A DNA stretch of 63,997 nucleotides, the filler included, from Sphacelaria rigidula (lineage: Eukaryota): the NCBI GenBank assembly GCA_964200075.2. It is 4 parts of 4 records of this genome, joined end to end, with 100 filler letters (N's around TTAATTAATTAA, not from the genome) between each part and the next. Parts side by side here need not be neighbours in the genome. Positions count along the whole stretch, not along the records: positions 1 to 15,956 come from CAXNAA020001543.1; 3 more parts are not named here. One strand, 5' to 3'. Positions within the stretch are counted from its first letter, which is position 1. Each line of letters opens with the position of its first letter. The notes beneath the pieces were generated by a model. The model did no database searches. It was not told where the DNA came from and saw only the letters and a list, made by a program, of their open reading frames with translations. The position numbers and the translations under genes are program-made. Shown in pieces: positions 1 to 63,997 of the stretch.

Positions 1-824
1 ATCAGGTACAGTTTGGAGAGCGATGGCCTAGCACAGGTACGTTCTTGGCCGATCGGTGGCCCAGATAAGGTACGATTGAAAAGGAATTCCTAGATCAGGT
101 ATACCTGGGCGAAATTTGGCCTACAAAAGGTAAGAGGTTTCTGAAGGCGAGACGTCCGTTTTCGCCTGGCCATATCTCTCGAGTAACATGTTTTTTTCCC
201 GTTTTTTCCGAGGACCGGGTGCCAACGCCCCCCCCGAATGATGTGCGTGAAAACTTCGGAGCGAAAACGGTCAAAATGGCGTGTTTGGCTGTTTTCGCGT
301 TTCTGGCCACTTTTCGTACCTTTCTTGGGCAAAAAACGAGAAGGTATACCTTTTCTACGCCATTGTTTTTCTTCTAATGATACAGACAGCCACACTGCCA
401 CAAACCATCATCATCCATAGTCAACTGTGCCCAGAATCTCGTATGATGTTTTTCGGGCACCCATAGGGCACAAGGTCCCAAAATCTGTCAGAAACGGCAT
501 GGCGCAGATATACTGGGGTAAATATTTCAAGGAACAACACCCGCTGGATTGTCTGTGCATGTACGCCGCGCCGCCCCCTCAATACCCAAACGATGGATGT
601 TGACGGTTGCGCATAATCGTGAAAAGCATACATAGGGGCCAAGAAAAACAAATGATGCCCTTGAACTTGCTTGCACGTAATATCCTAATTTCTAAACGTG
701 GGCTGCAAAGCAGTTGTTACTAGGCACTATCCTACCTTTCGTGCAAAGGTTTAGTAATGTGTTCGCCTGGTACCACGAGCTGTCACAGATACGACCCCCT
801 TCGCCTTCGCTACTCGTTGCTTAC

Positions 825-3800
825 CGTGGCTCTCCATATTCCGCATGAATTCCCGAGTGGCCTGCAAGTCTCCGCTCCTAGCTGCGGCCTCCATCGCGCA
901 GTTGTAATTAAACAGGCTTGGCGGTACGGCGCCTTGGCCTTCCTCTCCTCGAGCAAAAGCCGCCCACATTTGCAGCAATATCTGTCTAGCGTCTTCGACA
1001 TTGGGCGCCTTGGAACACGCCTGGGCGGATAGTCATTTGGGCATTTGGGGGGATGGGCAGAGGACGGGCAGGAGGGGGGGGGGGGAAGGTATTCATACAC
1101 TACTACAGAATTATGTTTCGGCAGAGTATTTCGCAGTTGTTGGCGTTGCTCTGTAGCCCTTGCTCTTACCACCTCTACAGGCGGGTGGTTCAGGGCGAAT
1201 GACCGAAATTTACTCCCCAGCGATCGTTCACGCCGTTTTTTCGAGTTAGACACTGAAATTTTGCATACGGGCGCTGTGAGATATTTAGAAAGGCTGTATG
1301 AATGGGCTGTTTCGATTCATTTGTTTCTCGCCAGATATCGGGGGTTCCAAGAGGCGGTATCTGACACCGCTTTCTGAGGCCCTGATATCTAGCGAAAACA
1401 CAAAATCGAGAGACCCCACTCACACAGCCTTTCTGAATATCTCACAGCGCCCGTATGCAAAATTTCTCAGCGTCTGACTCGAAAAAAACGCCGGGAAGGA
1501 TCGCCCGTATGTGCGTTGAAGTATACAACGTACGCGGAATCCCCCTTGTTACTTGATTAAATTATGCTACCGACGTTTTCCTTTGCGCTTGCGCTTTAAT
1601 CGACCGTTGGGATCAGCCTTTTGAGCTACGCAACGAAACTTCGTACAAAGGTTCCTTGGACTACCTTGAGACGACTCGAATTTGAAACAGTACTGTGAAT
1701 CTATCCGTCCCGGCTTCTGGGGGTATTCACGCTGGGACCCCCGGAAGTCGGTGGAGAGCGGATAAACTTTGAAACATTCTTCACCGACTTTCTGTCCATT
1801 TGTAGTACGCATACCTACTGAACTTCCAAGTTTGAGGATGATAGGAGCTCTTCTACGAAAGTAACAAGGTAAAATGTCAAAAGGATTTATGGGAGCTTTG
1901 ATGCGTATCGGTTTGATTGATTTGATTGATTCATCAGTGGAAATCCGACAAACAAATCCCACATAACCGAGATATCACGTTTCGGGGTAAAACTCGATCC
2001 AATACAAACCGTTTTCAAATTTATTTTTTTGCGTTAGATTTCCTAGCTGATGGTGGTTACTGAGGTTTCATTCGTGATGAGATTGAATACAAATTGACTC
2101 GGGAAGTCACATTTTTAATTTCAGAACAGTTTTTGAAGACCCCTGATTGGCTGAGTAACATCTTCACTAACAGCGCCACGGCAAAGGACGCAAGAGAAAA
2201 TCTGGTCATATCACACCGTTCGCTCGCTTGTGGGGGTCACTACGATATCAAATATGCTTCTATCGGGTTTGTTTTTGCGTTCTGTATCTAGTAGGGAATA
2301 AATTTTGGGTGTTCGCCCTGAACCAGCCTGCATGTGTATTTATACTGCTTTGCCATGCGTGTTGAATAGTGCACAGTTGAAAAAGAAAAAAAAAAACAGT
2401 GAGTCACACTCCGATTGACTCCCATATTTTCATACTTCAATTATGCAGCAATCGTGTGTTGTGGACCATTAGCGTCTCATGCAAGCTATACCACGACTTC
2501 ATCACTTACCCTTTCTCCCCTATTTGGTAAGGAGCGGCCAAATAGCATTGAAGCTTCCACTTCCGCGCAGTCTGACTGTGCTATGCGTCAAGGTGTGCGC
2601 ATCTTGTTCCTTGATGCGTGATCCGTGCACAGGGATAGCTGGACGCGACTGATGAAGTCGATCAAAGGACCCGGCTGAGCCGATAATGTTGTTGTAGAAG
2701 AGTAGTATTACATAGCTTGACTAAGCAAGTCAAGGAAGGAAAAGAAGAAAGAGAAAGAAGTGAACTCGTGTGGCTACCCAACACCGTGGTGAGCGGAGCT
2801 CCCAGACATTACGTACGTGAGTACAAGGCATACACCTACTATGGTATCAAATCCCACCGCATGTAATTGTCATAACCCGTGAAGACGGATACATCTGTAC
2901 CGTGGTTGATCTATACTGTTGACTACACTGAAAAGGCTGTTCACATCAACACCCCCCTTGCACGGTCGTTTCAGTAGTAGGCTCACGGGAAAACAATCTA
3001 GACAACGATTCATCCTGTGAGCGGGGATGTCTCTCTAAACTACTCACGTCACTGAACAGGTACTTTCGGGGGGAAAATCGCACCTGCCCCAATAGACGAT
3101 AACAAATGAGTACGCCCCACAGACGATATACTGTATACCAGAGTCATATATGTGCGCCCCTTCTTTCGAAAAGATACAGTACTTCAAAATTCTCTGCACC
3201 TCATTTAAATTCTTGCGCTCAAAGATCCCGATCACCGTTTCAAGATCCAAAACCAAGCTCTCTCGAAAATGTAATAATAATGATATCCGTACTTGGAAAT
3301 TCGCAAACAAACTCTCACGTTTTGCGCTTTTTCATGGTGCAAGCTATACAGTGCACACCGAGTATCGGTTCGGACATGCATCCAACTCTGCAGCCTAGTA
3401 CAAAATCAAGACCCTCAGGTGAGCTTTATTTTACACCCATCTTGCAGTACAGCGTGCGCATCATCAAGTGCACATGCCCTATTTCTCAAATCTTCGAGAT
3501 ATCAATACTCCAAACAGAAAAACAGAGAAAACCTATTTCAGTCAAAGACTATGCAACTCCTACATCGCGATCCGGCGGAGCAATAATTCTCGACACATAC
3601 TGTCAATCGACCAAAATTCTACTTAGCGAACCGGCAGAGCGAAATTTTTCTCAACTGTTTCCAACACGCGCAATCAAAAGCACAACATGACATCACATCG
3701 TGCCTCCCCCCCTCATTTTTTGCTTCCAAGCAGTCTACGTCTCTCTCCTGCCCCCCTCGTTTCGGGCTACGGCAATGGGGGAGCGTCGGCATCGTGGAGC

Positions 3801-6800
3801 GTTGTTCGATGTCCATCGAGAGCAGCGGGGGTTGTGCTCGTTGCCGGTTCGCATCCACCCAACATTAGCTTGCCACCTATCGCAGGAGAAACAATTTCAA
3901 ATATCGAGCCTCACCGGGAATTGAGGCTCGACGCGACACAGTGAAAAATTGGGGAAATATCCAGAATCGTATCAGTTACCAGATATCATCAATATAGTGA
4001 TATCCACTCCACTGATCGTTATAATCAAACAGTAAGAAACAAATATATTTCCACAAAGATTCACATCTCAACAGTCATCTGTATCTTACGCATCCTTGCT
4101 TCCAGTTACACACTTGTTTATCCATGTTTTGTGGACATGCCCGCGCACGTTTTGGTCAGTTCACCAGGTTACAACTCCGGCCAACCAAGAACAATTTGCG
4201 CTCTACACTTTCGTTTTGGCATGCCGTGCCGCATGTCTTCCACCGCCCATGATCCCAGTGCCATCAATATATATACATATATATGTATCTTGACCACCAA
4301 TCACGTGGGGTGAGAAATGAGCATTTCTTGTTTCATCGTGTCATGCAATAACACCTGCTGTTCACCTCATGGTACTAGTTCTGCCAGCTCACAGCCTCAA
4401 AACTACATCCAAAACGGGTTCAAAGTAGCATTTCTTATTTTTCTCGTGTCATGCTTGACATGTATTTTGTTCATACCTACCACACACGGAATACGTGATG
4501 TTTACTTACTCTGTACTCCACAGGGCACCGGTAACTACTGTTGCTTTTCAAACAGCCCCCCCCCAGTTAATTAACTGTCAATGCTACAAGCCGTGACCAA
4601 ACGCAATTTGACACCTCTCATGTTTCCACCTTTTGGGAATCGAAATCGAGGGGCAGTCCAGCAAATTCACGAGGAGAAGTGCCCCTCTCTATAAAAATGA
4701 AGGACCAAGCAGTACCATCAAACCAAGAATTTTCGACTCTACGGAGATGTCCTAGGATTGAACTGGTCGTCATCAATCACATGGGTACTTCTGTACTTCA
4801 CTGAGATGACTAAATGCCGGTATCATCTGTACAATCAAGCCAGTGGTATAGCGTCCTACCCGTACTGCACCTATTGAGATGATCTTCATAATTTTTCAAC
4901 AACCATGCTGGCTGGGAACGGTGCCCCGTGTCCCACACCCCACAGGTGACGGAAAAATGGAATACATTGGACTAGGTCGCCTCTTCATGTAAACATGACC
5001 CCAGCGCCAAAAGATGGGTCTATCCGCAGATAACCAGGTACCGAAAATACAGTTCGCGATCTACCGAACAAGTTAGGGAAAATCAACCTACACTCCTTTG
5101 GAGGACGGATCGTGCAACACTTTTATGCTATCGAGATCCGTCAACCAGCCAACCAAGCTAGGGAACGTCAACCTAAACTCCAAGGGAAAACGAACAGTGG
5201 ACTGGGTCGGCTTTTCACGTAAATATGACCCCAGCGCCAAAAATACAGGTCTATCCGCAGATGACCAAGTACCGAAAATGCACTTCGCCATCAACCGACC
5301 AAGTAAGGGACATTCAACCTACACTCCAAGGGAGGGCAGATCGTGCAATACTTCTTATGCAATCAAGATACCTACCCGTCTACCAACCAAGCTAGGAAAC
5401 ATCAACCTGCACTTCAAGGGAAAGATAATAGTGTAACTCCAACGTCGGGAACGGCACGTCCTTGTAAAAAGGTCCCAATGTCGGTCACATACCAAAATCA
5501 TCATGTAATCGAGTCATCCACACGATATGACAGCAAGCACATTTCATCGCCAACCTGCCAAGTTCGAGAAGTTCAACCTACACTCCAAGAGATGGTGGAT
5601 CGTGCACTACTTCATGCAGTCGAGATACCTACCCATCGACCAACCAAGTTAGGGGTCTAAGTTAGGGAGCATCAACCGACACTTACAGGGATGATAGGAG
5701 GTGCGATTCACTAACGTTGAAATCGGTATATCCCTCTAAAAAGGTCTCAACGCCGGCCAAGGCCATCCACCTACTGTAATCAGCTTAACAGTCTTTCATG
5801 TTTCACAACACACATGAGGTTCTCGCGGGCATTCTTTTTATTTCCATCATACATCGTCGTATAATTCTCCGTCTAATTTTACGTGTTGGCCCAGATATTT
5901 TGTCACAAACAACCGCAGGACGGAATGCACCGACTATCCTCTTGAGAAACTTTGTCCCGCCGAGATGGGGAAAAGGCACCCAGCAGTTTTTCAGTCAAAC
6001 AGTCGCTTCAGCTCAAATCCTCTGACAGCTTACCCTACTGTTGAAACAGGAGAAGCATACTACAGCGCCGCAAATCACATCCCCATATCCGTCTGGAACA
6101 CACTGATCAGCAGCCACCTGCAGATACGCTTACCGCCACCATCACGTTTCATCCCCATGATTGCCATGTAAAACTTTGGCTCCACCCACAAAATCAAAAC
6201 CCATCACTGCGCGGATACTGTACTGTAGTCCCGGGAACTAAAAACACTTTGCAAATCAAGAAATCCCGGCGGCACCACTCCATTCGGTGTAGTACTCACG
6301 TTTGGGGCCTATGCCCCCCGATTAATCTTCTTTACCCCTTCTCCGCGCGCAAAGTAGACGGTGCGCGCCCCCTGCACGGCATTGCAGCTGGGTGGTGACG
6401 TCGTTTTCGCAGAACATGTCTCCCACAGGTGCAGTGGATAGCTCAGGAACAAAGCCCACCCCCCAGAGCTGGCCTGAGCTGATCTTTCGACCGTGCTGCG
6501 CCGGGACGTCCCAAATTCCGAGCGCGTGGTGAGGTGCGTCTCACCACCTGACTTCTTCTCCCCGCCCGCGGGCAGTGCCCCGTGCACTAATCGGGACATC
6601 GCTGCCTTTGCTTCAAACAAACTGCCTCTATAATCCGCGTCGTCCCCGGTCGCTGTTGGGGGTATGACCGCGTCCCTTGGTCCTGCCATCTTGTTCGAAT
6701 GTTTGGACCACAAGCCGTTGGCGAATCAAATGGACTCTCTAGAGTGTTCCTTGATGCGTGATCCGTGCACAGGGATAGCTGGACGCGACTGATTAAGTCG

Positions 6801-9800
6801 ATCAAAGGACCCGGCTGAGCCGATCATGTTGTTGTAGAAGAGTAGTATTACATAGCTTGACTAAGCAAGTCAAGGAAGGAAAAGAAGAAAGAGAAAGAAG
6901 TGAACTCGTGTGGCTACCCAACACCGTGGTAAGCGGAGCTCCCAGACATCGCGTACATGAGTACAAGGCATACGCCTACTAAGGTATCAAATCCCACCGC
7001 ATGTAACTGTCATAACCCGTGAAGACGGATACATCTGTACCGTGGTTGATCTATACTGTTGACTACACTGAAAAGGCTGTTCACACCAACACATCTCTGG
7101 TGGTTGAACTGACCATACTGTTTGCTCCACATGATGTATTGCTTTGGGGATGACGCATGGTCGTCGCATCCCATTACTTCGCTGCTACAAGCCATTACCA
7201 CAGACCGACTGCTGTACTCGTAATTATTCTGAGGGGAATCGGCGTGGTCGAAGGTCTCTAAAGAACAATTGAAGAAATGAAAAAATGGTGATTCGTTTTC
7301 AGAAAAACTGTAGTGGATTGCTTGCCTCGACAGCATTTTTTTGTGGATGTTCAGTGTACCGGGCTGGCTTTGAACTGGGACTCTCTGGCTGTTGGTGTGA
7401 TTTGCCATGCTGTCCGCTGCGGATGATACAACACGACAGGTGGACATACATGTATGTGTTCGTATGGGCTGTCTGCGTGCAGTACCCGGTTTTGCTCATC
7501 ACCGCTATGTCATTCAAGAGACTCGAATAAACACCATCTACTTGACGTGTAGACCACAGCCGAGGCAAACCCTCCGGACGACGGCCTTCCCCACAGGGAG
7601 TAACTACACGATTGAAATATTTACAGTGAAGGCGATATCAATGCTGACAAGCAGCCAAAAGGACATTGCATCCTGAACAGGCTTTACGTTTTGGATTGCA
7701 TTTCACTCAGGGATTGACACTGGATGTCGGTCGTTTCCCTTCGATAGCCGACCAGACAGAGCTATTGTACACGCCAGCACCCGTACGAAGAAGGGGTACC
7801 CTACACATGAAAAGGACGAGGGACTATCATATTTCGCAATACCTTCAACTCTTTACAACGTTGACCGGGTGATTTGGAGCGCATCGGAGGAGGGCGTTGT
7901 TCTCGACAGAAATTTATCGACAGGGCCTGCGTCACCAGGGGCTATCTCAGTTACCGGTTGAAAAAACAAGCAGGAGTGGATCCAAGTCCCGCAGAGTCCT
8001 CAACACTGACCTAAGCCAACGCAACTCGCGCGTGAATCCAACCGCCAGCTACTTTTCGACCGTGGCGGCGACAAAATTTCTGGTGTTTGTAGCTGCTACA
8101 AGATACTCATGCTCGCTTTCACTAAACATAGAGATAACAGCCAAGGAAGGTCCACTAATGATCATCTGATTCACGCAGACCCAGGCCTGCGACTCAACTC
8201 CCGAAAAATGTGTTTGAATGTACGCATGCGTCCGGTCTTTCAAATCTGCTCTCAAAACGTTTTGACCATGTTTTTGCGGTCAAGGGACTCTGCCAGCGAT
8301 TGATCGATCAATCGACGTATTCCATTTATTGATCCACGACGAATTCGACCGTGCTCACAATATAGGCTCATACCTTGAGAGCCGTCTCGAAGCTGTAGGT
8401 ATCCGGAGACACACCATCTTCCACCATCATGTCCAAGACGTGCTTCACTTCTTCCTTTCCGTGACCCTTGGCACACGCTTGTGCTCTCCCCCCGGACAAA
8501 AAAGCACCAGACGCGCATGTTGTGTTTGAAGGGGAAACATTAGGAAAGGAAACATACAGGAGTCAGGGTTTACTGGTTTGCCACCGTATCGCGCAGGCCA
8601 ACGCTTGCGCTTTAACTCCGCCGGAAGATCTCACGCTTCATTTACCTGCATCCCACCCGGCTTCCGCGAACTACATTTGTGGTCACTTGGTCATTTCGTG
8701 TGGTGGCATTGAGCCAACCGCGATTGTAGCACGAAAGAGCAATCAGTCTTGGACCACCTAACGGCGTACACCAGACGATGAATTTGGCATACTGAAGGCC
8801 TACACAAAAAGTGTAGACGTGTCTTGTACTGCGGAGAGTTCAATATAACAGTAACATATCTGTGATTCGGGTTCGCGTTTCCGCCTCAAACAGTAAACAA
8901 AACAATTGATGCCATATGCTCATTTCAAGGCAGATACCCGCGCTTCGAAATAGCTTCCAGGTGTTGACCGTGCGGCATCCCTTCGGTCATCTTCACCCCA
9001 TAAAACGTTTGTCAAACATATTTGTGGGCAAGGAGGTTGTACGGAGTGCGAAAGTCCTGGTGATGACAAAAAGTTAGGCCTCGCAGAAATTCGATGCTGG
9101 ATTTAGCTTTGAAAAAAAATCGATACGCGTTGAGATTTTCAGCCGGGATACCGGCTGTCCATACACTACTTTTGGAGGCTGACTCTCACGCTGTTGAAGC
9201 GTTTGCAGATCTGGGAGCCCCGCACCCGTGAAGTCCACCTATACCCCACAGTGTTGATGTGAAAAGGACTCGCGAAAACAATGTACTGGGCGTGGAAACC
9301 ACGGCGATAATATTGCCCAAGTCGTACCCGTCCTACGTTATGTCAAAACGACTATTGTGCAATCACAGTAAGTCGTGGGTATCGTGGGGTTGCGCATACC
9401 GAGGAGACGGACGCCAGATTCGTAGCGCTCACATTTGAATAGGCAAAACTCGATTCGTCACCCCCATAAGCGCATGACACACCCGACATGGGGATGACGA
9501 CAACCGACAACGAGGAACTTGCTTGCAACACTAAATAGACAACGTTCATCTTATCTTCGTCCAGCATCGACAGCTAACTTCGTGAACGTTTGGACCGGCA
9601 GCTCAAGTGCTCCGTGTTCCGATTTGTAGCAACTTGCTTTTACACGAAACGTAACGCACCAGGAGGCAGGAATTGTAGCCCCTCAAGGTTGGCAAATATC
9701 CCCGACCACGTGCCCTCATCTTTCCCAAAATCTGCAGGGCAGCCTTGCTGTTCGCCGCTCGACCCTGGAGATACAGCTGCCGCTCGTAAAAGGCGTGGGA

Positions 9801-10610
9801 TGGAGAAGAATAATCTACTTCCACCCCGTCTTTCAGGGCATGGCCGTTACCAGACGTGGCGTGTGCGCCGTTGGGGCCCCTGTCATATTGACCATGACAA
9901 ATACCACGTCCGTGCCAATGAATAGCTCGGATACGATCCTCCTTCCCATCAGCGACACTGTTATTTTCGTTGTTGTTGCTGCTGCCGCCGTCGCCGCCGC
10001 TGCTGTTGGAAACGCCACCGCCAATCAACCTTTGCTCTACTTGATGATCCACCGCAGGTGCCGCCACCGTCGACACCTTTGTTTGCAGGACCTCCTCCTC
10101 GTTTCTCGGTATCTGCGCTGGTGCTCTACCGCTACTGCCAAGGCTTTTCGGCGGTGACGACTGGCATAAGATCTGACTGTCAGAGCCGACGGTTGCTGAT
10201 TTGTTTCCGTCAGCCGCTACTGTGCTGACGGGTGTGTGGGCACCCAGATTCGTTCTACGTGGAAAACGTGGTCGCTGATGTCGCCCATGTTGACATCGAG
10301 AAACGAATGCAACGGTGGTGATCCGTGGAGACGTGATCGGTATACAGCACGACCTGTCATGATGTCGATGCGGTAAAACCGATGCTGTCGTCACAGATCT
10401 CCGCTGAAAGACAAGCCTGTTGTGCAGGCTTGAGGTACTTTCGATTTCCATTACCTCTTTCTCTGCCTCTTTCTCTGCCCCTGCCTCTGCCCCTGCCTCT
10501 GCCGCTGCCAGCGTCTTCGCCCCAGTCCCTCTGTCCGCGATGACTCTCCTCATTGATCTCGTGCACAAGTCTCTTGACAGTCCCGTGCGGAGTGATTTAT
10601 CACCTTTCAT
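825..10610 (-). CDS. Pentatricopeptide-repeat (PPR) protein, multi-exon, 3' part incomplete
   Basis: Three exons encode PPR-like motifs. Exon 10610-9660 ends AALQILGKMRARGRGYLPTLRGYNSCLL|GT. Exon 8477-8374 is ACAKGHGKEEVKHVLDMMVEDGVSPDTYSFETALK|GT. Exon 981-825 is ILLQMW...PPSLFNYNCAMEAAARSGDLQATREFMRNMESH|GTAAGC. A further exon at about 7927-7844 is possible. Intervening exons, exon phases and the true start codon are not resolved. Confidence 0.7.
1220..1504. mobile_element. Foldback/MITE-like palindromic element
   Basis: About 1220-1343 is the imperfect reverse complement of about 1381-1504 (e.g. AATTTTGCATACGGGCGCTGTGAGATAT / ATATCTCACAGCGCCCGTATGCAAAATT). Non-coding and intronic. Confidence 0.75.
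2605..2951 (-). repeat. 3' LTR (347 bp)
   Basis: TGTTCC...TCAACA; direct repeat of 6745-7091; adjacent to the PPT. Confidence 0.9.
4969..5690. repeat. Diverged tandem array inside the LTR element
   Basis: ~231-bp units at 4969-5199 and 5200-5431 plus a partial third unit. A ~33-bp core CAAG(T/C)TAGGGAnnnTCAACCTACACTCCAAGGG recurs at 5069, 5154, 5300, 5388, 5559 and 5645. Confidence 0.8.
6745..7091 (-). repeat. 5' LTR (347 bp)
   Basis: TGTTCC...CCAACA; direct repeat of 2605-2951; followed by TSD CATCT. Confidence 0.9.
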
Positions 10611-10972
10611 GTCAGCTTGCCGACGATGTATAACACCCCCACCACGCCTTTCTCAGGAGCACTTGTTGCTCCTTCAATCGTGCGAAAATTCCATTTATTT
10701 ATTGAGATTATCGACCTCATGTTGTTTTTTTTTTCGATTTCCTCGTCAAAAGCGTCCCCACGGACGAAACTATTGATGATTTAGCCGCCTTAGGTTCTTG
10801 AGGGCTAAGGGGTCCGGGGGTGTTATACCCCATCATCACAAATCAAGTCTCTGCTGATTTGAGGACACGACAACACGACACTGCGTGTAGAGTTGACAGT
10901 AACGGACGGGCTGTAAGCTGTAAGCTGCAGAGAGATAAGTGGCTCCTACGTCTGGGGTTCCCCGCATCCGCC

Positions 10973-13900
10973 ATGGCCCCTCCATGTTGGTGTACGGTGT
11001 TTGCGGCAGTGGCATGTCTTTCAATCGCAAGCGGTGAGTGAAACATGCACCATATTATTGCAACTGCCGCAACAACAACGGTGAACTGGTGATTCCAGCG
11101 CGGAAGCTCGGCTTGCATCGCCTATTGCGTGGATTTTGTGCTTTAGGGACGGATTATGCATGAGTGATCCTACGATAGGGTTGGGGGGCGGGGGAGGAGG
11201 GAGGGGGGGGGGGTGCTAATTGCACCAGAAACAGGAGAATTCTCGCGGTATCGTATTTGGGTGTAAACGGTGTCAAGCAGTAGTACGGGTATGTCTCATT
11301 GATACCAAGCCCTAGACCATCTTTCATGGCGACGAATCTCGTTTCGTACAAATATGAGGATTTCGGTCCGTCTACAGGCCATTTTCTCTCGGGGATTGAT
11401 TCTCCGGACCTCAGTCCATTGGGCAATGTTTTTCGGCTACATATGAGAAAACCAAATCAAATCTCCGATTCTCTGGACGATGACTTCGATGTATCACCTT
11501 TTTGCTCGAATCGGGACACTCCCACATCTCCACTCCTGCATCTTCCCCGATTTTTTCGTGTATCAAATGGCCCCTACCCAACGTGGAGCTAAAACTCAGT
11601 AGCAACAATTCCCCAAAATGTAACGCCTCCAAAAGCTACGCACCGATTGTTGGAACACAGCGTACAATCCTCCAAAAGGCATCCAATGGATCGAAAGGAC
11701 CATCTCCCCTCTTGCCCCGCCCCGCTGTCGTTACCTACTCTCGCCACCAGAGGGAGGGGCGGGGAAACAAAAAGAGGGAAGTCGAGGGGTGATTCGAGGG
11801 TAAACATATACTTCCTCTGTCCCATAAGTAAAGGTACCTAAATTTGTACGGGCCCTTCACGATGTCCGATCGGTTTTTTTTTAATGAACACTACGGTGTT
11901 TTTTGGGTTAAGAAAATGTGTTTAAAATTTGCAGCTCGTGCTTGAACCATGCCGCCGAACGGCTGCAAAAAAAGTAGTCGGCCCAAAAATGGTCGTTTTT
12001 TGCCCGTTTCCGAGGGGGGAAAAAGTGTCCATTCTTTATATTTTGTAGTCGCCCCCGCCTTCACTGGGGCTTGCTGGCAGAAAGTCCCACGCGATTTAAA
12101 AAATAATAATAATAAAATGACACTTGTCTTCCCCTTGGAAAGGGGCAAAAAACGGCCATTTTGGGCCCGAGTACTTTTTTTGCAGCCGTTCGGCGGCATG
12201 GTTCGAGCACGAGCTGCAAATTTTAAACACATTTTCTTGACCCAAAAAACACCGTAGAGTTCATTTAAAAAAAAAGCGATCGGACATCGTTAAGGGCCCG
12301 CACAAATTTAGGTACCTTTACTTATTTATAGGACAGAGGAAGTAGTTCCCGACGCACCATGTACGCTTACACCAATTCCAACACAAGCCCATTGGAACCG
12401 GGGACAACGAAGCCATACGTGCTGAATTCAGTCCTGGTTGCACGTTCGGTGATGTTTCACAACTCCACGTTGCACCTTTCTCACCGCGAACACGCGCCAT
12501 GCACCCAAGACACCAGGTCGGAAAGCCGCTCGCCGGCAACACCTCTGCACAAGAATATATGTCATTCGCACACCATTACCATACACCAGCATCCACTCAA
12601 CAGCAACTGATCGCACGCCTCTTCTCAGGTTTCGTCGTTAGCCCGCACGGATCAGTCCCACCGCCGCCGACACCGAGGGGTGCATCTCGAACGGCGGGTT
12701 CTACAGCGGTAGAGGCATCACCCAGTGTTGCCGTTGGCGCAACAACCAGCTTGCCGGGACTGTCGGTACAGGTGTTGTCGCCGAGAGAAGCCACCGTCGT
12801 GTTGCCTCGAACATTTGGGCGGACGAGCTACTTGGTCCGGTGGTTCGAAGAGGGAAAGCCGTCCGTGTTCGATCAGGTACGGTGCATACTTCAAGGAATC
12901 TCTGGCGCAACTCGTACCGCTCAGTTGCATAGCTCGCACAGCACCATTTGGTGAAAATGAAATCACCAGTCAATCTTGGAAGGTTCTTATATTCTAAGAA
13001 GAAGGACACACCGCTCAGTACCACAGAAACGAAATGGCCGGGTAACCTGCAAGTATTGTCTACCAGAAATTCGATCTCACTGGGTATCTGGCTCACCTTT
13101 ACAACTGTTGATGCTCGGTGTCGCCTGTTAGGGTATTGCCGGGCGTGCGATACGGCGTCTTCTCGATCAGATAGATGATACGTACATACGAAGTAGTGGA
13201 ACCCAGCCCGGGCACGGCAGTGATACCTGGTTGGGAAGGTCATGTTCCTGATGGTTTGCCACCGCCATAATCGTGATATTGATGCATTGATCGATTGATT
13301 GTCGCACATATTTGAACAACCCCAACCTGATTCAGGAACTTTGTTGAAGAGGCACAAAGAAACATCGCGATGAAACTATCTTATATTTTTGGCGGGTATT
13401 GTGGGCAATTTAATGGCCACGCCAGTATAGCCACAAGTGACTGTTCAACGCGGATCCCCCCGCTTGTATTTTCCCGGCAGTCATAACAATACCCACCTCC
13501 TTTCATACTGGGAAAACAAGTGCACCATGCCGATGCAGTATGCTAAGAATCTCCCCCCTATAATTAGAAACGTTAAATACACAGTGTACAATACCGTTCT
13601 GCGGAGCATGTCCCCACCCATTCTGCCCCGCATCTGAGACATGGCAGACCACAACGTCTCTACCATCTCACGTCACGTTGACGGGCCTTTCACCTGGAAG
13701 CCGCTACGTCGTGCGAGTACGAGAGACAGGGGACGGGGCGGTGGAGGCAGCACCGATGGACGTGAATTTCTCCACACCCGAGGTGTGTGTGTGTGCGCGC
13801 GCGCGCGTGTGTGTGTGTGTGTGTAAACGTTTGCATGTGCTGATATGTACCATGCACCGCGATTCCGGGGAGGAAGCGTAACATAGTTTCGCCCTAAATA

Positions 13901-14447
13901 TATATACTTCGCTTATCCTGAATTTTTGGTTAATCAGTTGGTGGCTCATCTCGCAGTTGGTGGCATATCTCATGCTCCGCTCGAGTTAGTTACCCGCCGT
14001 ATAGGGCAATGGGTTAGATGGGGCGACTAGAATAAGCCCATCGACGGTGAAATATCCTATGCCAACGCTTGACTTGATTTTTTTTTCAATTGGCACGTGC
14101 ACGGAATGATGAAAGCTGTCAACCGTACATGCACCGACGACGTCCTCGGCAAGAGGCCGAAGGTCTCAGGAGACACGGTATCACACAATTCCACTGTAAT
14201 TTCAGCTTGAAGTCGGTTACAAAACGTTGTTAACGAGATTCCTAACAACACTCCAAATCGTCACATATACCACGGGTCATAAATCGCCTCGATTCTGTCT
14301 TCTGCAGGCCGAAGGTAATGTCTCGGGCGAATTGACGGAGCTCTCGCGCTTGGAGATACGTGTAGGGCGATGCTTGGAGGTCAGCAAACACCCTGACGCG
14401 GACTCTCTTTATGTGGAGAAGGTGGATTTCGGGGAGGCAGAACCCAG
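10973..14447 (+). CDS. Putative plastid-targeted protein: FN3-like domain + EMAPII/Trbp111-type tRNA-binding OB-fold (3' exons not found in this segment)
   Basis: Four phase-compatible GT-AG exons. 10973-11033: [21 protein letters not shown]. 12629-12876: FVVSP...[39 protein letters not shown]. 13648-13782: [30 protein letters not shown]...FSTPE. 14308-14447: ...[36 protein letters not shown], the classic start of a tRNA_bind domain. Confidence 0.8.
11811..12342. mobile_element. Stowaway-like (Tc1/mariner-type) MITE with long TIRs
   Basis: TA|CTTCCTCTGTCC...GGACAGAGGAAG|TA; ~220-bp imperfect inverted arms; TA on both flanks; lies in intron 1 of the FN3/tRNA-binding gene. Confidence 0.85.
13783..13824. 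repeat. (GT)n(GC)n(GT)n compound microsatellite
   Basis: Directly visible, beginning at the exon 3 donor GT. Confidence 0.9.
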
Positions 14448-14654
14448 GTGACCTAACGCGACTCCGCTCTGTGAGATTGGCATTCTCCGAGGGTAGGTTG
14501 TTGCCCTAAGGTGCAGATGCTTTTCAAATCGTGTCTCACGGTTTGTGCGGATATACCTGCATGGTATTTTGTTTTGTCGAAATCAACCCCCACCCCCTGT
14601 TCGGGACGAGTCCGCAGTCTCAGAAGATCAACTCATATCTTCTCCAGTACCTTC

Positions 14655-14975
14655 GTGACTTGAAACAATGTTTTCGTGAGATTGAGAGTAGAGGATGCGA
14701 TTGAGAGTGAAAAGTAGTCAATTAGTGCATGATTCGTTTCAGTTCCGAACTGACCCTCCACGAGGCCCAATATACTTTCTGTAGTAGCTTGGCACTGACG
14801 CCCTTGATATCCCTGAGTAGGATATCGACGTGTAGCTGTAAGCACACGCCAGTGATGGAGGCAAAGAAAAAATCACACACGAAATGAAAAATTGGCCAAG
14901 TTAGAGCGAATCATCAAATCTACTCTCAATAAGCGCTCTACTCTCAATCTCACGAAAACGTTGCTTTGAACGTTT
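14655..14975. mobile_element. Foldback element
   Basis: GTTTTCGTGAGATTGAGAGTAGAG (~14670) is the reverse complement of CTCTACTCTCAATCTCACGAAAAC (~14936); weaker similarity extends inward. Boundaries are approximate. Confidence 0.6.
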
Positions 14976-15213
14976 TGCTCAGCTTCTGGATCAGTACCCC
15001 CGCACCCCCTCAACTCCCATGAAATCACTGTTGACCGGCTGTTGTAAGCGTGTTTTGTTATCGATATCGTGCCAGATCTTTCCGACGGCGGATTTTCAAA
15101 CAGTATGACATGTTTCTGGGTAGCGTCTGGCTTGTACAGAATGAATTGCACAAAATAATCGTGCAGTACAGGCTGGGCCGCCGAAGATTCGAACAGGAAT
15201 GTTGACAAGCGAG

Positions 15214-15836
15214 TCTTAAGCTCAATTTTGGATCGTTTTCGATTAATTTTTGGCACGATGTACAGGACGTACATGCAAAGACCCTGAAAATCCCCCCCCC
15301 GTATTTTCTTTTCTTCTTCGTGAATTATTGGCGATTTAGTTCCGAAAAACTGTTCTGAAATGTTCCGTCGCCGATAACTCACGAAAAAAACAAAACAAAA
15401 CACGGGGGGAGATTTTCGGGGTCTTTGCATGTACGTCCTGTACATCATGTGAAAAAATCATCGAAAACAATCCAAAATTAAGCGAAGAATACGTGTCATT
15501 CCGTCGACAACCGGTTACTGTAATATATGGAGGTGGACCAATTACGAATAGTTCAAACGCATTTATGCTGTTCAATTTCAAGCTGTTTTCGATGAAATTT
15601 TGATACGATGTACAGAACGTATGTGCGAATACCGAACCTTTCTTCCTATGTTTTTTCTTTTTCTTCGTGAGTTATTGGCGGTTTAGTTCCGAAAAACTGT
15701 TCTGAAATGTTTCGTCGCCAATAACTCACGAAGAAAAAAAAAAAACACACACACACACAGGAGGAACGAAGGGGTGTCCGCACACACGTCCTGTACATCA
15801 TGTCAAAATTTAATCGAAAATGAGTGAAAATTGAGC
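15214..15836. mobile_element. Two tandem related foldback units (15214-15488, 15570-15836)
   Basis: Each unit is an imperfect palindrome (GATGTACAGGACGT...ACGTCCTGTACATC) around a shared core TTTAGTTCCGAAAAACTGTTCTGAAATGTT. Confidence 0.75.
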
Positions 15837-15956
15837 TCGGGAATTTTGCTACAGCTTGTGCGGCATCACGCGGCACAAAACTGACTGTAACCAGAAATCT
15901 AATCTCAGCCGTTTTCTTTTGGCTAATTCCGCCGCACATAGTACCCTCAACTCTAT

Positions 15957-16056
15957 NNNNNNNNNNNNNNNNNNNNNNNNNNNNNNNNNNNNNNNNNNNN
16001 TTAATTAATTAANNNNNNNNNNNNNNNNNNNNNNNNNNNNNNNNNNNNNNNNNNNN
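15957..16056. other. Artificial contig linker N44-TTAATTAATTAA-N44
   Basis: An all-frame stop spacer flanked by Ns; identical at three places in the window. Confidence 0.97.
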
Positions 16057-16061
16057 GAACA

Positions 16062-19000
16062 TTAGGCGCTGTATGGCCATTTTTTTCGTGACACTTTTAG
16101 CTGGTTTTGGGGGGGGCTATCGTAGAAAGGTTTCCCCCCCCCCGTCGGACGCAGTGTGACGGGAACCCACGTGAACTCCTGCGTTACCGCCAACTCAGTT
16201 TCCCCTGAAAAAACCACGACAACCTCCTCATCAGACATCGTCGACTGTTCTATCATGCCCACGGCGTTTTGGACCCAGCGATCAAACGGGGTGGGTCCAA
16301 CAGCCATAGCGGGCCTTGCGAGCGACATGATAGTTTTATCCTCACTAACATCCCGATACGAGCGCACCGGGAACTGAGCCAACCAATCGCGACCCAGCAG
16401 CAGATCAAACGACATCGTACCCTCCGGGACAATATGCGTGTAAATCGCAAAACATGCACTCGTGCCTGTTGTCCGACCTTTGCGTGAGCCGTCCACGAAA
16501 CGGATATTCAAACGCACCTGTGAGCATGTTCTCAGAGGCACCCCATTGAACCCGCCCCACGACACGGGATTAATCTCCCGCATCGCGTCACCAGATCCAG
16601 CCCCGTACGCAACCATGGACAACCATACCTTCTCCAGGATAAATGTCACCGGACTCCCACTGTCGAGCAAAGCCGAGCAATCCCACATGCGGGTCGCCTT
16701 AGGCGCGCCAAACACCCTCACCCCAGCCGTGTTCCGAGCGCGGTCGATGGATACATATCCGCCGAAGACCTCAGCTACTTCCCGTAAGAACGTCCCTTGC
16801 CGCCCGCGCGGTACCTGACAGGGGATGGGATCGGGGGTACGAGGTGATGGATCTATACTATTCAAACGATTTCCCGACGGGTCTAGAACATAGATATGCT
16901 CTTCCACGCAAATCGGACTACCTTCGTCCGACACTCCAGCCACAGATCGTGCAAGGTGAGTCGCCTCGGCTGTACCTGTGCAATGGGAGGGACTAAATGG
17001 TTTCACGTGGTTGGGTAAATCAACCACACTGCTAGGCACCGAGCCCGCAGTGGTCCCCGCAGTGACCTCCTCCGAAACTGTGTTGAGACTGGTTGGCCTT
17101 TCCACCGAGGTCCTCCGCAAGGATGGTCGGTCAAAGCCTGGGCCGCCCCCGGCTGGCACGGAGCCCGGGAGAGCAAGCCCCCACTTGGTAGCACATGAAA
17201 CCGCCCCCTTCTGAGGGTAACGGCGCCGAGAACAACTTGAGCCCCGAGCACCGTGACGCGACACGCTTCCCTCACCCAGGACGAATTCACCTTTTGGGCT
17301 CTCCAAATCATGCGACGGTACCGTGACACCAGGACCGTCCTTGTCCCTAGCGTCTGTCGGAAGTAAGCAACGCTCACCGCGACAGCAGGCTTGCACCAGT
17401 GGCCCTTGTGCCCGCGCACCCACACCACTGTGGGAAGAGAGACCGCCCGGGGCGCTACTCTGGGACTGGTCCCCTCCCCGTCGGTCGATGTCCACCCCGC
17501 GAGACCGGCGCGTGGTAGACGTCGCACAAAGCGCCGAGGCTGCCTCCGTCTCGCAAGTATCCCTCAAAAGTTGATCAGACCCCACGGCTACCTTCAACAC
17601 AGAAACCCCCCCGCCGCACCTTTACCGACACTCCCAGGCAGACTGTACCCTGCCTCCTTGCCATTGTCCACGCTGTGCCGACGGGAGATGACAGAAATTT
17701 CGCCACATACGGCAGGCGCAGCCTGCTGCGGAACCAATGACATAGCCGACCGACCTTGTTGAGCTCTCTGAGCATCATGTTGCACTGACCCTTGTGCTGC
17801 CGGTAAAGTGGCCAGAACTTTACCGTCGCGCCCTCATTTCTTTCAAGGGTAATTGTCGATAAAGTAAGAGCGCAGGCGGCGCTACCACCGCACCCATTTC
17901 TGCCGGACTTCCTCCGGCGTCCCCTCACCCATCGAGTGATGTATTAAACCCGATTTATGTATACTCCTTCGAACACTCCGGAGCCAAAGTGTGGTCGGCG
18001 CTGCCGCAGTTGAGACAATACGGCCCAAATGCTTCCCGCGCTTTGTTCTTCAGCTCGCGGGTTGGGAAAGGCTCATAGAACGGAGGATCCCTGTTTTTGC
18101 CGAACCTGTCCGAATTAGCCGGCCCCACCACATACACATATTCCATCTCCCGATCCTCGCAGGGGAAATCGCGCATCTCCGTGATGCTCATCACGGTCCT
18201 GCTAAACGACCTACCCTGACCCGACTTCGGCGGATAACGGCTCCGCGCCGCCCCCCCACCAGTACCCTGCACGAGTCGCGTGCGCCCGCATCGTGTTGGA
18301 TCTGAACTGGTCTAACTTGCCCATCAGCGACTCGAGGGAGTCAAACGGCGTCGCACAATCATCGCGCCCCCCAAGCACGTGGCCACTAATCCCGGGGAAC
18401 TGGTCCTGAATGGCCGTTTTAATTGCTGACTGCACTTGCGCCTGATCCGGAGTCATCTCGGCCCCCAGACACTGAACATTGCTCACCAGAATCCGGAGGT
18501 CGCGCAAATAATCGGCGAACAAAGACCCTTCCGTTGCCCGGAAATTGATCAACCCCCGGAGCATAGCGTCAGGTGTCAGATTGCTCAATTCACGGCTCAA
18601 CACCCGCACCAGAAACGCCATAGCCTCGGGCCCAGAGGCCCCCTCCCCCTGCAAACAAGACACGTGAGCGATCACGTCCCCGATCCGAGCCACGATCCCC
18701 GCGGCGTCCAGTGCTCCTGGCCGCACGGCACGCCGCAAGTGTTTCTGGAGGGTCTTTTCCCAACCCTGCGTCCAACGCGTGGGATGGGTGTCCCCCACAA
18801 TGAGCCGTATTGCCGCTACCGAATCTTTCACTCCCTCCACTAACGCCACCAACTGCTGCATGTTGTGAGTGGACGATAACGGTAACTTCGGCAGGTTCGC
18901 CAACAAATGCAGTTTGAGTTTCGCATACCCCGGCGCAATATGCGCGGTATGCAACGACGGGGACCCATCCCCCGAGTCGGCAGTCCCCAAGGACTCTCCC

Positions 19001-21461
19001 CCCCCCGAAAACTCTCATCGTTGGGTAGACCAGCGACAACACAACCCTGCAACACACCCCCCAGGCCCATCGGGCGCCACCCACCTCTTTGTTTCCCGGT
19101 GCTCCGGCCCACCCGACCGAAAACCCGGCTGACCGCGGGCACCCTCCGCCGGCGCCAGCGCCCCTCCACCTCGGGCGTCCTGAACCGCGAGTTGCGCCAA
19201 AACGCCCCCCCCGCTCCGTAGCAGCTCCCGTTGCTCCTCCTCCCAAGACTGCAACGCCCGGTGAGGAGGACACGACCCCTTTAACGCCCGGCTCTGCCGG
19301 CAAAACCCCGGCAAAGACACCCCCTGGGGACAGCGGGCGGCGCAGTACTTAAATTCCTCGTCCGAGAGGCGAGGCAGCGCAAGCACCCCGTCCGCCCCCC
19401 ACTCACCGGAGCCCCGAGGCGCCGCGAGGGACCCCCCACCCTGCGCCCCCACTGCGGGCGGTACCGGGGCACCACGTGACCCTTTAAACGCCGCCCGGGC
19501 AAACGAACCCCCCGCGGCAGCGGCCGCCACGCCACCGGTCGGGCCAGAGACAGAACCAGCTGCCTCCGCCGCCACCCCGCGAGTCGCAACCGATACTGCC
19601 GTATTAGAACGAACCGTCGCAGTCCCACCCGGTGGAGCGGCAGCCGACATTACCCCGCCGACCCCCGCCCCCTGCGCGGGAACCAGCGTAGCCGCAGGCG
19701 GGATCAGCGGCGGTCCCGCTGCGACCAAGGCTCTCGACCCCAGCACGACCCCCGAGGAAGAACCCCCTACCCCCATCACGGGCCGAGGGGCGGGCACGTA
19801 GTTAACCGCCGGCTCCGCGTCCCGCAGCAACTTCAGCTGCGGATCCCACTTACAGAACAAGGGCCCCACCTGCTGGGCGCACGCAGAGATCACCGCCTCA
19901 CGGTGCGAACGCGCTTCCATGAAGTGCGAGGCTTCCTGCTCAACCTCTACTCGCGTGGCGGGTTGGGCGGCCTCCACCCCTTCCAACTCCGCGGCAGCCT
20001 CCGCGGCCTCCACGCCAGCGACCGCCACGTGACACACCGCCGTCTGGACGGCCAGTTCCGCCGCGTCATCCTTCGCGACGGCCCCGTCTAGACCCGCCTT
20101 CCGAGAAGCCGCGACCTTCGCCGCCCGGGTAATGTCGGCCATGGCCTCTTGTGAGGCACGAGACAATTTATCCGGAGTCCGATCGCGCAACACGTCAAAC
20201 CGGCCCCCAGTCACCGCCGGACGGGACACACGGGACACATCCGCATACGACCGGGAACCCGACACCCGCGTCCAACCTTTATCCCGTACCCCCGGCATTT
20301 TCTCCCCCGGCGAGCGGGAACCGCTCGCAAGTACCCTCCCTACAGTCCGAGGACCCACTTCCGACTGAGTGACCGCCGGATTACCACCCCGATCCTCATC
20401 CGCCTGCAACCGACGAGCGAACAATTCGTCCGCCGCCAAGGCGTTACCCTCCGTTAACCACCGTTCCTCCAGGGTCAACGTGGCCAACATCTTACGCGCC
20501 TCCACCATCAACCCTAACCTTACCTCCTGCTCGTGCACCGTCAACCGCGGCGGTGGCGACGGCGTCCGGCGGTCGTCGTCCCTCATCACACGGCGGCCGC
20601 GCGGCGACGCGGGCCCCGCCGCGGCCTCCACCTCCGCCTCGAGGGCAACGTTCTCCGTCTCCACCAACTCCTGATCCACATTGCCTGGTACATGTGAGAT
20701 ACGAACGGCAACATGAGGACCAATAGACGCGCTGCGGGGGACAGACGACACCTCACTACCATCGTCCTCAAACGACACATCCGACGCAGGGGGCACGCCA
20801 GAACCCCCGCGAGACCCCGAGTGGCCACGTGCGATCAACAACGCACCCCGACCTACAACGCATCCCGACCTACCTCCCGCGGCGGAACCGCTACCGCATG
20901 CCCGAAACTACTCGAACGGGAGGGACTTTCCCCCGCCTCGATCCGCGCTAAAAGCGCCGCTTCAAGGCCGGGCGTTTCATCAATACTCGACTTTTCCGCC
21001 CCACGAGGTCTGGAGGCTAAAAACCCCCCGCGAGCATCAAGAACCTTCACCAGGAGGTCAGGGGCCGAAGCGACCCCTCCCCCACCCTTACCCCCGATAC
21101 CCCTACCCTCATTGACCGTACCAACCCCACCCGTACCCAACGGGGACGACCCCGCCGCCCCCGCCGTACCCTCCGGCGACGGAGGGGAGTTCTCACCAGC
21201 ATGCCCGGGGCGGATCTCACCCGCAGCAGCCCAAAGTTTCGAACGAGCCGGCGAACGAATAGCATGGGCACTACGAATAGACGAATCAGAACCAGACTCA
21301 CTACTCCCAGCACGCGCAGCGTGCGCAGCGAGCGGACTCGGAGGCACGGCCAGACGCGGGGCCGTAGCCGCCCGCTGTGACCGCGTGACCGCACCCCTCC
21401 CCCCACCCGTACCCGAAGTACCCGTCGTACTTGACATGACCAAGCACCCTCGAGCAGACAC
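16062..21461 (-). mobile_element. Degenerate Ty3/gypsy element: long gag region + aspartic protease, truncated before RT
   Basis: Consecutive interrupted minus-strand ORFs: 21461-20853 and 20841-19015 (Ala/Gly/Arg-rich), 18990-18211 (gag-like), 18272-17955 (zinc knuckle CLNCGSADHTLAPEC) and 17600-16062 (retropepsin ALLDSGSPVTFI ... FDLLLGRDWL). Confidence 0.8.
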
Positions 21462-21753
21462 CCGAAATCCCCAAGCAGAAACGCAGCAGACCAGTCGTCA
21501 ACGCCACTCTAAGGAACGTGAATTTCACTTTGGAGACACAGAGGTTCCCACTTCTCGCGTGTAGATCCTTGTATCTGCGTTTCAGTTGTGGGGCTTCACT
21601 CGGAGCTGAGGAGGGCTGCAGTGGTGGCAGCTGAGGATATCTCGTTGTAGATAGGTGCAGTTGCAGGAGGAAAGTAGCCAAAACTTGAGTCGTGTAGAGG
21701 TTTATACATCCTTTAGTAGCGCCTAGACTGCTTGCAGGAAACCAAAACCCAGT

Positions 21754-22858
21754 TGTTGTGGGGATGGTGAGAACTGAAAGGGGGTGGGGCGTGCCAAACT
21801 CTGCACGACCCACTCCAAAACACCACCGAGAAGATGCACCGCACCTGGTCGTCACATTCTATCCGCTATGTCGACAGCTCTGGCTACTCTATTCGTCCCC
21901 CAACCGTCCCCAAGCATCCAATCAGATAGTCCTAGCCAAAGGACATATTCCAGACTCTTGGCCCTCTCGCATCCACATCAACATCGTCTGTGCAATTCTC
22001 CTGCATCAACCTGTGTGTATCAACCTCAAACCTGTCTGTGTCAACCCTCTACAGACTTGTCAAAGACTCCCCAGTGCGGTACTGCGGTCATATTCCACTA
22101 TACCTCTGATAACACCCCCTTTGACCCACATCACTGTATTTTGCCAGCTATGTTTCCATCTAGTGATCCACTGAAATCTGAGCTCACCACAGATGTGATA
22201 TGATGTGACTGCAGGACGTAGCCATGATCTCGGGCAAAGGTGACATTGAATGATGGACATTGTTAGTAGCGGAGAATTGGCTGCCCCTTGAGGTTGACGT
22301 TCTACGGAGAGCATGTATTTGAATCGAAAAAAGGTTTTGACCCAACCATGGCATGAGTTGAGGAGCACGGCTTTTGGATTCTATGGTATGACCCCAGTTT
22401 ATGTTGATTTAAGGGGCGGCGAAATGCGTTTGAAGCTGCAAGCGGTCCCAATGAGCGTCACTCTCTTTTCATTCCCGGTTTTGGCTGCGACGCAACAGTT
22501 CCTCATTGGAATATCTACAAACCGCGAGAAAGTGAGTCCCAGAGATAAGAGCAGTAGTCGGGCTGCTGTTTTGTCTGGTGTGTTTTATTGATTTCGGTTT
22601 TGGCTTATATCGATTTGTGTTGTATCTCCCTGTTCTGTAGATGAATTTGGATACAATCAATTGCGTGATGAAAGAGCTATTCTGGTCTGTATTATTTGCT
22701 TGTTGTCTCCTTGTGTGAAAGCAACACGAGAGCGACTGTGGTCAGCCTGCGCTGCTGAGCTGAGTAAACAAACAGTGTACACAGAGGTCTGAACCTTGGA
22801 ACAATCTTGGTGAACACCATTACACCCTTCTCAAGATGCTTTCACCTATATCACATCA
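21754..22858. mobile_element. Probable solo LTR / small LTR-type insertion
   Basis: Termini TGTTGTG...CACATCA (6/7 inverted match, TG..CA), flanked by a 4-bp direct repeat CAGT (21750-21753, 22859-22862). No convincing coding content. Confidence 0.5.
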
Positions 22859-24254
22859 CAGTTGGAGCTCCCGCACTGCCTCTGCTGTAATTTGTTTTGA
22901 GTTACGTTGTGTTCGGACTGCCGAGCTGCCGTGTATACTACACTACCACTGTGTGCCTTGCATGCGGATCTCTTTTGTTTGTTCATCGTCCGGCCGTCTG
23001 TAGCTGTTGCTCTGTCATTTATCCCTGGCGATATGAGTTCAAGGGCCTTCTGATACACTAGACGCTCGCAAATTGCGCCGACTCCGACGCGAACGTACGT
23101 GAGCAATAGCACTTGCCCCCCCACCATCCTCCCCTGCTCGATCTAGCTGCCTATCTGTGGCAACCGCACCAGTAATGATACCCATCTACTCTGTAGCGGA
23201 TGCGAGTCACCATGTAGAGTCCAATTTATACCGTAACTCTCCTGCCCCATTACATTTTTTCCCACATGAGCTGCCCGTACACTATCAGCTACCAACTCTT
23301 TTCTACCACCACCGGCACTGTATCAGCGTGCATCCTTTCGCTACACCCACCCCGCCGCATGTACCGTCGGCCTTTTCTTCTTCAGTAGCTAATGTTGACC
23401 GTCTTTTGCTGTCTCCAGACATACTCACCGTGCAGCACATTTGTTTTGTACCCAACCTGGGTGTTGACTGTACATCACCCGACCCCACCCTGTACAATGT
23501 ACGTGATCCAAACATCCGTGATAACACTACAGTACCACCCTCTTCCCAAGGTCCTGTGTGTGTGAGTTCCAAATGGTCTCGGCGGGCAATATGTTGCGGA
23601 CGGCGAGGTACCGCGGTGTGCATACGTTGTTACTGCTGAACTATCTGAACCTCATCTATATTGCATTGTACATATGAACACGGCGCGGATATAGCGGGTG
23701 TCGGCTGTTCTTCGTGTAATCCGAACTAAGTGACGTCGGTACAGCACCGTTGACCCAACCCTCCGCTACTCCACGCGAAGACCATATGTACTGTAGTGTG
23801 CTACCGTGCATTTCGCTGTCTGGTGCTTTGTATGCTTCTGTTGTACTGCACTACATATTTGTATTACGGTTGCGCTTGTACATTCATTGACTGTTTACCT
23901 GCACGATGATACGTCATCAACCCCCGACTCGGGGCGGTTTTCAGTGAACTACGCGGTACTATAATCATTATCGCCAGCTGCGCTGGTATTGCCTCTAGAC
24001 GCGGCATCCGGTAGTTATATATATTTTTCTCAGCCTCAACGTGTTCTCAAAATAGAACTGAGCGGTTTGACGTTGCTGTTCGCTGCATCCCACACGTCTA
24101 TTCCTTCGTGGCATGCAGGTTTGTTAATGCGCTGTTGCGCTGGTGACAGACACTGTATGTCTGTTGATTGTGACAACCTTCGTTTTCTTGTCTTTTGCTG
24201 TTACAATTTATTTCAATACGCACACACACATACGGTTTGTTGTGTGCCTTCGAC

Positions 24255-24280
24255 ATATATATATATATATATATATATAT
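24255..24280. repeat. (AT)n microsatellite
   Basis: Directly visible. Confidence 0.9.
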
Positions 24281-24974
24281 TTCCCTTTCGTCTGCACCTA
24301 ATTGAAAAGGTGATAGACCGCTACATGTGCGGAGTGCGCGGACCTACATATCGATCGAAAACTGTCGACAGTACCCTGCCACTATGTTTCTTTTATTTTC
24401 GTCCGCTCCGCCTCAGTCCTCAACAACTGTGCTGTCTCCCACGACGAAGCGTCACACTTCTACTTCAAACCCCATTATCAACCACAGGTCCACAGTCGGG
24501 CCCCAGCAACCTTCAACAACAAACCGCGGCAATATATTTTCTTTCACTCAGCCAGTGCACCATCACCACTTAACAAAATCCTCGTCGGCCAGCGTGGGTT
24601 CTCGCTTGTGGTGTGGGTACGCTGGCGTTGACCGTTCTGTCATGACGGGTTCCATGACAGCACAGTCCCATGCAACATTGCATGACTCCCAAATGAGCAA
24701 TGACCAACCCCAGTGTTTTCATACTGGATCTGATCACCCAGTTGTATTTCCGAGTGGTAGTAACGAATGCCAGTTAGATCCGATCGCCCCGCGGAATCGG
24801 CAGTCGTGTAGCGTAGCGCCTACCGCCTTAGAAGCAGGAATATCTTCTGATACGGTAGCTGTTACCACTACGACCGTTCATCGTAGGATGTAACGTTTAC
24901 AGAGACTTCCCAGCCCCGAGAAGGACTCAGGAGTCCAGTCAAACCCGGTAACACCCGCGTGCGAAATTCCGCGG

Positions 24975-27900
24975 GTGCCCGGTCCCCTTTTATTTGGTGA
25001 GCGTAATTTTTCGTGCACTACGCGCGCCAGTGCCTTGCTTTCCGTAGCTCAGCGGGTTGGAAAGGAACCCCAAGCGACAGTGCCGACCAAGCGCCACGCG
25101 TGTAGCCACGAACAGACTGATCTTATCAACTTCCCAAAAGCCCCTGGAACAGCCGGCTCTAGAGTGTGCTATACGCGACACCAGGAGAGGGCTCTTCCGG
25201 ATGAAACTGTAAATAAACCTGTAGTTGCCGCTGCATCCGCCCACCAAGAGGGTGCCCGGGTGCCGGGCACAGCGGATGAAGGCCTTGTCGTAGAACAGGT
25301 CGGTGTTTCCCAGATCCCGATCAGATCAGCACCGCTTCCTGCCGACCCCTCGGAATCTATGTTGGAGAAAAAAGTAGCGTTGACAACTGTTGAGACAGTA
25401 AATCCGCTACGCCCTGCATGTATGTCTCATGGTGCCGGGCAAAACCCGGCTGTGCCGTCAAATTTTCAGTCCAATCAGCACTGTTGCTCCGCTGTTTCTC
25501 ATAGCTTCAAGACATTATTGCAGACATCCACACCCAATTCCTTTTCTAGGCGTCGTGCATCCCTGACTGTGTACGAAATCCAACTTTCGTCTACTGCACC
25601 ACACGCCATGCAAAACCCCCCGTGCCACGACGGCCCTCCGGAAAGAACACTCGTTCCGGAGGATCAATCTCGAGTCTATTTTAGTACCATTGCCCAACCA
25701 CACAAGAGCCATGTGGCTAAAGATCACTTGTCGGAATACGAACCCGACTTGGCAGTTGGAACTGCACTCATGGATGACGCCTCCTTCACAACCCGAATAG
25801 GTATACATAGTGGAGTGCATGCAACACGCCCTTTGATGGCCGTTGCACTGCCCGACGCTGGCTCGCCACAAACGTTCGTCACAGCCAGCTGCTGGCAACA
25901 CATGATGAACGCTGGAGCAGCAGACAAAATGCCTTTCTTCTGTTCACCCTCGTCTTTTTGGTGGAATTGGTGCCTCCACTCCCCTTACGGTTGATCAATT
26001 AGTAAGACTCAGTGTGCAATTCTTCGATGACACGGGTCCCACTGCACGATTAGCTGTGTGAGCATTCATTGTGCCCGATGGTTCCATGTCGGTTGATGTT
26101 CTCTTGGGACGTGATAGCTGGCTACATTTTTCCACACATACATACACGACAAACTTACCTGTTTTGAACCGACCACTGACAGGCAGATTGAAATTAGGAC
26201 ATCATGACGCTGATCCAGGGGCTCAGGCCTATGTCGATGTCCCAACACAAACAGGTGATGCTTTTCGACTGTATTATGTTGGAGACGACGTCGTCTCTCT
26301 GTACCGTGAACCTCAACACATCCATGTGAATCTTGTGAGATGGAACGGATCCCCCGCCGACAGTACTTGGTCGACTTCACCAATCCCAACCAAACCCCAG
26401 ACAGTATTCCCCCCTTTGATCAGACCGATGTATTCGTCCATGAGGGTCGGCAATCCATTCCCCTCACGCCCTCTGCATGTCTCGATGTAATCCCTGATCA
26501 GTTGTTGGGTTTTGCTCAAGCGCCCCTCCTACGGGTAGCCTTGTCGAATGCATGTCTGAAGGTGCCACCGCAAACATCATCAGACAGCTCGGAGACAAAC
26601 GGTTCCACCTCGTTCGACAAGACTGATCCCATGGTTCTAGACGAATCGATTGATACGCCTGACACAAATCCTCCGACTGCCTCACTAGATACATTCTCGC
26701 CAGAGCAACGTGTTAGTTTTCAACGATTATGGGATGAAATTCCCCCCCATTCGAGACACATTGCGTTTGATTTATCTGGTGAGGGTTGGACACCCACGGT
26801 GATCGATCGTTTGCGCTCCATCTTGATACGATACTCTGAACGGGTTTCCAAATCGTCAACAGATTTAGGTCGCTGCAACACTATACCGTTCAAAATCAAC
26901 ATTCCTGATGGTGCGACACCTATCGCCATGCGTCCGTACCATACCAACCCTCTTCTAGAGGGTAAAATTCAAGTAATTCTCGACGAATACTTGTCCGCCG
27001 GGTTGATACGGCACTCAACGTCTCCGTGGGCCTCGCCTTTGGTAGTCGTCCGGAAAAAGAATGGTAAGATCAGACTGAGCGTCAGTTATCAACGATTGAA
27101 CACAGTCACCAAAATCGCACGTCTACCTCTTCTCCAGACAGATGAAATCATCGACTCCCTCGGCGGGGGCAAAGTTTTTTTCGAACTTCGACATGCAGTC
27201 CGGTTACGACCAACTGGTGATGGATCCGCACTCTATCGAGCTGACGGTGTTTTGCACCCCGTCAGGTCTATATGGGTGGCTGGTCACTCCACAAGGTGCC
27301 GCCGGCGCCCCAGGAGCGTTTCAACGTGTGATGTTTCGCGTCATTGATGGACTGTCCAACTGCCGCATGTACCTCGACGATGCGGTGGTTCACGGCAGTA
27401 CACCTGCTGAGCACGTCGAGCATTTGGCGTCCTTCTTTGCTCGTTTTGAACAACACGATTTGAAGCTCGCCCCATCTAAATCCCGCATTGGAGCCACACG
27501 CATCGGGTTCCTAGGCCATTGCATCAGCCCTGAAGGTCGTGGCCCCAACCTCGACAAAGTTGCCGCACTGAGAGAGATGCCCATGCAACGCGATGTCTCT
27601 CAACTGCGCTCTTTACTCGGTGGTTTGAGTTACTACCGCCAGTATCTGCCGAATTTAGCCCAATCTCTAAAACCCCTCACCACCCTCCTCAAGAAGGGGG
27701 TGAAATTCGTGTTCACGTCGGCAATGGAAAAAATTGTACGAGAGCAACTCGACACATTGTCAAAGCCGCCGATTCTGTTTTTTCCAGACTGGTCAGCTGC
27801 GAATGGCTCCCGCCCGTTCCGACTGCACACGGATTTTTCGAAAATTGGGTTTGGCTGCACACTGGAACAGGAACAAGACGATGCTAGTGTTCGCCCCATT

Positions 27901-30900
27901 GTATATCTGAGCCGAACCACCTACCCAAACGAACAGAACTGGTCCGTCATGGAACAAGAAGCCGGTGCAATTGTTTGGGGAGTGCGATGACACCGGCAAT
28001 ATTTGTATGACCTCCCGTTTGTGATTTATACGGATCATAATTCTTTGGAAAACCTCGCCAAAATGGCGGAACACAACGCCCGGGTTCAACGCTGGTTTGA
28101 AATCCTGTCTTCCTACAGCTTCACGTTGAAGTACCGCACGGGTCCCCAAAACGCAAACGCCGACTTCCTGTCATGCTTGCCCTTGCAAGCCCAACCCATC
28201 GACAACTCCGCCATGGGTCGCATCACAGACCCCACCGAAGACATTGTATATTCATAAGCACAAATGGTCATCGCGGACTCTATGCACCACTCTCACTGAA
28301 CCACAACTCGGCACTCGTTGAAAATAAGCTGACGCCTTCGGCTCACGCTTCTGTATTGGGCAGTTTGGCCCCACGATCGTTGTGTTCAGTTAGGAGTGAA
28401 ATTCGTGCAACTACCGGTGGGTATGATCAATTTCGTGCGTCTGGTCATCGGATGGTTTGCACTGTAGAGCCGGTTTCTACTGACGGCGTCCTCCCGGTTC
28501 AAGTCCGAGACCTCATCTCGAGCCGGACCCGAGGACGTCGGGCCGCGGAAACGGCTGCCGCCCTGGCAGCAGCCGACTCAGACCTCCCAACCCCCAACCC
28601 CATTCCAGTCCCCGATAGCCTCCTTGCGCCCCCGCTACCTCCACGGCGCAAAGACCCCAGAAAATCGACACCTTTCAAACCACCTCTGCCCACCATAGTC
28701 GAGACCTCGACTGTGCCTCCTCCACCCCGGGATGGTACCCCCTTCGGTACCACACCATCCGACACCCTCCATAACGTAGGAATAGAGGTGAACGTTCCGT
28801 TTGAGAATACAATGACAACCCCTTCTGCCCTTGATCCAAATAACGCCTCGTGTCCATCCCACAGCGCTTCGATCCCCTGCGTTTTGGACAACCCCCCCGA
28901 CAGTGTTTTCAAGGAACTGACCCTCTTTTATCACGCCGATTGGGCCCGGGAACAGCAAGCTGAACCTGCTTGTAGAGCAGCTATACGTTCTCTATCCAAA
29001 TGGTGCCCCTCCCCCTTTCCAGAAACTGAGTTCCTTCTGCCAGTAGGGCCCCACCGAGCCCCCACACAGGATGAAGTTACTGAATTATCGCGTAAAGGCA
29101 TGCTTTATATGGATGATGATGGCTTTGTTCTTTTAGTTCACCGGCCCCCCACGAACCCTCCTGGAGGGAAATCTACAAGTAGTCACGCCCGTTTGTTGGG
29201 TGATGCCCACGTACGTATTTATGTTCCGATGCTTCTGCGTCCATGGGTTCTCCATGAATGCCACTCACAAGCATCCACACATCTGGTCGTCGCTAGGACC
29301 TCCCAGATGCTTCAGCGTTTTTTTTGGTGGGTTTGTATGGACCAATGTGTGCGTTGGTGGGTTCGGCGGTGTCTTCTTTGCCAAGCACGCAAAACTTCGC
29401 GTCAAGCAGTTAGATGGCCGGTAATCGCTATGCCACTTCCCAATGGGCCTGGTGAAATAGTTTCATGGGACTACTTTGGCTCCCTGCTACTCACTGATAG
29501 TGGTAACAAGTACATTTTGTTGTTTACGGATCGGTTCAGTCGACATGCTGTGATGAATGCTGTCTCGGAGGCCAACTATAGAGCAGAAGGGACTGCCAAC
29601 GTCCTTGTGTACACATACATCCCCCAGTGGAGTGTCCCCAAACGTTTGTTACCCGGTAACGGCCCACATTTTGCCGGCAAAATTTCTGCCGCGATCAGCA
29701 ATCTCCTGGGTGCCCATCGTATTTTTACTAGTTCATACCACCCGCCCACCAACCGTGGGACCGAACGAGTTAATCACACGATGGCGCAAATACTTGCTAC
29801 AGTGACCAATGCGCGACAAACGGACTGGGACCTGCACTTACTGTTACGGATCGCGGCGTGATGCGGTGGAAGAGGGACAGTACAATGATGGGCCGTTGAT
29901 TCGGAACGAAGATACGCGCCCGGAGGGCTGATCGCAGGAACTAGCTAGTACCTGTGGTCAGGGGTGAGGATGTTAAGTAATCCGTCAAGATACGGAGTAC
30001 ATAAAAAAAACATGCCTCTTACATCTAGTTGAATCCGATTCTTCTAAGAATCGGTGCAACGCTGAGATCACCCTGGTGTTCGGAGAAAAACCTCCCAAAG
30101 AACGAAAGAACTCGAATTACCTGAAGCTGTGAGCAAGGATATCCTGACGATCGACGTGTACTGTACTGCGTTGGACTGTCTTCCCACGCGCTGTCAACTG
30201 ACGATTGTGACAAGATTAATGGTGAGACAGTTTGGAGTTTGAATGCCGTCGTAAATGAATGAATACAAACGGACCGGTGCACAAGTGAGTGGCAGTCAAA
30301 TAATAAGTAGAACGAAAGGTCCCACGTGAAACAGTGCAATTCCTTAATCATTGACCGAAGTCTTGTTGTTGGCCTAGATCAGTGATCAACCTGCACTGTA
30401 GAGTTAAGCAAATGTCGACAACAACTGGAGACTGCAGTTTACTTGTATCATTACCCCTTGTCCAAATGAACTACAACAACTCCGTCAATGCCGCCACAGG
30501 CTTGGTTCCCAATGCAGTTCATATTGGTCGTATGCCCAGGTTGCCATTGACAGTGTTCGACAGGAAACCCCCTGGTGGTCATCAGAGTTTGGATCGGGAT
30601 CTTGTGGAGTATCATATGTCTGTTAGTGATCATCATCGTCTTGCATATGAGGTGGTACGGGAGCAGAATTTGATCAACGCAGCAAAGGTAGCTAAGGCAA
30701 ACAGCATGTTGGATGATGCAGTGACCAACCGTCCGGAGTGGAAAGTAGGTGAATGGGCATGCGTGTATAACGATGTGAGAACTGTAACCCAAGGTGCAAG
30801 CTCTGCTAAGTCGTCGTCATCGGATAAGGTGTTGAAGTCGAAGCTTTGCTTGAATTGGACTGGCCCTTGGAAGATTTTGGCAGTTGGGCCATGTGATACC

Positions 30901-31070
30901 GCACCTGACGAACCAGTAGGTGAGGAGCTTTTGTATTTGGATTTTCCCACAGATGAACCTGGCGTCAAACCCAAAAACCGGGTCAAGATGCTTCGGTGCA
31001 AGCTGTGTCTGCCCCCTCACGACACTAGTGATATGCCCAAGCAATTGCCTATGGGGCTCAGTCAGTATGT
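24975..31070 (+). mobile_element. Degenerate Ty3/gypsy pol pseudogene (PR-RT-RNaseH-INT)
   Basis: Protease: ALPDAGSPQTFV and VDVLLGRDSW. RT: SPWASPLVVV, PQGAAGAPGAFQR, YLDD at ~27370. RNaseH: FRLHTDFSKIGFG, IYTDHNSL. Integrase: HECHSQASTHL...CLLCQ, DYFG, FTDRFSR, ERVNHTM. The domain order is gypsy-type. Multiple stops and frameshifts (e.g. 25992, ~27170, 27988). Confidence 0.92.
29842..30450. mobile_element. Solo LTR (609 bp) inserted in the gypsy integrase
   Basis: TGTTAC...GTATCA termini and 4-bp TSD TTAC (29838-29841, 30451-30454). Excision restores the integrase frame DWDLHL-PLVQMNYNNSVNAATG. Confidence 0.88.
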
Positions 31071-31940
31071 AAGGCTGTTCACGTCAACACCCCCCTTGGG
31101 CAGTCGTTTCAGTAGTAGGCTCACGGGAAACCAATATAGACAACGATTCATCCTGTGAGCGGGAATGTCTCTCAAGACCACTCACTTCACTGAACAGGTA
31201 CTGTTGGAGAAAAATCGCACCTGCCCCCCCATAGATAATACATACCAGAACCATATGTGCGCACCTTCTTTCCAAACGTTACAGCACTTCAAAACTCTCT
31301 GTACCTCATTCAAATTCTTGCGCTCGAAGATCCCGATCACCGTTCCAAGATCCAACACCAAGCTCTCTCGGAACTAGAATAAGAATGATATCCATATTTG
31401 GAAATTTGCGAACAGACTCTCACATTTTGCGCTTTTCCATGGTGCAAGCAATACAGTGCACACCGAGTATCGGTTCAGACATGCATCCAACCCTGCAGCA
31501 TGGTACAAAATCAAGACTCTCACGCTCATCTTGCAGTACAGCGTGCGCATATTCAAGTGTACATGCCCTATTTTCCGAACTCCGAGATATCAATATTCCA
31601 AACAGAAGAACAGAGAAACCCTAACGCTCATCTTTCGAAGAACAGCGTGCGCATCATCAGGTACACATGTCCCATTTTCAAATCTCCGAGACATCACAAT
31701 CCGGTGGAGCAATAATTCTCGGTACATACTGTCGATCAACCAGAATTCTACTTAGCAAACAGCGAACCGGCAGAGCGAAGTTTCGCTCAACTGTTTTGAA
31801 CACGCGCAATCAAAAGCACAACATGACTTCACATCCTGCCTCCCACCCTCATTTTTTGCTTTCAAACGGTCTGCGTCTCTCTCTTGCCCCCCTCGTTTCG
31901 GGCTACAGCACTGGGGGGGGGGGGGGGGGGGGGACGCCGG
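31071..31940 (-). mobile_element. Fragment of the same family as the 2605-7091 LTR element
   Basis: Colinear similarity to about 2933-3790: the terminal 19 bp of the LTR (AAGGCTGTTCACGTCAACA), the C-run/PPT and the adjacent internal sequence. Confidence 0.85.
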
Positions 31941-32011
31941 AGCGGGGGGCTGTTTTCCTTTTCCCACACACCTCCGCCAAAAACGGCGCGCAGGAGGTGT
32001 ACTCTCCTCTT

Positions 32012-32111
32012 NNNNNNNNNNNNNNNNNNNNNNNNNNNNNNNNNNNNNNNNNNNNTTAATTAATTAANNNNNNNNNNNNNNNNNNNNNNNNNNNNNNNNN
32101 NNNNNNNNNNN
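32012..32111. other. Artificial contig linker
   Basis: N44-TTAATTAATTAA-N44. Confidence 0.97.
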
Positions 32112-32336
32112 TGGCCCAACTCGTATGGGTCGATGAGATATTGCTTTTAGAGCTTAAATCCGTTTTTAGGCTGGCCCAGCTCGTAGTTGAATTGAATAGT
32201 CAAGTGAAAGCTTCGGAGTTGGGTCATGGTTGGGAGTGCAGCTCCCTTTTTCGTATGCAGTTCTTTCATGAAACGACAGCGCCGATTACACTCCGGGAGA
32301 TTTTAGCGAACGTTTTGCGCCTCTGCTGTGCGTCAG

Positions 32337-33048
32337 GTATCAATGGCGAGCAAGGGTCCCAACACAAACAAGAGTCAATTTTTCATCACCTACACCAGGC
32401 AACCACATCTCAACAACGTCTACACCGTATTTGGCAAGGTAAGTGCCTTTTCTTATACGGGGGCTTACAGAACTTAAAGAACTATTGAGGGAAGTATGAA
32501 AGTCCTACAGAGTTTACAAACTGTCCGGTTTGGTGAATAATCGTAAAAATACCCTGGGTATAAAGAACCGTACCCTACAGAACACAGCCTTGCACCTTTT
32601 GTAGTATATTCGCGGTACGCAATCCTGCCATTCCGATGAACTCCCAGACTTGGGGTATAGTTCCGATCCCCGAGTCCCTAGTATCCGTACATAATTATGA
32701 TGCACTTGCTTTCTCCAGTAGACCGCCACCCGTTGTACAGTAGAGGGGGAGGCGGTCATTGTAGATCGTTCTTCGGGGTAACCTCATCAGATCCGGTTGG
32801 GTGTTGGGAGACGGAAGGGGGATGAAATAGCGCAAAATCGCCTCGGGTTACCGGCTTTCAAAAACGCAGACTTCTGAGCGGTGAAATTGTTGCTCTGTTG
32901 TCATGTTTTCCCACTGCAGTTGATCGATGGGCTCGATGTGCTGGACTCTATGGAGAAGGTGCCCGTGGGCAAGAAGGAGCGACCAGTAACAGATATCCTC
33001 ATCAAAGGCGTCACAATACACGCCAATCCCATTGCAGAGAATGACTGA
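32337..33048 (+). CDS. PPIL3: Cyclophilin-type peptidyl-prolyl isomerase, PPIL3-like (last two exons)
   Basis: Exon 32337-32438: [40 protein letters not shown]. Exon 32920-33048: [42 protein letters not shown]. The VTIHANP C-terminus is typical of PPIL3. Confidence 0.88.
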
Positions 33049-35124
33049 CGAGCTTCATTCAATGCAGGGCGGGGTTGGCATCGTCGATTCGGGGGAGGGG
33101 AGTGTTGGTTATACATGGGTATTACATTTTCGGTTGCATTTCAGCTGTGTGGAGTTGTAGATGAACGTTACTGTTTTCCCATCGTTCCATGAAGTGGAGG
33201 TGACTCGTACTTCGGTCGGCTGTAGGAGTGGGCATGCTAGCATCCACCAACTTTCATCAAAACCATGATAAGAATTTGCACCTCTTCAGTCAGGGGTCTG
33301 TCGAAAATATATTTCGGGACACGTAGGCCCCAAGATCGAAAGGTCGAGTTTTTGAGGGGGGACACCCAGTTCGCTGTCCCCTCGTTTATTGCCGAGGCGT
33401 TGGCGGATGCGGTCAGCTGCCGAGTACAGAGATTCTTCGCATGGAGATCGCTGAGACGACGGACACACGCCCCCCTTTAAGCTCATTACATTCATGGGAA
33501 CATGTTCCGTGTCGTGTGCCTCGACTATTCACTACTAGTAGTCAGGGCACATTAGGCGGGGAGTGAGATGATGTTTCTACTTTGGCTACAACCTGTCGCC
33601 ACCGTGCGCTCGTGTATTGTACAGAGATGTGTGTGACCGTTGCCGGCATCAGAGGTCATCGGGACAGGGCCGGCAAGTAGCAGAGGCAAAATATACGACG
33701 CTCGCGAAGCTCGCCGGACTTGACGTTTTTTGCCAGTGTTTATTGATCAATTCTTTCCAACAATTTCAACGAAAAAATTGAAAAAAATCATTAAAATAAA
33801 TGTAAAAAATCATGACAATTTCCGGAAAAATGTCCCCCGGGAGGGCGGGGGGGGAGGAGCCCCCGTGTCTGAAAAAATTATCTCCACAGACCCTTGCTTC
33901 AGTCCTAAAAAAGCCATTTCCGTTGCACAATGAAACGAAAGGCGCAGACAACGATCCTCATACCCCTCTGGGGAGAAGCGTCTGCGAATACATCAAGAAG
34001 CATGACAACAAAAAATAGCACATAATAGGCGTTGGTCACACACCGCAAAGTATTTACTGTATTTCACCAGCTACGCGCCACCAGGCACATACCCCGTCCA
34101 GATATGTCTACATGTCTCGACATTTGTGACACGAGCATATGCTACGCGGTAGTAACCTATACTAACTGCGGAGCCTCCACGGTCCCTTCCATCTAGTGAT
34201 CGCAAGTGACTGCTCGACATTACAGTATCTATCTCTACATGTACAAAATGTCTCTAAAAAACAAATGAAAAAGCTGACTTCCACACGGCTACACCGGGAG
34301 TGTATCGCACGGCTATGGACGTGTGGGTCTGTCTCACTTCTGTGACAAAATATCCATGTTCGATACATTTTTGAAGTAACGCTAACGCTGACCTCAGCCC
34401 TAACCCCAACCCGAACCGAACGTACACCGAGAACCCTCGGGCAGGGGGGGTGCGAAAAGTCTCCTCGGCAAAGTGTGCGTTAGCAGAACTCAAATCGGCG
34501 CTTGCGGCGCCGATTCGGACAAGAACGCATATTGCACACACCAGAAGCGGTGGGGACTGTCACGCCCACTAGTGATCCGAATCTCGATAACCACGTTCAA
34601 ACCACTATTGATCAACCATGACTATTTTGGCGCCAAAATGGGACAAATTCTACTGGCTATGGACAGGCAACGACGCGGTATCGTCTCCTTGGCTGAGAGG
34701 CCAAGACGGCATGGACGTACCAACTTAGTTCTTCACCTCGAGAAACGAGAAGCTCGGTCATGCCATTTCTCTTCTCGTCTTGTTCGGAGGACAAGCGGGC
34801 TATACTATACGGTTCCCACAGCACAACCATCGAGATTTCAACACTGATCACCACACGCTACAAGATTATCGTCGGCTTGCCAACTTTCACCGTCTACTCT
34901 CTGCCGAAGTCTCTCCGAGTACGCCGTTGATCCCCAACATACGAATTGGTCCATGTGGGGACCACATTTTTGTTAGGGTGCGCCTGTGACTCGCGTAAAC
35001 GATACAAACCACATGACTTTGATTGGGCGATTCAGATCTCGAACTGATGGAGAGGGGCACGGTACGGCAGAAAGGATAAAACACCCACACCGGGCAACAC
35101 CTCCTGCTGTAGAAGGCCCTTCCT

Positions 35125-38100
35125 TTACTGTATCAACTCAGCCGACGTGATCGCGGAAACAGCTGTGGCCGCAACGAGTGACTTCAAGGTCAGCGTCGCG
35201 AATGTGACGCCGACAAATCCGAATACACTGGCCAAAATTCTCTCCATTGTTCGTTGAGACAGCTTGCCCTGCATCATTGGTGCCAGTTGCCCCCCGATGA
35301 TCACCCCAGGCACGATGAACGCTATGAGGTTCCACGGTACGACCTCCCCTCCCTGAGATATTATACCGTTTATTTGCGTTCCAGCCGCCACTGGGTAATT
35401 GATCACAATCGATGAAGCACACGGAGACGAGCGTGGGAAAAAAATGAGAGAGTTTTTTCAGCAATGTAGGCTTGAACGGCTAACAGAGGCAGATAAGTTT
35501 TGCTTGCCGAAATATGAAAGCGGGTGAAAAACAAACAGGAACGCCTGCGCATCGAAGTGGCCACGAAAATGTGGCATATTCTCAGAATATGGGTGTGACG
35601 AAAACAACAAAGCTGATTCCACCGTTTTCAGAATAAAGAGGACTTCTTTCCCGTCACGAACGGCACGGCACCATCTGTCAAACGTCATGAAGGCAAGATC
35701 ATGTACACGCGCTCATGGCGCGTAAGAATCTAATAAAGGGTCCGACCCACTTACACAGCAAGCATAACTCTTCCCACCCGACACAATACGGTTGGCGCTA
35801 TCTTACCAACCCATCCCCGCATGCGACGGTAACCATGAAAATATCGTCTCACCTACGGCGTTGAGGAACACAACGAGCACAGACGTGCCAGCGGCCACCG
35901 GTACGGGCACCCCATTCTTCTTGACCAGCTGCGGTATCACCACCTCTCCTATTCCCACGCCAAGCATACCCGTCATGAGTCCCCCAAAAGCGGTCGACAG
36001 TCCACTCTGAGCTCCAAAATCAGGTTTCTGACGGTGAACGGCAAAACGAGCATAACCAGCAACGGGGTAGGCCGTGCCCAGGAAACCACGAACGCAAAAA
36101 ACATGAGGTGTAGATTGAGACGCGGCCTTCATCACTTCAGCTAAGGCTTGAGGATAACGCGGGACCGATGTGGGAGTGGTTTTGACACGATTGTGGCACG
36201 ACCCGTAGCGGTAATTTCTCGAAATAAAAGGTTGGGACAAGGCACCGTTCGAAGGCCCAGTTCTTTTCTTTATACACGAATGTTCACGGGAGGCGTGCAA
36301 AACGATTCCTACCGTCAGTGCGGAAGCTAAGTAGTACTCCCCTCGTGTACACACCACACACTCCGTGCCACGAGATCATTCGTCGTAACCGTCAACAGCG
36401 GGAGTCACTGACCTTGTAGATGTACTCCTGGCCCTCAGACGTACAAATCGCTCGCATTTCGCCGCTCTCCAGCTCCTCAATGGTACACTCCTCCGGCTCG
36501 AGCGACTCCGACCTGACTCGTCACGTTCCCGACAAGAAGTTGGGTAATCTTGAATATCTCCGTTTGACCCCACTTAACTAGGTTCAGCGGTTTGCTGCAG
36601 TATTCATGATATTTGTCTAATAATTTACACGATTTTTTTACGGGAGGGTTAGTATAAATGCTCACCCCTCCAAACCGCTAGCTGAAGTACCCAGGTGTAA
36701 TCCACGGTAATCAGAGCTAGGAAGCAACGATTCAATCCCCTTTTCAAAACTACAACCGGCACGGGATTGTGTTCACAGTCACGAACGAGATGATAACTCC
36801 ACATGATATTTCGGAGCGACGCGACGATACTCGGGGTCCTCTCGAAGTTTTCGACAGAAGAGCTTCTAGTCGAACTGGGAGGTCAGCAGAGGCGACTGTA
36901 ACGGGGAGCTCAATCTACACCGAACACGTGCTCTGCTCCTGCCCGCACCTCTTATCTCTCCATATAAAATGTATCCTGTCCAAGCAGTTGTAGAAGAAGG
37001 AACAGGACAGGTTCCTCCTCCAGACTCTTTCCTCTGTTTCATACATGCAAGGGAGATCGTATGCCGTGCCCGAAGGCATCATAGCCCGAAATCTACAAAC
37101 TCGGTATAAAACAGCTGGAGGGGCCACGTATGTTGCTGAGCTATCGGCCACCATATCGCAGCTGTACTGAGTCACTATATTCCCTCTGCCCCCCACCAGA
37201 TAAGGCCACTCTGTAATGTACGTGGTATCAAATGCTAGGATACATGCTGACGCTGTTTGTAGTAAGCTAGAATAGCGGTAAGACTTGCTGTATCAAGCTG
37301 ATTGTGTCGTAAACCTTGTGTTGAGCTGCTGAGGGGAAGAATTTCGAGTTTGGGGTTGTAGAAACCGGAGATCAACATAACGACCGTGAAGAAACCGCCA
37401 TCTCAATCCCGAAAATTAGCTCGATCGCGGGGCGTGGGATGGGGGGAGGGGGGGGGGACAAGGGTGCCTGGTGAAAAAATACGCGGGTTCCCGTGACACG
37501 TGCATCATTGTTCGACTACAGTTTACACTACAACACTGTCCTCAGGTGATTAATACGAGCTCGAACATCGTTTTGAAGCTGCCCATTACGCAGGTGGCAT
37601 TGCGGACCTCGAGCAACCAGCGCTAGTCAAGCTGATGCCACGTTTCTTCACCTCGCGGTATATATTGTTATACCTCAAGGACTGAACTATACTCGATTGA
37701 TTCTTCGACTATTTACCAACTCAGGTGAACAAATGGGTCAAAATGGAGCTGTCAAATGAAGATGCGCTGTGTATAACAAGTAAATGACGAGTTAACGCCA
37801 TCCCACGCCAAATTCCAAATTCAAAGTAGTTGGTCGACCTTCCGCGCTGACCTCCCTCTTTTGATTACCCCGTCTTCGACATCATCAACCTGAAAATCCC
37901 CTCTCAGCCGCCACTTCCCATCCCTAGTGAAAAATGTAGGAACCCCGGATGTGCTGTTTCTCCACATATTTTTTCAAAGACTCCCCGCACATCTTACACC
38001 ATCGACGAAAAACATATATGTCCCGATGCTGGTGGCTTCGAGTGATGGGCAAGACAAGATCGACTGCTTCTCACCCTTGTTCGTCAAGCAGCAAATAGAC

Positions 38101-39806
38101 GCTCAGGCTCAGCATAAACACCGCATACAGTCCCTTCAGCACGCGTTCGTCCGCGTACGGCACAATTAATGCACCCAAAAGGCATGCGGGAAGAGAAGCG
38201 GCAATGAACGGTACAGCAGACCCCAGATCAATCAGGCCTCGGCGGAAATATCCGAACAGACCTGTGCGGTACAGCAACAGACGGGATAATACCAACAGTT
38301 TTCGAGTCACGCATTGATCATAGAGCGTAAAGTTGTACATCGAACGCAGCTGCAGAACGGACGGTGACCATGTTGGGGCGAAACTCACAAATAACATTTG
38401 AGAAGAAAAGGTAAGGGTACTACCGTACATCAACCGCGCGCGAATACTCTTCACTCTATTTCATAGGTTTCGTGAATTGGTTGTTGATGTTCAAGTTGCA
38501 CATCAACCCCACCGAGAGTCAAGGCGTTCGACGGTCTGTGCTGTGCTGTTCAACACCACACAAGAATATCAGCATGCTACAGTTGGCGAAACAACAGAAG
38601 CGTTCTGGGTCTGCTGATCATCTCGCAGTTCAGTCTAATGGCGCGGATCACCTTACACTCCGAAATGTTTCACCACTCTCCCCCTGTTCGCACCTGAACT
38701 GAAACCAAACGCTTCAGATAAGATTGCCGTCGCGACGCTAGCCGCCACGCTGTGCAGAGGGTATCCCGGGCCCAGCAAAGGAAAGCCGAGTAGGAAAACT
38801 GGGCCCATGATGGCCGCGCCACCTATTCCGGCGGTCTGAGCACAAGTAGCGACACAGATTGCCACCGGTAGCATGAAGGCGTACCTTGTCCACTCGGGAT
38901 TGGCAGCCAAAGTTGCCACAGGATCCGCCATGAGCTGTGAGAGGAGCAAAGACGTCTGCGGTCCTGTGGCTGTGTTGAACAACCGAACACAGAGGTCAAT
39001 GGGCGATACGATGAGAGGGATTTATCGCGCGTCTTCGTTGATGCAATAGGAAAGGTGGCGTGAATGTGCTCGACGGGATTCAAACGCGAGCAGGGGTGTA
39101 CTGCAGAAACGATTTCATGAAACGGTTGTCTGCATTTGTCCCGAATAGCAAACCTGGTGTACTCGTGGTGTTATACAGACTCCTACAACAGCAGCTGAGC
39201 TGTTTGGGTATGACTGGACCATGAAATAAACTGACTGTACTGTTGTACTACTGTCTGTGCTGTTATACGAGAGCAACCTAAACCCAACCCATGTTTGGTG
39301 AGAACATGCAACGGCACGAGACTCCGCTCCCAATAAATGAGTTGGTACCGTGTTGAGGGAAACCATGAGCAGCTCATGGTGAACTCACCTTCACTCAACA
39401 TGTTGGCAGCCTGAGCCATATCAGGATGTAAAATTCCCACTCCGGCCGCAGCCGCCATAGCCGCCAACGCCGCCAACGCCGCCAACCCTCCACCAAGTGA
39501 ACCGAGAACATCCGCTCCGCTGTCACCTGGTCCGGAAGGGTCTGGCAGCAAATCAACCCCTTGTTGTTCTTGACTAGGTGTAGCTTCCGTGGATTTTGCT
39601 GACAACACTGGTGGCAGAGAATGTCGACATCTTCGATGATGCCGGCCAGGAAGAGCAGCAGTCACAGCCGAAACCGAGAGACGTCTCTCAGCGGAAGCGA
39701 ACCTAGCAGGAGATGCACGAGGTGACGTCAACATGAAGCTCACAGCTGTCCTGCTCAAACAACAAAATGATACCGCAACCACCAGGCGTCGTCGCGGCTG
39801 TAACAT
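35125..39806 (-). CDS. Sulfite exporter TauE/SafE family membrane protein with putative plastid presequence
   Basis: Phase-compatible exons 39806-39389, ~38969-38694, 38261-38075, 36512-36413, 36027-35853 and 35390-35125. Motifs: AQTAGIGGAAIMGP, GGLMTGMLGVGIGEVVIPQL, PVPVAAGTSVLVV, VPGVIIGGQLAP. The N-terminus is signal-peptide-like and ends AVS-FML. Confidence 0.88.
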
Positions 39807-40306
39807 TGTGTTCCCTCTTCCTGTTACTGCTTTTACTACACAGATAGACTACTTCGCTCGTGTGCAGCAGTGGCCTATCTTCTTGGGTACCACACTACAA
39901 CCAGTTGTACCGGACTGTCCGTAATGCGTGGTACAGAACTTGTAACCCTCGAGAGAACAGCAGACTGTTTCGTCTCTGTGAAGTACATAGTATAATTCAA
40001 ATTGTAGCCGCCAGCACAGAACCAGCATGCGGCGCAATTAGCATTTAGGCCTGATAAATGCGCTGTAATTACTTCCGCTTCGATGTGAAACGGCTGTAAT
40101 AGCACTTGCTCTTCGTACTTGAGGTGCTTGCGATTCAAATTCACGAGCGAGAGAACACCGAATACCTAAGGACGAAGGACGTTCCGTCCGTTGTTCCTAC
40201 TTCGCGATTTCGTGAGCATCCACGAAACCTTGTTGGTTGTTGAACCTTCCTGCCCCTTCTCAAGATCAGCTGTATCTGCTCTTTTTGTTGTCAACCTTTG
40301 GCTGTC

Positions 40307-43300
40307 ATGAACGCTGTTGCCCCTTTGCTTTCAGAAGAGCGAGCCGACGAAGTCGGAGGGCTGTGGGCCACAAAGCAATATGGCGACTTCAAGGTGTACT
40401 GCACTGTACTACAATAATACTGATTCGACTCTGTCGCTACCAAACCACGCTTACTGAATCTCGCTAGGCTACAAGTACATTGTTCTCGCAACTATAGGTT
40501 CCGCACATATGATGTTATACGATCAGCGTCTATCTCCGCATATCAGGCGCTGTGGTGCAAGTAGTGGCGTCGTGTATCCGCCAACCCCTGCGCCGACGGC
40601 ATTTGATCTTCGTGTACGGGAGAGGCTGGAAGCAGGCAGGCAGACAAATGTGTATATGCCGCCGATATGATTGAGCACACTCTTACAATCATACGTGAAC
40701 GCGGACAAGTTCGAAGACGTCAGCAACCACGTCTCGCCCGCACGTACGTACAGGAGGGTGATCGCTTATGGGCTGCCGATTATGTTACCGGAAGCTTCGA
40801 GGTGCGTCAGCTTCGATCGGTCTACAAGCTCAGCTTCCTCGACATCACGCGCGTGAATCGCTTCAGACTCGACGGAGAAGGAGGAGAGCCACGGCGAGAC
40901 GATGTTACTGACGATGCCAGCAACGAGAGTTTGGCAATAGCGAGAAAGGCCGAGAGAGAAAAGTCCACCGTGCGGCTCCGTGTGTATCTCACGAAAAAGA
41001 AGGCCAAAGCTAGGATGGGAGATCTGGAGGAGACGGCCTTCCTGCTGCGGCTTGATGCTGGCACCGAGGGGTGCATCTGTTACGGCAACAGCTTCGGCGA
41101 CTTTGACCAGGTTTGGCTGAAATGCCCACCATGTGCCGTTGATGGAGTTGTACCGAGAAACTCGAGTGAAACAATGTGCTCGTGAGATTGGGAACGAACC
41201 CTTTTTTCAGAACGGGAGGTTTTCGTTATTTGCACCAAGACGGTCGAATCGTCCGAAACGGCCGTCCCCCCCTGAAAGCCCGTGATCTGACGGGCACTTT
41301 GGTGCAAAAGGGTTTAAAATCGACGTGGTCAGTGCAGAGTATGGGGGGGAAACGTGCCCGAAAAATTAACAAAAAAATTGCACATTTTCGGCCGTATCTC
41401 ATGGAAGGCGTCACCGGTTTCAATCTGATTCTGCTGAAATTCCCGTCAGATCCCGGGCTTTCAGGGTGGTGACGGCCGCTTCGAACGATCCGATCGTCTT
41501 GGTGTAGATCACGAAAAACCTCCAGCTCCGGGAAAAAAACGTTCCTAATCTCACGAACATGTGGTTTGGAGCGTTGATGTGGCCCTTTTTTTGTCATAGC
41601 TACACACGTACTCCCATCGCATATGAATTTACTAAAGTATATTACTTGTGAGAATATGTTTTTATAGACCAGAACAAGACAGATGGGTACTCAAAAAAAT
41701 TGTGGCGGTATAAGACTAGATACGGTGGTACTTAGCTCACAATACTGTTCGAACCAGGTGCCAATTTTTTGTCGAATTTACCCAACTTGATGAACACACA
41801 CAAAATTTCATCTGGTTACCGTCTGAAAGAACGTTATCAAGATTGTCAGGTAGAGTGCAAGTGTTGTCCATCCGTTTTACTACCCGGTTGAAAGCCGATA
41901 GAACGATACTCGAATTTTGAGTTGCAGCATTTTATGAGTCAGTGGCTTGAATTCTGGCGATATAATGTAACTTAATGTAGACGTGACATCCACTGATTCC
42001 AAAACCCTGGAAACTACTATGAGCTTTCATCCCAACTATGTGCAGATGCTTGTCCGACAATTTAGAAACACACCACTACTTGTGCTATATTGTTCAGGTA
42101 CACTTTATACTACGCCACAACCTAGAGACTTCGCACACCATGTGTGTACCTGTACACTATATATATATATATATATAGCTCATTGCAATACATCACACTT
42201 TTTGCACAATGCCAAAAATCAACGGCAGTGTTTGCATGACTCCTACTGTGCACACGATACTCTCCACCATACAAGCTGCTGGTGATGAGGACTTCATACG
42301 ATAGACGTCCAGGACGTAAAATACGTGACCGACAGGATGATACGCGAAGGTGAACATGCAGAACAGTACTGCGCGAACCAGGCACTGACTTTTTGCGGTT
42401 TACTTCGAAGTATATTTGTATCCGTTTAGCATGTGTTCATGATCCTTACTGCTGGGTAGTGGCTTGTCGAAGTGGCCCTACCCAAAGCGCTTAGGCCGTG
42501 GATCCTCCATACGGTTTGCAATCGCTCACCAGAGAGTTAGCTCCAAGTAAGAATCATTCCACGTACAATCGATCGCCACAAACACAGGGGGGTATTTTCT
42601 CACTTGACACTACAAGACACACTACAAGACACACAAAATCTTTCGTGGGTATCTTCATCACTTCGTAACAGTAGTACAAATAGCCGTGCAGCAATGTACA
42701 GTTAATTGAAAGCTTTGTTTTCTCATTACGCGTAGAGCTAACCAATCATATCGGCAGATGCCATACCGACGGAGCTGGATCTACCAGAACGAAAGGCCAG
42801 TGGGTGAAGAAGTGCACGAGGGGAAGTGTCCCTAGAGTTCTGTCAAAGGCGTTTGACTCTTCACTCGTGCACGGTTATTTGTAATCCGGTTGCAAGCCAA
42901 GTAGGGCTTTTGGGTCAACTACTTGGTTTGAGTACGACAGGGGACACAGGAGTTCCCGGGCTCAACTGGTCGCAGAGTTTCGATGAGGGTCTGTCAAAAC
43001 ACAAGGAGAGGAACAGGTATACTTGCCCGTGGAAGGGCTAGGCAAGTACGCGAACAATAACTGACACAACAATGTTTTCGTCAAGTAGCCCGCCCAACCC
43101 CGAGCAGCCGGCGGTAGCGGCGTGCTCGGCAGGTAGCATGATGGTCGATTACGTTACTCGTGACGGTTACCGGTATCTAGCCTCGGAGAAAGCTTGTAGT
43201 GTTTCACTTGCGGCAAACAAGCGGCGGCTCCGTTTTTTAGCACGCATACATGCCCATCGATGAGAAGTATACTTGGACTGCCTACCTAGCCCATCCTGGT

Positions 43301-46300
43301 CTGTGTGGCCAGCACATGACAATGGCGATAGGTATAATGTGGTCGCGGACGAGTGTTTGGTGTGGGAGAAGTATCCCCAACACGCGTTGCTGTTGCACTC
43401 GCACTATATCGCGCGCTACGTTCTGTTCGACTTTTTTTTCCTGTTCCTTCTTTTATTCAGAGCGTGTTTCGGTTTCGTTTTTGTTGGGTACGTACGTCTA
43501 TCATGAGACCACGGCTAGACTCCTGGAGGGGTCAGTTAAACTGCGACAATCAATCAATCAATCAATCAATCAAAACGTCTGGCTGTCGTGGCGAGGAGGA
43601 TTACGTGCGGCACCCAGATCCGAAGACAAACGGCCTACACACGAACCGTGTGCCCACCTCTTGAAACCATGAACTCGCGCTTGGTAGTTGGGGTTTAAGA
43701 CGTTCAATAGGTTCAAGGCTAAGATGCCATGGTCATAGCTCATTGTGGGGTAAACGTATCTGCTCAACGATATCATGCGTGCGTGTGATCTCTTTAATGC
43801 TGCTGCAATGCGGCCCTTGTTGCTCTTTCAAATCGCACGACTTCACGCCAAGCTCCTTCTTGTTTAATCGCTTCGGCACTCGAGTTCCGAGATACCTGCG
43901 GGGTTGAGGAAGCATTGAGTGAGCAACGGGTACCTGAGTCAATTGCTGGTGTCGTCGTCGGATTTTCCACCCGTCTGACCACACTTCTTTGAAATGCACC
44001 GCTTGAAGTATTGCATGCAGTCAACAAATCCGTACAGACAACACATGTTCGGGTTTTCAACCGACACCCAGAGTGAAGATTTCCGTGTATCTTGTGGTCT
44101 TAGGGCGATCCTGTACGAGAGTGAATCACCTTGCTGTCGTACGTTTTTTCGCACGCTCCATCCTCAGGCTTCACCCCTTAAAATCTAAAGTTGAAGAGGG
44201 AGATTTCCTCTTGAACTGACGCAATGCTCATGTACGGCATTGCCACTTGCGCCCGTTACCATCGAGACGATACCCTGTTTCCTTGTTGCGTAGGACTTGA
44301 TACTGCTGAAATTCTCCGGACGACACAAACACAGGGAATGCTCCAGGTGCCAGACCCGACCGGATACAAAGGCATTGTTATCGCCAAACAGCGAGCCGAC
44401 CACCCGGCAACAGATGAACCCGTCGTCTACGCATTTGCAAAGATCGCCCACAGACGAAGGCCAGTCGTCTCCACGGAGGTCGTGCTGGGGCTTGCCGAAG
44501 AGAAGGATCGAGCGACAAGGTATTCTAAAGCTGCCACCCGTTTTCATGTTGTTCGCGCAACCCGTTTTGGAGTACTTCGGAAGGTAGTCACTTGAAGAGA
44601 TGCGCACGAATTGCATAGAATCAATCATACACGTTGACGCGTCTTCTACAGATGAAGACCATGTACTCGAGACACCGCGGGGTATATCAGAGGTCTGCAC
44701 TTCTCATGTAGTATGTTTAGGCATTTCACGGTCAGGAGGTTGTCTCGTCTGCATTTCCCACGTGGTCCATCGCGTCGTGAAAACGGTGCAGGGTATAGCG
44801 TATTTAACGCTGAGTGTTATTATACTGAAGGTACACGAAGGCCACGAGAACGGTGAAAACAGACGAACACTTGCTCAAGGGAGTGAGGAAGTACACTCGC
44901 ACAGCACGCAAGGCGTGGGAAGCGCTGTCCATTCCAGAGGACCAGGAAATTGACATCGAAGGTATTTGCTTCGATCCCCACGGCATATGTGGGACTGTGT
45001 AGCTGGTTGGGAATGCCACATTTCACCGCTTCCACGCCAATACGTGCTGAACAGTATGTATGTCTCGATCGCTCACGTAATTTAGTATTCATAGATGTGT
45101 ATATATACATGAATATATACCATAGGGCATAATGACAGCGGCCTCGTGATCGCCCGCCGAAACGCGCGCCCTGGTGACAACCCTTTAACAAACCAGACTT
45201 CAAGCGTGCATTTGACGAGCTCAACCTGGTGATCCTGGAGTCGAGAGCGATACGACTTTTCAAATGCTGCGACCTGGATCGGTCAGGCAAAATCGGGATA
45301 ACAGAGCTGGAGGTAGCGCTGATGATTAATGAGATAGTGCCCACGATGTCGTACTTGACTCCACTGGACTCGTTCTACACTTTCGACCTCGATGCTGGCG
45401 GAGACATCTGTTGGGTAGAGTTTAAGGTGAGCGAATGCCGCATGGGTGGCAAGAGTCCAGTGTAGGAGTGTTTGAAACACCTCGCGATATATGAAGAGGA
45501 GAACCATTCCCCAATACCATAACCCCCATTGTTCTTTGTAGGAGCTGCGTTGTGCTTTCCCTTTTCGTATCAGTATACTGCACCATGAGAGCAAACAGCA
45601 TCACGCACGCAGCATCGCAGCATCGCTCGTTGTAGCTGTGGAAGCAATATGGAGGTTTAATCGATACGCCTTGCATCGGACGACGATGTACTTCCAATAC
45701 ATTTGAACCCTCTACACAGCATGCAACATCAGTGAGCCCCGGCATCACGCGGTGTGTGTTAGTGGCACCAACACTAGACGCAGTCGTGCACCCGGCAATC
45801 ACCCACAGGACTGGTACGTACAGGGTAGCAAATTTCAGATACACGTACAATCACGCGGCGCGCTCTTTTCTGTCCGCCCTTGTCGGGTGAACACCATTTC
45901 AGGAAGCTGCGCAAGTAATTGGGGGGGGGACTATTTCGGAGGAAGAAGCCAGGAAGCTTTTCGATAAAGCGGATGCTGACAAAAGCGGCGCAATAGACTA
46001 CAAGGAATTCAAGCAGGTGCGAAGCAGGCAACAGAAATTCATGTCACGACGGTGGCTGCAACGCTACAATCACCACTGCTTTAATCTTCGACAACGTTTT
46101 TCGCTTGCTGGGGTGCTTGAAGCGCGTTTGGTATAACGTTGGCATGCCTCCGGGAGTAGAGCGAGACGTTGGGTAGTATATGTCTCACATATTTGATTGG
46201 TGGTGACCGCTTGATTCAGGAAAAACCTTTTGAATGCCAAGGTCTTCAGCATGAACAGTCTCCAAGACGTCGCACAGAAAACGCAGGTTGCAACCCTGGA

Positions 46301-47705
46301 TGTGTCCGGTGGCGTAATGCTAGCAGTGGAGAGTCGTATACGTTCGGGTTACTAAGCGGCGCGTGAGATACTCTCGGCACAGCCGCATCATCATTTAGAT
46401 ACTGCTCGCCGCGTATAGGTCTGGATGGAGATGGTTGACGTGGAGAAAGAACTCAAGCTTAGGGAGCTGAAGCCAGCGTTTGGGCCCATGTCTGGGTTGC
46501 GCAACAGGCGACAGCTCCACAGCGCGGTCGAGACAGAGGACGAGGTCATCTTAGAAGCCTTCCAGGTGTACAAGTCAATTTTTCGTTACATTTGACTGGC
46601 GCAACGGTATGTATACGTCGTCGGAACTCGATAGGCTAGTTCTCGAAGAGAGTCGCAATGGAAGGACGGGGGCAAAGCGCAGTGTCGTGACCGCACTTAA
46701 TGCTACTGCTTATCTGATCTTCACTGCGTCAAGAGAAATGACACAAGACTACCGTTCGTCACACTTGATTTTCACAGCGGTTTGTGCACGACATTGGAAT
46801 TCGATATGTTAGTTTTCGAAAATAAACTCTTGATCGCAGTGGGAGTGCGGAGACAAAACGCACCACCGTGACCACACTTCATGCTACTGCTTTCGTGATT
46901 TCCGCTGTATATACACACAAGCCACACAAGTGGGTGAAGCTTCACGATGTAGTTGTCAACTTTCGTTACCGAGGATGTTCGTGGCCAACAGTAATCATGT
47001 GCCCGCCGGATTATCGTCTCGACAGCGCAGACGGCTCGAGAGAGGGTAGATGGTGTGAGAAAGAGGGCTCGTTTGCTCCGGGATGAGAAGAAGAGGCTGA
47101 AGGCCTCGGGAGGTGGCAAGTCAACTCTCGATGGCGAGTGACATCAGATAGCAGAGCAACACGCGGTATCATTATAATGGCAACACGCGAACGCTGATAC
47201 TTTCGTGCCTCCGCTGATATTCTTCGAGTGTATTGCAGGAGCAGTCTTCCCACGACGTACGTTCGGCACCGCTCCGATGCAGTCTATCTGCTGTTTGCCA
47301 ATCCACATGCAGCTCCGAGCGCTACACAATTGCTCGAAACATTTTGCTGTGCGATAAAGGAACCCTCAAGTGCTCAACAACATGAGCGTCGACTGTGTGA
47401 CTGGTAGCGAAGCCCCGATACTGTCAGTTGTCTCGTCGGAGCCAGTACTTGAAGACATGCACAGCTGGTAAACAAAACACACGGATAGCACGTAGCTCCA
47501 CCTCAGATGCTCCCACATAGACTGGCAGCTCACGCTGACGTTTAACGTGACGTTTGGTGTATCCAGACGCAAATCAAGACGCAACCCGAAGACGGCAGCG
47601 ACGTCTCATGGTACAAAGGGAGCAGGCGGAACGATCGAGGTATCGCACGGAGCAGAAGATCAAACGGAATGAACTTCAGCAACAGGCGGCAGCCAAGAAA
47701 CAAAG
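40307..47705 (+). CDS. EF-hand calcium-binding protein followed by charged coiled-coil region (3' incomplete)
   Basis: Exons 40307-40393, 40754-41110, 42758-(42795 or 42825), 44831-44961, 45197-45426, 45903-46016, 46419-46565, 47031-47112 and 47567-~47705 join in frame. EF loops: DLDRSGKIGITE, DLDAGGDICWVE, DADKSGAIDYKE. Confidence 0.8.
41172..41565. mobile_element. Foldback/MITE-like element
   Basis: TCGTGAGATTGGGAACG...CGTTCCTAATCTCACGA, with inverted similarity over ~150 bp (CACCAAGACG/CGTCTTGGTG; CCCTGAAAGCCCG/CGGGCTTTCAGGG). Confidence 0.75.
43300..43572 (+). mobile_element. Non-LTR retroposon 3' end with (CAAT)n tail
   Basis: A T-rich tract, then GTACGTCTATC...GAGACCACGG...TGCGACAATCAATCAATCAATC. 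Related tails occur at ~13290 (-), ~61480-61555 (+) and ~62790-62870 (-). The 5' boundary is uncertain. Confidence 0.55.
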
Positions 47706-47984
47706 GTATGGACGCACGACGAAATTTGCGCAGCTCCATCGATCTCACCAAGGCGAGTTTGATCGATTCAGCTCGGAGTGCTAGCTCGTGACATGCGGTT
47801 TTCCAAGGTGACACTTTTGGTGGGCCGCATGGACGCATTACCTTGGCCAATAGCTTCACTCCCTGCCGCTATTTTGGACTGGATATCCCGTGCCTGGCCA
47901 TCTCCCAGCGTCTCGGATCGCTAGACACTGAATAAAGGCTTTCAGTGGATAACAAACACACAAGTTTTGGAAGGCGTACACTAG

Positions 47985-48028
<44 letters not shown>

Positions 48029-48059
48029 TCTCGCCGCTCCCCTCCCCCCGCCTCGAACC

Positions 48060-48159
48060 NNNNNNNNNNNNNNNNNNNNNNNNNNNNNNNNNNNNNNNNN
48101 NNNTTAATTAATTAANNNNNNNNNNNNNNNNNNNNNNNNNNNNNNNNNNNNNNNNNNNN
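48060..48159. other. Artificial contig linker
   Basis: N44-TTAATTAATTAA-N44. Confidence 0.97.
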
Positions 48160-48881
48160 CCCCACCAACATGATGAGATACCCATGAGCCAGTGTGTAAG
48201 CCGTGACTGTCTCTGGAAGTGGTGATACCAGAAAATGCAGAAACTCACTGCAGGCTGTCATCCATTTGCAAGGTATTCAGTACGCTTCGGGCCGAATAAT
48301 CTTAGCAGGATACAGCTCACCCTTCATGCGACTCGCCGAGCACATCACAGAGCTTCGCGCTCCGTGATTAATTGCGATCCTGATCCGGTTGAAACCCAGC
48401 GTGGTCCGTCCCGGCTTTGTAGGCATGCGAGGTCATCGGTCATATGACTACGGCAGGCAAAATCATGAGAACCCCCCCCCCCCGCGCGCGCGCCGCCCAT
48501 CGCTTGAGCGTCTTCTCGTGTTTTGTTAAGAGGGGAGACTCGGAGTGGTAAATTGTTTCGCGGGCTAGCTTGAAGTATATTCTTGCACCTCCGCCCCGCG
48601 GATCGCATGCGTGTTTTTGGTGCCCTAACCAACAAACAAACTCCGCTGAGGTTTTTGGTCGCGCTTTTCGTGACCACTGCTTGATCAGCCCGCCACTTTT
48701 GTTCGCGACGCTTTTTCTGTCTGCCTCCTCATGCCGAATTCCGTTATCTTTATCGCTGTGATCAGGTCGGGGTGCACAAAACGCGATCTATTACAGATAA
48801 ATTTGGTTTGTCGTTTAATGCTGTCTCCAACAGGAAAATAGTTGCCGTAGAATGCAAAATACCGCCTCGTTTGACTTGCAG

Positions 48882-51800
48882 GCTCGATTTTATTGGCGGC
48901 CGGGAGAGGACGATGCGCACGGAGCTGGGAGCTGCGTCATATCCATCTGCGACGTCGATTTCAAATATCGCTTCGAGTATCTCGGCTGCAAGGTATAAGC
49001 CTCCTCACACTTTGTGCCGTTCTCTCTTCGACATAGTACACCGAAAAAATTATCTTCAGACATCGTCGGGCCTTAAGCCTCCGTGCCCGCCCCACCCCAG
49101 GCGGTGTACTACCTATTTCTCTCCGTAATCCGCCAGCACGAGGACAAGGTGTACTTCGAAGGCTAAGCCGGTAGAGCAGCACAGAAATGCCTGGATCGGT
49201 TTCCGACTTTTAACACGGGATTTTACGAATTGGGGATGGATTTTATTTGGGGGATGAGAATCCGGAGAATTAAAATCTTCGTATCCACACCGAATATTCG
49301 AAACATGGTTCTATTTCTTCCCTTGCTGGTAACTATTGACAACTGCTACACGCCATACAACTTTGGATTTCGATCAGCGAAATGTCGGGGTCCTAGGTGA
49401 AGAACCAACAGTGGGGGATATAGGTGATCCGATCGGACCCCAAAATTGGTTTTTCACCGAGGACCCCGACATTTCGGGTATCGGAATCCATTTTGTTTTG
49501 GCGTGTATCAGATGTCAATAGCTACCAGAAAGTGAAGAAATGGAACCATACTTCGAAGATTTGGGGTGGATAAGAAGATTTTTAATTTTCCGGGTTTTCA
49601 TCCCCAATAAAAAATCCTTCCCCAATTTTTAAAATTCCGTGTTTGTTAGCTCTTGTTCAGGCAATGTGTGCCGTAGCGGGCATGAATATGTGGCCTCATT
49701 TATGAAGGCGATGCCCTTAGATCTCGCCCCGTTCGTGTTGAATCGGGATCTATTGCGGTCGTGTTTTTTGTAGGAGCGGTTGGTCATCACTCCTCTGACC
49801 GATAGATGCTATATCACGCTTTCCCAAGCTCTTGGAATGTTCCTTGGAGGAGCTCCGGCGGGACCTGCGGGAACGGGAAAGACCGAAACGGTCAAGGATT
49901 TGGGGAGGTCTCTCGGCAACTTCGTGGTGAGTCATGTCTCGCCCCCTTCAACTCACAAGTTCATACGTTGTGTATCTCCCCCTGCGCTAGGTAGGCGCCG
50001 TGCGAAGGCCGGCAGTTTCTCATACGTGTTTGCTATGGGCCACGTCGTAAATTAATCTACGTACAAGTAGCAGATACTAGCTCACATGGGGATCGTGTGC
50101 TCCGTGCACGCAACTCATGCACACTGTCGCTACCTGGCAATTGAGCATCGCCGGGAGTTGCCGGAGGGCAAAACATATCTATCTGTTTCGGCGATAATCA
50201 CGTCTTCACCACTACGCTCATGCTTTCTCCACTCGGCTTCACCTCCCTCCACCTGCCTTGAACTTTCAAACGATGATCCGATGTTTGCACTCTGAATGAA
50301 AACTGTTTTCAGGTAGTGACGAACTGCACGGATCAACAGCGCTACACCGACATGGCGAAGATCTTCAAGGGCCTGTGTCAGGCGGGCCTGTGGGGCTGTT
50401 TCGACGAGTTCAACCGCATTGAACTGCCCGTCCTCTCCGTTGTTGCACAGCAGGTAGAGCGTACCGATGTACAGCTGGTAGGTTTCGTAGCCTCTGTGGG
50501 AGAATGGGCAGCGCATCTGTTGCCAGGTGAGGGTGCCGCACATAATGGAAGGCATGCGATACGTCACACAGCACACGTTTTTCCAAAAAACGAGGCAGCA
50601 CACGATCAGTGCGGAATGCAGGGAGGACCCGCGCGACTCCATACTCGTAAGAACCTTGCGAGAACACAGGCTCGCTTGCGTTACTCTTTGAGCCGCGGTC
50701 TTGCTTCCTCCCTCCTCTCTTGTCGTTTTGTTCAGGTGTTGGCCATCACGAACGCGAAGCGCGTAGGTGCGAAGGAATTCGTTTTTCCTGGCGACAGCCA
50801 AGTCATCGGACTGAAACGAGACGTGGCGTACTTCATCACCATGAACCCGGGCTATCAAGGGCGGCAGGAACTACCCGAAAACCTTAAGGTGTGTGATGAC
50901 TGCTGCCGTGTGTGCGGTTACTTCTCCCTGGCGACCTGTCGATCGTTTCGCAGAATCCAACGACCCCTTTGATCCGGCCCGTCCAGAGCTATTTTTCAAG
51001 ATCATATTGCCGACGGGAAAAACAGTTCAGAATCAAGATCGACGCACGCAGTCCGCTGCGCGTGGCATACCTGTCACATCTCGTGGATGATTCGGCGCTT
51101 CACGAAATTGCGCGCGTGTTGAGGTCATGTCAACGTCACCGTGATGAGAGCGGAAATGATTAATTGTGTTGGCTACGATGTCCCCTGCGAGAGTCATACG
51201 TTCCCACTAAAATAGGTTCAGTGCTTACAAAGCATTTGTCGCGCGACGTTCTCTCGATACGGTGTACCAAAAACGTCCAGGTCTTGTTCAGATCGGTGGC
51301 GATGATGGTCCCAGATCGAGAAATCATCATGAAGGTGAAGCTGTGCTCGGTGGGCTACCAAGGGTTTACTGATCTCTCGCGGAAGTTCAACGTCTTGTAT
51401 GCACTGTGCGAGCAACAGCTTTCCAAGCAGAAACACTACGACTTCGGGCTGAGGAATATTCTCAGCGTGCTCAGGTTCGACGTTGTGGTTTGGCAGCATG
51501 TTGCATCTTTCTATTTTGAAAAATACGTATTTGCAACCAGTAGCACTATACCGACGAATCGCCAACTCTCCGAGGACCATTGCCAGATAACATCCTTTTT
51601 GCAAGGAAAGTCCTTGTTGGCATGAAGCCTGAAACCACATTGTAAAGTGCACACAAATCTGTTATAAAAATCGGCTGTGCATCAATGGAGATTGAACCAA
51701 CATCCAGGAAGATCCCCATGGAACACAAGCCTACAATAAGCGGTTGGCTAACTACACTCTGAAGTCAACGTCTTGATCATAGCACGCGTTATGTAGTATG

Positions 51801-54800
51801 TATTATATGGATGTATGTAGTAGTAAAGATAGCGATGGTTCATCGTCCAATGAAGGGTGAGGGGCAGGGAGGGGCGCATGGCTCGTGGGACGATATTTTA
51901 AAAGCTTCCTTACGGTCGCCCAAAGATACAGCACATTAGAACAACACACTGTGCATCTTAGTACAAAATCCGTGCAAACCGTGGTTGCCAGTACTGACCT
52001 AGCAACCCTTTTCATACGCGAAATACTCTTCTGAGCAATCACTGTCCTGTATCTTCGCGTACGGAGAGATGAAGAGACATCCATCGCAGCGACTCTACTT
52101 GCAGAAAAATAGTTTTGTTGATAGTTCACGTACACAGCCGTACAAGAGATCAGGTCTTATTTGCTCCCCGTAACATGTGTGGTGTCCATGTTCGAGCGAC
52201 GAGACGAACATACCACAATACTTGAACATCTGAAGCGATCACGGCGGTATCAGAGCGCTTTGGAGAAAACTGGGCTACAGCTATCTTCATACCACACGAA
52301 GCTGAAGCGCGAGGACATGATTGAACGATTGCACGTTATTCTGAGCGATCTTTCTAGCCGTTCTACTAAGCAAAAAGTCGACGAAAGTCGGAAACCCTTA
52401 CGAATACCAATTGTAGAACTGACCGTTTTCGGCAAGCAAGTCGATAGCCAAGACTTACACTCAACAGCTGCTCCATTCGTATCGATCGATCAGGACCGCG
52501 GGAAAAACGAAGCGTGATAACCTGGACGAGAATGAGGACCTACTATTGATGAAGACTCTACGAGACATGAACCTTTCGAAGCTCATCGCGCAGGATGTTC
52601 CTCTATTTCTCAGCCTACTGACGGATCTGTTCCCGACTGTCGTCGCCACTACGTCAGGGGATTCCCATGTGGAGGTAACTTTCGCAGCGATTTCATATAA
52701 TATCTTTAGGAGATTTTTCGCTGCAAAAACCGATTTCAGTCTTCCCAGCATCGGTTGGGGGAGAAAACACTAGTGTCTCGATGCTGAGGCGATCGAAGCA
52801 GCGGATTGCAGGGAACATCATTTTCTAATTACCAGCATCACTTCCCTAGTTTTTTTTGCTTGCTTTGAGGAATCATCCGCAAACCATCAATATATATATA
52901 TATATTGCAAACTTCACATTTGTGTGACTTCAACCATTGCCCTCGGAAAGAGTCATCGAAAAATGGAGGGAAAAAAAAGTTTGGAAACTCACCTATGTCG
53001 TAAGCTCTGATTACTTGGCCCTCTCAGCGCCCCGCAGTTTAATTTTTCCTCGAAATGCAGGGAAGAGCGGCAACAGTGGTGACGCTCATTCTGCTGCTTT
53101 CTTCCTCTACTTTTTGTCGGGCGCTTTGAAATACCTTAGGTGGAGTCCGCGGCTCTAGCATCTGTCGAGAGGGATGGTCTCATTCCGCATCCATCATGGT
53201 GCCTGAAAGTGATTCAGCTGTACGAAACCACTCTCGTGCGGCACGGAGTCATGACTGTCGGGCCGCCGGGATCGGGCAAGAGCAGCATCATACACACTCT
53301 TCAGGCATGTGTCAACTTGGAGAGATATGTAACAACTCCCACAAGTAAATGACATCCGTGTCGTGCAGAGTTCGATCGTCTCACGCCAAAAGTGTCGCAT
53401 ATTGTTCAACGATTCCAGATACGCGTACCTGTGTTCATAGTAGTAGTGTCTGCCAGTATCCTGAAGGCAACCGATGTATGCGCCCTCATCGGATGCCGGC
53501 TGAAGAATTCGGGGTTTTTGTCCAATTCATATTTTTTTACCCGTTGGGGCTCGCAAGCGGGAAGCTGAAATGTGCGCTGGATGGCATGTAGTACCGCGCG
53601 GTTTCAGATTGTGTAGTGTTGCTTTTTGATGTCCCGCATTTGGTCAGTGTGATGTCAGGAGAGAACCGCTTCCTTGTTTCGTGTCGTCCGCACGCCTAAA
53701 CCGTCTGTCACTCGATGATGATCTCCACCAAGGTATCAGTCATTTGATGTCGCCGCAACAACATGCTCTCGAAGACATGCCTATGGTTCGGACAATTGTC
53801 AATTCATCGCCCCAATCACGTTCGCTTCAACCATTTCATCAATGCGTGTTGTGCGTGTCCTTCAACCTCTCACCAATGTTATCTGGGTCTTCAAAGAGCG
53901 CCCTGACGAAGACGACAGGCGTGCAGCACAAACCCATCCGGATGAACCCCAAGGCCATAAGGGCTGAGGAGATGTTCGGCGAGACCAACAAAGCATCGGG
54001 GGAGTGGGTTGATGGCGTGTTCGCGGCCATGTGGAGCAAGTTTAATGACCGCAACCGGAAAGACATGCAAGTGTGTACTAAGTGTTCACGTCGAGGCACA
54101 TCAAGATGGCAGATACGTAGCGCAGCCCTTGGATATCTTACGCGTTTTTTGCGGAATCACGAGCCAAGTCTTCGGAGCGGCGCGCAACGTTATCACCATC
54201 CCGCTATAGTGTTCACACGTCGCGAGGTCTACCTCCAACGTGGCTTGAACCCACCTGTATCCGACTGAGTTAAGCAGACCCTAACCATTACTATCGACGG
54301 TGCTGCCACGCGGGGGGCAGAACGCAGATTATCGTAAAAAGCAGAATTTGATATGTCAAGCTCCACCACTGCCAAAAATAACTTGATGGGATGCATCAAG
54401 ATCTTGTTTCGTCTCGCGACCATACACGTGTATGGATGGGCCGCTGAGTTGACAAGGCCTTTGAGTAGCAGCAAAATACCTGAATTTTGCACTAACGTTC
54501 CGTAGAAATACTTGACCACAATTGCTTGCAGTGGATCATCTGCGATGGGCCCGTGGACGCCATCTGGATCGAAAACCTCAATACCGTGCTGGACGACAAC
54601 AAGATATTGACTTTGGCAAATGGGGATCGGATACCCATGACAGACAATGTCAAGCTCATCTTTGAGGTCAGCGAGTTATTTCCGCGGGACACCATTTGGC
54701 TGCGGCGTCATTATGCTTTCAATCGAGCGTTTGAGTGTTGCAGTACGCAAACGAAGTGAGGGGTTGGTATAGCAATCGATCCAGAGGTCAACGAGCCACT

Positions 54801-57800
54801 GAGTGTTCTCTCCTCCGTGCCTTTTCCCCATATCGATGGCTGCTACCTGGAATTGCGGTATATGCATTACTGGTGATGGTTTCATAAGCGGTGCCTTGCC
54901 CCCGCTTCTCAGACCGCCTGCCACAGGGTACATACACATCCGAGGAACGCAATAGTGCACCGTAACATCGTCGAAAACAAGAATACCCGCAAGCCAGGAA
55001 AAATGAGTGAATTTCGCATCCAGATTCTTAGCCGCCAGGCTCCGGCGGTTCAATGGTACAACTGACACCATTAAAGCGGGAAACTTGCGGGTTCGATGTC
55101 CTCTAGATGCGTGTGTTTGTTTTTTTCCTCGCACTTTGAACCCCCCCCTTCCTCGGGATGAGTCCGTGGTCTCAAGGGATCAGGCCACCTTTCCCCCGGT
55201 GTATGTGGGCGGTTTTCTGAGAAGACTCTGATTTCCGTCGTTGAAAGCATGAGGGCGTACGTGGCCATCAAAGGCAGTCTGATTGGCTGAGGTTGTTGGA
55301 AGACAGTCAACGCTTTGCGGGGGTGCTGATCCTATCCGCGATACCAGAATGTCAGGCGTGTTCCGGGGGAGGGTTGGGTTGATTCCTTGGAACCATGGGC
55401 TCGTCACCAGGAAGGAGAGGGGACAAAAAGTGCGAAAAAAACAACGCACTCAAGGATATCGTTGTCGTTTACATACCAGGTGGAAGATCTCCGAAACGCG
55501 TCCCCGGCAACCGTTTCGCGAGCCGGTATTATATATGTCTCAGATAGCGACCTAGACTGGCAACCGGTTATGGAAAGTCGCCTACAGAAGCTTCCCGCGG
55601 CGAGGGGTGATGCGTTGCGAGGGTTCTTCAGGTAGGCACTGTTGATACTCTGTTTATGAGAAGACTCGTATGGTTTTTCGAGACGCAAATGACCTCGAAT
55701 AGCCCGGCAAGGTGAGAAGGATTGCAGTACCGTGCATCCCTGCCAATTTCGTGTCCCGACTTCTGATATCTAGGACCATCGTCGTCTTTTGTGCATATTA
55801 CCCTGCTTCCAAGGGCGGCGCCTTCCCCTGAGAGCATTTTCTTCATCACGCCGCAGCATTGGTCGTTGAGTGTAGTATGATCTACTATTGTACGGCTTGA
55901 AAAGTTGTCTCTTTCTTGTCTTTCAACGTTTGTTCCTCCCCGCAGAAAATATGTCGGAGAATGCCTAGGGCCAAAGGAGCCGGGTCATCTGTTTGCTTTC
56001 ATGAGGAGATCCTGCAACCAGGTCATGAAATGCACCAGAGTGGGACAAATAGAGGTGAGAAAAACGTGGATACACGATGCCATGCACCACCGCTCGAGAA
56101 ATACAAATATAATATCACTTATTTCACGATACCTTGTCTCGCTGTGCTTGGGATTATGCAAGAGCTCGCACAGTCCAACTTTGTTGTCATGTGTACATTC
56201 AGCTGATAGCGGTGTTCGCCTTGGACACGTCTATCTGGTGACCACGGCTCGATCCCTCGGGCACTAGCTTGTGTGTTGTGTGTGTTGTCGTCCCATCTAT
56301 TCTGGGCGCCAGTCTACACCTTTCGGTAAATGTGGGCGCACCAACCGGGGTCACACAGGAGGAAGGTCAACACAGGATTTTTTTTCTTTATTTTGTCTTA
56401 GTACTCCACCTTCCTTTTGCGGTGTTTGCCTTCATTTTTTATCGCGAGAGGGGTTCAGCAGTCCCTTTCCCTCGCCGACAGTTCCATCGAATTTTGTGTA
56501 CCCACGACATGGTCGATCTCCACTGCTGGGTATTGTGTGAGAAAAATCCCAGATCGCTCTGAGAATTGAACCCAAGACCCAGCCATCAGGAGGTTTCGAG
56601 GTTACCAACTGAGCCACCGGGGCGGCCAGCACCTTGTGTGCGACAATTAATCAATAAAATCAGATAACTCCAGTCAGCTTACAAAATGCCGGACGCACGG
56701 ATTTCTGAATATCAATGTCGTGCAATATTTCCCCTATCTTTTGGATGTTACCGTTGATGCGAAACCGGTTATACGCGAGGAAGCCTTCACCGAAAAAATT
56801 GAAAAACTGCAAGCATCACACGCCGAAATGCACCAGTAGGTACCGAGGTCTTCGTGATACGTTTACTCGCGATGATTGCTTGATGAATTGCTTCTCCTAA
56901 GGCGGCGATTCGACTGCTGTCTGGCATGCTCGAGACAGCGGACCTTAGCCAAAGCTCGGAGGATGCGTCCGCCGAGTTAGAGCGACTGTTCCTCTTTAGC
57001 ATTTCTTGGGCACTCGCAGGCCTTCTTGAGCCAGACGGTCGGCTGAGGTGTGGACCAGATACCCAATGTCTAGGACAAGTGTGTCTCCAAGTGGAGTACG
57101 AGTTTGACTCTTGGCACGATGATATTGCGTCAAAACTCACAGAACAGTGGGCAACATTCGGGATTAAGTACACTTCAGGTTCGACTTGTTGTGCAATGTG
57201 GTGAGACACCCTCGCCACCTCAGTAAAGGTCGCCTTTTCTCACGTGAAGGTGCAGTGCTTTCATACGTGGCAGGTCGCGTAGTCGACTAGTATAGAAGCA
57301 TTTATGTCACCGTGAAGCATGGCAACTTCAGTAACAACCAATGCTCCAGCCAGCACCTTGATTTTCTGTTCTCACTACTAGTAGCGGCCTCATGTTTCTG
57401 TCACGTTCGTTTTCGAACCACCAGATTTGACCAGTACCTGCGACAGCTCTGTCCTCACAATATGCCGCAACGTAGCGGACAAGGGCAAGAAACAGAAGCA
57501 CACGACGCCGAAGGCGAAGGCGATCCCGACGGGCCTCCGCGCCCGTTCAGCACGGGTACGCGAAGGGGTCATTACATTTGATTCCTAGTACACAAATTGG
57601 ATCCCGTAATGATAGCTAGTGGGGGGATGGGAAAACAACTGTCTGACAGCGTGCTTTCATATGCATCCACGCTTGTTACTTCCAGAACCTCGGAGGGTAC
57701 AAACCCGATACCTATTGGCCCATCAGATGGTCGACGCTGAGCGACACAAACAGTATGCTGCTATGTGACAAAATAGCGTGCGGCATTGGGACACTTGACT

Positions 57801-60800
57801 GGCTACCGCTTCTCGATGGGCCTCGCTGTCTTCCTCGAGGCTCTTCGCATGAGAGAGCTTATATGAAAAATCAATCATGTGCTGCACGTGCGTTTCGGGC
57901 CGTCTAACTGCGACCGCCGCGCCCCGGTGGTGTAATGGTCCGACTGTCGCCATTAGTGTGGGGAGAACGAGGGTTCGATTCCCGATGCGTTGGGTTTTTT
58001 CTTCGCAATGTCTGATTTCTACCGTGGAAAGCGTGAGAACTTGAGTGAACAAAGTAGTCGACTGAGTTTGTTTGACGTGAGATGGCACGGTGCGGGGAGT
58101 GCTGATAGTCATGATCCAATCCGCGAGACCAAAATGCAAGGCGTGTACCGGGGGAGAAATGGGTTGATCCCTCGAGACCACGGGCTCATTCCGAGGAAGA
58201 GGAGGGGTTCAAAGTGCGACAAATATATAATAAAACAAATCATGAAATATTCTGCTACTAAACAGGCTCGAATGCTCCCGATGTGACGATATTCGACTTC
58301 TCGGTCAACCTCGACACCATGGAGTGGGAACCCTGGCGCGTGCCAGACTGGGAGTACCCAAAGGTTCCTGCTGAAGTAGACTTTCCGAGCCTCTTGGTGC
58401 CAACAGTGGATTCCACTCGTGCCCTGGCAGTTGTTCACCAGATGCAGGTGGGGTGGAAAATAACGAAATGGGTGACCGCAGGGTCGGTGGGTTTTGTTCC
58501 CGGACGTGGGGTTGATCTACTTGCATCGGGGAAGAAAATATCGGTCATAGCATCCTTTTGTGCTGTCGATTGTGTTTGATAGAGGCGTTCAGGCGTGAGG
58601 GAGATCACTATCTTTGAGTACATGAATTTTATGCAGGCAGAGCGGAAAACAGAAATCAGGTACGCGAGGAGGGGACTACGAAACACTGAGAGTGGATAAC
58701 GATGAACTACAGGGTGCTCAGAGGAGCGATGCATTGTACAGCTGCCGAATAATGCGCATGATGCTGTCCCATGCCGACAGTATCTACCCTCTGCATGGTT
58801 TGATCACCGACTCTTCATGACTTGGACTGCGATGTACACCTTGGTATCTCTGTTTGTCGTCGCTATCGCGATCCCTCCTTCCCAGAGGCAGCACCACCCC
58901 GTGCTCATGGTCGGGGGGAGCGGTACTGCTAAAACCACGACAGCTTTGATGTATTTCGACACTTTGAAGGGCGACTCCATGCTCGTGAAGCGAATCAACT
59001 TCTCCTCTGCTACTTCTCCGGGAATGTTCCAGGCAAGATTAGTTTGAATATCACTCACCCAAAACCGGGACATGGGTGTGTCAACTGGATCTGTATGAGT
59101 TGAAGCCCATCTTCGACGACCTAAAGCTCGTGACTGACTAGTACAGGGCAATTCTTGGGCCCTCTTGTGCGACTCGTGAATCTATGGTTACGCATCTCAC
59201 GTGGAGTGGATTCCCGTAGTGCACGTTGTCAAGTATTCATCAAAACGCAAACTACTTGACGATCGTTGCCAAAACTTTGCGGAAATAGTCGATGTGTTTC
59301 TCGAATTGTGGCCATCGGGAATTGATAGCGATGCATTGCTATACAGGTGACCACATATTTGACGTAGTACTGTATTGCGGGTAGTGTTGGTACGCATCAA
59401 CCATACCGTGGCTCGAAGATCGTTGCTTACCTTCAAATGCCCTCTCGCTTGATCGCACGAGACATGAGAATACATTCACTTACCGGCTCGTGGCTAGACG
59501 TTGCTACGCACCATACTGAATACCTTCCTTTCCGATCGCAGACTACCATCGAGGGAGAGCTGGATAAGCGAGGAGGGAAAAACTTCGGCCCTCCGTCCGG
59601 CTGTGGAATGACTGTCTTCTTAGATGACGTCAGCATGCCGGAGGTGAGAGATTTCGTCACTGCATGGCGTTTCAGTCGTTCGTAACGCAATGTAGTCCGA
59701 ACATGTAATTTATTCTCGAAATTCGCCCTGGCCTCTGTCGCCGCCTCAGCTGATAGAACTCGAGAACCCTTTTCTAGAACTCCGACTCCATGAAAATTTG
59801 CAGGAACTGGCAAAGCGTTATGCCCTAGCAACGCTTCGCTGGAAGAGTAAAAAGTCGACAAGTATATCCAACGTGCTAAGCGCATCGGGAGCCCAGTCAG
59901 TTCAGCGCGATCATTACATGCTCTACAACAGCGACCAGTAGTATCTTCGCACACGAAATAACAGCCCCACGTTGCTCTCTGGGTTGCGTCAGGTGAATGA
60001 GTGGGACGATCAGCCTACGCTAGAGATCGTTCGGCAGCTGGTAGAGACCGGCGGCTTCTGCTTCCTCGACAAAGACAAGCGCGGGGACCTCAAGGTGACG
60101 TGTCTTTTGAGCTCCACGATTGACATAAAAGCCTCCTCGCAACGGATATTACGGTACATGGGGCAAATCATACCCGCTCAGGCGCTTTCTCTAAGGATGC
60201 AGTGGTGCGAAGCAAAAAATGGAGCTCTTTACTATGCCTGAAATGGAATTGGAAGGGTATGAGATGTGGCCCACCTCTTTTTTGTTTCCGAAAGTGGAGT
60301 TTAGTAAAGTGGAACAACCCTTCTGCTGCTAATTCGAGCGGTGCACAGGTTATCGAAGACTTGCAGTTCGTGGGCGCGATGAACCACCCGGGTGCGGGCA
60401 AAAACGACATCCCGAATCGCCTCAAACGGCATTTCTTCATCTTCAACATGATCGTCCCTCCGGAGGAGAGCATCAATTCCATCTACGGTCGGATGGTGAG
60501 ATTTGGTCTCCAGCGCGACTCGCACTATCGAACAAAACGGAAACGTTGATTTCGATCACTGCGTGGCATGATTGCCCCCGCAGGTTCAGCGCATATATGC
60601 AAAATATGTTTCGAAGGCCGCGCATTTTTGTTTTTGAGTTCCTTCCGACGATAGGAGTCGGAGAGGCGGGGTGAACGATATAGGATGCAACGTAGAGTAC
60701 AGCGTCAGGCATTTGACTGAATGATCGCATTTCATTAATTATTGTGCATATTGATATGCCGACAAGAGGTGACCTCTACTACGCCATATTTTACGACGAT

Positions 60801-63715
60801 TTTCCCTTTCACGCAAGATAGATAGAAGGTCGGTTTCCGAAGGGAGAGCATCGTGCGACCTTCACGCGCTTCACCACGAGTTTGCCGGCGGCCACAACGG
60901 CGCTGTGGCGATGGATGCGAGCCAAAATGCTTCCGTCACCGACCAAGTTCCACTACACGTTTAACATGCGAGAGCTGTCTCGAGTCTTCCAGGCGAGATA
61001 CCACCACAGACCGAATCACCATGGCCCAGTTAACGTCCGGTTTGTGTAGAAGGATCGCCAGCTATCTTTGTACACTACGTAACCGTGCCTACCACCACAT
61101 ACATCACAAGAGAGTAGGACGTGGACCGTGGAAACGCAACTGTTCAAATATGTTTTTGTCTTGCTGCCTTGGTTCTCTCTCCACTTCCTCTTCCTTCTTT
61201 GCTATTTAGTCTTCCCTCTCATCCTATTTGTTTGGTTGAGAGTCTCCCCCTAAACATGCGATCCCCAGACAGCTGGGTCGGTCTCTGCTTCCTTCACGAC
61301 CTGGGGTTTTGTAGGACCCCCTATCTGAAGCTTTGGCAAGGACCTGCCGCTCGTTTTTCCCGGGGTCGGTGCAAATTCTTAGCCTGGCGTGCCATGTTTG
61401 TTGTATCCTTCTTCTCTTCTCCTTTTTGCTGTTTGCTGGAGTTTCCTCAGAAAGAGTTCCCGTTTACTCACCGTGCGTACGTGTATCTTGTGACTCCGAC
61501 TGGGTTGGTGGCGAATCATTTGTTGTGCGGCAATCCGTTAATCAACCAACCAATCGAACAACCCGTCGATACCAGAGCAACACCGGGTAGACGATGCTTG
61601 CGGGTAGCCTGGCATTTCTGGCTCTGAGGTTTCAGAAGGCTGTCGTCGTCACTTATCATCTTGAAGTACCCTTGTGCTCTTCTATGTGCCGACCGCCTTG
61701 AGCCTGCCTAAAAGGACGGGCGAGCAATCACTTCTTGGAAGACCTAGAGCTCTGTGTCACTTGGGGGTATTCACGACAGTGGAAGATTGTTTATTCTGTT
61801 GTGGGTGTACACCGTGACTTGGGATGTGTGTATCGTGGCGCGGCCCTCGATGTGTCAGTACACGATGACTTGCCGTGATTTGTTGTGCCGAGCTCTATGC
61901 AAACCATCGAGCGCTTGTTGTGCACCTCTTGAAGAGTCAGCAACGAGTCTGAACTTTGGAGTCGCTTTAGCCTAGATGCATTTGTTGGCATTCATTCAAC
62001 TGCTTTGTGTACTCATGACGCTTTCCTCATTACAACGTATCTCATAAATACACACAGTGACTGCACATATCGTTGTCGCAGTATAGGTAGTGAAGCACCG
62101 ACAAGGACTCAGTCAATGTGTCCGCTCGCTCACCATGTTCCTGTCCGGTCTCCAATCCACTGCACAGGGGCTACTTCGCGCCCCCAAGGCCAGTATTCCC
62201 AACGAGGTGTGTCTCGTCAAACTGTGGCGACATGAATGTTGCCGCGTGTTTGCAGACAAGCTGACAACCCTCGAAGACAAGGTTGCGTTCCAAAAGGAGC
62301 TGGATCATCAGACCGCGATGATGGGACACAGCGTGCTCGGTTCCGCGGAGGTGAGAGACGGCGCCATTCATCCCCGGTAGCATAGGAAAGGGTTTGGGTG
62401 AAGAAAATTTGACGGGAACAGCAGCACCGATGTCGACAAGAACATCAGCATCCAGAGTCACATCTCTTTCTCCTACTGGCCATCTCGTTTCTGTGCTGGC
62501 GACTCGGGGCGCGTGTATTGACCGTTGGCACTTCGGTGTATCAATCTAGCGCACGACGGCAGTACAGTGATGTGGTATGCGAGACGGTTCCTGTAAGATT
62601 CACCCCTGGTTCGGCTGAATCCCGACAAGGTACTGGAGAAATCGTTGGTGCAACCCGCGAATCCTCTGATCCCGCCCATGTACCAGAGGTTGCGACTTGG
62701 AACTACGAGCACGACAGTCGCGTTTGGCAGTTCGCTTTTCCAATGATCATATTCGTGTGGTGATTTCCATAGCGTGTTTGCTTTCATGTGCTTGATTATC
62801 GCACATGAACTGAACAGTACCCACAAGAGGGACCCAGCTGTAGCCATGATCCATAAGATAGACGTACTCAAGGCTAACAAAATGGGAATGATTTCTAAAG
62901 AAGAGAGCTGGACAAAAAACCCGAAGATGGAGCAGGCAGAGGAAAGCTGAAAACACGAAACAAGAACGAAAACGAGCCAACATGCAAACAACAACAAATA
63001 CAAAGCCGACAGCAGAAAAGCGAAAGGGAAGGAATAGGGACGAACGGCAACAAAGCCGATCCCGATAAAAAAATAGTCGAAGTTAAAGGAAAAACAATAG
63101 GCGAGTTGAACTTAGAAAATGACCGGTCCCTGCAGCATGACTTCAGATGGACGAGGTCGCGTGAAAAATCCCATGCACCCGTACGCAAAAAAGACCGTGG
63201 AAGCAGATTGCGGCTCAGCTGTTCAAGCAATACTATTTGGGCATAAGCTCTTACCCACGAGTCCTACTGAAGTAAGGCTCCACGCTGCACTTATGTGACA
63301 TCTTGAATCTATTTCGTGTGATGTCGTCATGCAGTATAATGTGAACCTTGAAGTAGCATTCTTCGCCGTGGGCTTGTACATTCGGCCCATCTAATGCTAC
63401 AATGTGCTTCTAGGCTTGTCCTACATCATGGTAAGCTTGATATGGTGCCACAAAGCACTGCTTCGCGGACGATACTACCTGAGATACTAGCGTCAAAGCG
63501 AGTTGATTGACGTCCTTCCCATGACCTTGGGGATCTATGTCGCAAAACTTCTCCCGTTACAGGGATGTATGTTGACGTACGAGATGGTGACTGGGGAGCA
63601 CCCTGCAGAAGACGAGGAATCCCCACCGGTGGACGAAACGACGCTACAAAACGCTGTTACACAGGAGGCGTTTTTCGTCGACTTCTTGAGGCCCGACGAG
63701 TACGATGAGGACGGG
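48882..63715 (+). CDS. Axonemal dynein heavy chain, outer-arm gamma type (DNAH5/DNAH8-like); internal portion AAA1-AAA3
   Basis: 21 in-frame exons: 48882-48992, 49774-49926, 50313-50453, 50736-50888, 51281-51474, 52494-52674, 53140-53304, 53897-54070, 54532-54666, 55480-55631, 55946-56054, 56902-57047, 57425-57555, 58266-58447, 58886-59032, 59542-59643, 59993-60094, 60349-60495, 60822-60992, 62168-62350, 63563-63715. Motifs: [94 protein letters not shown]. Confidence 0.96.
49212..49643. mobile_element. Foldback/MITE-like element
   Basis: AACACGG...CCGTGTT termini with ~130-bp imperfect inverted arms (AATTAAAATCTT/AAGATTTTTAATT; CTATTGACA/TGTCAATAG). Confidence 0.75.
55039..55445 (+). mobile_element. 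tRNA-headed SINE with nested antisense fragment of the same family (~55113-55205)
   Basis: A-box-like CGGTTCAATGG and B-box-like GGTTCGATGTCC; body and tail similar to 57921-58240. The insert is the reverse complement of the SINE 3' end. Confidence 0.7.
56270..56623 (-). mobile_element. tRNA-headed SINE (second family)
   Basis: The minus strand begins GCCCCGGTGGCTCAGTTGGT (A box) ... GGTTCAATTC (B box), continues ~280 bp and ends in an (AC)-rich tail. Confidence 0.7.
57921..58240 (+). mobile_element. tRNA-headed SINE
   Basis: GCCCCGGTGGTGTAATGG (A box) ... GGTTCGATTCCC (B box), no acceptor stem, then a body ending GAGACCACGG...TTCAAAGTGCGAC and an A-rich tail. Confidence 0.75.
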
Positions 63716-63997
63716 GTGCGTGTCCGTCGTAACCGATGTTGAGCAATGCATCATGCCATGTGCACTATCCTGCTGCTAGTGCGTTCTTTCCAACACTTCC
63801 CGTGGGAGACTATGTGGAGCAGTGCATCATGCACTGTGCATTGTGCATTGTGCTTCTATGATGGTGCATTGCTTCACACAGCATGTGCTACACGCGAGAA
63901 ATAATGTGCGGGTTGTTCCGGCCTCTTGTATGCGCCCACCTCCCCCAACGAACGCTTACTTCAGTCGCCGTGACTGCCTTGTACGTATGACCCAACG

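Follow-up and report, generated by a model that had tools for sequence, protein, structure and literature searches.

A brown-algal gene predicted to encode a plastid-targeted protein that joins a fibronectin type III domain to an EMAPII-type tRNA-binding domain

Positions 10973–14447 of the window (the whole stretch of DNA analysed here, 63,997 nucleotides long with filler included) contain the first four coding exons of a nuclear gene from a brown alga or a close relative, and the gene is expressed. Taking the gene model, domain architecture, targeting signals and origin together, we favour, with a probability of roughly 0.6, the view that the product works in the plastid, where it captures the 3' ends of tRNAs and uses a fibronectin type III (FN3) domain as a docking module. 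As judged from its orthologues, the whole protein would comprise about 300–330 aa in four parts. These would be (i) an ER signal peptide, with predicted cleavage leaving Phe at +1, and a hydroxylated, proline-rich transit peptide; (ii) one FN3 domain; (iii) an acidic linker; and (iv) a complete EMAPII-type domain, in which the Trbp/EMAPII OB fold would be followed by a C-terminal subdomain that replaces the dimer partner of Trbp111.

Results

Gene structure in the window

Because the window consists of four pieces of about 16 kb joined by N linkers, the first of which begins at 15957, the gene is cut at 15956, and in comparison with full-length homologues about 125 C-terminal residues are missing from this copy. 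The ATG at 10973 is the first in-frame ATG past the upstream stop, with no other in-frame ATG upstream of it within the open frame 10802–11041. The features of the gene, all on the plus strand, are as follows.

10903–10972 (+): 5' untranslated region, minimum extent; a contig of run X1 with the exon 1–exon 2 joint covers 10903–11032
10973–11033 (+): exon 1, coding part; Met and hydrophobic signal-peptide core, ending in ..IAS and the first base of Gly; donor G/gtgagt
11034–12628 (+): intron 1, 1595 nt; a GT..AG joint skips these 1595 nt; contains a MITE-like element
12629–12876 (+): exon 2; rest of the presequence and first half of FN3; 50% identity to P0013 residues 18–103 (tblastn)
12877–13647 (+): intron 2, 771 nt; GT..AG joint in X1, X2 and X3; retained in part in the RNA-like runs
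13648–13782 (+): exon 3; second half of FN3, through ..FSTPE; matches fn3 profiles
13783–14307 (+): intron 3, 525 nt; GT/GC microsatellite at its start, at about 13783–13826
14308–14447 (+): exon 4; acidic linker, first 39 or so positions of the EMAPII/Trbp-type OB domain and two bases of Arg
14448–15956 (+): intron 4, start only; cut by the piece end; repeats and no further exon

The start of the 5' untranslated region is a lower bound; the compared stretch began at 10900 and the true start may be further upstream. The exons, of 61, 248, 135 and 140 nt, join in frame with GT..AG intron borders at all of the joins to give 194 codons without a stop, plus two bases. A preliminary description of this DNA had placed the four exons at the same coordinates, right to the base, and its quoted translations equal ours. 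When the full-length homologue P0013 was compared with the window by tblastn, exons 2, 3 and 4 were matched in collinear order, with the exon borders falling at ..FDQ/T.TSL.. and ..TPE/AEGN.. in the alignment. The spliced product is 64% identical to P0013 over 191 aa, and the exon 4 product is 91–93% identical to brown-algal proteins. Searches of ORFs and by tblastn for the rest of the OB fold past ..EPR found nothing in 14448–15956 or elsewhere in the window, and among the ORFs of at least 20 aa in 14448–15956 none resembles the continuation TIVSGLV...

The introns carry repeats. A palindromic MITE-like element of about 500 nt, with inverted repeats, lies at 11824–12325 in intron 1, where DNA depth over 11745–12082 reaches about 1e5 in run X5. 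The visible start of intron 4 contains a very high-copy repeat at about 14663–14963 and MITE-like inverted repeats at 15219–15483 and 15584–15837, and DNA run depth within 14448–15956 rises to 1.2 million.

Splicing and expression

Splicing was assessed with X1, X2 and X3, which are RNA-like runs of the same organism (the RNA type is a guess, though both the joints and the pattern of depth are as expected for RNA), and with X5, a DNA run in the same comparison that has a single-copy depth of about 67. Contigs of X1 and X3 carry the GT..AG joint from 11032/3 to 12628/9, and contigs of all three RNA-like runs carry that from 12876 to 13648, whereas the DNA run is flat at about 67 over the exons and has none of the exon joints. 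The junctions 11033/12629 and 12876/13648 of the preliminary description are therefore joined in RNA-like contigs and absent from DNA. Single contigs of X1, X2 and X3 also cover 13645–13772 together with 14306–14448, with 8 letters between the two segments, in agreement with junction 13782/14308; exon 4 is spliced to the upstream exons, as had been proposed. In X1–X3 the exon bins have depths of 104–215 and the unique parts of introns 1 and 3 a depth of 0, as seen for intron 3 in bins 13942–14279. Contigs running straight through 12847–13674, in which intron 2 is retained, have a depth of 11–15 compared with 115–250 for exons. The contigs that contain exons 3 and 4 are 890, 905 and 957 nt long in X1, X2 and X3, respectively, and only 279 nt of each lies on the window; the transcript therefore runs for a further 611–678 nt or so outside it.

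These data bear on whether the locus, instead of being a working gene, has been truncated or is decaying, which we consider extremely unlikely. Such a copy would fit the 194 visible codons, the piece end lying in repeats and the intron-2-retaining form at about 5–10% of exon depth, but the truncation is an artefact of window cutting, with N linkers every 16 kb or so, and the exons are conserved and have open reading frames and good coverage, with spliced contigs that continue beyond exon 4.

Domain content of the product and its orthologues

Taken alone, exon 4 matches the Pfam tRNA_bind family (PF01588) with 30.4 bits (cut-off 27) over model positions 1–29 of 96. Exon 3 alone matches fn3 (PF00041) with E 3.1e-4 and 21.3 bits, below the cut-off of 25, and exon 2 alone has no Pfam match. 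With a family FN3 HMM built from 44 homologues, the window sequence being left out, the spliced product gave E 1.4e-24 at HMM positions 3–83 of 90 (residues 65–151); the exon 2 product matched through its residues 43–78 (E 3.5e-7) and the exon 3 product at positions 41–80 of 90 (E 2.3e-11). Residues 156–194 of the spliced product match positions 1–39 of 166 in the family EMAPII HMM.

Whole orthologues, of 274–363 aa, consist of a targeting peptide, FN3, an acidic linker of about 10 residues from FN3 to the OB fold and a complete EMAPII-type domain, and then end. Pfam finds tRNA_bind in 44/44 family members and fn3 in 41/44 at E<=0.01 (best 1.7e-8); for P0013 the scores are 101.3 bits for tRNA_bind, over positions 1–95 of 96, and 24.4 bits for fn3, just under the cut-off of 25. 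Against PDB sequences the family profile matches the TyrRS C-domain with E 1.1e-60 and fibronectin with 1.8e-19, the latter on profile positions 21–91; for the human TyrRS, EMAPII and AIMP1 C-domain structures E values range from 1e-60 to 4e-53.

The possibility that the gene encodes an aminoacyl-tRNA synthetase, which had been raised for the downstream exons, was rejected. The orthologues end after the EMAPII domain, a catalytic domain is lacking in 44/44, and Pfam finds no synthetase families in these proteins, its only matches being fn3, tRNA_bind and weak fn3-like hits.

Structure model of the homologue P0013

The fold was examined in an AF2 model of P0013, the closest homologue, instead of the incomplete window product. 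The model has a mean pLDDT of 83.7. Residues 62–141 form seven strands with a block pLDDT of 91–95, giving a beta sandwich of FN3 topology to which the window product aligns, and residues 152–316 are well folded, forming a five-stranded OB barrel with an extended L12 loop and a C-terminal subdomain. Comparison of residues 59–146 with known structures recovered the FN3 domains of LAR, fibronectin, Dscam and others with Z scores of 11.6–10.3 (rmsd about 2.1, 82–85 residues aligned), and exons 2–3 are thus part of a domain that folds as FN3 in this model. For residues 152–316, VIA-align returned the human TyrRS C-domain (1ntg_A) with Z 26.1, rmsd 1.7 and 46% identity over 164 aligned residues, Plasmodium vivax p43-C (5zkg_A) with Z 25.4 and Arc1p-C (4r1j_A) with Z 24.5. 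Orthologues, profiles, structure model and spliced contigs all support the view, first put forward in the preliminary description, that an FN3 domain precedes the start of an EMAPII/Trbp111-type OB fold.

Distribution and relatives of the family

The FN3–EMAPII architecture occurs in red algae (Gracilaria, Agarophyton, Pyropia and Rhodosorus), brown algae, Nannochloropsis, Chattonella and Chromera. Automatic database names include 'similar to Tyrosyl-tRNA synthetase' in Ectocarpus, given because of C-domain likeness alone, 'EMAP2 precursor' in Gracilaria and 'tRNA-binding domain-containing protein' in UniProt. A search of the literature for an FN3 plus EMAPII/tRNA_bind family found no description or characterisation, and the family appears never to have been studied. 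The earlier suggestion that the architecture was undescribed holds in that sense, but it belongs to a widespread and conserved red-lineage family that is already present in databases.

FN3 is absent from 102 of the 175 EMAPII-bearing database proteins collected, and since so many EMAPII relatives do without it, FN3 would be dispensable for the core function. Such paralogues in the same algae (Pylaiella P0057, Chrysoparadoxa P0179 and chrysophyte forms) share the EMAPII subtype, the transit-like stretch and a signal peptide followed by F, but have no FN3. Among longer proteins, the closest EMAPII domain is the C-terminus of a TrpRS of the chromerid Vitrella brassicaformis (P0105/P0180; 64% identity, 205 bits), which starts with a hydrophobic signal-like peptide, followed by that of a green-algal GatC plus tRNA_bind protein (Raphidocelis P0194; 54%, 197 bits); both rank above cytosolic MetRS, TyrRS and GluRS. 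In a phylogenetic tree, 126/126 ingroup domains fall apart from three cytosolic outgroups (SH-aLRT 96), and the brown-algal FN3-bearing clade (8 rows, support 100) is separate from an FN3-less brown-type pair (support 99). The family probably arose in red algae and reached ochrophytes and chromerids together with the red plastid.

The tRNA 3'-end pocket

According to PMC11286949, the Trbp/EMAPII OB fold captures the 3' CA end of tRNA, not the elbow, and the pocket consists of K73, R75, I77, F78, S82 and M85 in Trbp111 and of K269, V271, M273, R274, S278 and M281 in Arc1p. The family motif N-L-[K/P]-P-R-A-M-R-G-x-x-S-x-G-M places its residues at the same spacing, the correspondence being mapped by spacing and not by superposition; R274, S278 and M281 of Arc1p thereby correspond to R, S and M of the family. 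In P0013 numbering, R220, S227 and M230 are invariant in 44/44 members, and conservation is at least 90% at M222 and R223. The pocket residues of the window copy fall in the exons beyond its cut end, and because that part of the gene is outside the window they are inferred from the orthologues. The conserved motif suggests that the family binds tRNA. Bacterial Trbp111 (1pyb) and the MetRS C-terminal domain have the same OB fold and 3' CA-binding motif; however, Trbp111 is an obligate homodimer of about 110 aa without a C-terminal subdomain, whereas the algal domain belongs to the eukaryotic EMAPII type.

The brown-algal clade lies on a long branch (0.53 changes per column), has P-[P/A/T/S] in place of the K-P found at Trbp111 K73-P74, and shows changed C-terminal motifs. 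This divergence could reflect altered function. Together with the fold shared with CsaA (1gd7_A, Z 14.4; 5zdi_B, Z 14.1; 2q2h_A, Z 13.1), divergence at some conserved positions would suit a chaperone-like or other non-tRNA role, in which the OB domain handles precursor proteins in export or import, or another RNA or ligand, and FN3 is the functional centre. We regard this role as improbable. CsaA is a homodimeric OB protein of about 110 aa that lacks the extra subdomain of the algal family, and the algal domain is far closer to tRNA-binding EMAPII types (Z 24.5–26.1, 29–46% identity); furthermore, the family keeps, unchanged or almost so, the residues by which Trbp111 and Arc1p hold A76 and C75 of tRNA, and among fused proteins its closest relatives are a TrpRS and a GatC protein.

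Plastid-targeting signals

The heterokont bipartite signal of ASAFAP type, an ER signal peptide with small residues at −3 and −1 followed by a hydroxylated transit peptide poor in acidic residues, leads proteins across four plastid membranes into the stroma. The N-terminus of the window product reads ..CLSIASG/FVV.., with G/FVV spanning the exon 1/2 junction. Residues 1–21 have a mean Kyte–Doolittle hydropathy of 1.48, with A-S-G just before the Phe, and 36 of the 42 residues at positions 22–63 are S, T, A, P, G or V, with one acidic and two basic residues; the corresponding region of the P0013 model is disordered (residues 10–55 below pLDDT 50). A small residue and then F directly follow the hydrophobic stretch in 8/8 ochrophyte FN3 members with complete N-termini, namely the window product, P0013, P0009, P0012, P0017, P0020, Nannochloropsis P0166 (..SASA/F) and Chattonella P0162 (..VNS/F). 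Hydropathy, composition and homologue motifs hence agree with the signal peptide ..IASG/F and the S/T/A/P-rich stretch recognized at the outset, the signal peptide and its cleavage site being predicted from hydropathy and motif reading only. In FN3-less relatives with a hydrophobic start, [AGSCT]F comes just after it in 40/47. Red-algal members have no signal peptide, but carry a short presequence with Phe near the N-terminus. In the 62 family members that lack a strongly hydrophobic start, which are mostly red-alga-like, F lies among the first 15 residues in 54 cases, and in 48 it takes the form [AGSC]F.

Published work helps to interpret these motifs. In heterokonts and cryptophytes, import into the stroma requires F (rarely W, Y or L) at +1, which periplastid proteins lack (PMC2567999), and PMC7038456 describes an N-terminal F motif that marks rhodophyte plastid transit peptides, separates them from mitochondrial presequences and is kept in secondary red plastids. 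Conserved targeting motifs thus suggest that the FN3–EMAPII protein is located in the plastid. The same protein might instead act in another compartment: it could go to both plastid and mitochondrion, or in some lineages reside in the mitochondrion or the periplastid compartment, and would serve organellar synthetases that themselves have dual targeting. Ochrophyte organellar synthetases are often dual-targeted (PMC5462543, PMC4494062), and the red-algal presequences, only about 20 residues long, Arg-containing and ending in ..[LW]R[AS][SC]A, would fit a mitochondrial processing site. Nevertheless, the F right after the signal peptide is a stromal signature that periplastid proteins lack, and the F motif that distinguishes plastid from mitochondrial proteins in rhodophytes is present in the 54 members counted above; we therefore think that dual targeting or location elsewhere is unlikely.

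The hydrophobic N-terminus might also direct the protein into the secretory pathway as a secreted or cell-surface protein, comparable with secreted EMAPII and the FN3 proteins of animals. Extracellular proteins are where FN3 is typically found, and the FN3 part of the family profile matches giant multi-FN3 proteins in 123 of the best 150 rows. Yet the red-algal orthologues have only the short F-bearing presequence, F at +1 and a transit-like stretch are present in every ochrophyte member, and the named family matches come from red algae and red-plastid algae, which makes secretion very unlikely.

Discussion

Trbp/EMAPII domains appended to other proteins recur as a means of supplying synthetases with tRNAs, and cytosolic multi-synthetase complexes in yeast, animals and apicomplexans are organised by them. 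We know of no description of a comparable tRNA-feeding system for plastids. In the reading that we favour, the bipartite signal would carry the protein over the four membranes of the heterokont plastid to the stroma, where the OB fold would, like Trbp111 and Arc1p, capture mature tRNAs by their single-stranded 3' CA end. FN3, which we infer to be a docking module, would attach the protein to a partner in plastid tRNA metabolism, such as a synthetase, Glu-tRNA(Gln) amidotransferase or other factor. The result would be a higher local tRNA concentration in trans, or shielded tRNA 3' ends. Vitrella TrpRS–EMAPII and Raphidocelis GatC–EMAPII carry the same domain on enzymes of organellar aminoacyl-tRNA formation, whereas in the algal family the EMAPII domain is free of enzyme and accompanied by FN3.

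The human TyrRS C-domain (1ntg) and the EMAPII/AIMP1 C-domain (1euj, 1fl0 and 4r3z) share the OB fold and C-terminal pseudo-dimer subdomain. However, they are cytosolic extensions of a synthetase or of the leucine-zipper/GST-type scaffold AIMP1, in contrast to the plastid presequence and single FN3 that stand ahead of the algal domain. Yeast Arc1p (4r1j) and apicomplexan p43/tRip (5zkg) are trans-acting tRNA-binding cofactors that likewise have a C-terminal EMAPII-type domain. In both, as given in PMC11286949, an N-terminal GST-like domain holds synthetases, and the basic middle domain of Arc1p touches the tRNA body. Neither Pfam nor the P0013 model reveals a GST-like or helical synthetase-binding domain in the family, where presequence and FN3 occupy that position, and the short acidic linker leaves no basic middle domain. 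The analogy with Arc1p drawn in the preliminary description is therefore only partial, holding for the C-terminal domain and failing for the other two. That the protein moves tRNAs across plastid membranes, as tRip might suggest, has no support, because it lacks any membrane anchor once the signal peptide is cleaved.

A bolder and rather doubtful extension is that the protein organises a hitherto undescribed plastid counterpart of the cytosolic multi-synthetase complex, with FN3 docking on at least one plastid enzyme of aminoacyl-tRNA formation and the OB fold handing over tRNA 3' ends. The covalent fusions in Vitrella and green algae suggest TrpRS and GatC as candidate partners. If this were true, red-lineage plastids would have kept a tRNA-channelling device, made of a eukaryotic domain and an FN3 adaptor, for more than one billion years. 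From red algae through kelps, eustigmatophytes and raphidophytes to chromerids the family is conserved and carries plastid-import signals throughout, and together with the Vitrella TrpRS and green-algal GatC fusions it indicates that a eukaryotic module for binding tRNA ends was recruited more than once into organellar translation. It bears also on how host-derived parts joined the bacterial-type plastid translation system, and provides a small, tractable protein for asking whether plastid tRNA charging is channelled and what FN3 does in an organelle. As regards annotation, the 'TyrRS-like' and 'MetRS beta chain' labels attached to genes of this family are misleading.

Gene model and exon structure

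The window contains three linker blocks, each consisting of an N-run + ttaattaattaa + N-run:

15957-16056, linker block
32012-32111, linker block
48060-48159, linker block

It is therefore made up of four separate pieces of about 16 kb, the first ending at 15956. Features close to the linkers are truncated, and sequences facing each other across a linker are not true neighbours. The gene starts in the first piece with an ATG at 10973 (GCC-ATG-G context), and its four exons lie exactly where the preliminary description had placed them, with splice borders and frame in agreement:

10973-11033, plus strand, exon 1 (61 nt)
12629-12876, plus strand, exon 2 (248 nt)
13648-13782, plus strand, exon 3 (135 nt)
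14308-14447, plus strand, exon 4 (140 nt)

Bounded by AG acceptors and GT donors, the exons join to give 194 codons and two bases free of stops. The exon 1 product is a hydrophobic start ending ..CLSIAS; the next codon, for Gly, is split by intron 1, and the stretch that follows it abounds in S, T, A, P, G and V. When single exons were searched against Pfam, exon 4 matched tRNA_bind at 30.4 bits (cut-off 27; model positions 1-29 of 96), exon 3 matched fn3 at 21.3 bits, just under the cut-off of 25, and exon 2 matched no family. With exon 4 as the query among longer proteins, 153 of 184 candidates scored E<=0.001, the best being brown-algal proteins of 274-363 aa with 85-93% identity over the exon.

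A tblastn search with the closest full-length homologue, the 316-aa P0013 from a brown alga, matched exons 2, 3 and 4 in order, the homologue running continuously over ..FDQ/T.TSL.. and ..TPE/AEGN... Identity between P0013 and the spliced window product is 64% over 191 residues. An FN3 profile built from 44 homologues, the window product not among them, matched the spliced product over positions 3-83 of 90 (E 1.4e-24), and the family EMAPII profile matched it over positions 1-39 of 166.

Transcription and splicing

Eight sequencing runs of one organism were matched, four of which (X1-X4) were classed as RNA by guess, none being recorded as such. Three small runs of this RNA-like class (X1-X3) and the best DNA run (X5) were compared with the window. 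In X1-X3 the exon bins had depths of 104-215, and introns 1 and 3 had zero wherever their sequence is unique; depth in X5 was flat at about 67. The predicted junctions 11033/12629 and 12876/13648 were both seen in contigs of RNA-like runs: a GT..AG junction from 11032/3 to 12628/9 in X1 and X3, and another from 12876 to 13648 in X1, X2 and X3. For exons 3 and 4, one contig in each of X1, X2 and X3 covers 13645-13772 and 14306-14448 with eight letters between (known as a count only). This is the spacing expected of the proposed junction 13782/14308, since that junction predicts ten exon letters, of which two can be placed on either side. None of the exon-exon joints of X1-X3 occurred in X5 contigs.

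A small proportion of RNA-like contigs retains intron 2 (12847-13674, depth 11-15 versus 115-250 for exons), and the reading frame of this form would end 25 codons into the intron. Introns 1 and 3 have no such cover where their sequence is unique.

A pattern of open frames of this kind might arise by chance, but the spliced contigs and the orthologues rule this out. Together with the profile matches, they support the earlier reading of a real gene in which a signal peptide end is followed by an S/T/A/P-rich stretch, an FN3 domain and the start of an OB fold, and we have very little doubt that the gene model and architecture are correct.

The 3' part of the gene lies beyond the window. The contigs joining exons 3 and 4 are 890, 905 and 957 nt long, of which just 279 nt each fall on the window; the transcript thus extends another 611-678 nt past it. 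In orthologues, the residues following ..EPR are TIVSGLV.. and about 120 more. In an ORF listing of 14440-15960 no frame extends the OB fold, and searching the whole window by tblastn with five full-length homologues revealed no further exon. An apparent extension of exon 4 to 14652 is spurious, as it passes through stop codons.

Domains and fold of the whole protein

Orthologues start with an N-terminal presequence, continue with a single FN3 domain and a short acidic linker, and end with an EMAPII-type domain that is complete. Pfam assigned tRNA_bind to 44 of 44 members and fn3 to 41 of 44 (E<=0.01, best 1.7e-8). A tRNA-binding domain of this type could belong to an ordinary synthetase, but synthetase families were absent from all 44 members by Pfam, and with no catalytic domain this possibility is ruled out. 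The OB domain is free of a synthetase domain in these members.

An AlphaFold2 model of P0013, built on the family alignment, had a mean pLDDT of 83.7. Residues 10-55 of the presequence are disordered (pLDDT <50), seven strands are formed within residues 62-141, and a confident domain occupies residues 152-316. On comparison with 48,161 PDB representatives, residues 152-316 matched the EMAPII-like C-domain of human TyrRS (Z 26.1, rmsd 1.7, 164 residues, 46% identity), P. vivax p43-C (Z 25.4) and Arc1p-C (Z 24.5), with CsaA and archaeal MetRS C-domains lower (Z 13-14). Residues 59-146 matched FN3 domains of LAR, fibronectin, Dscam, contactin and others (Z 11.6-10.3, rmsd about 2.1, 82-85 residues). 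This seven-strand match, and that of the window product to the family FN3 profile, bear out the FN3 fold first proposed for the upstream exons. Searched against PDB sequences, the family profile matched the TyrRS C-domain at 1.1e-60 and, on its FN3 part, fibronectin at 1.8e-19. A protein atlas look-up with P0013 gave no usable match.

Probable targeting presequence

Mean hydropathy of the window product is 1.48 over residues 1-21, after which comes A-S-G/F. The next 42 residues include 36 S, T, A, P, G or V and one acidic residue. The G/F end noted at the outset recurs in the family: a small residue and then Phe directly follow the hydrophobic stretch in all eight ochrophyte FN3 members with complete N-termini, a count that leaves out P0007, P0016, P0018, P0019 and P0021 (N-terminus truncated or mis-modelled). 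By a crude rule, [AGSCT]F stands just after the hydrophobic start in 40 of 47 FN3-less relatives that have one. In members lacking a signal peptide, mostly red-alga-like, the presequence is short and its Phe stands at about position 3-9; F occurs within the first 15 residues in 54 of 62 of them, and as [AGSC]F in 48 of 62. Where early F is missing, the N-terminus is mostly over-extended or fused, plainly so.

Passages of PMC2567999 describe Phe at +1 as near universal in heterokont plastid proteins and required for stromal entry, and as absent in periplastid proteins. Rhodophyte plastid transit peptides, according to a portion of PMC7038456, carry an N-terminal F-based motif that is kept in secondary red plastids. 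Judged from the presequence, the protein is very probably located in the plastid.

Distribution of the family

A family profile search scored 8000 candidates, 1060 of them at E<=1e-10; the best 120 of the 1060 were inspected. Among the matches listed, FN3 and the tRNA-binding domain occur together in red algae (Gracilaria domingensis, Agarophyton chilense, Pyropia vietnamensis, Rhodosorus marinus), brown algae (Undaria, Nemacystus, Cladosiphon, Scytosiphon, Pylaiella, Ectocarpus, Choristocarpus), Nannochloropsis salina, Chattonella subsalsa and Chromera velia. In Nannochloropsis the FN3-bearing member is NSK_001683. From 179 collected proteins we excluded four window exon translations; the family HMMs found both domains in 73 of the remaining 175, comprising the 44 training sequences and 29 independent ones. 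FN3-less relatives are many; examples come from Chrysoparadoxa, Porphyridium, Timspurckia and chrysophytes, and brown algae have one as a second paralogue (Pylaiella P0057). An exhaustive search of a representative library gave no usable family size, because giant multi-FN3 proteins (1116-7327 aa, 11-79 FN3 stretches) swamp it, taking 123 of the best 150 rows; the other 27 are single-stretch, and 14 of these span both domains.

A quick maximum-likelihood tree was made of 129 EMAPII domains (126 ingroup, three cytosolic-type outgroups), excluding matches of <146 HMM positions and P0018, P0019, P0022 and P0169, which are mis-modelled or near-duplicates. The ingroup stood apart from the outgroups (SH-aLRT 96) but on long branches. 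Support was 100 for the brown-algal FN3 clade (8 rows) and 99 for the FN3-less pair of Pylaiella-2 and Chrysoparadoxa. The FN3 label requires nine changes, at least four forced by starred branches. As 58 of 126 inner branches are open and several 'FN3-less' rows are N-terminally truncated fragments, the tree sets no order of FN3 gain versus loss.

Proteins with FN3, EMAPII domain and plastid presequence are already in the sequence databases under automatic names. Our literature search turned up no study of a protein pairing FN3 with tRNA_bind, nor of a plastid EMAPII/Trbp protein. The terms 'tRNA-binding', 'EMAP' and 'fibronectin' do not occur in this sense in the main text of PMC5462543, PMC4494062 or PMC10813123; the family may be listed in the supplementary tables of PMC5462543, on the ancestral ochrophyte plastid proteome. 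The preliminary description of an architecture not described before holds for the papers searched; in the databases the architecture is conserved across red-lineage algae. The evidence supports the gene as an ordinary member of a conserved, unstudied family, not unique to this genome.

The probable tRNA-binding site

Sections of a 2024 report on Trbp111 co-crystals (PMC11286949) show that Trbp/EMAPII-type OB folds bind the 3' terminal C75-A76 of mature tRNAs, not the elbow, with contacts from K73, R75, I77, F78, S82 and M85 in Trbp111 and from K269, V271, M273, R274, S278 and M281 in Arc1p. The spacing of these contacts recurs in the family motif N-L-[K/P]-P-R-A-M-R-G-x-x-S-x-G-M, an assignment made on spacing and not on superposed structures. 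R220, S227 and M230 (P0013 numbering) are invariant in the 44-sequence alignment, and conservation is at least 90% at M222 and R223. The K-P of the motif becomes P-[P/A/T/S] in brown algae; in Trbp111, the same sections state, the Lys contributes its backbone carbonyl and a Pro-to-Ala change has little effect. The motif residues fall in exons beyond the window end. Exon 4 encodes the stretch HPDADSLY, whose D-S is tentatively equivalent to Arc1p D226-S227.

The full reading, that of a plastid protein which would bind tRNA 3' ends and use FN3 as a docking module, we put at a probability of about 0.6.

Relation to known tRNA-binding systems

The protein probably acts like a trans-acting Trbp/EMAPII tRNA-binding factor. 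It does not belong to the Arc1p/AIMP1/p43 family, because it lacks both a GST-like domain and a basic middle domain, and it is probably not a homodimer of the Trbp111 or CsaA type; a homodimer prediction with two copies of mature homologue residues 56-316 scored 0.00, which counts neither for nor against.

When the EMAPII part of the Gracilaria member was compared with longer proteins, 651 of 1042 candidates scored E<=1e-20. The best match was a TrpRS of the chromerid Vitrella brassicaformis with the domain at its C-terminus (64% identity, 205 bits), followed by a Raphidocelis GatC (PF02686) + tRNA_bind protein (197 bits); further matches were plant cytosolic MetRS, diatom GluRS fusions and animal TyrRS. 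Only these covalent TrpRS and GatC fusions point towards a partner, and the FN3 target cannot be read from them. The Vitrella protein (P0105/P0180) is a TrpRS of bacterial type that has a hydrophobic signal at its N-terminus and this EMAPII subtype at its C-terminus, a fusion that seems to be undescribed.

Repeats, neighbouring frames and public gene models

Further features of the first two pieces include the following:

9603-10652, minus strand, 349-aa open frame, partly low-complexity, upstream of and divergent from the gene
11824-12325, palindromic MITE-like element, intron 1
15219-15483, palindromic MITE-like element, intron 4
15584-15837, palindromic MITE-like element, intron 4
16062-17621, minus strand, 519-aa open frame with a ..LLDSGSP.. 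stretch, second piece

Pfam, run on 9606-10652 and 16065-17621, assigned no family to either open frame; the ..LLDSGSP.. stretch of the longer is reminiscent of a retroelement aspartic protease. Rfam gave no match at gathering score over 10500-15956.

One MITE-like element has 166-nt arms (89% complementarity) nested in 61-nt arms (95%), and the others have arms of 99 nt and 50 nt. The intron 1 element is high-copy in the DNA run, and intron 4 holds two 100-nt direct copies (89%) at 15304 and 15651. A very high-copy repeat lies at about 14663-14963 in intron 4, with a summed contig depth of 1.2 million in the DNA run, versus about 67 for single-copy sequence, and 18,000-48,000 in the RNA-like runs. 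Many contigs end loosely at 14663/4 and at 14963, positions resembling the borders of an element. Exactly at the intron 3 donor begins a (GT)n/(GC)n microsatellite (13783-13826), which was skipped as a repeat in the comparison of runs.

Several public gene models of the family look wrong, the proteins concerned being P0018, P0019, P0170 and P0020. The Ectocarpus models P0018 and P0019 skip the transit-peptide part of exon 2 and have small insertions at the exon 4/5 border, and 'similar to Tyrosyl-tRNA synthetase' is a misleading name for the Ectocarpus product. The Pyropia yezoensis model P0170 is fused to ribose-5-phosphate isomerase.
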